Assembly (NCBI GenBank): GCA_964427735.1
Contig: CAYRUS010000001.1
Location: forward strand, 453,790 to 517,789
Length of the DNA stretch: 64,000 bases
Reading direction: 5' to 3'
Source of the DNA: an uncultured Gammaproteobacteria bacterium
GTDB taxonomy: Bacteria; Patescibacteriota; Microgenomatia; UBA8517
In this document: piece by piece, positions 1 through 64,000 of the stretch
Layout of the letters: each line of letters opens with the position of its first letter
Position numbering within the stretch: the first letter of the stretch is position 1
The notes under the pieces: generated by a model
Databases searched by the model: none
The model's input: only the letters and a program-made list of their open reading frames with translations
Told to the model about the DNA's origin: nothing
Program-made: the position numbers and the translations under genes

Positions 1-1564
1 ATCTGAATGCGACTCTTTCATCAGTAATATAACCATCTTTGTCTATATTAATTCCTGAATGAGCGATGTGGTAATTCTCTTCTTCATCAGCAGCCATGTA
101 CACGATCTCTTCAGTTACACGCATTTTGGCATTTCCACCCTTTTCTGTTTTCTCCACCTTGCGGTACGGTGTTTCCAAAAATCCATACTCATTAACTCTA
201 GCGTATAACGCTAAATATGTAACAAGTCCAATATTAGGCCCTTCAGGAGTTCTAACTGGATCAATCCTTCCATATTGAGAAGAGTTAACGTCACGAATAG
301 AAAAAGATGCTCTTTCTCTGTTTATCCCTCCAGGTCCCATTACAGAAACTCTTCTTAAGTTGTCCAACTCAGATATAGGATTTGTATCATCAAGGATGGT
401 TGACAACTGATTTGAGCGGAAAAATTCATTTAATGAAGCAATTAAAGGTCGTGCGTTTATTAAATTTGAAGGTGTTGGCTTATCATCTGCACTTACAATA
501 CTCATCTTTTCCTTAGCTGACCTTTCCAGTCTAAGAAGTCCAATACGAAATGCGTTAACAGCTACTAATTCTCCAACTCTTCTTAGTCTGCGATTTGACA
601 AGTTATCAATGTCATCTACTCTACCCTCTCCATTCTGAAGACCAATAAGGTATTTTAATGTAGCAACAACATCATCCTGTGTAAGTACCCAATTATTTTT
701 CTCATTAGGAGTATTCAAACCCAATCTTCTGTTCATCTTAAATCTTCCAACTCGTCCAACACTGTACCTTCTTGGATTAAAGAACATTGTGTCAAATAGA
801 TTCTCAGCATTTTCTAACAATACAGGTTCTCCCGGCCTCATTCTCCTGTAGATTTCCAAAAGTGCTTCTTCTTGAGTGTGCGTTGGATCTTTCTCTAAAG
901 TGCTTTGAATATACGGATGATTTTTATCGGTATCAATATCCTTGAACAGGTTTCTTATATCATTATCGTTTTCAATTCCCATCGCACGAATAATTATGGT
1001 TGCAGGAATCTTTCTTCTTCTATCTATTCGAGCAGAAATTACATCGTTTCTAGAAACTTCAAACTCTAGCCATGATCCATGCAAAGGTCTCACTTCAGAT
1101 GAATAAAGCATCCTTCCACTGGAAGCATCCAAATCTCCAGAGAAATAAACCCCTGGACTTCTAACAATCTGGTTTATCACTGCTCTCTCAATACCATTAA
1201 CAATAAAAGTACCTCGTGAGGTCATTTGAGGAATTTCACCCATAAAAACCTCCTGAGTGATTTCTTTCTCTGTTTTCTTGTTAATTAAAGTGGCTGTAAT
1301 TGTCAAGGGTGAAGAGTAAGTTAGATCTTTTTCTTGAGCTTGACGTGGAGTAATCTTTGGCTCTCCAAGTCGAGGTTCACCTAAAATAAGTCTCCAGTTT
1401 TTGCCAGTAAAATCATCAATAGGAGAAACTTCTTCTATCTCCTCTTTAATTCCTTCTTCTAAGAACCACTTCCATGATTCTTTCTGGACACTTATTAGGT
1501 CTAGCTGGGGCAGATTGTTTTCTTTTCTTCCTAGGTTTCGTCGGTTGGGTTTTGGGACTGCCAT
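1..1564 (-). CDS. rpoB: DNA-directed RNA polymerase beta subunit (RpoB), N-terminal about 520 aa; 3' end runs off the left edge
   Basis: Reverse-strand translation gives an N-terminus MAVPKPNRRNLGRKENNLPQLDLISVQKESWKWFLEEGIKEEIEEVSPIDDFTGKNWRLILGEP and, further in, IRDVNSSQYGRIDPVRTPEGPNIGLVTYLALYARVNEYGFLETPYRKV (rifampicin-region motifs). It has no stop inside the window, so it is missing from the supplied ORF track. The start ATG maps to 1564. Confidence 0.9.
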   Translation of the reverse strand, partial: MAVPKPNRRNLGRKENNLPQLDLISVQKESWKWFLEEGIKEEIEEVSPIDDFTGKNWRLILGEPRLGEPKITPRQAQEKDLTYSSPLTITATLINKKTEKEITQEVFMGEIPQMTSRGTFIVNGIERAVINQIVRSPGVYFSGDLDASSGRMLYSSEVRPLHGSWLEFEVSRNDVISARIDRRRKIPATIIIRAMGIENDNDIRNLFKDIDTDKNHPYIQSTLEKDPTHTQEEALLEIYRRMRPGEPVLLENAENLFDTMFFNPRRYSVGRVGRFKMNRRLGLNTPNEKNNWVLTQDDVVATLKYLIGLQNGEGRVDDIDNLSNRRLRRVGELVAVNAFRIGLLRLERSAKEKMSIVSADDKPTPSNLINARPLIASLNEFFRSNQLSTILDDTNPISELDNLRRVSVMGPGGINRERASFSIRDVNSSQYGRIDPVRTPEGPNIGLVTYLALYARVNEYGFLETPYRKVEKTEKGGNAKMRVTEEIVYMAADEEENYHIAHSGINIDKDGYITDERVAFR

Positions 1565-1701
1565 CAGTAAATAATAATTATACGATAAAAGACCCAAGAA
1601 TTCTTGGGTCGCAAAATACAGACGTACTTTCGTACGCCTACAGTGGTATTTTTACCATAGGCTTAAGATAAAGTCAAGCCTCTATTCTGTTTTTTTAAAA
1701 A
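1565..1701 (-). promoter_or_regulatory. rpoB upstream region with a 20-bp perfect palindrome GACCCAAGAATTCTTGGGTC (1591-1610) next to a TATAAT box (minus strand, + coords 1577-1582), plus an upstream TTGACT-17-TAAAAA candidate promoter (+ coords 1649-1677)
   Basis: Read directly from the sequence. The palindrome overlaps the expected -35 position relative to the TATAAT box. A small hairpin CGTACgaaaGTACG sits at 1618-1631. Confidence 0.4.
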
Positions 1702-2685
1702 TTACCTCAAATATTTAGAAACATTTTGGTTGTGTTCCTCTATAGTACGTGCAAAATGAATATTACCTTCTTTGTCGTGAATGTAGTAATAAAACTCAGT
1801 TTCTGCAGGTTCTGTGGCTGCTTGAAGCGAAGAAAATCCAGGATTAGATATTGGAGCAACCGGTAAACCTGTAACTTTGTATGTGTTGTATTCGGACGGT
1901 GTTTCTAATTCTTGCCTTAGAGGAGGTACCCACCAGTTGCACTTACTGTCCCAGCTACAACGATCATTGGCAAGTGCATATTGTACTGTTGCATCAATTT
2001 GCAAAGGCATTCCATCCATTAGACGATTTTTTATTACACCTGCAATAATTGGTCTTTCCTCTATAGATTTTGCTTCTCGTTCAATTAGTGAAGCAATGAT
2101 TACTACTTCATTTAAGTCTTTAATCTTTAGTTCTTTAATTTTATTATCAAAAGTTTGTCGCATCATTTTTGCTGCAGAGTCACCTGTTAAGTCTTTTGGA
2201 ACTAAATAAGTATCTGGAAATAAATATCCTTCCATTCTCGCTGAAGCATCAATATAACTTTTTCTAAAATCAGTAGCCATTTGGTCATCAAGTCCAAGAG
2301 AAGAAATAAACCTATCAGGTATTTCTTCACGACGAAGTCCTTCTGGAATTGTCACCCAAACTAAATCTGGCCCTTTGGCCAATCTGTCTATCAATTCAAA
2401 TAAAGTCAGGTTTTTTGAAAGAGTAAATTCACCTGCTTTAATACTTGAAGATTTACCTGTTAATTGGACATAAAATTTAAAAGCTAAAGGGCTTTTTATT
2501 AGATTTTCGGCTTTTAGCTCATCTGCTATGCTTTGGGCACTACGACCTTTAGGAATCACAAATCTGACATTTTCTTCACTGGACATAGGAGCTTGAATAG
2601 CAGACCTCCACCACAAAAAACCTGTTACTGAAATGATACCCAGTAACAAGAAAAATCCCAAACTTATAATCAAACTTTTTTTCAT
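1702..2685 (-). CDS. mltG: Endolytic murein transglycosylase MltG (YceG-like)
   Basis: 327-aa ORF with an N-terminal TM segment and the YceG-family architecture. Conserved C-terminal region LIEREAK...YNTYKVTGLPVAPISNPG. Confidence 0.8.
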   Translation of the reverse strand: MKKSLIISLGFFLLLGIISVTGFLWWRSAIQAPMSSEENVRFVIPKGRSAQSIADELKAENLIKSPLAFKFYVQLTGKSSSIKAGEFTLSKNLTLFELIDRLAKGPDLVWVTIPEGLRREEIPDRFISSLGLDDQMATDFRKSYIDASARMEGYLFPDTYLVPKDLTGDSAAKMMRQTFDNKIKELKIKDLNEVVIIASLIEREAKSIEERPIIAGVIKNRLMDGMPLQIDATVQYALANDRCSWDSKCNWWVPPLRQELETPSEYNTYKVTGLPVAPISNPGFSSLQAATEPAETEFYYYIHDKEGNIHFARTIEEHNQNVSKYLR

Positions 2686-2711
2686 AGATTAATTAATATT
2701 CTTAATCAAAT

Positions 2712-2915
2712 TTATACTTCATCAAGAAGAGCTCTCCTGTATTTTTTTGTTTTGGGGTCTTTTATATATATCCTGCCACAGGAACATGTGTAAAGTTTAT
2801 CTTTTTTTCCTTGAGATTCTCCTGCTTTTGAAAGCTCACGTCCACAACCAACACATTTACCTTGGGAAAGTAACCAAGCTTGAAGTGGAGCTAGTAAATT
2901 TTTTATATTTGCCAC
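2712..2915 (-). CDS. Small zinc-ribbon protein (CxxC...CxC)
   Basis: 67-aa ORF with CVGCG and CSCG cysteine pairs. Confidence 0.45.
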   Translation of the reverse strand: MANIKNLLAPLQAWLLSQGKCVGCGRELSKAGESQGKKDKLYTCSCGRIYIKDPKTKKYRRALLDEV

Positions 2916-2962
2916 AGGTTAATTATAAACAAACCCACTCTTACAAACAAATTAAAAAATTG

Positions 2963-3571
2963 CTAATTGTTTTCCTGTCTTGCCTCGATATATTGTTCTA
3001 CTAAATCTAATAGCTCATTCATAGATTCTCTTGCAAATTTGCTGAAAGATCTATTTTCATTTACTATTTCTGTTTGGGCACGCAAGGCCTCTAATTCGTG
3101 TTCTTGAGCCAAGTATTCTAATGTACCGACATCTTGAGGCTCAGAATGATGCTTTATATTAAAATTAACTATATGATGGTATTCTTCAAATCCTTTCAAA
3201 CTAAATAGCTCAGTAACCTTACCTCTAAACACCACCACACCATCTTTTGCTGTAATTTCTGTAATATTTCCATCAAGTTGTCTTTTATAACTTTCTTCCA
3301 TCGTCATTAAATAATCAATAGAAACTCTAATTATCTTTCCTTTGTCTGTTTGGACAGAATCAAAGGCATGACTAGGATGCATTTTATCAAAATCTATTCT
3401 GGGCAAATCTTGAGATCTTTTTATAGGATATTTAGTTGATGCTAACCATACACCTAAACAAAAATGGTACATAAGTACAGCTGCTATTTTTGCTTCACCA
3501 GGGTAATTTTCATTCTCCAATTTTAATTGCCATGTTAAGGGATACGAATCAATACTTTCCTGAAACAACAT
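2963..3571 (-). CDS. Hypothetical protein
   Basis: 202-aa ORF with coding-like composition and no motif I recognise. Confidence 0.45.
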   Translation of the reverse strand: MLFQESIDSYPLTWQLKLENENYPGEAKIAAVLMYHFCLGVWLASTKYPIKRSQDLPRIDFDKMHPSHAFDSVQTDKGKIIRVSIDYLMTMEESYKRQLDGNITEITAKDGVVVFRGKVTELFSLKGFEEYHHIVNFNIKHHSEPQDVGTLEYLAQEHELEALRAQTEIVNENRSFSKFARESMNELLDLVEQYIEARQENN

Positions 3572-3842
3572 ACCATATTCAGTTTTAGCATCTACTTTAT
3601 CTTACATCTTTTATTTCTAAAAAAAAGAGTAACAATGATTAGTATATCTAAAATTATTAATTATCCCAGTCTAATTTATGATTCTTAACTTCTTTTAGTT
3701 TACCGCTTTCCCAATAAATATTTGTATATAAAATTCCCGGTTTATCTTTGAGAATATGGTCAAAGTAAAACTTAGCAGGCGGAAATATTTTATCCATTTC
3801 AAAAAGTTCTTCTATGATCAGATAACTGTTGCTTATCCATAT

Positions 3843-4217
3843 TTATTTTTCCCCCATTATTTGTACTATATTGCCATCTAGATCTTTAAGCGTTGCAAAA
3901 TAGGAATCAAAAGTGGGAGCTTTAAATGGCTTTGCAATAAACTCGACACCTTTTTTAACCAATTCATTATATGCATCTTCTACAGAATCAACTGAAATGT
4001 TAAACATAATTCTATAGGGATCTTTGCTTTTACCTTTGACTTCTGAATGCTTACCAATCCAAAGGTATGAATCTCCAACAGCTAGCCCAAACCCTGTATC
4101 CTCTGGATGGTTTAATTCCTCAATAGTATTTAACCCTAGTTTTTCTTTATACCATTTAGCCAAAGCTTTATAATCTTCTGACCAAATTAACACAGCCGAT
4201 ATATTCTTAACATTCAT
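3843..4217 (-). CDS. VOC-family (glyoxalase / bleomycin-resistance fold) protein
   Basis: 124 aa. Shows the VOC pattern LIWSEDY...GFGLAVGDSYLWIG...LDGNIVQIM. Confidence 0.7.
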   Translation of the reverse strand: MNVKNISAVLIWSEDYKALAKWYKEKLGLNTIEELNHPEDTGFGLAVGDSYLWIGKHSEVKGKSKDPYRIMFNISVDSVEDAYNELVKKGVEFIAKPFKAPTFDSYFATLKDLDGNIVQIMGEK

Positions 4218-4257
4218 AGTTTAATACCTTAATTTCTAACATCTCGATAACCATATT

Positions 4258-4650
4258 TTAAACATTATTATTTGATTTTAGATAATTCTCTAAAATCAAT
4301 GCTGCTGCAAAAGCGTCTTCTAATTTTTTTCTTCTTTTTTGACCTATCCCTGCTTCAATTGATAGCTCTTGAGCTTCCCTTGTTGTTAAAGTTTCATCAA
4401 AAAGTTTTACATCAATTTCTAATTTTTCTTTTAATGAATTTGCGAAATTTTTTGACTTTTCTGCCATTACTCCCTCAGATACTCCAACAATGACTTTTTC
4501 AACATCTTCTTCTTGAATTAACTTTTCCAATTTTTTGAATAATTCAGATGTGTCCTTATATCTAAGAACACCAAATGGTTCAGCAATAATACCAGAGGAT
4601 ATTGCTAAACCTACTTTTTTTAATCCAAAATCAATTGATAAGACTTGCAT
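4258..4650 (-). CDS. ruvX: Holliday-junction resolvase-like RuvX/YqgF
   Basis: MQVLSIDFGLKKVGLAISS N-terminus and a YqgF-like acidic core. The real start is probably the internal Met (4650) rather than the ORF-track start at 4686. Confidence 0.85.
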   Translation of the reverse strand: MQVLSIDFGLKKVGLAISSGIIAEPFGVLRYKDTSELFKKLEKLIQEEDVEKVIVGVSEGVMAEKSKNFANSLKEKLEIDVKLFDETLTTREAQELSIEAGIGQKRRKKLEDAFAAALILENYLKSNNNV

Positions 4651-5323
4651 TTGCTTGAGTATAGGGGACAATCTTTGCACGCACAACTAAACGCCTTGGT
4701 TTACGAGGATCTCCCGGAGGTGTGCAGGTAACCAAAGAAAGATAAGAACCATCAGTATCTTGTTCTAAAATCTCAATATCTGTTGGCAACACCTCGTATT
4801 TCGTTTCTACTTTGTATTTATAATCAACACCATCATAGTGAACAAAAATATCATCACCATTTTCTAACTTTGGAAGGGTAGAAAAAATGGTTAGATAATC
4901 TTTGGGATTAAAAAAGATAGGCAATACAGAATGCCCAAAAATAACCCCATTACCAATTTTCCCCGGAAGTGCTGTTCCAGGATATTGGATAAGGCTTTCG
5001 CTCAAATCATCTTTCCCAATAGCAACCGTAGCTTTGTTAATTTTTAATTTTGGAATAGTAATAGTAAAGTACTCTACCTTACTATTACTACTATCCTCAT
5101 TCTCTTTTTTACCAAACCAATTGCTTGCTTTAGTTAGATCAGTATTGTTTTGATTGTTTTGTATCTGAGTATTTATTTCAACTAAAGGATTTAATAATAC
5201 CGGATAACTACTCCTAGAAGTAAGTTCATAGCTTAACAAGTTAAATAAAACAACAGTTATCATTATTACTCCGGCAAAACCAGTAAAAAACGGAAATAGT
5301 CTAAAAAACGGCTTTTTACTCAT
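4631..5323 (-). CDS. Sortase-family transpeptidase
   Basis: N-terminal TM segment, GHSVLP His motif and the LVTCTPPG (TLxTC) catalytic-Cys motif. Probable start is the internal Met MSKKPFF. Confidence 0.8.
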   Translation of the reverse strand: MSKKPFFRLFPFFTGFAGVIMITVVLFNLLSYELTSRSSYPVLLNPLVEINTQIQNNQNNTDLTKASNWFGKKENEDSSNSKVEYFTITIPKLKINKATVAIGKDDLSESLIQYPGTALPGKIGNGVIFGHSVLPIFFNPKDYLTIFSTLPKLENGDDIFVHYDGVDYKYKVETKYEVLPTDIEILEQDTDGSYLSLVTCTPPGDPRKPRRLVVRAKIVPYTQANASLIN

Positions 5324-5330
5324 AGCAATA

Positions 5331-7532
5331 CTACCTCTCGGCTGCAACTTCAACAGAAATATTTTTCTTTTGGTAAGGAAGATTGCCTAACCTTCCTGGA
5401 AGTCTGGGTTCAATAATAATCTCAGCTCGAACAAATCCTGGTATCGAGTTCAAATACTCTCTTGCAATATGCGGATACTTACCTGATACTCGATCAGTAA
5501 TCTCATCTGGATTTAGTTCAGGAAGTAGATTGGCAATAATACTTGTCTCCATTTCATAAACTCCATCTTCCTCACCTACATACTTGAATTTAATTTCTAC
5601 TTGCTCATCTTTCAACACATAACCACTAGGCACCTGATTATCAAGGACCTCTCGTGCCAACTGAACTAGCAGATCTTTTTTTACAGATACTCCACTCACT
5701 TCTAATTCTAAATCAAGTTTTAATGAAGATGCCTCATCACCCACTTTGTTACTAAAACCGGTTTTTGTAACTTGTTGGGAAATTGAATCTTTCAAAAAGT
5801 CATTTCCGTCTTCTACTTTTTCTTCCAGTTCTTTAACTGCTTTTTGTGATAGTTCCTTCTCTAATTCCTCTTCTAAAGATTCTATATCACTTTCTGAGAC
5901 TGCGGCAACTTCACGACTTTCTCCTCCTGAAAAATCTTTTTTTGCAACAGCATCTACTTCTGCGGTTGGAAAGTTTCCTACAGAAAACTCTGTACCATTT
6001 GCTAAGTTATAGTCAGAACCAATATCAGTTGCTACTACTTCTACCTCTTGGGCACCTGGTTTTGTAGGTGATAGGGCAGCAGATACAGAGGCTGGTTCTA
6101 CTGTCTCGAATGTCAAGTTATTATCTGAAGTAAGTTTTGTCCCTACTGGTAAACGAATGCTTGAGCTTGTTCCATTACGAACCTCAACAGTTCCTTTGGC
6201 CTTTTCTCCGATTGTTCGTTTGCCTGTAGTCGACTTGGTACGATCCCCAGAAACAGTAGCGCTCATAACTCTACCAGGAATAACATTTTTTTCTATATCT
6301 AAATTACTCGCTTCTGGATCTATGTATACAGTTAATCTATCCTCTAAATTTTGAGGGGAAATAAAAATAGTCAAAGAAGCCTTTGGAATAAAGTACCAGT
6401 AAGCAACTACTGATCCAATTAGTAAAAGAAGTGCAATTATTACAATTGCTAATATTCTCCTCCCTGGGCCAGCAGGAGATTTTGGTTTTTTTACCTTTAC
6501 ACCAGAAAGTTTCGATTTTATAGCAGAAAAAAAAGGAGGAATTGTCAGTTTTCTCTTTTCATTTGTATCTTCTTTTGTAAATTCCTGATCCTCTAACTCA
6601 CCTTCAAGTTCTTCGACAGAGGCAATATTATCGGAATAGTATTTATTTTCATCAGGATTTTGGTCTTCCAAGGATTCATCTGTTATATCTTTACCCACCA
6701 CAAATCCCACATCTCCAACATCCCCTTTAGGGGAGTTTGGATTTCCAGCTACTTCTGTACCAGTATCTATTTTAGAAGTGTTTGCCATTTCAATACCTCC
6801 TGCTAAAGTTACTGCAAATATTTTTTGCTCTGGTTTAAACGTTTCTACTTTTGGCGTGTGCAAAAAAGAAATTTTTTCAGGAGTACTCCAATCAAATTTA
6901 ACCAACTCTTGTCGTGCATCTTCGAGTTCACTATCTTTTGCGTTATAAACTATAAACCTTGATGGGAAAACCTCACCAGAATAAAGTCTTGTCAATCCTT
7001 CTACAACGTCATCAACAAGAGAAACACTTCTTGATACATTTTCTATTCCCTTGTTTTCGCCATTTTTAAATAATGAAACCTCAAGATTGCCTTCTCTTAA
7101 GCCCAAAATTATCCCTGTAAAAGGTACACCATCCTCAGATTTTATGAAATTTGCAATAGCCTCCGGTAAAACTACATAACCTTGTGGATCCAAGGACAAC
7201 TCTTTACATACCTTCTCTAAATCTTTTAAATATTCTCCTTTTATATTTCCTTCAAGTATCCATTGAGAGGAAAGTCCGAAAACCGCTGCAGAAGGATCAT
7301 CTATATCCTCATCTAGATTCTGTACTGCAGAGGACAAGGCTGTATCAACAACACTTATTAGGTCTTCGTTTTCGTCTCGGCTTACAGGCTTGCCCACTGT
7401 TAATACTTTGGATTCTCCTTGATTTATACTCCATATCCCTGCTTGTACCCACGAAGGTTCTATGACAATCGACCAGTAATAGGAGCTTGTCTTTGACTTT
7501 GTCTTCGGCAGTAAAGATGAAAAGTCAACCAT
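5331..7532 (-). CDS. Large bitopic membrane protein. The N-terminal ~350 aa are cytoplasmic and look like a degenerate PilM/FtsA actin fold. A single TM helix follows, then a ~350 aa extracytoplasmic region
   Basis: The N-terminus FSSLLPKTKSK..SIVIEPSWVQAGIWSI aligns by pattern to PilM LSQLFRRKKAVGLDIGSSSVKAVEL, but the DIGSS phosphate loop is replaced. A second pattern GIILGLREGNLEVSLF resembles the actin adenosine motif. Acidic linker; TM helix ILAIVIIALLLLIGSVVAYWYF. Confidence 0.55.
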   Translation of the reverse strand: MVDFSSLLPKTKSKTSSYYWSIVIEPSWVQAGIWSINQGESKVLTVGKPVSRDENEDLISVVDTALSSAVQNLDEDIDDPSAAVFGLSSQWILEGNIKGEYLKDLEKVCKELSLDPQGYVVLPEAIANFIKSEDGVPFTGIILGLREGNLEVSLFKNGENKGIENVSRSVSLVDDVVEGLTRLYSGEVFPSRFIVYNAKDSELEDARQELVKFDWSTPEKISFLHTPKVETFKPEQKIFAVTLAGGIEMANTSKIDTGTEVAGNPNSPKGDVGDVGFVVGKDITDESLEDQNPDENKYYSDNIASVEELEGELEDQEFTKEDTNEKRKLTIPPFFSAIKSKLSGVKVKKPKSPAGPGRRILAIVIIALLLLIGSVVAYWYFIPKASLTIFISPQNLEDRLTVYIDPEASNLDIEKNVIPGRVMSATVSGDRTKSTTGKRTIGEKAKGTVEVRNGTSSSIRLPVGTKLTSDNNLTFETVEPASVSAALSPTKPGAQEVEVVATDIGSDYNLANGTEFSVGNFPTAEVDAVAKKDFSGGESREVAAVSESDIESLEEELEKELSQKAVKELEEKVEDGNDFLKDSISQQVTKTGFSNKVGDEASSLKLDLELEVSGVSVKKDLLVQLAREVLDNQVPSGYVLKDEQVEIKFKYVGEEDGVYEMETSIIANLLPELNPDEITDRVSGKYPHIAREYLNSIPGFVRAEIIIEPRLPGRLGNLPYQKKNISVEVAAER

Positions 7533-7534
7533 AG

Positions 7535-9400
7535 TTAATTTATCGTTGCATAAATACGTACAGTATTAGCACCTGTCTTCTCTTGTTTATCTATTGTAAC
7601 ATGCCCAATATTTCCTGTGTTTTGGACATGTGGTCCTCCACAAAATTCTTTACTGAAAGCATTTTCTAAATTCTCTCCAATAAAATAAACCTTAACAATA
7701 TCACCATATTTTTCGCCAAATAAATGGATAGCACCACTTTTTTCAGCTTGCTCCTTTGGTAGTTCAATAAATTGAACAGGTAATTTTTCTTGTACTTTCT
7801 GATTTATTTTCTCTTCCAGTTTTTTTATTTCCTCGTCCGTCAGTTTAGAGTTATAAGAAAAATCAAATCTCAACCTTTCTTCATTAATATTTTGCCCTTT
7901 TTGTACAACCCTCTCCCCAAGCAATTGTCTCAAGGCTGCTTGGAGAAGATGGGCTGTGGTGTGAAGCTTTTTAATTTGCTCGCTTGAACCAGCCAATCCA
8001 CCTTTGAATTTACCTGCTGAAGTTGTCCTTGATAAATTTTGGTGTTTTTCAAATTCTTTTTTAAATACCTCTCTATCTATTGACTGTCCTTTCTCCTCAA
8101 AAATCTCCTCTGTAATTTCAATAGGAAAACCATATGACTGATACAAATCAAATGCAGTTTTTGCATCAATTTTGTCTATTTTTTCGATTTCCTTTAGTCC
8201 TTTCTCTAAAGTATTTTTAAACTTTTCGACTTCACTATTGATAACATTTTTAATCTCATCTGAGTTGGAACTACTTAAATAAATCTCTTCATATGACTCA
8301 ATAACCCGATCAACAATCGTATCAAAATCACCCGGATTTACATTGTCTTTTAACGAACGCATTTTTACAGCAGATCTTCTTATCAGTCTTCTTAAAATAT
8401 ACCCATGCTCTTTGTTTGATGGTACAACTCCATCATTTGCTAGAAAAACTGAAGCTCGCATGTGGTCTGCAATGATTCTCATTGAAGGTTTATAATTATC
8501 TTGATATTTCTTGTTTGTTATATTTTCTATTTGATTAATAACTCCTGAAAAAACATCAATCTTGAAAACATCAGGATCACCATTAATAGCAGCTGCTATT
8601 CTTTCTAAACCACCTCCAAAATCCACATTTTTATTTGGAAGCTCCTCAAATGTATTGTCGTCTATTTTTTTATATTGCATAAAAACAGAGTTTGCTATCT
8701 CCACAAACCTACCACAATCACAATTAACATGACACGGCATGTGAGCAAACTCGGAACTTTCATGAATCTTCAGATCTTCACCAAAATCAAAAAATATTTC
8801 TGAATCCGGACCTCCAATATCTCCTACAGGCATATCTACTGGTTTACCACTCATAGACCACCAATTTTTATTATCCGGATAGGCAAATATTCTCTCACCT
8901 TCTTCTGCATTAACTCCTGATTTTTTAAATATATCTTTCCAAATATTTATTGATTCTGTGTCCTTACTTAATTTATTTAAAGAATTGTTTTCTTTTATAT
9001 TGAACTCTTCATTTCCGGCAAATACTGTCACATATAATCTATTAGCATTTATTCCTAATCCTTCCTCTTTGTCTGTGAGAAACTGAAAAATCCAATTAAG
9101 TTGCTCTTCTTTAAAATAATCACCAAGGGACCAGTTTCCTAGCATTTCAAAAAAGGTGGTATGCCTATTATTTCCAACTTCTTCTATGTCTTCTAAACGA
9201 ATTGAAGGCTGAGAATTAACAATTCTTTTTCCTTTGGGATGTTTTTTGCCTAATAAATAAGGTACCATTTGCTGCATACCAAAAGGGGTAAATAATGTGC
9301 CTGTATCAACGGTGGGAATTAAAGGGGAAGGTGCAATTTCCTGGTGACCTCTATTTTTGAAAAATTGCACATATTTTTGTCTAATCTGATGAACTGTCAT
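7535..9400 (-). CDS. alaS: Alanyl-tRNA synthetase, short form lacking the C-Ala domain
   Basis: MTVHQIRQKYVQFF...FFEMLGNWSLGDYFK class-II AlaRS motifs. The editing-domain end carries HxxxH and CGGPHV. About 620 aa. Confidence 0.9.
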   Translation of the reverse strand: MTVHQIRQKYVQFFKNRGHQEIAPSPLIPTVDTGTLFTPFGMQQMVPYLLGKKHPKGKRIVNSQPSIRLEDIEEVGNNRHTTFFEMLGNWSLGDYFKEEQLNWIFQFLTDKEEGLGINANRLYVTVFAGNEEFNIKENNSLNKLSKDTESINIWKDIFKKSGVNAEEGERIFAYPDNKNWWSMSGKPVDMPVGDIGGPDSEIFFDFGEDLKIHESSEFAHMPCHVNCDCGRFVEIANSVFMQYKKIDDNTFEELPNKNVDFGGGLERIAAAINGDPDVFKIDVFSGVINQIENITNKKYQDNYKPSMRIIADHMRASVFLANDGVVPSNKEHGYILRRLIRRSAVKMRSLKDNVNPGDFDTIVDRVIESYEEIYLSSSNSDEIKNVINSEVEKFKNTLEKGLKEIEKIDKIDAKTAFDLYQSYGFPIEITEEIFEEKGQSIDREVFKKEFEKHQNLSRTTSAGKFKGGLAGSSEQIKKLHTTAHLLQAALRQLLGERVVQKGQNINEERLRFDFSYNSKLTDEEIKKLEEKINQKVQEKLPVQFIELPKEQAEKSGAIHLFGEKYGDIVKVYFIGENLENAFSKEFCGGPHVQNTGNIGHVTIDKQEKTGANTVRIYATIN

Positions 9401-9455
9401 TGCTTTTGCAATTATACACATTCATGCCTAGGATATCTAGAAAATGAAGCTACCA

Positions 9456-9746
9456 CTATACTTGATCACTAATCTCATCTTTAATAGCGACAGTTTCTCC
9501 TTGGAAAGGTTCGCCCATACCCATTTTTTCTACTTCCTTTTGTCTTTTAAACATTCCAACTATGCTTGTTATTTTTTCTGGTTTAATTAATCCACCACCT
9601 AATATTGCATCTTCAAGAATTGAATTCATTCTTTTAACAGACCTTCTCAAATCCATTATCACCAAAATAACTTGGACTCCTACAATAAGCAGCAATACTG
9701 TTAAAACAGTTACAACTATAATTAATACTTTTTGTATTGGATCCAT
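9456..9746 (-). CDS. Small single-pass membrane protein
   Basis: 96-aa ORF with an N-terminal TM helix and a charged C-terminus. Confidence 0.45.
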   Translation of the reverse strand: MDPIQKVLIIVVTVLTVLLLIVGVQVILVIMDLRRSVKRMNSILEDAILGGGLIKPEKITSIVGMFKRQKEVEKMGMGEPFQGETVAIKDEISDQV

Positions 9747-10372
9747 TAGGTATTGTCTAATACTACATTTCTTTTAAGTATTGTTTCTTTTCCAGATCGT
9801 GAAACCGCCTTGACAACTATCTCCTGAGCCTCCCCAAGTTTGATATCTACCTCAAATCTCCCTTCTTCATTCAAAATAACCGGTTGGTTATTAACAATTA
9901 CAGTTGTATCTGGATCTGTTTTCCCACTAACCCGAGTTTCTTTTTTCACTGCTATACCTTCTAATGGTGTATACAACTCTAATTCCGGAGGGCTAGAAAA
10001 CTCTTTGTATTGTACCAATAAATATCCACCAACCAGTAAAGCAATACTTAATGTACCTGTCAAAAATGTAAGCTTGGGGCTCCAACTAAATTTTTGTCTT
10101 ATTTCAGGTGGTTTTTTTGGATTTAAAGGAATCTCCTTTGGCGGATAATCCCTACGTAATAAAGCAGTGGCTTTTTGAGTATCAACTCCCACAGAAGAGG
10201 CAATATTCTTAACAAATCCTGATACTACTGGAAACTCTGGTAAATCATTCCAGTCTTCTTTTTCTATAGCATTAAGAAATTCTTTTTTAATTTTTGTTTT
10301 TTCCTCAACATCTTCAAGCTTTAGACCTCTGCTTTCTCTTGCGTTTTTTAGTGTTTGTCCTACAGTAACCAT
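9746..10372 (-). CDS. rodZ: RodZ-like cytoskeleton protein (N-terminal HTH, TM helix, C-terminal domain)
   Basis: XRE-type HTH MVTVGQTLKNARESRGLKLEDVEEKTKIKKEFLNAIE, then a Pro/Lys linker, a TM helix and a beta-rich C-terminal domain. Confidence 0.6.
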   Translation of the reverse strand: MVTVGQTLKNARESRGLKLEDVEEKTKIKKEFLNAIEKEDWNDLPEFPVVSGFVKNIASSVGVDTQKATALLRRDYPPKEIPLNPKKPPEIRQKFSWSPKLTFLTGTLSIALLVGGYLLVQYKEFSSPPELELYTPLEGIAVKKETRVSGKTDPDTTVIVNNQPVILNEEGRFEVDIKLGEAQEIVVKAVSRSGKETILKRNVVLDNT

Positions 10373-10373
10373 A

Positions 10374-12554
10374 TTAATTCATTTGCGATACTACTACATC
10401 ATTAGATTGTGTTTCAGAGTTGCTTGCTAAAAAACCTTCTGCATCTTGTATTAACACATCTCTAGGCTTTGATCCATCAGCCGGTCCTACTACACCGGAT
10501 GATTCCAGCTGATCAAGAATCCTCGCTGCACGAGCATATCCAACAGAAAGCCTTCTTTGTAAAAGTGATGCAGATGCTTTTCCGAATTTGACTACAATTC
10601 TAACAGCATCAGCATACAACTCATCAAGGTCTTCTTCAACCCCACCAATTTTAGTTGTTCCTGGTTTAGGCATATTTGTAACTTCCTCAGTGAATTGAGG
10701 CTCAATTCCTTGATTTTTCAGGAAATCTACTAGCGCATTTATTTCCTTGTCTGAAACAAAAGCTCCTTGGATGCGCAAAGGTTTTGCCTTGTCTGGTGAT
10801 AAATAGAGCATGTCTCCTCTACCTAATAATTTTTCTGCTCCTTGACCATCTAAAATAACTCTTGAGTCAACCTGAGATGCAACAGCAAACGATATTCTAC
10901 TTGGAATATTAGCCTTTATGAGTCCTGTAATTACGTTAACAGACGGGCGTTGAGTTGATAAAACCATGTGTATTCCTGTAGCTCTGCTCATCTGAGCCAA
11001 TCGCGTAATTGCATCTTCAACTTCTGTTGGTGCAAAAAGCATAATATCAGCAAGCTCGTCTATAAATAAAACGATATAAGGTAAAGCCTGAAATCCTGAC
11101 ATTTCATTGTATGCCTCGATATTTCTAGCTCCTACTTTTGAAAACAATTTATATCGCCTGTCCATTTCTTCCATTAGCCATCTAAGTGCTGATATTACTT
11201 TTTCCGGCTCAACAATTACAGGGGAAAGCAAGTGAGGGATATTATTATAGCCAGTCATTTCAACTCGTTTAGGGTCAACAAGAATTAGCTTGACCTCACT
11301 AGGAGATGCTCTAAACAAAAGAGTTGCCAAAAAAGTATTAATACAGACAGATTTACCAGAACCAGTCTGACCAGCGATAAGAACATGGGGCATTTTTGCC
11401 AAGTTTGCTACGATAGGTTTTCCGGATACGTCCAATCCCAAAGAAACAGCCAACTTTGAATCCACTTTTTCCATAGAATCTGATTGAATCATTTTCCTCA
11501 AGGAAACAAACTCAGGATTTATATTTGGTAGTTCTATTCCCACAAGAGATCTTCCAGGAATTGGAGCTTCGATACGAATAGTTCCTGTAGGTGCTGCGAG
11601 TGCAAGAGCAAGATCTCGATCAAGATTAGTGATTTTAGATAACTTTGTTCCCAATGCTACTTCTATCGCATATTGAGTCACTGTTGGACCAAGATTTACC
11701 TCAACAACGCGTGCTGTAATCCCGAATGACTCCAATGTTTGCTCAATAATCCCAGCGTTAGCTTTAATGTCTCCTCTATCCGCTTTCCCTACATTCTCAT
11801 TTGATAAAATATCAATAGGTGGATACTTCCATACTCTTTTATCTTCAGGCACATTACTTACAAGCTTATCTTCTAACGATTGATCCTCATCAGGTTTTGG
11901 TTTTTGTATCTGACCGTTTCTTTGAATATTTGCCACCGGAGCTTTAGGTAATTCATCATCTCCACCTTTGACTGTAAATTCCTTTTTATCCATTGCAAAT
12001 TTTTTATCAAAACTAGCATGTCTTTTAACGTCAGAGGCAAATTGTTTATCACCAAAAATGTAGCGTTTTGAACTCGCGCCAAAAGCAGTCAGCAAAATCA
12101 AAACCTGATGCAAAGAAGTGTTAAAAAGGACAATCAACCCTGCTATTGCCATAGAGATAAGAAGTATTGCCGCACCTGCACCAGTTATCAGCATCGCTAA
12201 TCCTTCCCATGCCGAATAACCTACAGTTCCTGCACGACCTAGCGTTGCAATCGAAATTGCAAAGAGTAGTATCCCAACTAATACATTTGGTTGACTAAGC
12301 GGAGTTTTAAATTTTGAAATGAGCAATCCTGATGTTAGAAAAATAAAAGGCAAAAATAAAGAAGCCCAAGAAAGATTTTGAACTAGAAGATCGTTAATTT
12401 TAACCAAAATTAATCCTTGTCTAGCAAAAGATACTATGGTTAGTCCAGTTAAAGCAAAAAATAATATTTGAGAAATTGAATGTACGGTTGCTTTTTTTAG
12501 TTTTAATTTAAAAGCACGTTTTGGTTTAGCTCTTCTCTTTTTTTTCTTAGCCAT
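10374..12554 (-). CDS. ftsK: DNA translocase FtsK/SpoIIIE
   Basis: Basic N-terminus, four or five TM helices, Walker A AGQTGSGKS, and a C-terminal gamma (winged-helix) domain LLQRRLSVGYARAARILDQLE. Confidence 0.9.
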   Translation of the reverse strand: MAKKKKRRAKPKRAFKLKLKKATVHSISQILFFALTGLTIVSFARQGLILVKINDLLVQNLSWASLFLPFIFLTSGLLISKFKTPLSQPNVLVGILLFAISIATLGRAGTVGYSAWEGLAMLITGAGAAILLISMAIAGLIVLFNTSLHQVLILLTAFGASSKRYIFGDKQFASDVKRHASFDKKFAMDKKEFTVKGGDDELPKAPVANIQRNGQIQKPKPDEDQSLEDKLVSNVPEDKRVWKYPPIDILSNENVGKADRGDIKANAGIIEQTLESFGITARVVEVNLGPTVTQYAIEVALGTKLSKITNLDRDLALALAAPTGTIRIEAPIPGRSLVGIELPNINPEFVSLRKMIQSDSMEKVDSKLAVSLGLDVSGKPIVANLAKMPHVLIAGQTGSGKSVCINTFLATLLFRASPSEVKLILVDPKRVEMTGYNNIPHLLSPVIVEPEKVISALRWLMEEMDRRYKLFSKVGARNIEAYNEMSGFQALPYIVLFIDELADIMLFAPTEVEDAITRLAQMSRATGIHMVLSTQRPSVNVITGLIKANIPSRISFAVASQVDSRVILDGQGAEKLLGRGDMLYLSPDKAKPLRIQGAFVSDKEINALVDFLKNQGIEPQFTEEVTNMPKPGTTKIGGVEEDLDELYADAVRIVVKFGKASASLLQRRLSVGYARAARILDQLESSGVVGPADGSKPRDVLIQDAEGFLASNSETQSNDVVVSQMN

Positions 12555-12682
12555 GGCAGATGTTTAATTATTATACATACATTTGAAGCTAAATAAAATC
12601 ACCTACAAATAAGACTATGAAGATGATATTAATACTCTTAAAACATTTGGTTTAATTATCAATTTGTATTATATAAATATAT

Positions 12683-13525
12683 CTAAGCTTCCCTCTCATA
12701 GATAACATCATCATTCCAGGAATTATAATAAGCATTAAGCTTTTGTACTCCAGGAATATCAACTATCCCTATTGGCACTATCAAATGCTCTCTGTGGATT
12801 ATCGTTTCGTCATTATCCTCAGGCCATTCAACAAACAATTTAAACGGTCTATTGTTTTCAATTGCATTTTCGATATCTATCGGTTCTGTTTTATAAACTT
12901 CATGATTATATCTACCATAAAATGAAGATGCTAAATTTTTTACACTTATTTCTTTAGGGTAGAGATAAAATGTCATAGCTCTTAACTTATTTCTTTCCAC
13001 ACCTTCTCTAAATATCATATAATCCAATCTGAAATTAGCTACATCACCCAAACTACCCGATCTTTGATCTAAAGAAGGAAATGAAGTGTCGAATCTTATT
13101 TTTATACGTCTAACGTATTCTTTCGGAAACTTCATATCCCCGGCAGGAATCATAAAGTTAATATCATATTCATACAAAGATGTAAGCGGTTCTGATGAAT
13201 AATATTCACATCCTAATGTTGCACTTGCTCCTATGTAATCTATACCGTTAGGTAAGTCTTCATAACCTGGAGTAGTTTGCTCTGCAACAAGCAGAGGTTC
13301 CGGAATTTCGCTACTCTCAATACTGATATTTTCTTGAGAATTGAGAGTATATCCAGTTTTTTGCATAACATCTCGAAGCACGTAAAGAGCAAACAAGTCA
13401 TCATTTGACATGTAATGTCTTAGTTGGTTGTTTTCTGGTAAATGTTGGGCAAGAAACTCCGCCAATCTCCAAGTAGCTCTAGATACTGCTTCTTTTGATG
13501 ATATGTCTTTACCTCTTTCTGGCAT
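12683..13525 (-). CDS. Hypothetical protein
   Basis: 280-aa ORF with no motif I recognise. Confidence 0.45.
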   Translation of the reverse strand: MPERGKDISSKEAVSRATWRLAEFLAQHLPENNQLRHYMSNDDLFALYVLRDVMQKTGYTLNSQENISIESSEIPEPLLVAEQTTPGYEDLPNGIDYIGASATLGCEYYSSEPLTSLYEYDINFMIPAGDMKFPKEYVRRIKIRFDTSFPSLDQRSGSLGDVANFRLDYMIFREGVERNKLRAMTFYLYPKEISVKNLASSFYGRYNHEVYKTEPIDIENAIENNRPFKLFVEWPEDNDETIIHREHLIVPIGIVDIPGVQKLNAYYNSWNDDVIYEREA

Positions 13526-13649
13526 TTTAATTTTAGCAGGTTCATCTGGTATGTTTTAAATTGGAATAAAACCACGTTTACAATAATATTGTCCCATAAC
13601 TGTTCAGCATTCTCAATCTTACTTACGAAAAAAATAGAAGTACTTGTTC

Positions 13650-15299
13650 TTATACTTCAACAACAACCGGCAGTATCATTGGACGTCTTCCAGTTTCATC
13701 ATAAAAAAATCTTTCCAGATAATTAACAGTTGCAGTTTTAGCTGTTTGCCTGTCTATTCTGTCCTTTTTCTTAAGATCACCAAGCAATCCTTGTGAAGCT
13801 CTTTCTAAAATTTCTCCGTGCTTTTTTTCAAAAACAAAACCGCGGCTAACAACTTCTGGTATTGATGATATTTCTTTGTTTGAACTATCCAATTGCAATA
13901 TTGCTATAACAATTCCATCTGTTGATAAAACCTCTCTATCTCTCAAAACTACAGTTCCAACATCACCTACACCTAAGCCATCTACCAAAACAGGATGGGA
14001 TGGAACTTTTCCTGTGACACGCCCATTACCGTTTGTGTATTCGACAATTTCTCCTGGAGTCAGTTCAAATACATTGTCTTTCTTTGATCCCATTTGTTGA
14101 GCTATCTTCGCATAGGCTCTGTTATGACGAACAGTTCCACCAATTGGAATAAAATATTTAGGTTTAATAAGTCCAAACAACATCTTTATGTCCTCTTGGC
14201 TTCCATGCCCGGACACATGTAAATCTTCCTGCATATCGTAATAATGAACATCAATATTTCTTTCTATAAATCTATCCACTAGAGCATCAACATTATCTTT
14301 GGATCCTGGTGGTGCAGGATCAGAAGAAAAAATAATCACATCCCCTTCTTCAGCACTTAAATAATCATGTTCTTTTGTAGCTACTCTATAAAGCGCACTA
14401 CCTGGTTGACCATAACTCCCTGAAATAATGAAAACCACATCAGACGGTCTAAGATTAGCGGCTTTTTTTGCTTTAAGAAGCATTTTTTCAGGGTAATGCA
14501 AATATCCTAGTTCTTTTGCGATTGTAGCTTTAGATTCGATTGATCTACCTACAAAAGCAAACTTTCTTTTCATTTTTATCGCTACATTTATAGCTTGCTG
14601 AATTCTAGAAATATTGGAAGATATAGTCGTAAAAAATATTGCCCCTCTAGCTTCTTCTGCAATCTCTTCAATTCTTTGTTCTATTGAACGCTCACTTTCA
14701 GTATAACCTGGATTCGTAGACCCAATTGCATCTGAAGCCAATGCAAGAACCCCTTTAGAAGCAAGCTGGGCTGCCTTTGCAACATCAAAAGGTCTTGTAT
14801 CCACAGGTGTCCAATCAAACTTGTAATCTGCAACATGCATTACTCTACCCTCCGGAGAATCGATCGCATAACCTACGCTATCGGGAACAGAGTGAGAAAT
14901 TCTAAAAGGGGTAACAGTAAACTTCCCGACTTCAATCACATCTTTGTCAGGATCAAATACATTAAGTGGTGCCTTTTTCTTGTAGTCTGAAAATTTTTCA
15001 TCAATAAAACCAGCCACTAACTTTGTTGCATAGATTGGAGCATCTACTTCCTGAAGTAAAAATGGCAATGCACCAATATGGTCTTCATGTCCGTGGGTAA
15101 TAAAAATGGCTCTAAGTCTTTCTTTATTTTCTTTTATATAAGTAAAGTCCGGAATTACCAAATCTACCCCATACATATCCGGATCAGGAAAACCAACTCC
15201 ACAATCAATTACTATTAAATCAGTCTCATATTCATAGATATAAAAATTCTCTGTTACACCTGTTGTTCCTGAAACTGCTATAAATTTTAAACTCGCCAT
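13650..15299 (-). CDS. rnj: Ribonuclease J (metallo-beta-lactamase / beta-CASP)
   Basis: HGHEDHIGALPFLL motif. The length and layout match the RNase J family. Confidence 0.9.
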   Translation of the reverse strand: MASLKFIAVSGTTGVTENFYIYEYETDLIVIDCGVGFPDPDMYGVDLVIPDFTYIKENKERLRAIFITHGHEDHIGALPFLLQEVDAPIYATKLVAGFIDEKFSDYKKKAPLNVFDPDKDVIEVGKFTVTPFRISHSVPDSVGYAIDSPEGRVMHVADYKFDWTPVDTRPFDVAKAAQLASKGVLALASDAIGSTNPGYTESERSIEQRIEEIAEEARGAIFFTTISSNISRIQQAINVAIKMKRKFAFVGRSIESKATIAKELGYLHYPEKMLLKAKKAANLRPSDVVFIISGSYGQPGSALYRVATKEHDYLSAEEGDVIIFSSDPAPPGSKDNVDALVDRFIERNIDVHYYDMQEDLHVSGHGSQEDIKMLFGLIKPKYFIPIGGTVRHNRAYAKIAQQMGSKKDNVFELTPGEIVEYTNGNGRVTGKVPSHPVLVDGLGVGDVGTVVLRDREVLSTDGIVIAILQLDSSNKEISSIPEVVSRGFVFEKKHGEILERASQGLLGDLKKKDRIDRQTAKTATVNYLERFFYDETGRRPMILPVVVEV

Positions 15300-15301
15300 C
15301 T

Positions 15302-15883
15302 TTATTTAATTTTGTCTAGTATTTTTCTTAGATTTTTAAAATCTTCAAATGCCCTTTCTTTAATTGACCCGTTTCGCAAAGCTGCTGCGGGGTGGTACAT
15401 GGGTACAACCCATAATTTTTCTTTATTCCATTCTACTTGTCTAGGATTTCCGTGTACAGTGCTTATTGTAACACCTGGAATAAATTTTGCCATAGAAAAT
15501 CTACCTAATGATGAAATTACTTTAGGATGAACTATCTCTATCATCTTATCTAGATATTTTTGAAATGCTTCCATTTCTTTTGGCTCTGGGTCCCGATTGT
15601 TTGGAGGTCTATAGTGAACAACATTTGTTATAAAAACTTCAGATCTTTCCAGTTCAATTGACTGAAGTAGTTCATTCAAAAGTTGTCCGGCTCTTCCTAC
15701 AAAAGGCCTTCCTTTTTGATCTTCCCAATAGCCAGGACCTTCACCTATAAACATCACATCAGCATCTGCATTACCTTCTCCGAAAACCAGATTTAAATTC
15801 CCTTCCCGGAGTGGCAAACTCTTGTCTGCTTTCATTTTTGCCTTGAGTGCTATTAGTTTCTCCCGTTTCTCTTCTTTGGTCAT
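15302..15883 (-). CDS. udg: Uracil-DNA glycosylase, family 4
   Basis: GEGPG...GRPFVGRAGQLL motif of family-4 UDG. Confidence 0.85.
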   Translation of the reverse strand: MTKEEKREKLIALKAKMKADKSLPLREGNLNLVFGEGNADADVMFIGEGPGYWEDQKGRPFVGRAGQLLNELLQSIELERSEVFITNVVHYRPPNNRDPEPKEMEAFQKYLDKMIEIVHPKVISSLGRFSMAKFIPGVTISTVHGNPRQVEWNKEKLWVVPMYHPAAALRNGSIKERAFEDFKNLRKILDKIK

Positions 15884-15904
15884 TTCTTTAAGTATATCAA
15901 ACTA

Positions 15905-15933
15905 GAAGTTGGCAGTAAGAAGTTAGAAGTTAG
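15905..15933 (-). promoter_or_regulatory. Tandem AAGTTAG heptad repeats (gene-strand reading AACTTCTAACTTCT...) 22-50 nt upstream of the udg start codon
   Basis: + strand reads ctaGAAGTTggcagtaaGAAGTTAGAAGTTAGtaac. The same 12-mer AACTTCTAACTT recurs upstream of the lon-like gene at 20794-20828. Confidence 0.35.
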
Positions 15934-15936
15934 TAA

Positions 15937-16506
15937 CTATTCTCTAACATCCTTATACTTAATTGGTAGATTTTGCTCACAAAGCGGACAGGTATCTTTT
16001 TCATAAAACTCGAATGGAGGTTTTTCTAATAAACTAATTATATCAACTCCATTTATTTTACTTTCTTGTCTATTAATCCACACAGATACACCTATCAAAT
16101 CAAGACCTGCGTTTTTTATAAAATCAATATTTGATGAAACATCAGTTCCTGTGAATATTAAATCTTCAACTAACATCACTCTGCATGGCGGACTCGGCAC
16201 GTTCATTCTATGAAATTCAATGTTCTCTTTTTTACCTAAAGTTATAGTAAACTCTTTATCTAAGTGTTTAGCAACAAAACACGAAACAATTGCTCCGTTT
16301 ACAACAGGTCCAATAACTAAATCAATATCCGAAAAACCATCTGCTATTTGTTCTGCTTGAAACTTTGTAACTAAATCAAGTAATCGCGGCTTTTTGATTA
16401 TATTGCCTTTTTCAACCCACCCATTGCCATGATATCCATTTTTAAATTCAGTATGACCTTCAAGCCAACCACCTGATTCTCTAAGTATTTCTTCAAATCT
16501 ATTCAC
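15937..16506 (-). CDS. Phosphoribosyltransferase-domain protein (type I PRTase fold)
   Basis: PRPP-binding motif VMLVEDLIFTGTDV. C-terminal CPLCEQ. Confidence 0.7.
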   Translation of the reverse strand: MNRFEEILRESGGWLEGHTEFKNGYHGNGWVEKGNIIKKPRLLDLVTKFQAEQIADGFSDIDLVIGPVVNGAIVSCFVAKHLDKEFTITLGKKENIEFHRMNVPSPPCRVMLVEDLIFTGTDVSSNIDFIKNAGLDLIGVSVWINRQESKINGVDIISLLEKPPFEFYEKDTCPLCEQNLPIKYKDVRE

Positions 16507-16599
16507 TGTCTAAATTATATCTTATTCTTTTCCTTATTTTATTCCTCACCAAATTTCTAGATTTGAATGCAGTGAGAAAATACTTTTTAAAAAGTCGCA

Positions 16600-16730
16600 G
16601 ATGTTTGACAAGCGCTTGCCGTGCAGAAGTTCTGCAGACATAAATTTTCGAACGAAACACAAACCTAGAAAATTTAAGTGAGTGCCCTTCTTTGCCTCAT
16701 TTCTTGGGCAAGCAAGAAATGAATTATTAA
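16600..16730. promoter_or_regulatory. Intergenic segment upstream of tgt carrying three palindromes: CAAGCGCTTG, GCAGAAgTTCTGC, and TCATTTCTTG-ggcaag-CAAGAAATGA
   Basis: Read directly from the sequence. A TTGACA hexamer is at about 16606. Possible operator or small structured RNA. Confidence 0.3.
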
Positions 16731-16738
16731 ATTCTTAA

Positions 16739-16755
16739 TTGTTATAATATGCCTT
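16739..16755 (+). promoter_or_regulatory. Extended -10 promoter tTGtTATAAT ending 7 nt before the tgt ATG, implying a leaderless or near-leaderless mRNA
   Basis: TGnTATAAT at 16740-16748; ATG at 16756. Confidence 0.4.
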
Positions 16756-17823
16756 ATGCCTAAAAAGTATTTTCAAACAATCAACCAAAAAAAGTACAAA
16801 CTGCCGATTTTCTTCCCAGATGCAACTCGTGCTGTAGTTAAAACTCTAGATCTAACTGATGTTGAAAAGACAAAAACTCCTGGAGTGCTTGTTAATACTT
16901 TTCACCTATGGATTAATCCAGGAGAAACAATAGTCACAAATTTTAATGGTGTAAGAGAGTTTATGAATTGGGACAAGGCAGTAATATCAGACTCCGGTGG
17001 GTTTCAAGTAATGTCTTTAATCAAAAACAGTGGCGGGAAAGTAACAGATAAGGGTATAAAATTCCAGCCCAAAGACAAACCTCGAATGCTATTGACCCCC
17101 GAAGACTCAATAAGAATTCAATTTTCTTTAAAAACAGACTTAATGGTAGTTCTGGATGATTTTACACCACCTAATGCAACCAGAAAGCAAGCAGAAGAAA
17201 CAGTAAAAAGAACTTTAAAGTGGGCAGAAAGATGCAAGAAAGAATATGAAAAACAAAGTAAAAAAACAGGACTAAAGCCTTATTTAATAGGCGTGGCACA
17301 AGGTGGAAAATATCAAGATCTTCGAGAATACTGCACAAAAGAATTGGTTAAAATTGGTTTTGATGGAATTGGCTACGGCGGCTGGCCTATTAATGAAAAA
17401 GGGGAGTTTGACTACGAGTCGGCCCAGACTATTGCCGAAAGCGTTCCGGAGGACTATCTGCTTTATGGACTAGGGATTGGTATGCCGGAGGACATAGTGG
17501 GAATGCATAAATTAGGTTATTCAATTTTTGACTGTGTAATCCCAACAAGGGATGCTCGTCATGGGAGATTGTTTGTCTACACTGCCACTTCATTTGAGCA
17601 AATTGATGTAAACAAGAATAATTTCTATAAATTTCTATACCTGCCTAAAAAAAAGTATGAGAAGGAAAATGAACCAATTAGCAAAATCTGTGATTGTCAC
17701 ACTTGTAAAAACTACTCCTTAGGCTATCTAAACCACTTATTTAAGATTGGAGACATGACAGCAATGAGATTAGCAACAATCCACAACTTGAGGTTTTACT
17801 CTTTACTAATGGAGAAACTTTAA
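16756..17823 (+). CDS. tgt: Queuine tRNA-ribosyltransferase
   Basis: LPIFFPDAT, SDSGGFQV, DCVIPTR, and the zinc site CDCHTCKNYSLGYLNHL. Confidence 0.9.
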   Translation: MPKKYFQTINQKKYKLPIFFPDATRAVVKTLDLTDVEKTKTPGVLVNTFHLWINPGETIVTNFNGVREFMNWDKAVISDSGGFQVMSLIKNSGGKVTDKGIKFQPKDKPRMLLTPEDSIRIQFSLKTDLMVVLDDFTPPNATRKQAEETVKRTLKWAERCKKEYEKQSKKTGLKPYLIGVAQGGKYQDLREYCTKELVKIGFDGIGYGGWPINEKGEFDYESAQTIAESVPEDYLLYGLGIGMPEDIVGMHKLGYSIFDCVIPTRDARHGRLFVYTATSFEQIDVNKNNFYKFLYLPKKKYEKENEPISKICDCHTCKNYSLGYLNHLFKIGDMTAMRLATIHNLRFYSLLMEKL

Positions 17824-17881
17824 AAGATTTATGAAGATCTTTTAAAAAGATAATTAAGTGTATTAGTTATTGCTATATTTC

Positions 17882-18280
17882 TTACAACATCAGCTTTTGA
17901 AATTTGTTCAGAAATGATATTTTTTGTACGACCATACCAAAATGTGTCCCAGAAAGAGTTTTACTGGCAAGCTTCATTGCTGCCCATGTCCCAAAGTAAG
18001 GTACAAGTAAGTTTGCACTCATGCTTCCTTGCCTACACTCATTTACGACACCATTTACCTTATAATATATAACGGGATAGCTAATGCCTTCATTTAAGAT
18101 ATTTGTGGTTATACCTTTTTTAAATAGCCTACTCAAAAGTTCACCAACATTATAACTTTTTTGCCAGCGTACTCGTAAGTCAACATCGTTCGTTAACAAA
18201 ATATAAACGTGGTTTTGCTGAAGTGTGAACAGACTCACTTTTGGTGTGGATAATAGTCCAATTAGCACCACATTTTTCAA
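17882..18280 (-). CDS. Hypothetical protein
   Basis: 132-aa ORF with no motif I recognise. Confidence 0.4.
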   Translation of the reverse strand: MKNVVLIGLLSTPKVSLFTLQQNHVYILLTNDVDLRVRWQKSYNVGELLSRLFKKGITTNILNEGISYPVIYYKVNGVVNECRQGSMSANLLVPYFGTWAAMKLASKTLSGTHFGMVVQKISFLNKFQKLML

Positions 18281-18315
18281 GTTCTTGGAGATACTTTTTC
18301 ACCGGAAAATTAAAT

Positions 18316-19221
18316 TTATTTTTTTGTTAAATAAATTTCTGCCATCATACAACGAGCACTGCCACCACCATTATGCTCTATAGTTTGAATAGGAGCATGT
18401 ATAATCGGATCTAGTGCTTCTAATGTGGCTACTTGCTCCGGACTCAATGACTCATAAGCTTGAGAAGACATGACCAGAAAGGTTTTATCTGCCTTGTTTC
18501 TTACCTGAAGCATGTTTCCTGCAAAATGATTCATTTGGTTGAAAGTGATAGATACTAATTTTTTTCCGGAATTTTCAATGCTGTTTTTTAAATGTTCTTG
18601 CTCTTGCTTGTCATTAATACTTTCCATGCAAACTACTGTATATCGGTCAGCCACACACATCATTACGTTGGTATGGTAAATTTCTTTTCCGCTTTGATCA
18701 ACAGCGCGGAAATAAACCGGTTCGTAGTCCATATCCTCACAGAACTGAAGAAAAAGGTCTTTGTTGGTCCTAGGCGATAAGCATGCATAAGCTATTTTAC
18801 TAGATCTATCCAAAACAATGCTTCCAGTACCTTCTAAGAAAATGTTTTGATTTTCTTTGTCGGAGTAATCAATGGTATTTTTGACTTCATAGATGTTTTT
18901 AATTTCGTTTAACACCGTTGCTTTACGCTCTAACCTTCTATTTTTGGCAAACATAGGATAGAGAATAATAGTTCCACTCTTGTGTAAAGTGATCCAATTG
19001 TTTGGAAAGATGCTATCCGGAGTATGAGGGTTCGGTGTATCATTTATTACCAATACCTCAATATCATGGTTTTTTAATATAGTTACAAAATTATCAAATT
19101 CTACTAGTGCCTTCTCTTGAACTCCTTGCTGATCGCCAGCCACTTGAAACGCATTGTTTACCGCTGTTTCGGCATTATAGCCAAAATTAACCGGCCTAAT
19201 CATTAATAATGAATAGTTCAT
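18316..19221 (-). CDS. Amidinotransferase / arginine-deiminase-fold enzyme (DDAH or citrulline-utilisation hydrolase-like)
   Basis: C-terminal catalytic-Cys motif NGGGSARCM, typical of this fold. Confidence 0.7.
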   Translation of the reverse strand: MNYSLLMIRPVNFGYNAETAVNNAFQVAGDQQGVQEKALVEFDNFVTILKNHDIEVLVINDTPNPHTPDSIFPNNWITLHKSGTIILYPMFAKNRRLERKATVLNEIKNIYEVKNTIDYSDKENQNIFLEGTGSIVLDRSSKIAYACLSPRTNKDLFLQFCEDMDYEPVYFRAVDQSGKEIYHTNVMMCVADRYTVVCMESINDKQEQEHLKNSIENSGKKLVSITFNQMNHFAGNMLQVRNKADKTFLVMSSQAYESLSPEQVATLEALDPIIHAPIQTIEHNGGGSARCMMAEIYLTKK

Positions 19222-19326
19222 ATATTATTTAAAAAACTTGCTTATGAATATAAAATTAATCTCTTAATAAATACTTTCTTATACAGCAGAATCTGCCCCT
19301 TATTCTTGGCAATTTTGCTGACAACA

Positions 19327-19533
19327 TTAAGGTAATTGTACCACACTATAAGTTACAGCTGTACATATCTTTCTTATGTCATATGGGAATTCATCATTAC
19401 CAGAATGAATGATTCTAACATCTTTTTCTCTACAACCCAAATCCTTAGTACTGATATCAATCATCAAGTCGTCAAGACTTCCAAACATCTTGGTGGTGGT
19501 TGCATCTTTAATGTTAAATTGCATGATTTTCAA
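19327..19533 (-). pseudogene. Possible decayed remnant of a Lon protease-domain C-terminus
   Basis: The 68-aa ORF MFGSLDDLMIDISTKDLGCREKDVRIIHSGNDEF weakly parallels Lon [31 protein letters not shown]. The catalytic Ser region is absent and the surrounding 500 bp are non-coding. Confidence 0.2.
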
Positions 19534-19728
19534 TTTTTCATCTTTAGACCTTTGGACAGCTGCTCTTCTGCGTCTTAATATTCTTACTTTCTATATCTGA
19601 ATTGTGTATAAATCTGTTTCCTGTCCTTTGGACACGAATAGATTTTGGAGTATAAAAAATCATTCTTGTTGTTTATGCTTTTTTAAGCCATTTGTTGGCT
19701 AAGCTAAGTTTCACAATATTATTTTATA

Positions 19729-20775
19729 TCACTGAGGTAGGAATTCTTTGACGTTTTCTTTTGTGATAACAACTCTTTGTGCTTTTCCTTCAACCATAAG
19801 TCTGGCAGATTTTCTAACTGCAGCACCAATATTCCTTTGAAGAGTACGAATACCAGCATCAAATCCTAGTGGTCTTACAACCAGCGGCCAAACATCTTCT
19901 GCAATACTAAAGGAGTTTTCATCGATCCCAGATGACTTAAGAAGCTTTGGAAGCATGTAACGCTTACCAATTATAATTTTTTCTTGATCGGAATAACTTG
20001 GCATTGTTATTGGCTCTAACCTGTCCATGACTGCAGTAGCAATGTTATGAGTATTATTTGCAGTTGCTACAAACAAAACGTTAGAGAGATCAACAGGATA
20101 ATCAATATAATGGTCAACAAATGCAGCGTTTTGTTCTGGATCAAGAAGCTCAACTAAAACACCCATTATTGAAGACCTACCTTCTTCAGTTACTCTGTCA
20201 ATTTCGTCCAATAAAATAACAGGATTTTTTGCTTTGGAGGTCACTAATGCCTTAATTACTTTTCCAGGCTCTGCCTCTGGGTACATCTTACTTCTTCCTC
20301 GCAAATCCAAAGGATCACCCATACCTCCAAACGGGATACGGGCAAAACTTCTACCCATTGCCTCAGCTATTGATTTTGCAATTGTTGTCTTTCCTGTTCC
20401 AACAAGACCTACAAAACAAAGGATCGGAGCTCTCATAACCTCATTGCTTTCTCCTTTTTCCTGCTTAAGCTTCATTACAGCAAGATATTCAATTATCCTG
20501 TCTTTTATCTCATCAAGTCCATAATGGTAACTGTCTAAAACTTTTTTTGTATTAAGCAAGTCAAGGTTGTCTTGGGTACTTGCTTTCCAAGGGATTTGGA
20601 CTACCCAATCAATATATCTTCTTAATCGGTCAAATTCTGGTAAAAAGGTAGGGGAATCAGACATTCTAGAAAGCTGATCAATCCTTGTCACGACCTGTTC
20701 TGTAAGATCTTCTGGTACAGCTACAGAGGTAATCTTTTTTCTTAACTCTTCAAGGTCTTTTTGAATATCTGCCAT
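19729..20775 (-). CDS. Lon-like AAA+ ATPase module, with no N-terminal LAN domain and no S16 protease domain
   Basis: Starts at the Lon pre-AAA helix (LPEFDRLRRYIDWVVQIPW). Walker A GLVGTGKTT, Walker B ILLDEID, sensor regions. Ends at the ATPase alpha subdomain, 348 aa. Confidence 0.8.
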   Translation of the reverse strand: MADIQKDLEELRKKITSVAVPEDLTEQVVTRIDQLSRMSDSPTFLPEFDRLRRYIDWVVQIPWKASTQDNLDLLNTKKVLDSYHYGLDEIKDRIIEYLAVMKLKQEKGESNEVMRAPILCFVGLVGTGKTTIAKSIAEAMGRSFARIPFGGMGDPLDLRGRSKMYPEAEPGKVIKALVTSKAKNPVILLDEIDRVTEEGRSSIMGVLVELLDPEQNAAFVDHYIDYPVDLSNVLFVATANNTHNIATAVMDRLEPITMPSYSDQEKIIIGKRYMLPKLLKSSGIDENSFSIAEDVWPLVVRPLGFDAGIRTLQRNIGAAVRKSARLMVEGKAQRVVITKENVKEFLPQ

Positions 20776-20793
20776 ATATTTATCTTACATTAC

Positions 20794-20828
20794 TAAGTTA
20801 GAAGTTGAAAGTTAGAAGATAAGTTTAT
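20794..20828 (-). promoter_or_regulatory. Tandem AAGTTAG heptad repeats 20-55 nt upstream of the lon-like start codon
   Basis: + strand reads ctAAGTTAGAAGTTgaAAGTTAGAAGAtaAGTTta. It shares AACTTCTAACTT with the udg upstream region. Confidence 0.35.
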
Positions 20829-20836
20829 TTGCAATA

Positions 20837-21691
20837 TTAAGTTCTTAAAATTAATACTCCCAGAAATACAATTAGTGATCCTATAAACTTTTTAATTAAA
20901 TTTGATCTTTCTTTAAGTAGTATATAGGCAAATACCACAGTCAGAACTATTGATGACTGACTTATCGGAGCTATCTGTGAAGCTTCTCCACCTGTTTGAT
21001 ATGCCAAAAAAATAGTAACAGCGGATATTGCATAAAAAATACTAGCAGCTAACAGACTCACTAAGCTTTTTTTATTCTTATAAGAACCGAGATCTTTTAC
21101 TAATGATGGCTGAAAAATTAAAACCATTAAAGAGGGGAATATAAATGCTAAGACCATGTAGGAAGGAACATCGTCAAAATAATTCACCAAATATGCATCA
21201 TTTGTAAATGCTATACCGTAAAAGACAGCAGCTAAAATTGCATATAAATACCCTTTATTTATATTCCACACTTTTTTCTTCCAAGTAACTACGATCACAC
21301 CAAAAACCACTAGGAACGTACCGAAGAGACGGGACATAGTTATAACTTCACCCAAAAATAAGGCTGCAGTTAATACTGTCCAAATACTTTTAGTAGAGCT
21401 TATAACAGCAACCTCAGAAGCCTCTGACAGTTTAAGTGATTTAAACAATGATAAATTTCCAAGTGCATAAAGAAGACTCATTAAAATAAGGTGGGGCAAA
21501 ACAGGTAGAAGCGGTGGAATATTAAAACCGTAAATTAAAACATAAACTACAAAAAGAGACGATACAAAAAGTTGAAAAACAAAAGCATAAGCAACAGGAC
21601 TACTTTGTTCTTCCCTCAATAATGCTCTTTGTAATATGGATGTTAATGAGAAAGATACAGTACTTATTAATACTAAACTTAACCAATCCAT
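20837..21691 (-). CDS. EamA/DMT-family permease (10 TM)
   Basis: Two repeated five-TM halves. Composition typical of drug/metabolite transporters. Confidence 0.65.
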   Translation of the reverse strand: MDWLSLVLISTVSFSLTSILQRALLREEQSSPVAYAFVFQLFVSSLFVVYVLIYGFNIPPLLPVLPHLILMSLLYALGNLSLFKSLKLSEASEVAVISSTKSIWTVLTAALFLGEVITMSRLFGTFLVVFGVIVVTWKKKVWNINKGYLYAILAAVFYGIAFTNDAYLVNYFDDVPSYMVLAFIFPSLMVLIFQPSLVKDLGSYKNKKSLVSLLAASIFYAISAVTIFLAYQTGGEASQIAPISQSSIVLTVVFAYILLKERSNLIKKFIGSLIVFLGVLILRT

Positions 21692-21753
21692 TTAATAATT
21701 ATAAGTAATTTTAAAGTAAATTAGAAATATGCTCTGAAGATAACTAAAATAAC

Positions 21754-24033
21754 TTACTCCTCATCCATCAATCTACTCGTGGGGAAGTGAGGGCCTGAAG
21801 ATTGCCCGCCTCTATTACCACTTCTTCTGCCTCTGTCTCCTCCTCGACCGCCTCTTCTGTCACGTCCGCGTCCACCTCGTCCTCTATCACCGCCTCTTCT
21901 ATCGCGTCCACCACGATTACCTCCACCATCACCATCTCGAGATGGCTTTTTCTTATCGTATTCTGGATCCATTACCATCGAGAGGTTGATTCTTCCCATA
22001 GAGTCAATCTCTTTTACTCTTACTTGGACTTTGTCTCCAATGCTTACAACATCTTCAGGGTTTTTGACATACTCCTCGCTCATATCCGAAACATGGACAA
22101 GTCCATCTTTCCCCGGAAGTACCTCCACAAATGCTCCAAACGGTTGTATCCTTACTACTTCACCATCATAGATTTCTCCTGGTTCCACTTCCTTTGTAAT
22201 GTTTTCAACCGCTTGAATCGCAGCCTGCATCTCATCTTTATGAGCTGCAGAGATAAAGACAGTACCATCATCCTCAACATCAACATCTGCACCTGTGCTG
22301 GCGATTATACCTTTAATTGTTTTACCCCCTGGACCAATTAGCTCACCTATTTTTGCAGGGTCAATTTTGATGACTTTTATCTTTGGAGCATAAGCCGACA
22401 ACTCTTCTTTTGGTTGGTCAATTGCTTTTAGCATCACATCCAAAATTTCAAGCCTTGCTTTCTTTGCTTGATCCAGTGCAGCTTTAAGAATCTTTCTGGT
22501 TAATTTAAGAGTCTTAACATCTAATTGAATTGCTGTTACACCATCTTTCGTACCTGCGACTTTAAAGTCCATGTCCCCATTTCCATCCTCTAGCCCTACA
22601 ATATCTGTTAATACAACAAAATTATCCTCATCCTCAACTACAAGACCCATTGCTATACCAGACACAGGAGTCTTAATCGGAACACCAGCATCCATTAAGG
22701 ACAAGCTAGAACCACAAGTTGCTGCCATAGAGGTTGAACCGTTAGAAGACAGAATTTCTGTAACAACCCTAATCATATAAGGAAAATCGTCCTGGCTAGG
22801 GATTACCGGTTGTAATGCCCTTTCTGCTAAAGCTCCATGACCAATTTCTCGTCTACCTGGCCAACCTATTCTGCCTGTTTCTCCAACAGATGAAGGTGGA
22901 TGTGAATAATGATGTAAATATCGTTTTGTTTCCTCTCCTTCTGCTGATTCAATAGCTAGTTCCAAACTAGGTGCACCAAGCGTAGTGATAGTTAAAGCTT
23001 GGGTTAATCCTCTTTGAAAAATAGCTGAACCGTGTGTTCGTGGAAGTACTGAAACCTTTGCAGATAATTCTCTTAATTTATCGGATTTTCTACCATCAGG
23101 TCTTTTTCCTTTAAGAAGCATCTCTCTAACTTTCTGACTAAAGATTTTCTCTACTGTCTTTCCTGCTTCTGGTCGTTCTGCCTCATCAATAGTTTCAGCA
23201 ATTGCCTTCTTAAGATCTGCAAAATCCCCATAACCAGCTTCTTTGGTTGCCATTTTGCCAATCATGTCGTCTATTTGCTTTCCAAAATCCTTTTTGATTT
23301 GTTTCTCAAGATCTTTGTTTACTTCCTCTTTTGGCATTGGTTCTTTTTTGACCCCTGCTTCTTTTGCAAAGTCCTTTATAAAGGAGATTAAGTTTGCAAT
23401 TTCACCTTCTGCCACCTCGATTCCAGATAAAATATCTTCTTCAGACACTTCATTCGCACCTGCCTCAAGCATGACGATTGCATCTTTTATTCCTGAAACA
23501 ATTAAGTCCATATCTGAATTCTCTAAAGTTGATACAAGAGGGCTAACCTCATACTTGCCATCATTCCTTCCAACTCTCACAATCCCCACAGGTCCTTTCC
23601 ATGGAATTGGGGAAACCTCAATTGCAGCTGAAGCAGCTATCGCAGCGACCATATCCGGCGCATTTTCGCCATCAATAGAAAGAACAGTTAACACAACCTG
23701 AACTTCCTTTTTATAATTTTCTGGGAACAGAGGTCGAATTGATCTATCAATAACTCTAGCAGTTAAAATTTCATCATCAGAAGGTTTTCCTTCACGCTTT
23801 ACCCATCTACTTCCTTTAATTCTTCCTCCAGCGTAAAGCTTTTCTTGATATTCAACAGATAGAGGGAAATAACCTAAGTCTTGTGACAAGGGGCTTGCCA
23901 CAACCGTAGCCATCACAACAGTCTCTCCATAAGTTGCCATTACAGCTCCACTGGTTTGATATGCAATATGCCCTGTTTCGATAGTTAAGTTTCTTCCGTT
24001 TAACTCTATTGTCTTTTTTACGTTCTTTATCAT
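21754..24033 (-). CDS. pnp: Polynucleotide phosphorylase with a C-terminal RGG/RD-rich tail
   Basis: Two RNase PH domains, KH and S1 domains (GEIYDGEVVRIQPFGAFVEV). The last ~60 aa read GGGNRGGRDRRGGDRGRGGRGRDRRGGRGGDRGRR. Confidence 0.9.
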   Translation of the reverse strand: MIKNVKKTIELNGRNLTIETGHIAYQTSGAVMATYGETVVMATVVASPLSQDLGYFPLSVEYQEKLYAGGRIKGSRWVKREGKPSDDEILTARVIDRSIRPLFPENYKKEVQVVLTVLSIDGENAPDMVAAIAASAAIEVSPIPWKGPVGIVRVGRNDGKYEVSPLVSTLENSDMDLIVSGIKDAIVMLEAGANEVSEEDILSGIEVAEGEIANLISFIKDFAKEAGVKKEPMPKEEVNKDLEKQIKKDFGKQIDDMIGKMATKEAGYGDFADLKKAIAETIDEAERPEAGKTVEKIFSQKVREMLLKGKRPDGRKSDKLRELSAKVSVLPRTHGSAIFQRGLTQALTITTLGAPSLELAIESAEGEETKRYLHHYSHPPSSVGETGRIGWPGRREIGHGALAERALQPVIPSQDDFPYMIRVVTEILSSNGSTSMAATCGSSLSLMDAGVPIKTPVSGIAMGLVVEDEDNFVVLTDIVGLEDGNGDMDFKVAGTKDGVTAIQLDVKTLKLTRKILKAALDQAKKARLEILDVMLKAIDQPKEELSAYAPKIKVIKIDPAKIGELIGPGGKTIKGIIASTGADVDVEDDGTVFISAAHKDEMQAAIQAVENITKEVEPGEIYDGEVVRIQPFGAFVEVLPGKDGLVHVSDMSEEYVKNPEDVVSIGDKVQVRVKEIDSMGRINLSMVMDPEYDKKKPSRDGDGGGNRGGRDRRGGDRGRGGRGRDRRGGRGGDRGRRSGNRGGQSSGPHFPTSRLMDEE

Positions 24034-24036
24034 GTA

Positions 24037-24306
24037 TTATTTTTTCAATCCTAGAGATTCAATGAGGTTTTTATACCTATCCTCTGCCTGCCTTTGGAGG
24101 TAAGCTAGAAGTCTTCTCCTTTTTGCCACCATACTTAAAAGTCCACGTTTAGAATGAATATCCTTTGAGTGTTCCTTGAGGTGCGATGTTAATTTATTTA
24201 TCTGTGCAGTTAAAAGTGCAATTTGTACTTCAGGAGAACCTGTGTCTCCTTTTCCCTGCGCATATTTTTTAATAATTTGTTGTTTCTCGTCCTTTGATAA
24301 TGCCAT
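24037..24306 (-). CDS. rpsO: 30S ribosomal protein S15
   Basis: [15 protein letters not shown]...[35 protein letters not shown]. Confidence 0.9.
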
Positions 24307-24403
24307 AATATTGTCATGCGTTTCCTAGTTTACGGTCGGACATTCAGCAAACCAAGATAGCACCGAATTGGTATTTTAACACTGTTGCTTACAAAACTCA
24401 ACT

Positions 24404-24895
24404 TTATTCTATTCTTGAGTAACCTTCAATCCCCAACTCTCTCATATTGGAAAAATGTTTAAGGATGACTTGTCCACGGATGACTTGTAATAATGAATCA
24501 ATAGTCTCTTCCGAGCGAAACTTGAAAATAGGATCTCTATTTCCCATATACGTTTCTTCTACTAATGCCATCAGAAAACTAATTCTTTTTACGAAGCCAT
24601 CTCCACCTCTAGAGCTGTAAAAACTCTGAAATTCTTTAATGATTTGATTCCTTTTTTCTCTATAATTTTCATCTATTATTAGATTTTGATCATAATCCCC
24701 CATTTGCTTTTTCATTAAATTACAAACATCTTGTATCTTTTCAGCCAAATCAGAACTTAAAGAGTCCGTTACCACTAATTGAGTACCCAAATCACCTAAA
24801 ACATCTAATATTTGATAAGGCGATAGTTCATGGAGAATCTCTACAACATATTCGTATGCGACATCTTCTGCAGATTTATTTCTTTCTTCAATCAT
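24404..24895 (-). CDS. Hypothetical protein (occupies the rbfA/truB position of the nusA-infB...rpsO-pnp operon)
   Basis: 163-aa ORF with no RbfA or TruB motif. Confidence 0.45.
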   Translation of the reverse strand: MIEERNKSAEDVAYEYVVEILHELSPYQILDVLGDLGTQLVVTDSLSSDLAEKIQDVCNLMKKQMGDYDQNLIIDENYREKRNQIIKEFQSFYSSRGGDGFVKRISFLMALVEETYMGNRDPIFKFRSEETIDSLLQVIRGQVILKHFSNMRELGIEGYSRIE

Positions 24896-24968
24896 ATTTC
24901 TGCTGTTTAGGCAATTTTAAAATAATTGGTTTTAAAAATAAAGAGCAGATTTTACAGAAGATAATACT

Positions 24969-25820
24969 TTAACTAACAGTAGTACCTTTATAAATCTTTG
25001 GTCCTGACCAATCTTTTGGAGGTTTTTCTTCTTCTATATTCTCTCCTGGGATTGATCCCGGAGGATAATTTTCTCTGCTTGGCATTTGTGGAGCAGGTAG
25101 TCTTCTTCCACCTACCTGCATCAAATTTGCCATAGCAGAAAAAGTTTCAGCAGTAACATTTTCTGTATTGAAATTATTGCTTCCTTCTTCAATTCCTGCA
25201 ATTAAATTTGTTGCTATGTCTTCATTTAAATTTAAGTTGTTAGTTTTAATATAACGAGCAACGAGTTCAGATACTGACGAAGCTGGACTTGCCAAAGAAA
25301 TTATATTTTGTTTAGCTTGATCAAGCGCATTAATCCCGATATGAACTAAACGCAGATTAGCAAACTCCTTTTTCTGTAAGTCTGGGAAACTATCCATTGA
25401 GCTACCTCCAATTAAAATAATAGTATCTGCAGAGACACCAGAGTATTTAATCTCTACTTGTTCACGTTTCGGAGCTTGAGCCGAATTCACAGGAGCAATT
25501 GTAAGATAGATCTCACCATTTTCAATATCATAACTGACTCTATCAATATCCTCGGGTCTATAATTATTTAATTTAATAACTAAGTTTTTATTACCTGTTT
25601 CTTCTTGAACTTTGTTAACTCCAACAAGTCGATTGTACTCAACAAGCATTGGAGAAGGAGAGGATATTGAAATATTTTTATTATCCTGTAATGCAAGATA
25701 CAACGAAAGTCCTGCAGCAACTTGATCCAAAGATGGTTCCTTCGGAAGAAGCACCAAGACTGACTTGCTTTCTTCTAGTACTGAGTTTAGAGAATTGTCC
25801 ATAGTTATGTTTAAGGGCAA
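24969..25820 (-). CDS. Hypothetical protein, possibly a degenerate DHH/NrnA-like phosphoesterase
   Basis: N-terminus VLVLLPKEPSLDQVAAGLSLYLAL resembles the DHH-family N-terminal pattern, but no DHH triad is visible. Confidence 0.4.
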   Translation of the reverse strand: MPLNITMDNSLNSVLEESKSVLVLLPKEPSLDQVAAGLSLYLALQDNKNISISSPSPMLVEYNRLVGVNKVQEETGNKNLVIKLNNYRPEDIDRVSYDIENGEIYLTIAPVNSAQAPKREQVEIKYSGVSADTIILIGGSSMDSFPDLQKKEFANLRLVHIGINALDQAKQNIISLASPASSVSELVARYIKTNNLNLNEDIATNLIAGIEEGSNNFNTENVTAETFSAMANLMQVGGRRLPAPQMPSRENYPPGSIPGENIEEEKPPKDWSGPKIYKGTTVS

Positions 25821-25822
25821 GT

Positions 25823-27217
25823 TTACTTTTCGACCGATAGTATCATACTACCGGCATCAAAATCAAGTTGAGGATCAAAAATCACTCCAAATTCTTCGCC
25901 TTGTTTAGCCACACGAATTTCTTCTTTGCCTCTTCTTAGTGATGTAACTTTTGCTTCTCCCAACTCCTCACCTTCGCTACTAAATATTACTATTTTATCC
26001 CCAGAGGATATTTGTCCTTGCACAACCTTACCTCCTGCAACTATTTTGTTATTATAGGGAAATGTATCTAAAACTTCTGCTCTTCCAATAATTTTTGTTT
26101 GACCCTCTTCGTAAATCTTTTTTAATTCTTCAAAAAGCTCATAAATAATTTTATGTTTTTTTATCTCAACACCTTCATTGTCAGCTGCTTTTTCTATCTG
26201 CTTGGAAACCTTAACATCTAGTGCAAAAACACTAGCATTTGAGGTTTTTGCAAGTAAAATATCTGTTTCAGTCACATCTCCAACACCTGAATGTATTACA
26301 ACAGCAAACTCAGGCAAACCAGCAACAGCCGCTTCTACAAAACCAGTGTTTGAAGCCTTTATGATCACTGGCAGTTTATTTTCTTCTATTTCACCTTTAA
26401 AACCTAAATTTTTTTTGTCTTTATTCTCATAAGGTTTTTGGGTAACCAATGCACCAACATCTGGAAGTTCTCTAAAACCCAAAACTTTTGCAGCAAATCC
26501 TGGCTTAACTTCTTTAATTTGCTTTTGCATTTCATCATAGATTGCTCTTACTCTAGCCATTTCTTTCCCTGCATAAACTTCTTGTCCTGCTTTTAGAACT
26601 CCATTTCTTACCACTAGGTTTACAGTAGGTCCACCTTTTTCCATAGCTGTTTCAATTACTACGGCTTCTAAATCTCCTTTTAGATCACCTTTAATTTCAT
26701 TTACTTCTGAGACTAAACTTATCATTTCCAGTAAGTTTTCTACCCCTTCGCCTGTTTTAGCAGATACTTCAACAAAAGGTGTATCTCCTCCTCTTCCTTC
26801 GAAAAGAACTTCTTCTTTTTCAAGATCACCTAGAACAGCCTGGACATTTGACTCTGGTAAATCTATCTTTGTAACTGCAACTATAAAAGGAATTTCTGCT
26901 TTTTTAATATGTTTTAGTGCTTCTATTGTCTGCGGTTTTGCACCTTCATTTGCCGCTACTACTAAAACCGCAATATCAGCTACTTTTGCTCCTCTTGAAC
27001 GCATTGATTCAAAAGCCGCATGCCCTGGAGTATCTATAAAAGTTATTTTTTCACCTTCTTTTGTTTTTATTGTTGAAGCACCAATTCCTTGAGTTATTCC
27101 TCCTGCTTCCCTTTCTTGGACTTTGGTTTTGCGAATATAATCAAGAAGTGTAGTCTTCCCATGATCTACATGTCCAAGTATAGTTACGATTGGTGGTCTT
27201 TTTTCTAGGTTTGCCAT
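25823..27217 (-). CDS. infB: Translation initiation factor IF-2, minimal form (G domain to C2, no N-terminal extension)
   Basis: Starts directly at the G1 motif ILGHVDHGKTTLLD. DTPGHAAF. 464 aa. Confidence 0.85.
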   Translation of the reverse strand: MANLEKRPPIVTILGHVDHGKTTLLDYIRKTKVQEREAGGITQGIGASTIKTKEGEKITFIDTPGHAAFESMRSRGAKVADIAVLVVAANEGAKPQTIEALKHIKKAEIPFIVAVTKIDLPESNVQAVLGDLEKEEVLFEGRGGDTPFVEVSAKTGEGVENLLEMISLVSEVNEIKGDLKGDLEAVVIETAMEKGGPTVNLVVRNGVLKAGQEVYAGKEMARVRAIYDEMQKQIKEVKPGFAAKVLGFRELPDVGALVTQKPYENKDKKNLGFKGEIEENKLPVIIKASNTGFVEAAVAGLPEFAVVIHSGVGDVTETDILLAKTSNASVFALDVKVSKQIEKAADNEGVEIKKHKIIYELFEELKKIYEEGQTKIIGRAEVLDTFPYNNKIVAGGKVVQGQISSGDKIVIFSSEGEELGEAKVTSLRRGKEEIRVAKQGEEFGVIFDPQLDFDAGSMILSVEK

Positions 27218-27276
27218 GATTAAAATAAAATTTATCTTTCATCTGACTGTCATTTATATGATACATGATATATAAA

Positions 27277-28443
27277 TCAAGTCTCATCAACCGATTGATT
27301 AAGAGCAGCCTGATCCTCACCTGTTGATTCTTTGCTTTCTTTAACTTCCTTCTTTTCTTCTGTTTCTATCATTGATTCAACTTTTTTGATGTCGTCATCT
27401 GGCTGTGCCTCTGTTTCTTCGTTTTCTGCTTCGACTTCTTTATCTTCAACCTTTTCGCTGTCAATACTTTCTACCTCAATTCTCCAACCCGTAAGACTTG
27501 CAGCTAATCTTGCATTTTGTCCATCCTTACCAATTGCTAAAGAAAGCTGATCTTCTGTTGTTTTTACTGTTGCTGTTTTTGTTTCTTCATCCAATGAAAC
27601 TGTTACACCTTGAGCAGGAGCAAGAGAAGCTTTTATAAGCTCTGTTATTTCTTCATTCCATGGAATAATATCTACTCTTTCTCCTCCTAATTCGTTTGTC
27701 ACAGCTTGTACTCGCACTCCTTTTTGTCCTACACAAGATCCAACAGGATCAACTCCAGACTGATCTGAATAAACTGCTACTTTGGTACGTACTCCAGGAT
27801 CTCTGGCAATTGCCTGTATTTTTACAGCTCCTGAACCAATTTCTGGAACCTCCCTTGCAAAGAGTTGAGCTACAAATTCTTTGTCTGCACGAGATAATAT
27901 GATTTCTTTACCTCTTGGAGTTTCTTCTATTTCTTTGAAAAGAAAGGTTAATCTCTGATTTGGAGCAAGATGCTCATTTGGAATTCTTTCCTCAACAGGC
28001 ATTATTCCTTCAGCTTTGCCAAGATCAACTCGAACATTAGGACCATCAAATCTTAAAACTGTCCCTGAAATTAACCCTCCAACTCTTTGGCTATATTCAT
28101 CCATAACAGAAGCTTTCTCTGCTTCGCGAATTTTCTGGTGAATAACCTGCTTGGCAGTTTGAGCTGCAATGCGGCCAAACCCCGGAGGGGTAACGTCTTC
28201 TGGTTCTCCTTCTTGGCCTTCATCAGGAAGCTGGTAAACTCTTGCTTCACCAGTTACCTCATCTAACTCTACGTCAAATTCAACTTCTTCTACGTCTTCA
28301 CCGCGGTCTCTTGCATCTCTTTTGTAAGCAGCAATTATTGCTTGCTTTATGGTGTCTACAATCACGTCAGCATCTAAGCCACGCTCTGTTGCAATGGCTT
28401 TTAATGCTTGTGAAAATTCTGTTCTTGCTGTTTTTCCTGCCAT
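27277..28443 (-). CDS. nusA: Transcription termination/antitermination factor NusA
   Basis: N-terminal domain, S1 domain and two KH domains, with an acidic C-terminal tail. Confidence 0.9.
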   Translation of the reverse strand: MAGKTARTEFSQALKAIATERGLDADVIVDTIKQAIIAAYKRDARDRGEDVEEVEFDVELDEVTGEARVYQLPDEGQEGEPEDVTPPGFGRIAAQTAKQVIHQKIREAEKASVMDEYSQRVGGLISGTVLRFDGPNVRVDLGKAEGIMPVEERIPNEHLAPNQRLTFLFKEIEETPRGKEIILSRADKEFVAQLFAREVPEIGSGAVKIQAIARDPGVRTKVAVYSDQSGVDPVGSCVGQKGVRVQAVTNELGGERVDIIPWNEEITELIKASLAPAQGVTVSLDEETKTATVKTTEDQLSLAIGKDGQNARLAASLTGWRIEVESIDSEKVEDKEVEAENEETEAQPDDDIKKVESMIETEEKKEVKESKESTGEDQAALNQSVDET

Positions 28444-28547
28444 GATTTAATAAAAAAGGCGGACTTATCGCCCACCTCACAATCAAATTACCTTTAATAT
28501 TTTACTTCAAAGCTGTTTTTAAGTCAAACTTGTATTAAAATTAAATC

Positions 28548-30689
28548 ATGTCAGAAAAAAGAGGAGGAGAAAACAAACTAAATCTAAATGAGAGATTTGT
28601 CGAAACCCACAATAAAAATAAAAAAAACTACCAGAAAGAGATGGAGTTAAGAGATGATGCAAGTCAAATTGTGGCACGGCTTTTAAAAGACAAACCATTA
28701 ACTGTCAAAAAAATAGCCTTTAATCCTGATGAACCCACGTACCCTGTTAGCTTCGGTCGTGAAGACGATGTTGAAATTAAAACCGAAGTACTTGAAAACA
28801 ATGTTGTTAGATGGTTTATTCGAAATGAAACTATTGTATCAAAAGAAAAGAAGGAGGAATTTCCAGGAGAATTAAGAGAAATGACTAAAGATGAGTTGGA
28901 AGAATTTATTAAAAGTATAGATCCCAGGAAAATCTCTTTAAGTGAACTTCATCATGTTTTGTCAGAATTCGATAATCTTCCTCGTTATAGAAAAGTTTAT
29001 GGTTATTTTGACGAAATGGATAGTCCTATTGCATTTGCTTATTTGGGGGAGGAGTCAGAGAGTGTCGCTGGAATTACATCTTTAATTGTTAATCCAGACT
29101 TTCACTCAAATGGTATTGGAAGAGCTTTATTAAATGAGCTTAAAAATAAATATAAAGCATTAAGCGTAAATATAGTTGCAAAAAGTATTGACTTAGATTC
29201 GGGTACAGCAAACCAAAAACTTCATAAGTTTTATAAAGAAAATGGGTTTGTCGCAGGTGAGTGGAGTCGAAACCAAATCAGCTTAGATGACATAAATACT
29301 GCAGGAAGTTGGCAAGAGATTACATCAAGAACATTTAACATAGGTGTAGGGCAACACCTTGTTAGTACTGAGCATGTTAAACGAGTAGTGTTTAGTACTA
29401 TATTAGAATCTCCAGCTCTACTAGACGATCTCTCAGATGAAGAAATTAAAAAATTACGAGAATGGGAGGAGGTGGATTTTAAGAGAGTTTATCTTGAACG
29501 CGAACTAGAAAAAATTAAAGAAATGATAAAAGTAGAAAGAAAAAGATCAAAAGGACCAATAGTTGGACATAGAACAATTTTTGACACTCAGAATCAAATT
29601 AATGATGACAAAGCACCAAAACGAGATAATGAACTAGGAGACAAAAAAGAAATTACGATTGGAGAACCGCTACCGCAAGAGTACGAGGAGGTGCTTAATC
29701 AAATACGGGATGATGCACCGGATGGATTTAAAAAAAGAGCAAGAGAAGCTGCTTATTTGTTTTGGGCTTTGGAAAACAATGCAAAATTATTTGATGAAGG
29801 TGGAGAAAGTTTACAAGAATTAAAAGACAATTTAGCTAAAAAATTAAGACGGAGTGGTTTTGTTGGAGGAGTATTTATAAGAGCTCAGTTCAAACTTTTC
29901 GGTGAAGACAAATATGACATTAATGAAGCATTACCGCATTGGATAACCAATATATCCTTCAAAAAGTCAGGTGAACCATTTAACGAAAGAGATGAGCAAG
30001 TTATCGAAAACTTTTATCAAGAATACACACAAGAATTTGCTACTCCTTACAAGTCTTCTGATCGTCAAACTTACCACAGATACAACACGGGGACAGTAAG
30101 TGAAAAAAAACAAACATACCCACCTGTTTCTTTTAAAATGTACATTGAAAGTAGAATGCTAAGAAATACCACACTTATAAAAAAAGCAATGCTGCAACTA
30201 ACAGAGAGAGGGTTGCATCCAGATACAACTAAACTATTTGAAGGTAACAGATTAGTATTATACTGGGAGTTACCTCTACACGAAGATTTAGCTCAAGGAA
30301 TATTAGAAGTGTTTGAAAGATATGACATCGAATATAGAGGGCCTGCACAAGACCCTAAGGAGTTGAAAATAGAAAAAAATGGAGTGATTGTTATAGACAA
30401 TCGAGCCGGCTCAAACGATGCAAGTTTAGGTGAAGCTGGAAGGAACCCGTTTACATGGGAAGAAAAAGTTTATGATCCAATAGCGTTTTTCAAAAAATAT
30501 TTGCAGTTAGTTTTCTTCGGTGCCAAGGACCCTATAGATCCTTATAGAATTAATTTTATCCCTCTTGTCGATAATTCGGATGGAAAGTATCCGGAAAGAC
30601 TAGAGTTGCTCAATAGAAAGGTTAGAGAATCAGGATTCGAAGTCTTTGCAACAAATCGTCCGTATTTTGATCTGTTTTATAATAAGTAA
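28548..30689 (+). CDS. Large (713 aa) protein with an internal GNAT acetyltransferase-like domain and a ~450 aa C-terminal region of unknown function
   Basis: GNAT-like core AFAYLGEESESVAGITSLIVNPDFHSNGIGRALLNEL...FYKENGF. The rest has no match I recognise. Confidence 0.6.
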   Translation: MSEKRGGENKLNLNERFVETHNKNKKNYQKEMELRDDASQIVARLLKDKPLTVKKIAFNPDEPTYPVSFGREDDVEIKTEVLENNVVRWFIRNETIVSKEKKEEFPGELREMTKDELEEFIKSIDPRKISLSELHHVLSEFDNLPRYRKVYGYFDEMDSPIAFAYLGEESESVAGITSLIVNPDFHSNGIGRALLNELKNKYKALSVNIVAKSIDLDSGTANQKLHKFYKENGFVAGEWSRNQISLDDINTAGSWQEITSRTFNIGVGQHLVSTEHVKRVVFSTILESPALLDDLSDEEIKKLREWEEVDFKRVYLERELEKIKEMIKVERKRSKGPIVGHRTIFDTQNQINDDKAPKRDNELGDKKEITIGEPLPQEYEEVLNQIRDDAPDGFKKRAREAAYLFWALENNAKLFDEGGESLQELKDNLAKKLRRSGFVGGVFIRAQFKLFGEDKYDINEALPHWITNISFKKSGEPFNERDEQVIENFYQEYTQEFATPYKSSDRQTYHRYNTGTVSEKKQTYPPVSFKMYIESRMLRNTTLIKKAMLQLTERGLHPDTTKLFEGNRLVLYWELPLHEDLAQGILEVFERYDIEYRGPAQDPKELKIEKNGVIVIDNRAGSNDASLGEAGRNPFTWEEKVYDPIAFFKKYLQLVFFGAKDPIDPYRINFIPLVDNSDGKYPERLELLNRKVRESGFEVFATNRPYFDLFYNK

Positions 30690-30690
30690 A

Positions 30691-30720
30691 TTATAACCCC
30701 AACTTCTTCATCTCCTCAAT
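30691..30720 (-). repeat. Copy 1 of a ~26-bp direct repeat (TTATAACCCCAACTTCTTCATCTCCTCAAT) that mimics the dnaJ 3' end; it encodes ...IEEMKKLGL* with no start codon
   Basis: The 17-bp core CTTCTTCATCTCCTCAA is identical to 31958-31974 (dnaJ codons EEMKKK). Confidence 0.5.
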
Positions 30721-30925
30721 TTGACTAAGTATGTATTTATGGAACAATTCCACCTGAACACCAAACTTAGCAAACAAAGTAACAAGAAGCAAAAGTATAG
30801 AAGTTTTTATCACAAAAGATCCAGAGTTCGATTTATTCAAAAACTAAGTCGCGTGTCTCTGTTTGTTGTGCTAATTCCAAACCTATTTTGAAGTCAAACT
30901 TCTAAACTTACTTTTATCTTATTGA

Positions 30926-31156
30926 TTATTGACGTTGATTAAGTATTGATTTTGAATGAAGTATAAAATCTTCAATTGTCGGAAATGGTACTCTTGGATC
31001 ATTCAATAGATCTTCATAATCTCGAGGAAAAGCTCTACGTGCATTCTCTTTATCCATTGAAAACATAGTTAATCTTAATGGCTGTACATTTCTTATAACA
31101 CCAAAGGTAAATGTAAAAAATCCCACAACAACAGTTGATACTTTTTCATTGAACAT
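30926..31156 (-). CDS. Hypothetical small protein
   Basis: 76-aa ORF with weak evidence. Confidence 0.3.
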   Translation of the reverse strand: MFNEKVSTVVVGFFTFTFGVIRNVQPLRLTMFSMDKENARRAFPRDYEDLLNDPRVPFPTIEDFILHSKSILNQRQ

Positions 31157-31206
31157 TTTTAATGAAAATTAAATACAGATATACCTTTCAGAATTTACTT
31201 TATATT

Positions 31207-31938
31207 TTAAAACCTGTCCTCTGGATCTTGTGGTACAAGAAAAGAACGAGTAGCCACTTCTTTAGGATCGTCATCAGTATCCCCAGTTAATGCATTAATT
31301 ACCTCTTCTCTCCTTTTTTCTATAATTTTAACCATATTTGCTCTCGATTCGTCAGTCCAAGGCTCACCTACCTCAGTTTGAAATCTGGCTACTAAAACCT
31401 GCCACAAAACGCTTTTCCCAACGTCTTCAGAAGTCCGAAGGTTATCATCAAAATATCCTGTTACAACTTCTTTCGCCTCCGGATCTGATATGGCATACAG
31501 GCTTAATGCTTTTAAGTTTTCCGGAGGTCTAATAGGTGGTTCTTTTGAACCAGTTGTAAAATTAACAATCTTAAATTTCCACCCTGGTGGAATTAATTCA
31601 TTAAGATCCAAAAATCTGTTTACACCTTGCTCGCCATATTTTAGGTTAAAATTCTTGATATCAAAATACAATACCTGTTCACCCAAGAGCCTTTGAAAAA
31701 CAGGTTCATCTGGTAGTAACACTTGGGTTAATTTATCAACCTCTGGAGGCGTCATAGATACACCTCTTACGTCAACAGACCAGTAGCCTCCAGTTTGATT
31801 TATATCTATATCTTTGGGTAGTTCTTCGTAGCTAGTACTTTCGACAGCGTATATTTGCCGGGGAGTCAAATAGTTTAAACTTTCTTCTGAGCCTATTGAC
31901 ATGACTTTAAGTATAAAATACCGATTTAAATAACTCAA
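31207..31938 (-). CDS. Hypothetical protein, immediately downstream of dnaJ
   Basis: 243-aa ORF, 8 bp after the dnaJ stop. Confidence 0.5.
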   Translation of the reverse strand: MSYLNRYFILKVMSIGSEESLNYLTPRQIYAVESTSYEELPKDIDINQTGGYWSVDVRGVSMTPPEVDKLTQVLLPDEPVFQRLLGEQVLYFDIKNFNLKYGEQGVNRFLDLNELIPPGWKFKIVNFTTGSKEPPIRPPENLKALSLYAISDPEAKEVVTGYFDDNLRTSEDVGKSVLWQVLVARFQTEVGEPWTDESRANMVKIIEKRREEVINALTGDTDDDPKEVATRSFLVPQDPEDRF

Positions 31939-31945
31939 ACCTGAG

Positions 31946-32830
31946 CTACAACCCCTTCTTCTTCATCTCCTCAACCAATTTCTTTTGATCACGAGTAATT
32001 CTTCGGGGAACTGAAACAATTAGCTTCACATACTGGTCTCCTTTACCCGACCCTCGAAGGTGAGGAGCACCTTTACCTCTTAAACGCATCATAGTGCCGG
32101 ACTGAGTACCTTTCCTGACCTTTAGCTTAACAGGCTTATCAACTGTAGGTACTTCCACCTGTCCACCTAAAACTGCCATGGAGTAGGGGATTTCAACGGT
32201 CACAAAAACATCTGCACCATCACGTTCAAAAATATCGTGTGGTTTTATGTTTACCGTTAAAACAAAGTCATCAAATCGGATACTGGATCCCTCATCAACA
32301 CCTGCGGGAATTTTGATTGTTCTTTTTTTACCATTCATCTCTACTTCTTTAGTTACTCCTTTTACAGCTTCCATAAAATCAATTGTGATACTGTAGCGCG
32401 GCATCTGTTGTGCCCGTCTGCCAAAGGGGGAGGCACCGCCGAAAAATTGCTCAAAAATATCAAACGGATCACCAAAGTCAAAACCTTCAAAAGGAGAATC
32501 CCCACCACGCGAGGTGTAGGTATAAGTAAACGGTCCCCAACGTCCTGCCTGCCCTTGATTACCTCCAAATGGTGAGCCACCATATCCAGCACCGCCTGGA
32601 GAAAAAGCTGCATGACCAAATTGATCATAGGCTTTTCTTTTTTGTGGATCTGATAAAATTTGGTAAGCCTCGTTTATTTCTTTAAAGCGTTTTTCTGCTG
32701 CTTCTTTATTATCCTGATGTTTATCAGGATGCCATTCCACAGCCTGCTTTCGATAGGCTTTTTTAATCTCTTCTGCAGAGGCGCTTTTTGAGACACCTAA
32801 AATATCATAATAATCGGATTTTGCTGCCAT
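31946..32830 (-). CDS. dnaJ: DnaJ-family co-chaperone lacking the zinc-finger domain (CbpA / class B-like)
   Basis: J domain YYDILGV...HPDK, a Gly/Phe-rich region, two C-terminal beta domains, and no CxxCxGxG repeats. Confidence 0.8.
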
Positions 32831-32952
32831 AGTTTATAAATACATAATTCATATTACATAATAAACATTCTCGTTAAAACGGAAGTTTTTATGCACTATG
32901 CATTTTGTTTTATGCTTTAGTTTGGCATTTTACCAATTAATCTTGGTTTTGT

Positions 32953-32979
32953 TAAGCAGTCGATAAAAAGGAGTGCTAA
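32953..32979. promoter_or_regulatory. CIRCE-like HrcA operator (TaAGCAgTC-N9-GAGTGCTAA) about 125 bp upstream of dnaJ
   Basis: One arm is perfect, the other matches 7 of 9, with the 9-nt spacer of the CIRCE consensus TTAGCACTC-N9-GAGTGCTAA. Confidence 0.45.
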
Positions 32980-33245
32980 TCGTTGGCAATTAAATACTCA
33001 CCATCATCACCCGAGTTAGCGATTTGATTGATAAATTTCCATAATTTTTCAGTTAGTGATTTAATATCAGGTTCATTTTCTAATTCTTTTCTTAGTCTGA
33101 ACATAGCTACAGGGTCTTTTGGATCAATTTCACACATTATTTCCCACATGCATTCAAAATTTTTTAGGTCTTGTTTGCTTAAAAACCCTATTGCTACCAA
33201 TAAAGCCTGATCGTATCTCTTTTCATTTTCTCTTTCCTCTTTCAT
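32976..33245 (-). CDS. Small acidic helical protein (paralog of the next ORF)
   Basis: 89 aa, starting MKEERENEKRY. It sits between dnaK and dnaJ. Confidence 0.4.
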   Translation of the reverse strand: MKEERENEKRYDQALLVAIGFLSKQDLKNFECMWEIMCEIDPKDPVAMFRLRKELENEPDIKSLTEKLWKFINQIANSGDDGEYLIAND

Positions 33246-33260
33246 TTAATTCATTTAACT

Positions 33261-33548
33261 TTAACTATTTGGGCTTAGTCTAACCAATTCTAAACAATCG
33301 GCGATCCTATCTGAAATTCGTGCACCTTCAGGTTCGATGCTACGCACCATTTCATTTAGTTTATCTTCAGCATCTGGTGTTAAACTACCGTTTTCTTTCA
33401 ATCTCTTTAATCCCTCACTCCAAAGTGTATTAAAATTATCAAGTGAAGCAGCCTGCTCCGGGGTAAGGTTAAACAAATCAAGAACAACTCTACCAGCAAA
33501 TATAAATTTTTCCAATCCGTTTTTGTTATGTTTTCTCTCTTCTGTCAT
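33261..33548 (-). CDS. Small acidic helical protein (paralog of the previous ORF)
   Basis: 95 aa, starting MTEERKHNKNG. It shows the same N-terminal pattern as the 89-aa neighbour. Confidence 0.4.
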   Translation of the reverse strand: MTEERKHNKNGLEKFIFAGRVVLDLFNLTPEQAASLDNFNTLWSEGLKRLKENGSLTPDAEDKLNEMVRSIEPEGARISDRIADCLELVRLSPNS

Positions 33549-33689
33549 TTCTTCTTTAATGATGATATGTACCAGATTTAATTGTATTTTACAAGAATAA
33601 TTGATTCGGTATCAAATCTCCAGAGACTGTTCTTTACCTTTACTTGTACCAAAAATTAAAGCCTGATATACTCCAACTCAACGAAACAA

Positions 33690-34118
33690 ATGGGTAAGGA
33701 AAACCATAATAGACCATCTCTCGAAGAACAATTTGAAAGTTTAATATCTGAAAGCAGATACGAAGCTCATCTGAAATCGGAAAAAATGGGTGATCTAACT
33801 TTACGCAAGATACTTCAAAAATTCGAGACACCAGAACAGAAAGTTTCTTTAATGGTTTTAATAAATCGACAAGAAGAACCGTGGCTAAATAGGTTCTACG
33901 GCGGTATTAGAATCCTACCAGCTCAAGTAATTGAAGGTCGAAAGCTTGGAGAACATAACGAAACTGTACAGAATGTGTTAGGTGATTGGGAAGCTACTAA
34001 AAAACTTGTTAATGTATTAACACGCATTACCTTTACAGGTAGATTAGGAAAAATCGGTGCATCAGGAGACTTATCTGCGCATGAAGAAGATCCTGAAGCA
34101 AGGTATGGGTACAATTAA
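33690..34118 (+). CDS. Hypothetical protein
   Basis: 142-aa ORF on the opposite strand, inside the chaperone locus. Confidence 0.4.
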   Translation: MGKENHNRPSLEEQFESLISESRYEAHLKSEKMGDLTLRKILQKFETPEQKVSLMVLINRQEEPWLNRFYGGIRILPAQVIEGRKLGEHNETVQNVLGDWEATKKLVNVLTRITFTGRLGKIGASGDLSAHEEDPEARYGYN

Positions 34119-34125
34119 GTTAAAA

Positions 34126-36048
34126 TTACTCCTCAATAACTTCTCCTTCTTCTACAGAACCTTCATCTTTTGAGGATTTTTTATCTTTCCCCTCTTCTTT
34201 TTGACCTTTGCTTTCTGAATTTTGTTCTTCAGCTTGTTGCGATTCTGTAGCGCCATACATTGCTTGACCGATTTTTTGAAGTTCAGTTGAAAGTTCTTCA
34301 ATTGCCTTATCTAGAGATTCTTTGTCTATGTCTTCTTTTCCAGATAGATCCTTTACTTTTTCTATCTTTTCTTCGATTGGCTTCTTTATATCATCGCCGA
34401 CTTTGTCACCTGCATCTTTGAGTGCTTTCTCTGCTGCAGAAACTATCTGATCTGCACGATTTTTAGCTTCCACTTTTTCAGCTTTCTTCTTGTCTTCTTC
34501 TTTGTGTGTTTCTGCTTCTTTTTGCATTCTCTCAACTTCATCATCAGAAAGACCAACAGCACCTGTAATTGTTATGTCCTGACTTTTACCTGTAGCCTTG
34601 TCTTTAGCATTGACTTTTAATATTCCAGAGGCATCAATATCAAAAGTGACCTCAATTTGTGGAACTCCTCTTGGAGCCGGAGGAATACCATCAAGTATAA
34701 ATCTACCTAAACTCTTATTGTCTGCAGCCATTGGACGTTCTCCTTGAACCACATGTACTTCCACCTGAGTTTGATTATCAGCGGCAGTAGAGAAAACCTC
34801 TGTTTTACTTGTAGGAATAGTTGTATTTCTTGGAATCATAGGAGTTGCAACTGACCCCATTGTTTCAATTGCAAGGGTAAGAGGAGTAACATCCAAAAGA
34901 AGAATGTCTTTAACTTCTCCACCTAAAACTCCTGCCTGAACAGCTGCCCCTATGGCCACAACCTCATCAGGATTTACTGATTTATTTGGATCTTTGCCAA
35001 AATATTCTTTAACCGTCTGGACTACTTTTGGCATTCTGGTCATACCACCAACTAAAATCACTTCATCTATATCGTGAGGATCTAGGTTTGCATCTTTAAG
35101 TGCAGCTTCAACAGGCTTCATTGTTCGTTCAATCAAATCACTGACTAAACTTTCAAGTTTTGCTCTTGTCAGTGTCATTGTTAAGTGAAGTGGCTGACCA
35201 TCTTTTTGAGTAATGTATGGTTGATTAACTTCTGTTTCATTAGATGCTGATAACTCAATTTTTGCTTTTTCCGCAGCATCTCTTAACCTTTGCAAGGCTT
35301 GCTTATCTTCCCTTAAATCAACTGCGTATTCTTTCTTGAATTCATCTGCAATGTAATTAACAATCTTCTCATCAAAATCATCTCCTCCTAAATGAGTATC
35401 ACCGCTTGTGGATTTTACTTCAAACACTCCATCACCTAATTCAAGAATAGAAATATCAAAAGTTCCTCCACCCAAATCATATACGGCAATTTTTTCTGCT
35501 TTTTTCTTGTCTAAACCATACGCAAGAGCTGCAGCTGTTGGTTCATTTACAATACGTTCTACCTTAAGTCCTGCAATTTTCCCGGCTTGCTTAGTAGCTT
35601 GTCTTTGAGAGTCATCAAAATAAGCAGGCACAGTAATTACAGCAGAATCAACTTCTTCACCTAAATAATCTTCGGCATCTTTCTTTAACTTCATGAGTAC
35701 ACGTGCAGAAATTTCTTGAGGAGTATATTTTTTACCTTCAACTTCAACAACAGCCATATCTTCTTTACCAGAAACAATTTCATAAGAGACCATCTTTTTG
35801 GTTCTTTCAACTTCCTCGTCATCAATTCTTCTTCCCATCAGGCGTTTAACTGAATGAATTGTTTTATTAGGATTTAAAATCATTTGCCTCTTTGCAACAT
35901 CACCTACTAAATTTTTAACAGGCTCTACTACTGAAGGGGTAATATTGCGTCCAGTATCAGAAGCAGGAATAACTTTTGGTCTTCCTCCTTCCATCACGGC
36001 CACAACTGAATTAGTGGTTCCTAAATCTATACCTATTGTTTTTGCCAT
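34126..36048 (-). CDS. dnaK: Chaperone DnaK (Hsp70)
   Basis: [18 protein letters not shown]...DLGGGTFD...EEVD-like acidic C-terminus. Probable start is the internal Met. Confidence 0.95.
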
Positions 36049-36095
36049 ATTATCGCTTATATTATTACTACTTTGGCACTCAGTTGTCAAGAGTG

Positions 36096-36536
36096 CTAGC
36101 TATAAACTTTTACTTTTACAGGACGAATCATCAAATCATCTATTTCCCATCCACTATTTATTATCTCTGCTACTGTTCCGGCTTCTTTTTCATTTCTTCC
36201 CTTGATGGTATCAATAGCTTCATGCTTGTTTTCGTCAAACCTGTCACCAACTTTAACTTTAATTTCATAAAGACCTTCCCTCTCAAGAGATTTTCTAAAT
36301 TCGGATACTACAATAGCCAGACCTGGGTCCTCTAAATGTCCCTGAACCTCTTCCATCATGTCTAAAACAGGCAACAGCCTTTCTAATAAACGAGCATTTG
36401 CAATTTTTCCAATTAATTCTTTTTCTTTCTCAGTCCTTTTGCGCAAATTATCATAATCAGCTAAAGCCCGAGCTAACTGATTTTTTAAATCTTCTATATC
36501 CAACTGACTTTTGTCTGTTTTACTTTTCTTTTTCAT
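36096..36536 (-). CDS. grpE: Nucleotide exchange factor GrpE
   Basis: Coiled-coil N-terminus and C-terminal beta domain; the sequence pattern matches the GrpE family. Confidence 0.9.
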
Positions 36537-37273
36537 CTGCTAATTTCTCTCAGTAAGTTTCCAAAATATCTGACAATGGGAACAACTGTAGGGCTAAGTC
36601 GAGCTGGTCCAACCACTCCTATTGCTGCATTTTTCCCTTTTACCTGTACACGAGCTACAGAAACTCCAACAGGTCCTAATGTATTCCACCCCAACTCTTC
36701 ACCAAAAACAATGCCAATATTTGAAATTTCGTTTACTCTTTCAAACAAAATTTCACGCAGGCGAGATGTTTGTTCTATTAATGAAAATAAATCTGCACAT
36801 ACCTCAAGATCAGAAAATTCAGGACTTTCAAAGATATTTGCATACCCTGCATGCCAGACTTTTGAATTCTCTTCGACATACCCTACTGCTAAATTTCTGG
36901 TTCTTTGTGCCAAAGAAACCACTGCTTCGTGCATAAGAGAATCTATATCATCCCTTACATCCCAAACTTCTTCTTTTGCACGCACTTCATCTGCAAGAGA
37001 CATATGCCTTTCTTCCATTAATTGGTCAATATAAAAACGCATTGCTAGAGGAGTAGGCATCCGTCCTGCGGAAGTATGAGGTTGTTTAAGATATCCAATC
37101 TTAGTTAAGGTTGCCATTTCATTTCTGATTGTAGCTGAAGAAACCCCTAAGTTATATTTTTTCTCCAAAATCTCTGACCCAACAGGAACAGCTGACTCTA
37201 CATACTCATCTATTAGAGCTTTTAGAATTTGTGTTTGCCTTGCTGTTAACCCTTGTGGCTTATCCATATCCAT
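36533..37273 (-). CDS. hrcA: Heat-inducible transcription repressor HrcA
   Basis: N-terminal winged helix LTARQTQILKALIDEYVESAVPVGSE. Confidence 0.9.
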   Translation of the reverse strand: MDMDKPQGLTARQTQILKALIDEYVESAVPVGSEILEKKYNLGVSSATIRNEMATLTKIGYLKQPHTSAGRMPTPLAMRFYIDQLMEERHMSLADEVRAKEEVWDVRDDIDSLMHEAVVSLAQRTRNLAVGYVEENSKVWHAGYANIFESPEFSDLEVCADLFSLIEQTSRLREILFERVNEISNIGIVFGEELGWNTLGPVGVSVARVQVKGKNAAIGVVGPARLSPTVVPIVRYFGNLLREISR

Positions 37274-37288
37274 AATAGTACCCTTATT

Positions 37289-37315
37289 TTAGCAGAATGC
37301 TATCATGAGTGCTAA
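37289..37315. promoter_or_regulatory. CIRCE operator (gene-strand reading TTAGCACTC-N9-TTCTGCTAA) overlapping a TTGACA-17-TAGCAT promoter upstream of hrcA-grpE-dnaK
   Basis: The + strand reads TTAGCAgaa-tgctatcat-GAGTGCTAA. A -35 TTGACA is found on the minus strand 17 nt upstream of TAGCAT. Confidence 0.7.
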
Positions 37316-37336
37316 GCAGTGTCAAGAGAAATAATG

Positions 37337-39058
37337 CTATATAGAGTCCGTAGTGACGGGAGAAAGAGGCTCTTTTTCGTCCTGTGGTATAGGGGAGAGT
37401 TTGTGTTTAACCAAAACTCTCTTTACTAGTCTAATCATCACCCATAATTCATTTAATTTAAACAAATAAGCTATAAAAAGATAAATAGAAAGTCCTACCA
37501 AAGATACAAAAATAGTTAACAGCAGAAGGTTTACAGTGTAACGAGTATCTAGTACAAATCTTTCAAACTGCAAATTTCTAGTTATCTCTGTTCCTGTAAC
37601 AAATGAAAGGCTTTTGACCCAAACAGACAAATCTAGAAATTTAAGAAGAACAAACATTACCAAACCAGAGATACTTGCAGCAATAAAAGCCTTCAATTCA
37701 GGAAGTAAATATTTAAATGAAAAATCTCCAATTTTTTTATTTATTAACACCAAAAGCATTAATGCCTGAAAAAAACTACCGATTGAAAACGCAGCCGCAA
37801 GTCCCCAAACCGGAAGATTTAACTCATAAATGAAAAGAAAATCAAAAAAAACAATGAGCACCATACTAATAATAGAAACAGCTACAGGTGTTTTTGTATC
37901 CTGTAAGGCGTAAAAACTCCTAGCTAGAAGTGCTGAAGCTGCCTGAAAAACAATACCAAACGCAAATGCAGACAAAACCATCCCGGTTTGCACAGTGTCT
38001 TCCCATTCAAAAAGTTCTCTTCCGTAAACGATTCTTACTATCGGAATTCTAAGAACAATAAGTACAGTTGCAATTGGCAAGATCAAAAACACCATTTGAT
38101 GCAGACCATTCCACATTGTTTTTTTAAACTTATTTAAATCATCACTTTGGCTTGATAAAGTAGGCAGTGCTGCCTTAGCAATTGAAGTACCGAACAATGT
38201 TACAGGCATCAACTGTAAACTATTTGCCAAAGTAAAATATGCATACGAAGCTGTCGTAAGCAAAGAAGCTAGGAATAACTCAACCATTTTTGTCACCTGC
38301 AAAAAAGTAACTTCAACCATTCTAGGCGCAGCAAGTTCTCCAATTTTTTTAACTTCGCTCGTTATTTTTATTCTAGGATGAAACCTAAATCCTAACTTAA
38401 CTGCCAAGGGAAGTTGAACAAAAAAATGAGCCATAGCACCAAGCAAAACACCTAGTGCAGGTCCTACAAGACCAAACCTATCAGAGAATGTAATTGTCCC
38501 AACAATTATCCCTACATTGTAAAAAAGGGGGGCCAAAGCTGGTACTAGAAATCTTTTCAAAGACTCCAAAACACCTGTTAGTACATAACTTATAACAAAA
38601 AATATCTGAGCTGAGAGTAACACCCTTGTAATCATAGTAATTTGCTTTATTTGTGCAGCTGAATAACCAGGAGTAAAAATCGTATAAATATGTTCAGCAA
38701 ACACACCAAAAAAGAGAGAAAAGACAAGAAAGATAATTAAGCCAATATTGGCTACGCTTCCTGCAATTTGCCATGCATTGTCTATACTTTTGTTCGCCGC
38801 TTTAGCAAAAACAGGGATAAAAGCGGAAGAAAACGTACCAAAAACAAGAATTTCAAAGATAGTGTCAGGGAGACGAAAAGCAGCAAAAAATATTGAAACA
38901 TCTTCTGTTGTGAAGAATTTAATTAAGATTATCTTGCTCAAAAGGCCAAGTACTTTCGCCGCTGCAATCGCTATCATTATTATTGTTGCTGCGGACATAA
39001 CACTGTCTTGAGGTCCTGTTAATAATTTTCTACCCTCGTTAAATAGTTTTTTGACCAT
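37337..39058 (-). CDS. murJ: Lipid II flippase MurJ/MviN
   Basis: 14-TM MOP-superfamily pattern with a MurJ-like N-terminus. Confidence 0.85.
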   Translation of the reverse strand: MVKKLFNEGRKLLTGPQDSVMSAATIIMIAIAAAKVLGLLSKIILIKFFTTEDVSIFFAAFRLPDTIFEILVFGTFSSAFIPVFAKAANKSIDNAWQIAGSVANIGLIIFLVFSLFFGVFAEHIYTIFTPGYSAAQIKQITMITRVLLSAQIFFVISYVLTGVLESLKRFLVPALAPLFYNVGIIVGTITFSDRFGLVGPALGVLLGAMAHFFVQLPLAVKLGFRFHPRIKITSEVKKIGELAAPRMVEVTFLQVTKMVELFLASLLTTASYAYFTLANSLQLMPVTLFGTSIAKAALPTLSSQSDDLNKFKKTMWNGLHQMVFLILPIATVLIVLRIPIVRIVYGRELFEWEDTVQTGMVLSAFAFGIVFQAASALLARSFYALQDTKTPVAVSIISMVLIVFFDFLFIYELNLPVWGLAAAFSIGSFFQALMLLVLINKKIGDFSFKYLLPELKAFIAASISGLVMFVLLKFLDLSVWVKSLSFVTGTEITRNLQFERFVLDTRYTVNLLLLTIFVSLVGLSIYLFIAYLFKLNELWVMIRLVKRVLVKHKLSPIPQDEKEPLSPVTTDSI

Positions 39059-39181
39059 GATTGATATTTATAGTATTTTGAATTATACTCTCACCTGTTG
39101 TAGATATTTCTGGTTAAAAACCTGAAAAACTGCTATTATATTAACTTAAGATAGCCAGGACGTCATCATCAAAATAAATTT

Positions 39182-39433
39182 ATGCCAGTTACAAAAACAG
39201 CAAAAAGAGCATTAAGATCGTCAAAAAGAAAAGAAACAGTTAACAGGAAAACTGTTAAAGAACTTGAAATAGCTCTCAGAAATGCCGAAAAGAGTCGTTC
39301 TGAGAAGGCTGTTAGAGAAGCTGTTTCAAAAACCCATAGAGCAGCAAAAAAGGGTATCATTCATTCAAACAAAGCAGCCAGAATAGTCAACAGACTGTAT
39401 TCTTCAATTTCTCCAAAAGGTAAGAAAAATTAA
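39182..39433 (+). CDS. rpsT: 30S ribosomal protein S20
   Basis: MPVTKTAKRALRSSKRKETVNRK... basic helical protein of 83 aa. Confidence 0.9.
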   Translation: MPVTKTAKRALRSSKRKETVNRKTVKELEIALRNAEKSRSEKAVREAVSKTHRAAKKGIIHSNKAARIVNRLYSSISPKGKKN

Positions 39434-39454
39434 GTTTTATAATCTTTGAAGTCA

Positions 39455-39500
39455 AAGGGTCTTTGGCAAATTTTACCCTTCAAAAGTCTTTCTTTACTTT
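39455..39500 (+). terminator. Possible weak intrinsic terminator after rpsT (AAGGGT/ACCCTT stem, 14-nt loop, then a U-rich tract)
   Basis: Stem at 39455-39460 / 39475-39480, followed by caaaagtctttctttacttt. Confidence 0.25.
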
Positions 39501-39562
39501 AGCTGTCTGTGATATATTTAGTAAAGAAATCAACAAGCTATTATGCTTGTTTTTAAATAAAG

Positions 39563-40120
39563 ATGGCTGCCCAAAAATCAAAACAAATCAACTTACTTCC
39601 CAAGAGTAGCTTTGACGATTCCCCTTTTGGTAGAGTTTTAGTTTGGCTCACTACAACCTTCAGAGTAATGGTCATTATAACCGAGCTAATTGTACTAGCT
39701 GCGTTTCTATCTCGTTTTTGGCTTGATGCAAGAAATTCTGATCTAAATACTGAAATCAAACAAAAACAGGCACAAATACTTGCTTCTGCAAATTTTGAAA
39801 ATGAATTCAGACAAACCCAAAAAAAATTAGATATTTATTCTCAATTAATCAAAAACGAAGGTCTATTACAAGAAACAATAACAGCAATCCAAAATTCTCT
39901 GGTACCAGAGACATACTTAACACGAATTGCTTTTAGTGAAAATAACACATTAACAATAGAAGGAATTTCTGCTACCGAGTTGGGAATTGCTCAATTTGCT
40001 ACTAACCTTAAAGCAAAAAGTGGTATAAAAAACGCATATATTAAAGAGGCTAATTCAAATAGCGATAGTGGATTATCAACAGAATTTGTACTGGAAGCCC
40101 TACTAGAGAAAGAAAATTAG
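39563..40120 (+). CDS. pilN: PilN-like type IV pilus alignment protein
   Basis: Diagnostic N-terminal INLLP motif (KQINLLPKSSF), a single TM helix, and a coiled-coil plus periplasmic-type domain. 185 aa. Confidence 0.7.
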   Translation: MAAQKSKQINLLPKSSFDDSPFGRVLVWLTTTFRVMVIITELIVLAAFLSRFWLDARNSDLNTEIKQKQAQILASANFENEFRQTQKKLDIYSQLIKNEGLLQETITAIQNSLVPETYLTRIAFSENNTLTIEGISATELGIAQFATNLKAKSGIKNAYIKEANSNSDSGLSTEFVLEALLEKEN

Positions 40121-40124
40121 CATC

Positions 40125-40817
40125 ATGCAAGTAAGCTGGAAAAAAGACTACAATCGATATAGAAATTATTTTCTTGACGTTTATACGAAATACAGAAAGA
40201 AAAAAGATATTATGATCTTTTTGGAAATTCTGTTATCTTTGTTTACAGTCTCTATTTTGGCAATGTTTGCCTTAAAACCGACTGTTATTACTATTATTGA
40301 ACTAGTAAAGGAAATTCGAACAAAAGAAGAGCTTGTAGAAAAAATGGATCTTAAAATCAGAAATTTATCCACAGCCCAGTCACTTTACTCAAGAGAGTCT
40401 CGAAGAATCGACCTATTAAATCAATCTCTCCCTAACCAACCCAATGCAGATACTTTTCAAAAACAGTTAAGCGCGGTTTTTGCAAGAAACTCTGTTACTT
40501 TATCGACCACAACATGGGATCAATTTAACCTTCTTGGAAACAGAGTAAACACAAACACTCAAAATAATACAATTGATGAAACAGCAACTGCAATCACTTT
40601 AACAGTAACCGGCCAAGGGGACTACTCATCCGTTAGGAATCTTATGTCAGATCTTGAAAAGCTTAGACGACCAGTAATTATAGACACACTAGTAACCACT
40701 CCCGAAACAAGCGAAGAAAGCCAAACTATACTTGTTAATATCGGTGGAAAAGTACTTTATATTGACCCTCAAAAGGATATTCAAAACCCTGTTCAGACGG
40801 AAGAGACAGAATTATGA
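40125..40817 (+). CDS. PilO-like protein (TM helix, coiled coil, C-terminal domain)
   Basis: Its position after pilN, its size and its topology fit PilO. Direct sequence similarity is weak. Confidence 0.5.
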   Translation: MQVSWKKDYNRYRNYFLDVYTKYRKKKDIMIFLEILLSLFTVSILAMFALKPTVITIIELVKEIRTKEELVEKMDLKIRNLSTAQSLYSRESRRIDLLNQSLPNQPNADTFQKQLSAVFARNSVTLSTTTWDQFNLLGNRVNTNTQNNTIDETATAITLTVTGQGDYSSVRNLMSDLEKLRRPVIIDTLVTTPETSEESQTILVNIGGKVLYIDPQKDIQNPVQTEETEL

Positions 40818-41203
40818 AAAAAGACGCACCAAATATTGTAACTATCGCCATCATGTCTTTAATTACAGTGTTTTTATGGGTTGGATTTAGTATTTATAGA
40901 ACAATAACAAAGGAGGCTGCTCCTATTGTTGAAGAAACAGTGTTAAGAGACATTGATCCAAATCTTAACATTCAAGTACTATCCCAGATGGAGCAGAGGC
41001 TTCACATTGAAGAACCAGAGTTGTCAAACTTAGTTCAAAGTATTGAGTCACAATTACCTATAGACACCCAAATAGATGGAGAGACCCAAGATAGTACTCC
41101 ATCAGCAGAATTAAACCAAACTCCAGAATCAACAGTTGATGATGATAACGAAGATGAAATAATAGATGAAGAACAAGACCTACTTGAGGAAGAAAATGAA
41201 TAA
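40814..41203 (+). CDS. Small single-pass membrane protein with a strongly acidic C-terminal tail
   Basis: TM helix IVTIAIMSLITVFLWVGF, ending DDDNEDEIIDEEQDLLEEENE. Confidence 0.45.
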   Translation: MKKDAPNIVTIAIMSLITVFLWVGFSIYRTITKEAAPIVEETVLRDIDPNLNIQVLSQMEQRLHIEEPELSNLVQSIESQLPIDTQIDGETQDSTPSAELNQTPESTVDDDNEDEIIDEEQDLLEEENE

Positions 41204-42611
41204 CACCCAAGAAAACCCACCATCACCAAAAGAGGAGAAGGTTAATATACTTAACTCTGATATACCTACTCCCAAGCCACTAATGTTAAAAAGGCAAAAG
41301 ATGCCTACGGTATTTGGTGTTGCTGTATTGTTAATAGGTCTCGTCACAGGAATTGTGCTAGTACAAAGAGAACAGAACCTTGGCACAGAGGCAACAGATG
41401 AAGGTCAACCAGCTGATGTCAGAGTGACAAATATAACTGACTCATCATTTACAGTAAACTGGACTACCCAAACAGAAACACCAGAGTATGTTCTTTGGGG
41501 TAAAGACAACGATTTAACCAGCACAGGAAGCGACAACATAACTTCCAACGGAACTGTACACTCTGCAAACATCACAGGGTTATCCGCACAAACCACATAT
41601 AGTTTTAAAATTGGATCAGGAGATAAAGTTTTTGACAACAATGGACAACCCTGGGAAGTTACAACAGGACCTGTACTGCAAAACTCTTCAGTCGTATCAC
41701 CTATTTCTGGAACAATTACCTTGGCAAATGGACAACCGGCAAGTAATGCAATTGTTTACATAAATATAGGTGGTGCTTCACCAGTGTCCACAATTACTAC
41801 AAGTAATGGTAATTGGATATTGCCATTAACCACAATTCGATCTAGAGATTTAAATTCATACTTGTCCATTGATGATCAAAATACTGTTATGGAAATATTC
41901 GTTCAAGCAGGTCGACATGGTATCGCTACAGCAACAAGTTACCCATGGACATCAAGACCTTTACCAACCTTATCATTAGGAAGCAATGAAGATTTTAGAA
42001 ATTCCAGTAATACTGACTCCTCAACTCCATCATCTGAAATTAATTTACCTGAAGAAACAAACACAAATTCAAGATTTAATCTAGAAAGTACAAACTCAAA
42101 TGAAGATAACACTGTAACATTAGAAAGCATTGATGAAGGTGAAGTCTTTTCCACAACACAACCTCAATTTTTTGGAGAAGGATCCCCAGGTACCACACTC
42201 ACTATTACAGTCGAATCCACACCTATGACTGACAACATATCCGTGGGAACAAACGGAACTTGGAATTGGTCATTACCAAACCAACTAGAAGAAGGCAGTC
42301 ACAAGGTAATAATTTCTTGGAGAGATGGAAGCGGCATATTAAGAACAATTACCAGATCATTCACAGTTGAGGTTTCTGGAAGCACAGCTTTATTAGCAGC
42401 GACACCAACCCCAACAATAAAACCCACTTCAACACCTAAGCCTACCCCCACACTGACCTCCACACCAAAACCCACTCCTGATGTCCTTGCATCTTCATCA
42501 CCATTACCCGATGCAGGAATTTCAGTATATACTTTAAATCTTGCCTTAACTGGTTTAGTATTGTTATTGATGAGTAGCTTTGCTATTGTAGTTATAAGGA
42601 ATAAAAAATAA
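41166..42611 (+). CDS. Surface protein: N-terminal signal-anchor, a fibronectin type III domain, Ig-like region, Pro/Thr linker, and a C-terminal sortase sorting signal (LPDAG, hydrophobic stretch, then RNKK)
   Basis: FN3 pattern DVRVTNITDSSFTVNWTT...YSFKI. C-terminus LPDAGISVYTLNLALTGLVLLLMSSFAIVVIRNKK. Confidence 0.7.
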   Translation: MKNKTYLRKKMNNTQENPPSPKEEKVNILNSDIPTPKPLMLKRQKMPTVFGVAVLLIGLVTGIVLVQREQNLGTEATDEGQPADVRVTNITDSSFTVNWTTQTETPEYVLWGKDNDLTSTGSDNITSNGTVHSANITGLSAQTTYSFKIGSGDKVFDNNGQPWEVTTGPVLQNSSVVSPISGTITLANGQPASNAIVYINIGGASPVSTITTSNGNWILPLTTIRSRDLNSYLSIDDQNTVMEIFVQAGRHGIATATSYPWTSRPLPTLSLGSNEDFRNSSNTDSSTPSSEINLPEETNTNSRFNLESTNSNEDNTVTLESIDEGEVFSTTQPQFFGEGSPGTTLTITVESTPMTDNISVGTNGTWNWSLPNQLEEGSHKVIISWRDGSGILRTITRSFTVEVSGSTALLAATPTPTIKPTSTPKPTPTLTSTPKPTPDVLASSSPLPDAGISVYTLNLALTGLVLLLMSSFAIVVIRNKK

Positions 42612-42613
42612 CC

Positions 42614-43957
42614 ATGCCCAATCAAGATGACAATCAAAATCCACCTGTTTCTGATGAAATGAAACCGCCTGTTCCTCCAATCGTTGACGAGGAAAAAAAC
42701 ACTAATACTCCTAATACATCAAAACCTGAAAGTAGTACAAAAGATAATGCTCCACCACCACCTCCAGTATTTTCGGTAGGAAACCAGCCATTAGATAGCA
42801 ATACATCTGATATTCCCAACCCCCCACCTGCTGCCTCTGATGTGGTAGGAACTCCCAGCTCTGGTTCCCCAACAAAGAACTTTTTTACAAAAAAAGTTGT
42901 AGCAACATTCTTGGGAATACTCTTATTGGTAGGGGGAGTAATATCCGGGATAATCTTAGTACAAAGACAACAGGACATTAGAAAACAAGCCGGATCAATT
43001 GGAGGCTTAGCCTGTACTTCTCCTAAAGGCATCATTGTCACAAGCAAATCTCAACCTGGCTTACCAGGTGACCTTGGTTATAAGCCAATACCTCAAACAT
43101 ATAATGTTGGTGAAACTGTAAATTTTCAGGTACAAGTCAAAAATGAATCAAATAATCGTGTTTCAGATCATTATCATTTTTTTGCTCAAAAAGTGGTTGA
43201 AGCACCTCGAGGGCAAACTCCAAATCCTAACCTAACAGAACCTGAAATGTATAGTATCCACAATGATCCAAGCAGGGGAACATCTCAAGTCACCAAATTC
43301 AACAGTGGCAATCAACCATTTACTCTTGAACCAGGGGCAACTCAATACCTTAAGTATTCGTGGAAACCAACTGAATGCGGTTTTTATCAGATCGATATGG
43401 GTATTGAGGACTTTTTCTATGTAAACCGCGATAATTCTAGCCAAACCTGTCAAATTACTCAAACACCAGACCGAGATGCAGTAGCTGCCGCCGGATTTAT
43501 AAAAGTAGTTGGTTGTGATGTTAATCCAACAGCTACACCAACAATAAGACCGACCTCTACACCACAACCAACGCCTACACCAACAACAAGACCAGGCGTG
43601 ACGCCAACACCTACAGCCACACCAGCAAAAACCACACCACCATCTGCACCACAAGGCGGAGCATGTTTTAATATTAGAACTTATGACCTAGAAGATAATG
43701 AACTAAGTATCCAAGATCTTTCAAACTTACAGCCAGGAGATCGTATAAAATTTGTTGTAGCAGGAGTAGCAACGCCTAATGGAACTTATGATCGTGCAAG
43801 ATTTAGAGTAACCACAGGTGATATTATTCCAAGCTGGAATGAAGTAACAACTTCAGATGAAGATTCGACATTTTATTACATATATACAATTCCTGATGAT
43901 GCTGAAACTTTCAAAGTAGAAGCACAAATTCACCACAGTGTTAGTGGTTGGTTATAA
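42614..43957 (+). CDS. Secreted or surface protein with a Pro-rich N-terminus, signal-anchor and Pro/Thr linker
   Basis: Its anchor ...GGVISGIILVQRQQ resembles the anchor of the preceding protein. No C-terminal sorting signal. Confidence 0.55.
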   Translation: MPNQDDNQNPPVSDEMKPPVPPIVDEEKNTNTPNTSKPESSTKDNAPPPPPVFSVGNQPLDSNTSDIPNPPPAASDVVGTPSSGSPTKNFFTKKVVATFLGILLLVGGVISGIILVQRQQDIRKQAGSIGGLACTSPKGIIVTSKSQPGLPGDLGYKPIPQTYNVGETVNFQVQVKNESNNRVSDHYHFFAQKVVEAPRGQTPNPNLTEPEMYSIHNDPSRGTSQVTKFNSGNQPFTLEPGATQYLKYSWKPTECGFYQIDMGIEDFFYVNRDNSSQTCQITQTPDRDAVAAAGFIKVVGCDVNPTATPTIRPTSTPQPTPTPTTRPGVTPTPTATPAKTTPPSAPQGGACFNIRTYDLEDNELSIQDLSNLQPGDRIKFVVAGVATPNGTYDRARFRVTTGDIIPSWNEVTTSDEDSTFYYIYTIPDDAETFKVEAQIHHSVSGWL

Positions 43958-44661
43958 AAACTATGAAAATGAATATTAAAACAATAATAATTGGACTTTC
44001 GACCGTAGTCCTTGGTGGAGTAGCAATCTTTACTGCTGTTAGACTATATCAGCTAAGAAGTGAACCCATCGCTCCCAACGCCCCGCAAAGTCAGCCACTG
44101 GCACAGCAAGGAGGTCTTTGTGGAGGAATAACTCAAATATCATGTGCAAGTGGTTTTACCTGTATCTATGAAAACGGTAGCACTATTGCTCCTCATCCTG
44201 ATGCTACCGGAACTTGTCAACCTCAAAACCAAGGGGCAAATGAAGGAGAAATGTGTGGAGGCATTGCAGGAATTGACTGTGCAAAAGGTCTCGTTTGTGA
44301 TTATGGCTCAGGTAACCTATCAGCACCCAACCCTGATGCTACTGGGGTATGTGTATCTGAAACAAACAAATCTGCCTGTGAGGCAATTACTTTTACTATC
44401 ACCAAAGCTACTCCTACACCCACAGCAACTGCTAATGTAACTAGCACGCCAACGCCTACACCTACAGATACCCCTGCTGGTGAGGATCCAACACCTACAG
44501 CAGCATCAACATTGAAACCAACATCTACACCAAGTCAGCCATTGGCTGAAACTCCAACTCCAGCTCCTAGCCTGCCAACAGCTGGTGTAGGATCACCTAC
44601 AATTATCGGACTAGGCGCTGGAATGTTAATCTTGCTCTTCTCACTTATTCTTGCATTGTAA
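43948..44661 (+). CDS. Surface protein with two Cys-rich ~40-aa repeats, a Pro/Thr linker and a C-terminal LPTAG sorting signal
   Basis: Repeats CGGITQISCASGFTCIYENGSTIAPHPDATGTC and CGGIAGIDCAKGLVCDYGSGNLSAPNPDATGVC. C-terminus SLPTAGVGSPTIIGLGAGMLILLFSLILAL. Confidence 0.65.
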   Translation: MVIKTMKMNIKTIIIGLSTVVLGGVAIFTAVRLYQLRSEPIAPNAPQSQPLAQQGGLCGGITQISCASGFTCIYENGSTIAPHPDATGTCQPQNQGANEGEMCGGIAGIDCAKGLVCDYGSGNLSAPNPDATGVCVSETNKSACEAITFTITKATPTPTATANVTSTPTPTPTDTPAGEDPTPTAASTLKPTSTPSQPLAETPTPAPSLPTAGVGSPTIIGLGAGMLILLFSLILAL

Positions 44662-44847
44662 TTCTCAAAAAAAGCATTAATCAATATTAACATTAGGGGA
44701 TAAAGTGTTATATACTTTAAGGATGTGGTTTGTTTATACAATTGTTCATACATTTTTATTGGCTTTAGTAAACTACTCCGACGAATGGCTAGCAATCAAT
44801 AACAAACTCCCACAAAATCCAATATACACACCAAAGTAGGAAGCGTT

Positions 44848-45618
44848 TTGTTAATTTCTACTCTAATGAGCTTTCTTGGAGCTTTGTTTCTTTGGGTAAT
44901 AACAAAGGATATATCCCTACCCTCTGAATCCCGGACGATAGCAATTATCTCATCTATTCCTATGGTGGCTATGTACGCATCATATTTTTATCTGTTACAA
45001 ACATATCCTGTTCACCAAGTTGCTCCACTTTTTCAAATCAGCACTATATGGCTATTATTGTTTGAGTTACTGTCTGGAAACAGTATTACATTAATTAGCT
45101 TATTAGGAATTACAATTTTAATGTACGGAGCCTATGTATTAGACGCTGGAACATTTAAATGGAAAATACCTACCCAACTGTTATTCATAGCCATACCAGC
45201 AACTTCAACTTGGTCAATATCTTTATATCTATCCCGTCTTGCTTCGCAAACCAGCTCTCCTGTACTTGTTGCTTTTTGGCAACTGTTGGCAATTGGGCTT
45301 GTAGGAGTAGTCTTATTTATTTTTGTCAAAAGGTACAGAGAAGGATTCTTGTACAGAATTAAAAATCAAGGAAAAGCATTTTTAGGCTTAAGTATGATAA
45401 ATGAAACTTTAGCTGAGGTCGGATATGTCTTCAGCAACTTGGCAGTTGCTACTGCTCCTATTGCAACTTTTGTATCAGCATTGAGTGGAGTTCAAAGTAT
45501 ATTTGTCTTGTTGTTATTCTTTTTGTTCCCTATGGGAAAAAGAGCAAAAGTAACAAAAATTCAATGGACGGCAGTCATCTTAATAACAATTGGCGTTTTC
45601 ATTATTGAACAACAATAG
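44848..45618 (+). CDS. Polytopic membrane protein (DMT/EamA-like)
   Basis: 256 aa with about eight TM helices. Confidence 0.5.
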   Translation: MLISTLMSFLGALFLWVITKDISLPSESRTIAIISSIPMVAMYASYFYLLQTYPVHQVAPLFQISTIWLLLFELLSGNSITLISLLGITILMYGAYVLDAGTFKWKIPTQLLFIAIPATSTWSISLYLSRLASQTSSPVLVAFWQLLAIGLVGVVLFIFVKRYREGFLYRIKNQGKAFLGLSMINETLAEVGYVFSNLAVATAPIATFVSALSGVQSIFVLLLFFLFPMGKRAKVTKIQWTAVILITIGVFIIEQQ

Positions 45619-45674
45619 TTATATGATACAAAAATACACACTATCTTGGTTGTAGAGTATGTTACAAAATAACC

Positions 45675-47117
45675 TTATAACTGTTTCTTGCTTTTATTTT
45701 CTATCAGTTTAAATCTAATAATAGCCTCTAGTAATTTACGATAATCTTCGTCGGATAGTCCTTCATCATGATATAACCGTAAATTGCGGCTAATATGTGA
45801 CTCGAGTAACGTAATAATATTGGTAAGATCTCCGGTGAATGAGGTTAGTCTAGATAGATCATCTAAACTTAACGAAAAATCTATGTTAAAGTACAACACC
45901 ACTTCAGGCTGGTTATAAATATCAATACCTTCTTTAAGCAATTTTCTAGCTGCCCAAGACCAGCTTTGCCAAATCTCTAAATTACTCATGTTTATTGCTC
46001 TCTGATTGTTTTGATTCTCTTTCCCAACCATTTGTTGGTCCAACCACTCTTCTTGAATTTGACGGGCTTTGGGTAAGTTGTCAGTTTTAACGCAATGATA
46101 AATAATGCCAGAAAAGGCATGATAAAAACTGGGCTCGGGTAAATAATGAATTTCTTCACAAGCTCTGTCAAAATCGCCAATTTCCAATAATAAATCAATG
46201 AAAATTTCATTGATTAGCCTATTTCTATGGAAATTGACTTCGCGATCAATTTTATTAGTTAATGATACTTTCCTTCCATGAGACACATCGCTTCGCAGAT
46301 AATACCGAATGAGCCTATATACTGAAAACTCATCAACATTATTCATATCGATAGTTTCGACAGTTCTAAGAAGGTAGTTATGATGTGGTTCAACAAGATC
46401 AGCATGTCCTAATTTTCTAGCTATGCTACAAACATTGCTTAAATCGTCATAATAGCCACTTAACTTATATGTATCTTCATCTCGTTCTGTATCCCCGAAC
46501 TTTTGGTTAGAGGATTTTCTAGCAGGTAGAAGGTCTGACAATAATGTAACTGGCAATTCGGGGACATTTTGTAAAGCTTTTTCTAAACGCTTTCTTGTGT
46601 CTTCTGGTTTTATACAATTGACAAATTCCGCCATCTTTGATGCATATGCCGTTTCAGCCAATTGATATATAGATGCTTCCCAACGTTCTACAATTTTATC
46701 TTTTTCAATAGAAGGATGTTGTGTATCATACCACCAACGATAAATGTCAATCCATACTGGATCGGGATCTAATGCTAACAATCGCTCCTGACTCTTAATC
46801 ACATCTTGATACCAAACTAAATCTGTTTCTATGGCAAACTTGCTAATTATATATTCATTGAAAAAAGACCACCACATACTGGTTCGTACTACATTTGCTA
46901 GCTGCTCGATTTTATCTTCCGGATTGAGGGCATTCTCTTCTTTGGTATATCTATCGGGTATTCCTATTAGTACTTCTGTCGGCATCCATCCAGATTCTAA
47001 CAATGGTAATGCATTAATCCAACTACCCCATTCTACATCAGTAGCGACTCCTGGTTTAGACAGACTAAGCCACTTGTCCAAAAGTTCTGCTGTGTTCATT
47101 TCAAGTTCTGGATACAT
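45675..47117 (-). CDS. Hypothetical cytoplasmic Trp-rich helical protein
   Basis: 480-aa ORF with no motif I recognise. Confidence 0.5.
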   Translation of the reverse strand: MYPELEMNTAELLDKWLSLSKPGVATDVEWGSWINALPLLESGWMPTEVLIGIPDRYTKEENALNPEDKIEQLANVVRTSMWWSFFNEYIISKFAIETDLVWYQDVIKSQERLLALDPDPVWIDIYRWWYDTQHPSIEKDKIVERWEASIYQLAETAYASKMAEFVNCIKPEDTRKRLEKALQNVPELPVTLLSDLLPARKSSNQKFGDTERDEDTYKLSGYYDDLSNVCSIARKLGHADLVEPHHNYLLRTVETIDMNNVDEFSVYRLIRYYLRSDVSHGRKVSLTNKIDREVNFHRNRLINEIFIDLLLEIGDFDRACEEIHYLPEPSFYHAFSGIIYHCVKTDNLPKARQIQEEWLDQQMVGKENQNNQRAINMSNLEIWQSWSWAARKLLKEGIDIYNQPEVVLYFNIDFSLSLDDLSRLTSFTGDLTNIITLLESHISRNLRLYHDEGLSDEDYRKLLEAIIRFKLIENKSKKQL

Positions 47118-47224
47118 AAATACTATAATATAAACCTTTCTAGATGGAAGAAATTATATCACGAAGGAAATATATCATAGACTTCGGTCAAATAAAGTGG
47201 GGAGCCTTAACAACCATAGAATCA

Positions 47225-49681
47225 TTACCAGGTTTTAAACCAATGATAGCTTTCATCAAGCCAAACTGGTACTGTTATGCCTGTGTAGCGAGGTAAAAAG
47301 TATATAAAAGCAACCATAGCTAAACTAAAAAACCACAGTCTCACTTTTTTATATTTTGCAAGAATAAATCCTAACAAAATTGCTAAAAAGGGAATGGACG
47401 GCAAGTAATGGTACAAAAACATAATTCTAGGCGAGGCTGCCCAAGGAACAAAAAATATTGCATACGAAAAAACTATTAGAGCAATCTTTTTAGCCCACTC
47501 ATTCTTTAAAGAAAAGTTTTTAATAACCAAATATACACATACCAATACCGCTATCAATCCTCCCCAAAAAACTATTGGATTCCCCATTATGTAAATATTG
47601 GAAACAACATTGTCAACAACTCCACCGGCATAAACCCAAATTGGTCTTAATAAAATTGGCCAACTCCACCATGGTGAAGTAAAAGGATGCTCTGCCTCCA
47701 AACGTGTGTGATACCACCACATTTGCTTTTGAACTCCAATAAATATGTCAAAACCGTGACCACTAGTGAACATTGGGATATAACTTGCCAAATAAACAAG
47801 AGGAGGTAACAAAATAAACCATATATAATTTAGTCTAAACTTTTTCCCTAGCAACAAAAATGCAATAGGAAAAATCGGCAATGCCCACAAAGCACTCCAT
47901 TTGGAAGCAAGAGCTAAACCATAAGCTATTGCTGAAAAAGCATATTTATCTTTAATAAATAGATAAAAAGACAATAAAACAAAAAATAATAAATAAGCAT
48001 CATTCATTCCAATTCTGCTTAGCCCTAGAGGCAAACCATCAAGAGCAAATACCGCAGAGGAGAAAATACCAACGTCTCTATTAAAAAGTTCCTTAGCGAT
48101 TAAATAAACCAATAAAACACTTCCTGTACCTAAAATTGCAGCGGGGAAACGCCAAGCAAAGGCCTGTTCTCCAAATATAGCCATTGAGAACCACATACCT
48201 TCTTTTGCAAGTGGAGGGTGAGTCCATTCATAGGCAAAACCTTCGGGATGGGGATTCCACCATTCCCAAGCCATTGGATTCCCTTGAAGCATTTGTCTTG
48301 CTGTAAAAGCATGATAAACCTCATCAAAGTACTCGTTCTTTGGTTCACTTAAACTTACTAATCTGACAAACAAAGATCCCAATAATACAAGCACTAAGAG
48401 AATTTTAATTTGCTTGTCTGTAAACACTTCATTAACAACTAGCTTTTCTGATTTTTTTGTCCCTGGATCTAAATTAAAAGAAAGAGAAAAAAGCTTACTG
48501 GTAGTGATTTTCACTTTTGAAGCATAAACCAAAATAGCCAATCCTAATACATTAATAATAGAAAATGCTTTCGATACAAAGACAGGAAAGACTTCTTTGA
48601 AATTGTTAGTTATCCAAACATAAGCGTAATATAGGTTTGCTAAATAACCTACAGATAAAGCAAGATAAACAAAAGCTGCTACTTCATAAAATGCAGATAC
48701 AATAGCCAGTGGGGCAAGAGCTGGAAGCAAATGTCTTTCATGAAGACGAGTAAAAAATACAAAGTTTGCCAAAAACAATACGGAAAGCAAAAAGTAGCTG
48801 GATTTTTCTTCTTTTTTTAATTTTATGGCCGTCAATATAAAAATAAATACTGTCATTAAATAACCAAAAAACTTATAAACAGGATTGTCGGGTCGCCAAA
48901 AGCCAAATATGCCCCAGAAATTAAAAGCATTTACACTGGTATATGGGTACTGATTTAAAGTTGTGTTAATTCTTTGAACTATAAACTCCATCAGTGATCC
49001 ATTATTCCAAAAAGGAACAAAGGCAAGAGCAAAAATAACTCCAGATAATAAAATATAAGTGGCAACATTAACTAATCTTGTCTTTCTTGTATACATTAAA
49101 TAAAGTACGACAAGTGCTACTAAAGCAGCTTGTGGCTTGACTAGTGTGCCAATAGCAAGGAAAAAAGCTGATAAGTACAAATTACTACCAAAAGAAAATA
49201 TAGTAAGTAAAGAAAAAAGTGCAGTTAAAGAGTCCACTTGTCCCCACAATGCCGAGTTTGCAAAAACTGCCGGGTTAAATAACCACATTCCACTAGCTAC
49301 TAATGCCTTTTTAGAAGAGGTATACTTTTTAACTACTAGGTAAACAAGATATCCGATCAAGACATCAGAAAAAATTGCGGGCAATTTATACAGTATGACT
49401 TCTGGTATTAAAATGGCTTGATTTATTTTCCCCAATAACCACAAAACATAAAGGTATCCTGGCAAATAATCAGACCAATTACTATAAAAATTCCTAAACC
49501 CATTTTCTGCAAGGTTATTACTCCAACTCAGAAAAGTGTTAAAATCAAGCTCAAGAGTACCAAAAGGAGACATAAAAATCCTTAAGGCCAGCGCTGCCAA
49601 GAGCAAAACCAAAATATTTTTATCAAATTTTATATCTCTAAAAAACCTCATAAATTTTAACTTCTTCATTAGTATACACAT
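47225..49681 (-). CDS. Large polytopic membrane glycosyltransferase: a GT-C-like N-terminal half fused to a PMT/ArnT-like (PMT_2) C-terminal half
   Basis: The second half carries YFDEVYHAFTARQM, matching the DE loop motif of PMT/ArnT-type GT-C enzymes. About 20 TM helices; 818 aa. Confidence 0.65.
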   Translation of the reverse strand: MCILMKKLKFMRFFRDIKFDKNILVLLLAALALRIFMSPFGTLELDFNTFLSWSNNLAENGFRNFYSNWSDYLPGYLYVLWLLGKINQAILIPEVILYKLPAIFSDVLIGYLVYLVVKKYTSSKKALVASGMWLFNPAVFANSALWGQVDSLTALFSLLTIFSFGSNLYLSAFFLAIGTLVKPQAALVALVVLYLMYTRKTRLVNVATYILLSGVIFALAFVPFWNNGSLMEFIVQRINTTLNQYPYTSVNAFNFWGIFGFWRPDNPVYKFFGYLMTVFIFILTAIKLKKEEKSSYFLLSVLFLANFVFFTRLHERHLLPALAPLAIVSAFYEVAAFVYLALSVGYLANLYYAYVWITNNFKEVFPVFVSKAFSIINVLGLAILVYASKVKITTSKLFSLSFNLDPGTKKSEKLVVNEVFTDKQIKILLVLVLLGSLFVRLVSLSEPKNEYFDEVYHAFTARQMLQGNPMAWEWWNPHPEGFAYEWTHPPLAKEGMWFSMAIFGEQAFAWRFPAAILGTGSVLLVYLIAKELFNRDVGIFSSAVFALDGLPLGLSRIGMNDAYLLFFVLLSFYLFIKDKYAFSAIAYGLALASKWSALWALPIFPIAFLLLGKKFRLNYIWFILLPPLVYLASYIPMFTSGHGFDIFIGVQKQMWWYHTRLEAEHPFTSPWWSWPILLRPIWVYAGGVVDNVVSNIYIMGNPIVFWGGLIAVLVCVYLVIKNFSLKNEWAKKIALIVFSYAIFFVPWAASPRIMFLYHYLPSIPFLAILLGFILAKYKKVRLWFFSLAMVAFIYFLPRYTGITVPVWLDESYHWFKTW

Positions 49682-51572
49682 TTCTCATATATGGTGAGTT
49701 ATCAAAATTAGCCTCTGCTTCCGGATATTCTCTCTTTTCAGCATTTCCATAATAAATATAATCAAATGAATATTTTGATTTTAATAGATCAAGATAAGCT
49801 TTATTATCTGGATTCGAATAGAACTTTTCGATTTCTTCAGATCTGACAAACACGTTATCTTCACCAGAGTTATATCCGTGGCTATGTGGCCAATTTATAT
49901 AAGAAAGAATTCTTAAACGTCCTGCAACTTGTGTGATTGGAGAATGAACAGTCGGTAATCCAACATAAACTGATTTTTGCGGTGTTTGCTGCCTCATCCA
50001 AATTCCTGCTTCATATTCTGGCAAAGTGTACGCCTGATTTTTATTTATAACACTCCAAAGCACAACCAAGAATGAACTCGAAATAGTAGTTAAAATCACC
50101 ACTATAGAAACAGCTTGTCCAAGAATCCTTTTTTGCTTAACTAAATCTGATAATACCCACCCTGTAATAACTGCAACCGGAATTATCATAAAGTAAAAAA
50201 ACTTAAACATATCTTTTTCATAGATAGTAAAAGTCACACTGTAAGGGATTATAAACAAGATTAAACCGAAGAAAAATAAATACCAAAAGTGTTTATTTTT
50301 AAAATCTTTTGCTAAAACTACCTTGACAGGTGCAATTAAAAATATCACAAAAGGTAAGCCAAAATTATTTAATATAAAACTAAGATGCCAATGGAAGCTT
50401 CTATCACTATTCCAATTTCCAAAACGAAAAGTTTCTTCCACCAAGTTAATCAATGAATTCCCATTAGTTTTAGTACCTAAAAACATTGGAGAAATAATTA
50501 AAATAGGAAGTATAAAAACAATAAGTAGTTCTATATTCTTTCTCAAACCTTTTATCGAAAAAAACAACAAATTAACCAAGCCAAACAATATAAAGCCAAC
50601 AATAAATGCAAAAAACTGGAATTTACTTACTAAGGCTGTTACAACTCCTGCAAGTAAAACTCTCTTATAATCCTTTTTTTCATACCCCGTGGACAAAACA
50701 TACGCAATAATTGCAACTGAAGGTAAACCAACCATCATGGGCCGGTTTTGTAAAAAATAATCAACCATTGGAGCCATCTGATACAAACCATTTGACTCTA
50801 TGCTGTAACCTCTATAAAGCAAGTCAATTATTGCAATAAAAATCGGTCTCTGACCAAGCTGAGCATTAACATCGGTTATAAATTTTATATAAATCCAATT
50901 GCTAAAAAATGCACCGATAACCGAAGAAATGATTGCTGCAACTTTATCTTTAAAAAGCAAATACGAAAAAGAATATATGCTAAAAGCAAAAGTAAAAATA
51001 AAAATAGGATTTGTATAAACTAAAACACGAGGAAAAAATTCAGACTTTAAAACATTAATTATTGCAGAGTGAAAATCTGAAAAATAATAATAAGTCATGA
51101 GCTTACCTGCATAGTATGGAGCTTGAGGAGGGAAATTACCTTCGGCAATACTTTCTATAATCCCAATGTGCATTGCTGTATCTTGCCAGTTAACAGCAGA
51201 TAAAACCACATAGTTATTATAAACAGTAAAAATTGCTGGATACAAAGCAAAAAACACTATGCCTAAACTTAAAATGGACACCACCCAAATAAATGTATGC
51301 TCTTTAAAAAAAGTAAGTTTAGGCTTTTTTATGTCAATTAAAAAAACCAGTGGTAAAAATATGGACATAGCAAATAAAACATAAAACCTGTTTAGTTTAA
51401 AAAGGGAAGCTACAAAATAGACTACATATGTTGAAAATAATACACTTAAAATAATGTATAAAGGAATTTTCTCAAGTGGCTCAAGTTTTTTGAAAAAAGC
51501 CTCTATAATAAGAACACCAGGTATAAAAAAAATAAACAAAAAACCTACAACAGCTAATAAATGATTAACCAT
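49638..51572 (-). CDS. Polytopic membrane protein, probably a GT-C-type glycosyltransferase
   Basis: 644 aa with many TM helices and the loop NWQDTAMHIGIIESIAEGNFPPQAPYYAG. This is a family-level guess only. Confidence 0.5.
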   Translation of the reverse strand: MVNHLLAVVGFLFIFFIPGVLIIEAFFKKLEPLEKIPLYIILSVLFSTYVVYFVASLFKLNRFYVLFAMSIFLPLVFLIDIKKPKLTFFKEHTFIWVVSILSLGIVFFALYPAIFTVYNNYVVLSAVNWQDTAMHIGIIESIAEGNFPPQAPYYAGKLMTYYYFSDFHSAIINVLKSEFFPRVLVYTNPIFIFTFAFSIYSFSYLLFKDKVAAIISSVIGAFFSNWIYIKFITDVNAQLGQRPIFIAIIDLLYRGYSIESNGLYQMAPMVDYFLQNRPMMVGLPSVAIIAYVLSTGYEKKDYKRVLLAGVVTALVSKFQFFAFIVGFILFGLVNLLFFSIKGLRKNIELLIVFILPILIISPMFLGTKTNGNSLINLVEETFRFGNWNSDRSFHWHLSFILNNFGLPFVIFLIAPVKVVLAKDFKNKHFWYLFFFGLILFIIPYSVTFTIYEKDMFKFFYFMIIPVAVITGWVLSDLVKQKRILGQAVSIVVILTTISSSFLVVLWSVINKNQAYTLPEYEAGIWMRQQTPQKSVYVGLPTVHSPITQVAGRLRILSYINWPHSHGYNSGEDNVFVRSEEIEKFYSNPDNKAYLDLLKSKYSFDYIYYGNAEKREYPEAEANFDNSPYMRNVYTNEEVKIYEVF

Positions 51573-52730
51573 ATTAAAAAGTTTATATCAAAAGAAAAAT
51601 TACTGTTAATTTTATTATTTTCAATTTCTCTTTTTATATACTACTTAACTTCAGCAGGAAATACTCCCTATGACTACTTTACCAGATTAGCATCTGCTTT
51701 TTTACAAGGAATGTATTGGATTGAAAACCCACCCCAATGGCTAAACGAGGTTATTCCTTATCATGGAAAATATTATGTTGTTTACCCTCCTATGCCTGCC
51801 ATTGTTCTTATTCCATTTGTATATTTATTTGGAGAAAGTTTTCCTCAACAACTATTAGCACACTTAATGGGTGCCGGGATTGTTGTATTTTCTTATAATG
51901 CGGTACTTTCTTTGACTAAAGTAAAAAAGATCGCACTCTGGTCAGCATTACTTATTGGCTTGGGTAGTATTGTCTGGTATTTATCAGCTACGGGATCTGT
52001 TTGGTATCTTGGTCAAGTTTCCGCTGCATTCTTTATGACTGCAGCTTTGTATTTTGTTTTAGAAAAAAAATTTTTTTTGAGCGGCTTGTTTCTCGGAGCA
52101 TCCTATCTTTCAAGAGTACACACTATCGCTGCTATTCCTGTTTTTTTGTATTTGTCTTATAAACACAAAAAAAAATCAATTCTTTCATTTGTAACAGGTG
52201 TACTGCCGTTTTTGATTTTCAATGCTTTATATAATTATGTGAGATTTGGAGTTCCTTGGGATATTGGCTATAAGCTCATTCCCGGAGTATTAGAAGAACC
52301 ATGGTATCAAAAAGGTCTGGTGCATCCTAGCTATATATTGTCTCATTTAAAAATAATGTTTTTAGCCTTACCTAAATTACTAAATGAATTTCCATATATC
52401 CAACCATCTTGGGCAGGATTAGCAATCTGGATAACTACTCCAGCTTTTGTATTTTGTTTGTTTGCTCCATTAAAACAAAATATTACAAAATTTTTATGGT
52501 TGTCTTTATTATTGGTTTCAATACCTGTTTTAATGCACGGTGGAACAGGCTTTACGCAGTTTGGATATAGGTATGCTGTTGATTTTTATCCACTTCTTTT
52601 ACTTTTAACTGCTTTAGGTGTCAAAAAAACAGGCCTAAAAAAATACCACTGGGTTTTATTAATTATTGGAGTAATCGTTAATCTGTGGGGAGTACTATGG
52701 ATTAATAAATTTGGTTGGATAAGTTATTAA
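51561..52730 (+). CDS. PMT_2/ArnT-like GT-C membrane glycosyltransferase
   Basis: 389 aa polytopic. N-terminal loop GNTPYDYFTRLASAFLQGMYW...YHGKYYVVYPPMPAI, typical of the PMT_2 family. Confidence 0.55.
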   Translation: MINHIKKFISKEKLLLILLFSISLFIYYLTSAGNTPYDYFTRLASAFLQGMYWIENPPQWLNEVIPYHGKYYVVYPPMPAIVLIPFVYLFGESFPQQLLAHLMGAGIVVFSYNAVLSLTKVKKIALWSALLIGLGSIVWYLSATGSVWYLGQVSAAFFMTAALYFVLEKKFFLSGLFLGASYLSRVHTIAAIPVFLYLSYKHKKKSILSFVTGVLPFLIFNALYNYVRFGVPWDIGYKLIPGVLEEPWYQKGLVHPSYILSHLKIMFLALPKLLNEFPYIQPSWAGLAIWITTPAFVFCLFAPLKQNITKFLWLSLLLVSIPVLMHGGTGFTQFGYRYAVDFYPLLLLLTALGVKKTGLKKYHWVLLIIGVIVNLWGVLWINKFGWISY

Positions 52731-52788
52731 AAAACTTAATTTATTCAAAAATATATATTTAATCTTTCTTTTGCAAATCTGCTATCAA

Positions 52789-53874
52789 TTAATTATTAAG
52801 TAAATTAGACACCCAATCATGAATCTCGCTCCAGTCACCAGATCTAGGAACAAATACATACAAATTATCATAATCTTCACTTGGCTCTGGATTTTCTAAA
52901 AGCGTCTCATCTATCACTTCTGAATGAATATTTTCTTTTGCTACATATGCAAATCTAGCCACTGCTGCAGCCTCTTCTTGAGAGAAATCTGTTTCTACAT
53001 TGTTCTCTGCAATACCAATAAGCTCTTTTATCTTTACTGGAGAAGCAACAACCTCTGCACTAATCAATTTATCCCTCAGTGCCATGATTACTTTTTGTTG
53101 CCTGCGACTTCTAGCTGTGTCTGTACCTTCTTCACCTTCAGCATGCCTGGATCTTACAAATTTAAGAGATGTTTCTCCATCCATATGCGTCAATCCTGGT
53201 TCAAAAGTTATTGTTTCATATCGACATCTTAATTGAATATCTCCTTCACAATTATCATTTTCTCTGCCCGGAATAGGGTACATATGATCGGTAAAACCAT
53301 TGTCAATAACTACATCAATACCTCCAACAACATCAATTGCACCTTTAAAAGCCTCAAAATCAACTACAACACCATAATGAACCGGCAGACCTACGATTTC
53401 TTCAACTGTTGCTTTAGCAAGCAATAGACCTCCATTTTCTTGCTTTTGATTTCCCCAATAATAAATACTGTTGAGTTTTGCTCTAAGTTCAGAAATCCAA
53501 ATATCACGAGGGAGAGAAATAATAACAATATCTCCACCATCATCTGGTACAGATACAAACATTATTGTATCTGTCAGGTCAGGTGCTTCGTGTCCCGTGC
53601 CTCCTTTCCCTAAAACTAAAATATTGGTCCTGCCTTCAAATGATTTGACTTCACCACTTCTTGCAAATACAAACTCATACAAAGCGTTTGTATATTTTGT
53701 TACTCCTGCTTCCTTTAGATAATTTTTAGCCAAAAAGGCAGTAATCAATATAAATAACACTAGACCTCCTGCAACAAAAAGCCGTATAGCCTTGTTGTGA
53801 ACTAAAATCCTTCGTTTTAGTTTTGATAATTTGATATAAAGTTTTCCTTTTTTGGTATTTGTTTTGTTGTCCAT
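52789..53874 (-). CDS. LCP (LytR-CpsA-Psr) family phosphotransferase
   Basis: TNILVLGKGG...DTIMFVSV...IISLPRD core motifs of the LCP domain, after an N-terminal TM helix. Confidence 0.85.
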   Translation of the reverse strand: MDNKTNTKKGKLYIKLSKLKRRILVHNKAIRLFVAGGLVLFILITAFLAKNYLKEAGVTKYTNALYEFVFARSGEVKSFEGRTNILVLGKGGTGHEAPDLTDTIMFVSVPDDGGDIVIISLPRDIWISELRAKLNSIYYWGNQKQENGGLLLAKATVEEIVGLPVHYGVVVDFEAFKGAIDVVGGIDVVIDNGFTDHMYPIPGRENDNCEGDIQLRCRYETITFEPGLTHMDGETSLKFVRSRHAEGEEGTDTARSRRQQKVIMALRDKLISAEVVASPVKIKELIGIAENNVETDFSQEEAAAVARFAYVAKENIHSEVIDETLLENPEPSEDYDNLYVFVPRSGDWSEIHDWVSNLLNN

Positions 53875-53880
53875 GATAGA

Positions 53881-55767
53881 ATGAAGCCTAAACCCGCTAT
53901 TAATTGTACTATATACATGACTGACAACCTACTAGACAAATTAAATAAAGAACAGCTTAAAGCCGTTACCTATGAAAACGGCCCATTACTTGTTTTAGCT
54001 GGTGCAGGCAGCGGCAAAACAAGGGTCCTCACTTATAGAGTAGCCTGGTTTATTAATGAGAAAAAATATAAACCAGAAAATCTTTTGTTACTAACTTTCA
54101 CAAATAAAGCTGCTTTTGAAATGAAAGAAAGAGTAACCACCTTAACCAAGTATACACCTGCCTTTGCAGGCACATTCCATTCTTTTTGTGTAAAGGTTCT
54201 TCGTATTAGTGGAGAAAGTATAAGTGTTCCAAAAAATTTTGTAATCTTTGATACAACTGATGCAAAAGACGCAATAAAAGATATTATTGAAAGACTTGAT
54301 TTACCAGAAGAAAACTACAAACCATCCAGTATTGCATATGCAATATCGGATGCAAAAAACCAAATGATCTCTCCTATCCAATATGCTGAAATCGTACAAA
54401 CTGAATTCCAGGAAGTTGTCTTTAAGGTATACGCGGAATACGACAAGCTCCTTAAGGAAATAGGCGCACTTGATTTTGATGATTTGTTGCTAAAAACCGT
54501 TAAGTTACTAAAAGAAAATCCGCATGTCAGAAAGGAGTGGCAGGAAAGACTAGCTTACACTTTGGTTGATGAGTGGCAGGACACAAACAAAGTACAATAT
54601 GAATTAACTAAACTAATAGTTGGGGGATCAGGAAATATCACAGTAGTTGGTGATGCATCACAAAGTATTTACTCTTGGAGAGGCGCAGATTACAGAAATA
54701 TAAACTACTTAAAACGTGACTATCCAGACATTGAAGTGATCAATTTGGAACAAAATTATCGTTCAACAGCAACTATTTTAGAAGCAGCCAATAACGTAAT
54801 ATCAAAAAACTCATCTCACACGGTTTTGACTTTATGGACAGAAAACAACGATGGCGAAAAAATTAAAACATACAGAGCTAAAAGCGGATTGGATGAAGCT
54901 TCTTTTGTAGCCCACGAAATCCAAAATCTTTTATTAGAAGGTTATAAATACAAAGATATATCAGTTCTTTACCGAACAAACGCACAATCTCGTGTAATTG
55001 AGGAGGCATTGCTTCATTCTGGTATACCTTATACTTTGTATGGAGGTGTTAAGTTTTATTCTAGAAAAGAGATTAAAGACATTGTTTCTTACCTTAGGCT
55101 TTTAGTAAATCCAAAAGACAGTATTTCAGAAAAGAGAGCCACAAAACTTGGCAAACGCAGGTTTGAAAAATTTGAGGAATTTAGATCCTCAATAGAAGAC
55201 TTAGATAAACACACAACTCTTGAACTGCTGGATTCTGTAATTAAAGCTACTTATTATCTTGATAAGTATAAAAGGGAAACTGAAGAAAACTTACAAAGAC
55301 TAGAAAATATAAAAGAGCTTCGTTCTGTTGCTACAAAATTCTCCAATATTTTTGAATTTTTAGAAAATGTTACTTTAGTTGAAGCAGAACAAGAGAGCAC
55401 AGGAGAGATAAGAGTAATATATAATATTAATGAAGGTACGGTGTCTTTGATGACCTTACATGCCGCAAAAGGACTAGAATTCCCTGTTGTTTTTGTTATA
55501 GGGATGGAAGAAGGACTTTTCCCACATTCTAGAAGTCTTTTTGATATTCAGCAATTAGAAGAGGAGAGAAGACTTGCTTATGTGGGTATAACTAGAGCAA
55601 TGAAAAAACTTTATTTAACATTTGCAGATAGAAGGCTATATTTTGGTCAACGCACAAGCAATCCTCCTTCAAGATTTATTGTCGACATCCCGGAACACTT
55701 GATTGATAATATTAATGGAGGATATGACAACTTCAACAGTTATGAAGATGATTATTATGACTATTAA
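53881..55767 (+). CDS. UvrD/PcrA-family ATP-dependent DNA helicase (short, 628 aa)
   Basis: Walker A AGAGSGKT, DEWQDTN, QNYRST, and the remaining helicase motifs through VGITRA. Confidence 0.85.
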   Translation: MKPKPAINCTIYMTDNLLDKLNKEQLKAVTYENGPLLVLAGAGSGKTRVLTYRVAWFINEKKYKPENLLLLTFTNKAAFEMKERVTTLTKYTPAFAGTFHSFCVKVLRISGESISVPKNFVIFDTTDAKDAIKDIIERLDLPEENYKPSSIAYAISDAKNQMISPIQYAEIVQTEFQEVVFKVYAEYDKLLKEIGALDFDDLLLKTVKLLKENPHVRKEWQERLAYTLVDEWQDTNKVQYELTKLIVGGSGNITVVGDASQSIYSWRGADYRNINYLKRDYPDIEVINLEQNYRSTATILEAANNVISKNSSHTVLTLWTENNDGEKIKTYRAKSGLDEASFVAHEIQNLLLEGYKYKDISVLYRTNAQSRVIEEALLHSGIPYTLYGGVKFYSRKEIKDIVSYLRLLVNPKDSISEKRATKLGKRRFEKFEEFRSSIEDLDKHTTLELLDSVIKATYYLDKYKRETEENLQRLENIKELRSVATKFSNIFEFLENVTLVEAEQESTGEIRVIYNINEGTVSLMTLHAAKGLEFPVVFVIGMEEGLFPHSRSLFDIQQLEEERRLAYVGITRAMKKLYLTFADRRLYFGQRTSNPPSRFIVDIPEHLIDNINGGYDNFNSYEDDYYDY

Positions 55768-55788
55768 ATAAAGATCGCCTTTACTTTA

Positions 55789-56601
55789 ATGATTACAACC
55801 CCATCTGATAAAAAACTCGCAAAACTGCTTCTAACACATAAACAAATGGCTCAGGTCTATAGAAATGGAACAGAGGAAGATTTCAGTCCCTACTTCTTCA
55901 AAATATCCAGCGATAATCAATATCTTTATTTTGTAGGTGCTAGACATACAAACGATCCATCTGATTATCAAATTCCAAAAATACTAAATCTATGGAAAGA
56001 GTTTCTAAACAAAACCACTAAACAAAATAGTATCGTTTTGGTAGAAGGAGGAGGTGCCCCGGTAGAAATGTCAGTGGAAGATGCTATTAAAAAATACAAT
56101 GGCAGCGGTCTACCTGTCTATTTAGCAAATCTAGAAAAGATTAAATATTACTCGCCAGAACCAGACGAAAAAATGGAAATCCAATATCTTCTCAATTTTT
56201 TTACGAGAGAAGAAATTCTTAATAGCAGATTTGCATCTTTAATCTACCAATGGCATCGGTTTTTAGAAAAACCTGACTTCGAAAAATACATGTATAAATA
56301 TTTGAATCGATATCAGAAAATGGCATTATGGAACGACATAGAGTTTACTATTAACTACGTCAAAGAGGTGCATAACCATATGCATAATCATCCGTTTGAT
56401 CTAGAAAATATAGAATGTTTTATAAAAGATTCAAATCCCTCAGAAAATCAAGTGTCAAGTTTATCGAATATATTCCGTGACATTTATATTGTCAAAGAAA
56501 TAATAAGACAATGGAATGAAGGTAAAAGTATTTTTATAGTTTACGGATCGGGACATGCAATTGTCCAAGAGCCAGCTTTAAAAAAACTACTGAAAATTTA
56601 A
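55789..56601 (+). CDS. Hypothetical protein, possibly TraB/GumN/Tiki-like
   Basis: N-terminal YLYFVGARHT and C-terminal VYGSGHA resemble the GTxH ... GxGH pair of the TraB/GumN family. Confidence 0.4.
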   Translation: MITTPSDKKLAKLLLTHKQMAQVYRNGTEEDFSPYFFKISSDNQYLYFVGARHTNDPSDYQIPKILNLWKEFLNKTTKQNSIVLVEGGGAPVEMSVEDAIKKYNGSGLPVYLANLEKIKYYSPEPDEKMEIQYLLNFFTREEILNSRFASLIYQWHRFLEKPDFEKYMYKYLNRYQKMALWNDIEFTINYVKEVHNHMHNHPFDLENIECFIKDSNPSENQVSSLSNIFRDIYIVKEIIRQWNEGKSIFIVYGSGHAIVQEPALKKLLKI

Positions 56602-56690
56602 GTTGAAACATGAAAGTGCAAAATAATTCAAATAAGTTTGAACTTTTTGTACTGGAATATTTGAGACAATTGATTTTTTGTGGTCTTAGC

Positions 56691-57086
56691 TTATATTGAT
56701 AATGTATAACCTTCTAAGCTCTTCAAAATATTCATATCCGCCATACAAACCATCCAGGAATTGTAATTTCCATTATTAAATGCAAAATTAGCTAATCTGT
56801 TCAATTCTACAATTCTCTCTTTTATATATTCATTAGCTTCACGGCTGTCTCCGTGTTGAAGACCGATGATAGCCAACCTTAAATGCTTTACTCTCTCGAC
56901 TACAACTTGAACTTTTTCTTCAATTGTTAATAGTCCTGTCCCATTGTCTACCAGTGTGTCAACAATTGCATCTAGTTCTTGCGTATTGACTTGGGTAACA
57001 AGCTCATAAGATTGCCACTGATAATCAATATAGTCCTTTATGCGAGTAATATCTTCTGGAATAGTAGGCCTAATCTCCCTTTCCAC
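56691..57086 (-). CDS. Hypothetical protein
   Basis: 131-aa ORF. Confidence 0.4.
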   Translation of the reverse strand: MEREIRPTIPEDITRIKDYIDYQWQSYELVTQVNTQELDAIVDTLVDNGTGLLTIEEKVQVVVERVKHLRLAIIGLQHGDSREANEYIKERIVELNRLANFAFNNGNYNSWMVCMADMNILKSLEGYTLSI

Positions 57087-57129
57087 ATCTATATTATATC
57101 CTACTCATATTTAATGCTAAAATTGCCTA

Positions 57130-58224
57130 ATGGATACCAATAGAATAAGTAGTTCTGAAAAAAACATCTTCAACAAATATGCAGTTCATCCACTTCAGTC
57201 TTGGGAGTGGGGCGAATTTCGCAAAAAATGGGGGAACGAGATTATTAGACTTGGAAATTACTCAGAAAAAAATCTTCAAGATTCTATTCAAGTAGTATTC
57301 AGTAAAATCCCTAGATCTAAATATAAGATTGGAACAGTTTTAAGAGGATCAAAACCTAACAAGAAAACATTACAAAAACTCAAAGAAATTGCTAAAGAGA
57401 AAAATGCTGTTTTTATTAAACTTGAGCCAAACGCACTCCTAAATATATCACCTGTAATCAAAAATACTGATTTTGATAAAACAAATGTGTTAAAAAAAGT
57501 CCCAAATAATCTAAAAGCTTCTAAAAAAGATTTACAAATTTTAGAAAAAGAAACAATACCAGGAAAAACACTTTTTACTCCTACTTCTTTCTGGATTGAC
57601 CTTAGCAAAGATGAAGATACCTTAATGAAAAACATGCACCCTAAAACCAGATACAACGTTCGTTATGCAGAAAAAAAAGGAGTTGTAATTATTGAAGATA
57701 ATTCAGACAAAGCTTTTGAAAAGTATATAAAATTAACCAGAGAAACAGTCGAAAGACAAGGTTTTTATGCTCATACTGAAAACTATCATAGGTTAATGTG
57801 GCAAACCCTCCATAAAGAGATGGTTGAAAGGAAAGATAAACCTATTGCACGATTACTTACTGCTCGATTCAGAAAAGAAATTCTAACTACCTGGATTGTG
57901 TTTGCCTGGAATGATTTTTTGTATTACCCATATGGAGCATCAAGTAATAGACGTAGAAACCTTCAACACAGCAGTGCAATGATGTGGGGTGCAATTTTAT
58001 ATGGCAAGAAATTGGGTTTAAAATGGTTTGATTTATGGGGGAGAGAAGAGGGACAAGGATTTACTCGATTTAAAGAAGGCTTTAACCCTTATGTTGTGGA
58101 GTTTATGAAAACTTGGGACTTGCCTACTACCAAACTTTATTGGCCATATCGCTTAGCAGAGGAGGGACGCTGGCTTTATTTACGAACAAAAGCAAAAACT
58201 GGTTTGATTAAGCACAGATTTTGA
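57130..58224 (+). CDS. FemAB-family aminoacyl-tRNA-dependent peptidyltransferase (FemX-like)
   Basis: QSWEWGEFRKKWG and KTRYNVRYAEKKGV match the FemABX K-x-RYNIR-x-A-x-K-x-GV motif. C-terminal GFTRFKEGF. Confidence 0.75.
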   Translation: MDTNRISSSEKNIFNKYAVHPLQSWEWGEFRKKWGNEIIRLGNYSEKNLQDSIQVVFSKIPRSKYKIGTVLRGSKPNKKTLQKLKEIAKEKNAVFIKLEPNALLNISPVIKNTDFDKTNVLKKVPNNLKASKKDLQILEKETIPGKTLFTPTSFWIDLSKDEDTLMKNMHPKTRYNVRYAEKKGVVIIEDNSDKAFEKYIKLTRETVERQGFYAHTENYHRLMWQTLHKEMVERKDKPIARLLTARFRKEILTTWIVFAWNDFLYYPYGASSNRRRNLQHSSAMMWGAILYGKKLGLKWFDLWGREEGQGFTRFKEGFNPYVVEFMKTWDLPTTKLYWPYRLAEEGRWLYLRTKAKTGLIKHRF

Positions 58225-58228
58225 AATT

Positions 58229-58948
58229 TTATATTTTGGAGTCAATCCATTTCATAAATTCTTTTATGTAATCCCTTTTAATTTTAACTTCTTTTTTAGT
58301 TCTTGCTGGATACATTCTGTAGACGTCATAATATGAAGTAAAATCAATAATAACCGGAAGCTTAGTTTTTTGCTCAATAATTACATTTCTGAAATTAAAC
58401 CCGTCATCAAGCTTTTTAATATCAAAATCAGGCAGCCATTCGAGTTCTTCTATCATAGAAAGTGAAGAGGCCAAGAAGTTGTATATGTTTTTTAAAACCT
58501 TATTATCTCTTAGCGAAGCCGCAATCTTGAAACTGTCATCACCTTCAACAAAAGTTTGATACATAAAATTAGTATTATCCTTCCTTTTAAATTCTGTTTT
58601 AGCAACAAAACTTTCAGGAAAGTAGTTTAAAAGTTTATTATAAGCAGTCTCAGTATTTTCAAGATACTTTAAATCGTTTACTTCAGGGAAAATTCCTGCA
58701 GCTATTTTTATAACTTTATCTTCTTTAAGAAATACAGACCATTCCCAACCCGCACCTATATTTTTATAATCTTTATATTTTCTCAAAGCATTACTCGATT
58801 CAGCTTTGTTATAAATAAAATTCCAAAGGCTTGTCTCAATTCTTTCTAATTCTTTTTCTGATTTATCTAAAAAATCTTTTAGTCTATAGTCATCCTTATC
58901 AGAAGTTCCCCAAGATTTTGGATAGTTACTGTCAGTAAAATTAATCAC
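58229..58948 (-). CDS. Hypothetical protein with a faint protein-kinase-like signature
   Basis: DDGFNFRNVII (D..N catalytic-loop-like) followed by PVIIDFTSY (DFG-like). 239 aa. Very tentative. Confidence 0.35.
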   Translation of the reverse strand: MINFTDSNYPKSWGTSDKDDYRLKDFLDKSEKELERIETSLWNFIYNKAESSNALRKYKDYKNIGAGWEWSVFLKEDKVIKIAAGIFPEVNDLKYLENTETAYNKLLNYFPESFVAKTEFKRKDNTNFMYQTFVEGDDSFKIAASLRDNKVLKNIYNFLASSLSMIEELEWLPDFDIKKLDDGFNFRNVIIEQKTKLPVIIDFTSYYDVYRMYPARTKKEVKIKRDYIKEFMKWIDSKI

Positions 58949-59049
58949 AATTTCTTATAAAAGATAACATATATAAACCAAAACACGAAAGTTTATAGCA
59001 AAAACAATAACTATACACATCAATTTTAGTTAATTGTTATAATAAGTTT

Positions 59050-59787
59050 ATGGGAAACCACTATAAGATAAGTGTGATGGAGACATATGATGCTTGGTAT
59101 GCAAACAACATACCCAAAATAAGAAACGGAGAATGGAATTTAGTAGATCAAGAGATTCTTCAAAATCCTGAAAACGATCGATTGCGTGGTTTAAATATTA
59201 TTGCATATGTACCAGAAATAATTAATCAAGCAATTAATTCCAAAATTATAGCTTCCTTAGGAGCGGTAATAGGAGACGTTAGATGGATAATTCCAGAACA
59301 GGGAAGACATTTTACAATTTTAGATATTATTCCACACAATAGTGGTATCTCGTTTAAGGAACAAAAAGAACAGTTACCTAATTATTTGAATGTTATAAAA
59401 AATGCAGTTGATGACTTTAGCGGGAAAGTTCAAATTACTCTGGAAGGAGTATTTGCCAGCCCAGATGGTGTAACTATTCAAGGATATCCTTCAAATGACG
59501 GTTTGCACAATTTAAGACAATTACTCAGAAACAATTTAAACAGCGCAAGACTCACGAACCTAGAACACAAAAAGTACGTAATAGAAACAGCTCATGTTGC
59601 ACTAGTTAAATTCATACAACCTGCGGATGGAGAGAAACTCCTGGCAACTGTAGACAAATTAAGACATATTGATATCGGAATTTTTGAAGTAAATGAAATA
59701 GTTTTAAACTTTAGTCCTCGTTACGACAAACATGAAACAATAGAGGTTGTAGAGCGTTTTGCAGTTAAACAATATTCTCCCCTATAG
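59050..59787 (+). CDS. Hypothetical protein, possibly a 2H (LigT-like) phosphoesterase
   Basis: Two H-x-T/A-x motifs about 100 aa apart (RHFTIL and TAHVAL) flanked by hydrophobics, as in the 2H superfamily. The second motif is imperfect. Confidence 0.4.
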   Translation: MGNHYKISVMETYDAWYANNIPKIRNGEWNLVDQEILQNPENDRLRGLNIIAYVPEIINQAINSKIIASLGAVIGDVRWIIPEQGRHFTILDIIPHNSGISFKEQKEQLPNYLNVIKNAVDDFSGKVQITLEGVFASPDGVTIQGYPSNDGLHNLRQLLRNNLNSARLTNLEHKKYVIETAHVALVKFIQPADGEKLLATVDKLRHIDIGIFEVNEIVLNFSPRYDKHETIEVVERFAVKQYSPL

Positions 59788-60640
59788 TAATATGATTGAC
59801 ATTAGGCAAACTAAACCATACGCGGAATACATTAAAAGAAACGGTTGGATAGTGGAAGGAGGGGAGGGGGAGTATATTTTTATCAGGAAGTTTCCCTTAA
59901 TAGGAAGTTTTATAAAAGTTCAACGACCAGAAAAAATAAATAAAGTATTTTTACAAAAAATAGAAAATACTGCTAAAAAATTTCGATCAGTCCAAATTGT
60001 TATTGAACCAAAAAGTAAGAAAGATAAAAAACTGCTTTTAAATTATGGGTACAAGCAAAGTAAGAACCCATACTTGCCAAGCAAAACATTAGAACTAGAC
60101 TTAACTATATCAAACCAAAAACTTTTCTCCGCACTTCATAAAAACGCTAAGCACTCTCTTCATATTACTGAAAATTTAATTCTTTCACGAAATCCCGATG
60201 TGAAAAGCTTTCAACAGGCATGGAAAAACTCTATCGGATACAGACGTTATGTGCCTAGTAAGCACAAATTAGAATATATTATGGGGTGTTTTGCCTCCTC
60301 TGCACTCTTCTTGGCGTCGCACAATAATAATTTGATTTCAAAAAATACAGTTACAGCAGGTGCAATTTTTCTAATTGCAGACAAAAAAGCATATTATTGG
60401 CAGGCCTTTGCAAACAAAGAAGGTCGTGGTCAGCTAGCCCCCTATCGCCTTCTCTGGGAAGGCATATTGTGGTCGAAAGCAATGGGAGCAAAAGCCTTTG
60501 ATTTTGAAGGTATTTACGACAACCGCTTTCCTAATAAATCGTGGTTGGGTTTTTCCTATTTTAAGGGGAAATTTGGTGGTCATAAGGTTGTTTATCCAGG
60601 AGCATATACAAAAACTACACTCACTAATATGCTAAGATAG
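59759..60640 (+). CDS. FemAB-like (Acetyltransf_6 / BioF2-like) transferase
   Basis: C-terminal LGFSYFKGKFGG matches the FemAB-family GxxxFKxxFG motif. GNAT-like fold pattern; 293 aa. Confidence 0.55.
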   Translation: MQLNNILPYSNMIDIRQTKPYAEYIKRNGWIVEGGEGEYIFIRKFPLIGSFIKVQRPEKINKVFLQKIENTAKKFRSVQIVIEPKSKKDKKLLLNYGYKQSKNPYLPSKTLELDLTISNQKLFSALHKNAKHSLHITENLILSRNPDVKSFQQAWKNSIGYRRYVPSKHKLEYIMGCFASSALFLASHNNNLISKNTVTAGAIFLIADKKAYYWQAFANKEGRGQLAPYRLLWEGILWSKAMGAKAFDFEGIYDNRFPNKSWLGFSYFKGKFGGHKVVYPGAYTKTTLTNMLR

Positions 60641-60644
60641 CTTC

Positions 60645-61079
60645 ATGGTCTTAAAAATTTTTATAATTGTATTCGCTGCTATGATCGCAACTTCATTTTG
60701 GGAAGCCTATGTAGAAGGAAGAAATGCTTGGGATAAGGGTAAATATGGGTGGAAAATAAATTTCGCTAAAAATTTTAAATTAACTGGCTATCATTTTTTC
60801 TTGTTTGGGGTTACGTTTCCGCTGCTACTGCTTTTGCCATTAGTTGTTTCAGGATGGGATACAAAACTGTTTGGTGTCCTTTTTAGCGCTTACACCGCAG
60901 GTCTTGTTATAGAAGACTTATTTTGGTACATAGTAAACCCAGTTGTAAAATTTAAAGAACACAATCCTAATTTTGCAAACTACTACCCATGGTTGAAACT
61001 AGGAAGAATTAACATTCCCCTTTTGTATCTACTAGCTCTTGGTTTGAGTTTAGCTTCCTGGTACTTTCTTTGGAGGTAA
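60645..61079 (+). CDS. Small polytopic membrane protein
   Basis: 144 aa with four TM helices. Confidence 0.45.
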   Translation: MVLKIFIIVFAAMIATSFWEAYVEGRNAWDKGKYGWKINFAKNFKLTGYHFFLFGVTFPLLLLLPLVVSGWDTKLFGVLFSAYTAGLVIEDLFWYIVNPVVKFKEHNPNFANYYPWLKLGRINIPLLYLLALGLSLASWYFLWR

Positions 61080-61119
61080 AAATAGAAATCTAACCTCTTA
61101 CTTATTAAAATAATTAATA

Positions 61120-62124
61120 ATGAAAGATCTCCTAAACAAACACGTTTCACTATTTATCAGAAACTTAGAGGCAATCGATTATCTGGAAAACTTTCTAGTT
61201 TCAGCAGTGGCAGCAATACTAGCAATAAGAGTTTTTTTAACGCTAACCGGCTTTCCTCAAATTGCAGGAGCGGGTCTTCATATCGCACACGTTCTGTGGG
61301 GAGGTGTGTTTATGGCAATAGCTTTGTTTTTTTCATTATTTTTTTTAAACAAAGAAGCAAGACACATCTCTGCCGTACTTGGTGGTGCTGGGTTTGGAAC
61401 TTTCATAGATGAACTTGGGAAATTTATTACTGCTGATAACAACTACTTCTTTCAACCAACAATTGCATTAATATATTTGATCTTTGTCATTTTGTTTTTA
61501 CTTATTAGAACATTGGAAAAAAACATTCAGCCGACTCAAAAAGAATATGCACTTAATGCACTTGAACATGTAAAAGAAGCCGTTTTTAATGACTTAGATA
61601 AAATTGAAAAAGAAAAAGTTGAACTGTATCTAAAAAAGATGGACCCTAAGGACTCAATCACTAAAGCCATAATACAAATACTTGAGTCAGAAAAGCTAAA
61701 AAACAGCGAAGATGTATATATATTGTCTCGTCTAAAAAATTACTTGCGAACTAAATACACACAAACTGTTAGAAGAAAACGATTTGCAAATTACATCATG
61801 TGGTTTTTTGTAATTATAGCTTTTGCAAATTTAGTTAATGCATTTCTGGATACAACTCAGGTACTAAACTTTTGGGACGTTGGACTTGTACTTTCTTCTC
61901 TTTTATCTGTAGTTTATATACTGTGCGGGGTCTATTTCTATTACAAAAGTCATCACTTGAAATCATATCAGTCTTATAAAATGTCTGTTATCGTCTCAAT
62001 TTTATTGGTACAATTTTTTAAGTTTTATCACAACCAATTATCAGCATTAATTGGACTTCTCGTTTACACAACAGTGTTGGCCGCACTTGATTTTTTAATT
62101 TCAGAACTAGAGCCTGCGAAATAA
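61120..62124 (+). CDS. Polytopic membrane protein
   Basis: 334 aa with TM helices at both ends and a central soluble region. Confidence 0.45.
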   Translation: MKDLLNKHVSLFIRNLEAIDYLENFLVSAVAAILAIRVFLTLTGFPQIAGAGLHIAHVLWGGVFMAIALFFSLFFLNKEARHISAVLGGAGFGTFIDELGKFITADNNYFFQPTIALIYLIFVILFLLIRTLEKNIQPTQKEYALNALEHVKEAVFNDLDKIEKEKVELYLKKMDPKDSITKAIIQILESEKLKNSEDVYILSRLKNYLRTKYTQTVRRKRFANYIMWFFVIIAFANLVNAFLDTTQVLNFWDVGLVLSSLLSVVYILCGVYFYYKSHHLKSYQSYKMSVIVSILLVQFFKFYHNQLSALIGLLVYTTVLAALDFLISELEPAK

Positions 62125-63203
62125 GACTCATTTTTGTTAGAAAATCTAAAAAAATCCGGGAAATATTTAGGTTTTTGCAGTATTCCTCTTTCTATTAGAT
62201 TTTTTATTTCCGGTGAAAATTTGCTATTTACCTTCCCTACATAAAGCAAACTCAAATCTCCGCCCTCTCTAATATAATCTTCAATTTCATAGAGACCTTG
62301 TAAGTAAACATGATCCTTTATGAAACCTCCACCACGATGTGCTCTTAATGATAATTGCCAAGCCTGTTCATTATTTAACCTGTAAGATTTTAATCTCTCG
62401 AAAGTCTGTTTAAAATTCTCACCTTTAATAACGCAGTCAACAGCAATAACTCTTCCAGCATAATCTTTTAGGCAATTGTTATTAAGCGTATCTGTTACTT
62501 TTTCTGCATATACTGCAAGACCTTCTTCTGTTACTAAATAATCCTCACTAAATTCTCCCCAAATTCTAGAGTCCTGAGATCTACCATTTTCATATCTATA
62601 AATATGTACTTTAACCTCGTGATTAACAAGCCTTTTAATATCATTTTGGCTGTATTTTCTCTTCTTGTTAATAAAAATTGTTTGAAGAGCGTTATTTACA
62701 AATGCTCCATGTTTGTCATGATATTTTACTTTCCACCCACTTATATTTTTAAGTGATTCCTTGATTTTCTCTACTACTTCATTTGAAGAAAGTGTTTTTT
62801 CTTCGTCTGAATTTTCTAATTCATTTAGCAGATTCTCCGCCTTATAAATTAATTTTTCCGAAGGTCTATGAAACAAAAAAAGACTTAGTTCTCTAACTTC
62901 CCTGCTACCTCTTATCTCAACTATTTTATTTTTAATTTGTAGCTTATGTATTTTTCTTTTATAATGTGAAGTGCTCTCACATTCTGGTATTTTCAAGTTT
63001 TCAAGAAATTTAGATACTTCGTTATAGTCATAATCTGGCTCTGCATAAGAAAATTTAGGAGTTTTTATTTTTCCTTTAAGAAACTCTCTTTTTTGTTCTA
63101 GAGAGTTGGTCGGTTCAATGTAGTGAATTATCTTTAACTTCTTGGAGATTTTCTCAAGGGTTTTATCTATTTCTACTAAGCTTCTTGCGGCAGGATCTTT
63201 CAC
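62064..63203 (-). CDS. DUF1704-family (QEGLA motif; MATCAP-like putative metallopeptidase) protein
   Basis: HEVKVHIYRYENG (HExxxH), TEEGLAVYAE (QEGLA-type motif), and AHRGGGFIKDHVYLQG. Confidence 0.6.
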   Translation of the reverse strand: MKDPAARSLVEIDKTLEKISKKLKIIHYIEPTNSLEQKREFLKGKIKTPKFSYAEPDYDYNEVSKFLENLKIPECESTSHYKRKIHKLQIKNKIVEIRGSREVRELSLFLFHRPSEKLIYKAENLLNELENSDEEKTLSSNEVVEKIKESLKNISGWKVKYHDKHGAFVNNALQTIFINKKRKYSQNDIKRLVNHEVKVHIYRYENGRSQDSRIWGEFSEDYLVTEEGLAVYAEKVTDTLNNNCLKDYAGRVIAVDCVIKGENFKQTFERLKSYRLNNEQAWQLSLRAHRGGGFIKDHVYLQGLYEIEDYIREGGDLSLLYVGKVNSKFSPEIKNLIERGILQKPKYFPDFFRFSNKNESYFAGSSSEIKKSSAANTVV

Positions 63204-63259
63204 AGGCTATATACTAACTTAGGCACAGGTTTTATTCAATACCTAAATTTTCACAGATT

Positions 63260-64000
63260 TTACTTTGATGAAGTATCTAAAAAATTAGGTAAATACTTTG
63301 GTGGCTGTAATATGCCTTCATTTAATAATCTTTCTACCATGTCTAAGTGATGTAAGCCAATTTTACCTACATAAAGTATTTTTGCGTCTCCCCCTTTTTC
63401 TATGTAATCTTTAACTTTAAAATATCCGTCTAAATAAACATAATCCTTTGTAAATCCACCGCCTCTGTATGCCCTTAGAGTCAAATCCCATGCCATTCCA
63501 TTCTCTATGTCAAAATCTTTAAGTCTTGCGAAGGCTTCTCTAAAACTTAGATTATTCAAGACTGAGTCAACCGAAACAACTCTCCCGGCATAACTTCTCA
63601 ACACACCTGGATTACTATTACCTGTAACTTCCTCGTTATATGTTGCTAACCCCTCTTCTGTCATCATGTAACCAGGAAGCCCTTTTGCAAAAAGCTTCCA
63701 AGGTTGAAGAGAACCATTTATACCTCTATAGATATGGGTCTCAACTTCATGGACCAAAAGTCTTGCCGCCTCACTTTTACCAAACATTCTCTCTTTATTC
63801 AAATAAAGAGTACGACGAGGTCGATCAAGAAAAACACCATATTTGGAATGATACTCTACTGTCCATCTGATTTTGTACTGATTAAAATAATCTTCAAAAT
63901 GCTTCTTTATTTCCGAAGCTGGCAATTCTTTACTTTCTTCTTCTACTTTTTCGTCTCTGAGAATCTCTTCTGCTTTAGTTAATAATGCTTTATCTGGTTT
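63260..64000 (-). CDS. Second DUF1704-family paralog; its N-terminus runs off the right edge
   Basis: HEVETHIYRGINGS, TEEGLATYNE and AYRGGGFTKDYVYLDG align with the neighbouring paralog. The reading frame stays open upstream of the annotated Met through position 64000. Confidence 0.6.
   Translation of the reverse strand, partial: KPDKALLTKAEEILRDEKVEEESKELPASEIKKHFEDYFNQYKIRWTVEYHSKYGVFLDRPRRTLYLNKERMFGKSEAARLLVHEVETHIYRGINGSLQPWKLFAKGLPGYMMTEEGLATYNEEVTGNSNPGVLRSYAGRVVSVDSVLNNLSFREAFARLKDFDIENGMAWDLTLRAYRGGGFTKDYVYLDGYFKVKDYIEKGGDAKILYVGKIGLHHLDMVERLLNEGILQPPKYLPNFLDTSSK

Follow-up and report, generated by a model that had tools for sequence, protein, structure and literature searches.

A rare 2H phosphoesterase gene beside FemAB-type transferases in a CPR genome and its possible accessory role in envelope-precursor synthesis

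FemAB enzymes use aminoacyl-tRNA as substrate, and in S. aureus the paralogous Fem genes lie close together at one locus, femAB. A kinase and a CPDase form a classic pair in RNA end healing, for which modules such as the fungal and plant Trl1 kinase-CPDase and the bacterial Pnkp/Hen1 have been described. The smallest protein-kinase-like domains are those of the secreted effectors OspG and NleH. Full-text literature searches found no paper that pairs FemAB with a 2H phosphoesterase.

The locus described here (Table 1) is situated in the window, i.e. the whole 64,000-nucleotide stretch of DNA that was analyzed, and is best explained as a cell-envelope neighborhood in a CPR (Microgenomates-type) genome. 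An ORF check recovered the six ORFs of the first-pass annotation where they had been placed (strands +,-,+,+,+,+). The second FemAB gene had been placed correctly, but its length of 293 aa (59759-60640) was counted from an upstream TTG overlapping the 2H gene; the ATG at 59792, as read from the sequence, agrees with the database gene call P0055 and yields 282 aa.

Table 1. Features of the FemAB/2H locus (positions within the window).
Feature	Coordinates	Strand	Description
FemAB1	57130..58224	+	364 aa; FemX-like aminoacyl-tRNA-dependent transferase
PKL	58229..58948	-	239 aa; minimal protein-kinase-like protein
PKL/2H divergent intergenic region	58949..59049	.	one promoter-like site
2H	59050..59787	+	245 aa; LigT-type 2H-superfamily phosphoesterase, N-terminal helical extension
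FemAB2	59792..60640	+	282 aa; short diverged FemAB-family transferase
TM144	60645..61079	+	144 aa; uncharacterized small membrane protein
TM334	61120..62124	+	334 aa; uncharacterized 6-TM membrane protein, last gene of the + run

On the plus strand, 2H, FemAB2, TM144 and TM334 follow one another with gaps of 4, 4 and 40 nt, and PKL faces FemAB1 tail to tail across a 4-nt gap and is divergent from 2H, 101 nt away. A consensus scan identified a promoter-like site (TACACA-18-TGnTATAAT, 59014-59043) just 5' of the 2H ATG; this is weak evidence, since the 24 such sites observed in the region are not in excess of the shuffled expectation of 26.7. Neither tRNA genes nor Rfam RNAs were found within the window, and no composition anomaly was seen around the cluster. 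PMT and LytR_cpsA_psr genes are located upstream, in the window and in the related locus L005 alike. The four enzyme ORFs are real genes and not chance ORFs, as each has conserved homologs; homologous clusters numbered 20 for 2H, 32 for PKL and at least 785 for FemAB2. With 20 clusters against at least 785, 2H is an accessory and not a housekeeping gene.

For the putative genes TM144 and TM334, the evidence consists of ORF length, tight spacing and hydrophobicity. The former has about three hydrophobic segments, and the latter six, together with a central soluble helical segment and a 3' end that runs 61 nt into the convergent MATCAP gene. TM144 had no match in Pfam, NCBIfam, PADLOC or PHROGs, and none of the 22 related loci contained a relative of it at E <= 1; for TM334, only sub-threshold library matches and no relatives in the related loci were obtained. 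TM144 likely shares a transcript with 2H and FemAB2, in the present genome only, and both membrane proteins belong to a local transcription unit, outside any conserved system.

FemAB1 matched the Pfam families FemAB (PF02388; 98.1 bits, E 6.5e-28) and Acetyltransf_6 (8.8e-7), and in phmmer PDB entry 6snr, the S. aureus lipid II:glycine glycyltransferase FemX (1.2e-12). As the alignment to 6snr skips from query 230/257 to target 223/310, the long coiled-coil insertion is missing from FemAB1. FemAB2 scored 24.6 bits against Pfam FemAB (cutoff 24), in its C-terminal part only, and 21% identity to FemAB1 over 275 aa (E 8e-5). Its homologs are found in Woesebacteria, Microgenomates and Patescibacteria, and nearly all of their clusters carry precomputed PF02388 with the title 'peptidoglycan bridge formation FemA/FemB'. 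FemAB2 is a diverged FemAB paralog from a very large CPR family. On these grounds the initial assignments of a FemX-like and a second FemAB-family enzyme hold. By family membership, both would be ordinary FemX-type transferases of the group, attaching amino acids to the stem peptide of peptidoglycan.

The initial calls of a LigT-type 2H fold and a kinase-like protein for the ORFs between them also proved correct. Neither ORF matched Pfam or NCBIfam. The sole PDB match of the 2H family profile was 1vdx (PH0099, 2'-5' RNA ligase-like; E 0.0019), both HxT motifs of which align with the profile. Both proteins gave high-confidence structure models. For 2H (pLDDT 90.8), all 38 Foldseek PDB matches at E <= 1e-3 are 2H proteins, the best again being 1vdx (E 6e-9), followed by e.g. 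1iuh, drCPDase 5h7e, E. coli LigT 5ldm, ASCC1, AKAP18, Usb1 and 2H-like mitoribosomal subunits. Distant full-length relatives additionally pass the gathering score of PF13563 (2_5_RNA_ligase2). The catalytic His pair is situated in motif 1 (R86-H87-F-T89) and motif 2 (H182-V-A184-L, i.e. HxA and not HxS/T); H87, T89 and H182 are invariant in the family and A184 is found in at least 90% of its members. The gene product is a predicted cytoplasmic 2H phosphoesterase, both rare and lineage-restricted. PKL had no sequence match in PDB. The best 50 Foldseek PDB matches of its AlphaFold model (pLDDT 96.8) are all kinases, with OspG (4q5e, E 5e-5) first and NleH (4lrk), CK2, PKA and Lpg2603 among them, identifying a minimal protein-kinase-like fold nearest to OspG/NleH. 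Family-invariant residues are G67-W68, K81, E89, Q131, W171, P173-D174 and D202-F203, with N188 nearly invariant; judging by their positions in the predicted secondary structure, these would correspond to kinase motifs.

The suggestion that all six genes form one module did not survive the comparison with relatives, where only the link between FemAB and 2H recurs. FemAB1, FemAB2 and 2H are kept adjacent in a single sub-lineage, and PKL, TM144 and TM334 are not co-conserved with them. Three arrangements, each on its own branch of the 2H tree, were found, namely FemAB1-FemAB2-2H (a tight tandem in L012), FemAB1-2H (with a 1-nt gap in L005) and FemAB1-PKL-2H-FemAB2, each with 1-10 nt spacing. The FemAB1 orthologs adjoining 2H in L005/L006 and L010/L012/L014 are 50-65% identical. 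In total, FemAB adjoins 2H in three out of ten independent 2H contexts. PKL is found near 2H in two of the ten, which are otherwise unrelated to each other, and away from 2H in five out of seven PKL contexts. A different operon is conserved in the sister subclade, i.e. APH-like kinase-PMT_2-GT1-2H-GT2-PMT_2, in which 2H overlaps its flanking genes, and five of the operon genes are shared by L018 and L002 at 37-57% identity. 2H has a kinase-fold gene as companion in the window as well as in both glycosyltransferase (GT) operons. Furthermore, in L004 MurT lies two genes downstream of 2H, and pgeF is found directly 5' of a wider-family 2H member in Catenovulum.

In this genome 2H is probably co-transcribed with FemAB2, in relatives with FemAB1/FemAB2, and in the sister subclade it is apparently translationally coupled to GT1, GT2, PMT_2 and the APH-like kinase. 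What these partners share would be the synthesis of envelope precursors (nucleotide-sugar or lipid-linked substrates) rather than a link to tRNA. An accessory role of 2H in the synthesis or salvage of envelope precursors is therefore the most likely one, and we propose it tentatively. The persistence of the FemAB adjacency through three arrangements, the operon-like spacing in the window, L005 and L012, the conserved GT/PMT_2 operon, the nearby MurT, PMT, LytR_cpsA_psr and pgeF genes and the kinase-fold companions all support it. The enzyme would hydrolyze or transesterify a phosphodiester or cyclic phosphate beside a vicinal hydroxyl in a nucleotide- or phospho-sugar precursor. It may act after a kinase (PKL in this genome; an APH-like kinase, with or without PKL, elsewhere) and might be coupled to FemAB chemistry. 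Against this role counts that we know of no 2H enzyme acting in envelope biosynthesis; to our knowledge, the characterized members all have RNA or the ribose phosphates of nucleotides as substrates. The likeness of wider-family relatives to ThpR/LigT, and their fusions to TIR, NB-ARC, TPR and Metallophos domains in STAND-type architectures, point to nucleotide or RNA substrates. Moreover, FemAB adjoins 2H in only three of the ten contexts, close relatives in L011 and L017 (about 50-55% identity) have no envelope neighbors, and adjacencies of this kind are more likely to arise by chance in CPR genomes, which are dense and carry many GT and PMT_2 genes.

It is also conceivable, if somewhat less likely, that the FemAB pair constitutes a standard cross-bridge locus for peptidoglycan, with no functional link to its neighbors 2H, PKL and the two membrane proteins. 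All three FemAB/2H contexts retain UvrD directly 5' of FemAB1, often together with a downstream AddA-like helicase, and for neither of them is a functional tie obvious; inherited synteny could therefore explain why FemAB and 2H recur together. The 2H family is outnumbered about 40-fold by FemAB2-type genes, the neighbors of 2H in L011, L017, L001 and L004 are unrelated, PKL is mostly located elsewhere, and only this genome has TM144 and TM334. The adjacency has nevertheless outlasted at least two rearrangements, with its close spacing each time, and the lack of a link leaves unexplained both the translational coupling of 2H inside the GT operon and the meeting of the very rare PKL and 2H in two contexts.

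The tRNA-end processing proposed by the first-pass annotation found no direct support, and we consider it improbable that 2H, alone or together with PKL, heals the ends of RNAs or tRNAs. 2H would open 2',3'-cyclic phosphates at the acceptor end of tRNAs, which could then be recharged and serve the Fem transferases, with PKL as end-kinase or regulator. The FemAB substrate and the classic kinase-CPDase pairing speak for this, as do the nearest 2H structures and profiles, which are LigT/ThpR-type RNA 2',3'-cyclic phosphodiesterases. PKL homologs immediately follow a CCA-adding enzyme in L021 and also occur near RtcB (L022) and beside HD and NUDIX hydrolases, which is weak evidence since translation-related genes are very common in CPR genomes. 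PKL does not, however, have the P-loop polynucleotide kinase fold, motif 2 of 2H lacks the phosphate-binding Ser/Thr, neither a ligase nor any tRNA or Rfam RNA gene is present in the window, and the GT operons contain no tRNA-using enzyme.

Lastly, 2H and PKL are very unlikely to be a small conflict, defense or signaling-nucleotide pair inserted into an envelope locus, with 2H acting on a 2'-5'-linked or cyclic nucleotide signal by degradation or processing: the STAND-type fusions, a type I restriction-modification system abutting 2H in L001, the seemingly inserted position of PKL relative to L005 and L012 and the effector kinases as its nearest structures are outweighed by the absence of PADLOC or PHROGs matches for the cluster proteins and of 2H or PKL relatives on viral contigs, the placement of the fusions in a distant canonical-HxT branch outside the CPR subfamily, the inconspicuous composition and the biosynthetic nature of most 2H contexts.

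Compared with the end-healing modules Trl1 and Pnkp/Hen1, the locus likewise has a kinase-fold gene adjoining a 2H cyclic-phosphodiesterase-fold gene, a pairing seen in two unrelated contexts, but the kinase is protein-kinase-like instead of P-loop, no ligase or methyltransferase partner is present, the two genes are divergently transcribed, and their homologs are mostly not neighbors. PKL shares with OspG/NleH a similarly small domain, whose reduced C-lobe ends soon past the DFG-equivalent strand and one long helix. The TM-scores are modest (at most 0.58, target-normalized), and there is no sequence similarity to kinase families. PKL further differs in a 60-residue N-terminal extension with an invariant P10/R22 motif, in a non-canonical catalytic-loop spacing (D174 and N188 are 14 residues apart) and in being no secreted effector, coming from a free-living or episymbiotic CPR bacterium. 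With the LigT/ThpR and 2'-5' RNA ligase-like proteins (PH0099 1vdx, TT0787 1iuh, LigT 5ldm; PF13563/PF02834), 2H has the bilobed fold and the two aligned His-bearing motifs in common, but it exceeds them by about 60 residues, has a conserved N-terminal helical extension (Y13, W16, N20, W29), carries HxA in place of HxS/T and an extra invariant P95-H96-N97 past motif 1, and has FemAB or glycosyltransferase genes, not RNA-repair genes, as genomic partners. FemAB1, finally, is a clear member of the FemX/FemA/FemB family (S. aureus 6snr, Weissella FemX), and many CPR homologs of its paralog FemAB2 are annotated as FemA/FemB. Neither has the coiled-coil insertion of the S. aureus enzymes, FemAB2 being even shorter than FemAB1, and unlike in known Fem loci a 2H phosphoesterase gene is interleaved among the Fem genes.

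The six genes for which the first-pass annotation proposed a common cell-wall module, namely two FemAB-family transferases (FemAB1 and FemAB2), a 2H phosphoesterase (ORF3, the 2H gene), a kinase-like protein (PKL) and two membrane proteins (TM144 and TM334), do not form a unit, but the adjacency of FemAB and 2H genes is co-conserved in a subset of relatives, and the proposed folds hold. The outcome named in advance as refuting the proposal, failure of the 2H and kinase assignments together with a lack of co-conservation, did not occur. All six ORFs are present as called, apart from the start of the 293-aa ORF: its TTG overlaps the preceding gene, while the ATG at 59792, 4 nt past the 2H stop codon, gives a FemAB2 of 282 aa, in agreement with the database gene call (P0055). 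The GC content across the region (0.32-0.34) is the same as in the remainder of the window, the source contig measures 759,860 bp, and the named homologs of the window genes come from Shapirobacteria, Woesebacteria and Microgenomates, i.e. from CPR bacteria. FemAB1 and PKL are convergent with a gap of 4 nt, PKL and 2H are divergent with 101 nt between them, and 2H, FemAB2, TM144 and TM334 follow one another on the plus strand with gaps of 4, 4 and 40 nt, and probably constitute one transcription unit. Since the counts of promoter and terminator sites in the region were not above the shuffled expectation, this operon call was made from gene spacing.

Genes of the FemAB-2H region and its flanks in the window
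Feature	Position	Strand	Description
Upstream envelope block	47225-53874		PMT-type GT-C glycosyltransferase (818 aa), LytR_cpsA_psr and two further ORFs: 644 aa without family match; 389-aa 8-TM protein, 56% identical to its counterpart in related locus L005
orf270	55789-56601	+	270 aa; weak TraB/PrgY/GumN match (E 0.009), no family assigned
orf131	56691-57086	-	131 aa, no family assigned
FemAB1	57130-58224	+	364 aa, FemAB-family transferase
PKL	58229-58948	-	239 aa, kinase-like protein
ORF3 (2H)	59050-59787	+	245 aa, 2H phosphoesterase (predicted)
FemAB2	59792-60640	+	282 aa, FemAB-family transferase
TM144	60645-61079	+	Uncharacterized membrane protein
TM334	61120-62124	+	Uncharacterized membrane protein
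MATCAP/QEGLA paralog 1	62064-63203	-	Metallopeptidase-like (DUF1704, TIGR02421); Pfam 4.8e-60
MATCAP/QEGLA paralog 2	63260-63925	-	Metallopeptidase-like; Pfam 3.1e-49, with about 120 profile positions missing at the start

The two metallopeptidase-like paralogs are arranged in tandem, with a 61-nt overlap between the first and the convergent TM334, and no counterpart of them was found in any related locus. Both orf270 and orf131 lie between the UvrD gene and FemAB1 and look like lineage-specific insertions, since UvrD directly abuts FemAB1 in three related loci (L005, L006 and L012). In L005, the PMT, 8-TM protein, LytR and UvrD genes precede FemAB1, in a gene order slightly different from that of the window. 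The metallopeptidases, orf270, orf131, TM144 and TM334 were all rejected as members of a module, as none has a relative at E <= 1 in any related locus.

The identification of the 245-aa ORF3 as a 2H (LigT-type) phosphoesterase, suggested by the first-pass annotation, was borne out. When its AlphaFold model (pLDDT 90.8) was searched against the PDB with Foldseek, all 38 matches at E <= 1e-3 were 2H proteins, the best being 1vdx (E 6.2e-9, TM-score 0.76 normalized by target), with TT0787, Deinococcus CPDase, E. coli LigT, ASCC1, AKAP18 and Usb1 among the others. Neither ORF3 nor any of 19 close homologs passed the Pfam/NCBIfam models (PF13563/PF02834/TIGR02258), the best E-value being 0.13, for one member. 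A family profile matched one PDB sequence, the LigT-like protein PH0099 (1vdx), with the RHxT and AHxA segments of the family aligned onto its two HxT motifs. Distant relatives of full length that were sampled exceed the PF13563 (2_5_RNA_ligase2) gathering score, e.g. the database protein P0187 with 36.7 vs 27 bits, and the distant relatives also weakly match TIGR02258 (the ThpR model). The membership of ORF3 in PF13563 is transitive, via relatives recruited by the family profile, and it is therefore the fold and the transitive sequence evidence together that support its placement in the 2H superfamily, with its activity being predicted. An exhaustive profile search recovered 572 representative clusters, only 13 of them at E <= 1e-30.

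The two candidate catalytic histidines, H87 and H182, one per lobe, occur without exception in the 20 sequences compared and match the HxT histidines of PH0099. Motif 1 of the subfamily is an invariant H87-x-T89, followed by an extra invariant P-H-N, while motif 2 reads H182-V-A184-L, at least 90% of members having this Ala; of the two H-x-[ST]-x motifs, ORF3 thus carries Ser/Thr at +2 in the first, the second being HxA. Ser takes the place of this Ala in P0015 as well as in P0178 and P0183, which are more distant, and in the wider family both motifs read HxT. The subfamily is atypical also in its conserved N-terminal helix of ~45 residues and its seven invariant basic residues. Stand-alone members of the wider family are found in Bacteroidota and Gammaproteobacteria. 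One such member carries the NCBI annotation 'mutarotase'.

The 239-aa ORF had been called kinase-like, and its structural model (pLDDT 96.8) agrees, with a minimal protein-kinase-like fold. All of the top 50 Foldseek matches in the PDB were kinases, with OspG in first place (E 5e-5), and the TM-score against NleH2 was 0.58 when normalized by target, query-normalized TM-scores being only 0.3-0.47. None of 31 PKL-family members matched Pfam/NCBIfam (the best was Kinase-PolyVal at 0.059, for one member), and PDB sequence searches with PKL, as single sequence and as profile, returned no kinase. From predicted secondary structure, invariant residues of the family appear to occupy the places expected of the beta-3 Lys, the alpha-C Glu and the DFG-type Asp. 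Invariant are G67-W68 between two strands, K81 in a predicted strand (VIKIP), E89, D174 after a long central helix, and D202-F203 after a strand; N188, which precedes a strand, is nearly invariant. The canonical catalytic loop D-x4-N is absent, as D174 and N188 are 14 residues apart instead of five, with a predicted beta-hairpin between them and Gly183 at N-5. The model thus shows the kinase fold, while the catalytic competence of PKL, with its non-canonical Asp-Asn spacing, is putative.

Both FemAB-family assignments were confirmed. FemAB1 scores 98.1 bits against Pfam PF02388 (cutoff 24; E 6.5e-28) and FemAB2 a marginal 24.6 bits (cutoff 24) in its C-terminal part only, and the two proteins align over 275 aa (E 8e-5). 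Among solved structures, FemAB1 matches S. aureus FemX (6snr, E 1.2e-12) and FemA (1lrz, 0.015), and FemAB2 alone gave nothing significant against PDB sequences (6snr at E 0.25). Nearly all of 120 listed FemAB2 homologs have a precomputed PF02388 assignment; the family consists of CPR proteins of ~270 aa in at least 785 clusters, most of them carrying PF02388, and several homologs are named "peptidoglycan bridge formation FemA/FemB". FemAB1 and FemAB2 are ordinary for the CPR group. By family membership, they are predicted to use aminoacyl-tRNA donors and peptidoglycan-precursor acceptors.

The 2H subfamily was recovered in ten independent genomic contexts, the PKL family in seven. When gene order in relatives was checked, as had been advised, 2H was found beside FemAB genes in three contexts, with a different arrangement in each, and the membrane protein genes were kept nowhere. 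In the window the order is FemAB1, PKL (on the opposite strand), 2H and FemAB2. L005/L006 have FemAB1-2H with a gap of 1 nt and without FemAB2, and L010/L012/L014, which are ~99% identical in DNA and were counted as one context, have FemAB1-FemAB2-2H. A neighbor-joining tree places the three FemAB-linked contexts on separate branches of the main 2H subclade; between them are L011 and L017, 2H members with unrelated neighbors.

Compared with L012, one extra A in a homopolymer breaks the 2H reading frame in L010 and L014; as a single A6/A7 homopolymer difference between contigs that are ~99% identical, this apparent frameshift was not taken as evidence of gene decay. L010 (CAYREZ010000057.1) was deposited in an 'uncultured Gammaproteobacteria' MAG, with ~99% DNA identity to the CPR-like L012/L014, and is probably mis-binned, carrying as it does the CPR-type FemAB1-FemAB2-2H cluster.

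In a sister subclade, 2H lies inside a glycosyltransferase operon in both known contexts, overlapping the flanking genes. L018 and L002 share the order APH-like kinase - PMT_2 - GT1 - 2H - GT2 - PMT_2, with 37-57% identity gene for gene, and L002 has in addition a distant PKL homolog one gene upstream (profile E 1e-48). An hhalign comparison of PKL with the APH-like ORF of L002 gave a probability of 0.1%, with a single-sequence template and low power. A PurD-like (GARS) ATP-grasp gene comes after 2H in the glycosyltransferase operon of L002 (8696-9931) and L003 (2448-3683). It is represented by two ORFs in L002 and by one intact 411-aa gene in L003, where the 2H protein is identical; the split in L002 is probably an assembly frameshift. 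The presence of a glycine-ligating enzyme next to 2H is a parallel to the window, where 2H adjoins FemAB. A single further peptidoglycan-related neighbor was seen in L023 (Catenovulum adriaticum pCadTS8_2, 4189-6687), where rluD-pgeF (pgeF, peptidoglycan editing factor) and, 57 nt downstream, a wider-family 2H gene share one strand. A consistent theme in the plasmid contexts of the wider family was not seen.

The partners of 2H are FemAB, GT1/GT2/PMT_2 and, less tightly, MurT, LytR and PMT, and what they have in common is cell-envelope precursor chemistry, not tRNA. For this reason we tentatively favor a role of 2H as an accessory enzyme in envelope-precursor synthesis or salvage, with envelope precursors as the putative substrate class. 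Its target would be a phosphodiester or cyclic phosphate adjacent to a vicinal hydroxyl, which 2H may process after a kinase-fold partner has acted. To our knowledge, no characterized 2H enzyme acts in envelope-precursor synthesis. A bolder form of this reading, which we consider unlikely, is that the CPR 2H subfamily (HxT...HxA, PHN, N-terminal extension) is the first 2H enzyme recruited to envelope biosynthesis, kinase-fold partner included. On a precursor of peptidoglycan or glycan, 2H together with PKL or the APH-like kinase would then form, open or take off a phosphodiester or cyclic-phosphate group, and the modified precursor would be aminoacylated by FemAB, or glycosylated by GT1/GT2/PMT_2.

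The FemAB-2H pairing might instead be inherited synteny without a functional link. UvrD is found upstream of FemAB1 in all three FemAB-linked contexts, directly so in the relatives and with two ORFs in between in the window, which makes inherited synteny a serious alternative, if a somewhat less likely one.

The first-pass annotation had invoked tRNA-end processing, i.e. RNA or tRNA end-healing by 2H. The nearest 2H relatives speak for this, as do some neighbors of PKL. PKL and 2H are neighbors in 2 of the 10 independent 2H contexts and in 2 of the 7 PKL contexts; elsewhere, PKL homologs follow ATP synthase or have as neighbors a CCA-adding enzyme, a NUDIX gene, an HD hydrolase or, close to RtcB, an IMPase-like gene. 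The homolog in L021 (6616-8741) starts 15 nt after the CCA-adding enzyme, that in L022 (5127-8714) lies downstream of RtcB and the IMPase-like gene, that in L019 (4989-6448) directly follows the HD hydrolase, and that in L007 (8001-9427) precedes the NUDIX hydrolase. Such neighbors might point to a theme of nucleotides or RNA ends, or plausibly occur by chance, translation-related genes being very common in CPR genomes. Against end-healing stand the glycosyltransferase operon contexts of 2H and the kinase fold, which is protein-kinase-like and not that of a P-loop polynucleotide 5'-kinase. A ligase is missing as well: Pfam/NCBIfam revealed no RNA ligase family among the ORFs at 55.8-63.9 kb, RtcB being present only near the PKL homolog in L022, and no tRNA genes or structured RNAs were found near the cluster. 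End-healing is accordingly improbable.

Fused forms of the wider 2H family (~230 aa, N-terminal extension included) comprise TIR-2H-NB-ARC, 2H-NB-ARC-TPR, Metallophos-NB-ARC-TPR-2H and 2H-Cupin, and the listed distant relatives of ORF3, fusions among them, include P0266, P0296, P0315 and P0278. Fusions of this STAND type are characteristic of conflict systems. A conflict or signaling role for 2H/PKL, to which these fusions point, is nevertheless very improbable, and a mobile or defense origin was rejected as the leading reading, as nothing matched in PADLOC, PHROGs or viral contigs.

Full-text searches of an incomplete collection, pairing 2H/LigT with FemAB/FemX, found nothing, and neither the FemAB-2H arrangement nor the occurrence of 2H inside glycosyltransferase operons seems to have been described before. 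The folds of all components are known ones, to which these proteins add new members diverged in sequence; the evidence that links the genes is thin and comes from a few lineages only. A large part of bacterial diversity consists of CPR bacteria, whose cell envelopes have hardly been characterized. Activity of 2H and its kinase-fold partners on envelope precursors would widen the substrates of the 2H superfamily beyond RNA and nucleotides, and CPR wall synthesis would gain a new step; if 2H serves the tRNA pool of the Fem transferases, there would be a new link from RNA-end repair to wall synthesis. Either way, confident folds and candidate catalytic residues are now available for two families that Pfam does not recognize. 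Were the adjacency only inherited synteny, the locus would hold an ordinary FemAB pair with unrelated neighbors. Taken as it stands, the analysis improves the annotation on sound grounds and gives CPR envelope biochemistry a lead that can be tested.

RNA end-healing systems combine a P-loop 5'-kinase, a 2H CPDase and a ligase, whereas the only kinase-fold gene of this locus has a protein-kinase-like fold and a ligase is missing. The leading structural matches of PKL, OspG and NleH, are minimal effector kinases. FemX and FemA of S. aureus have a long coiled-coil (tRNA-binding) insertion between two GNAT-like domains, which FemAB1 lacks: in its alignment to 6snr, target residues ~223-310 are skipped against only ~27 query residues. 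Because the insertion is missing from this alignment, we liken FemAB1 to the shorter Weissella-type FemX, which it presumably resembles in length.
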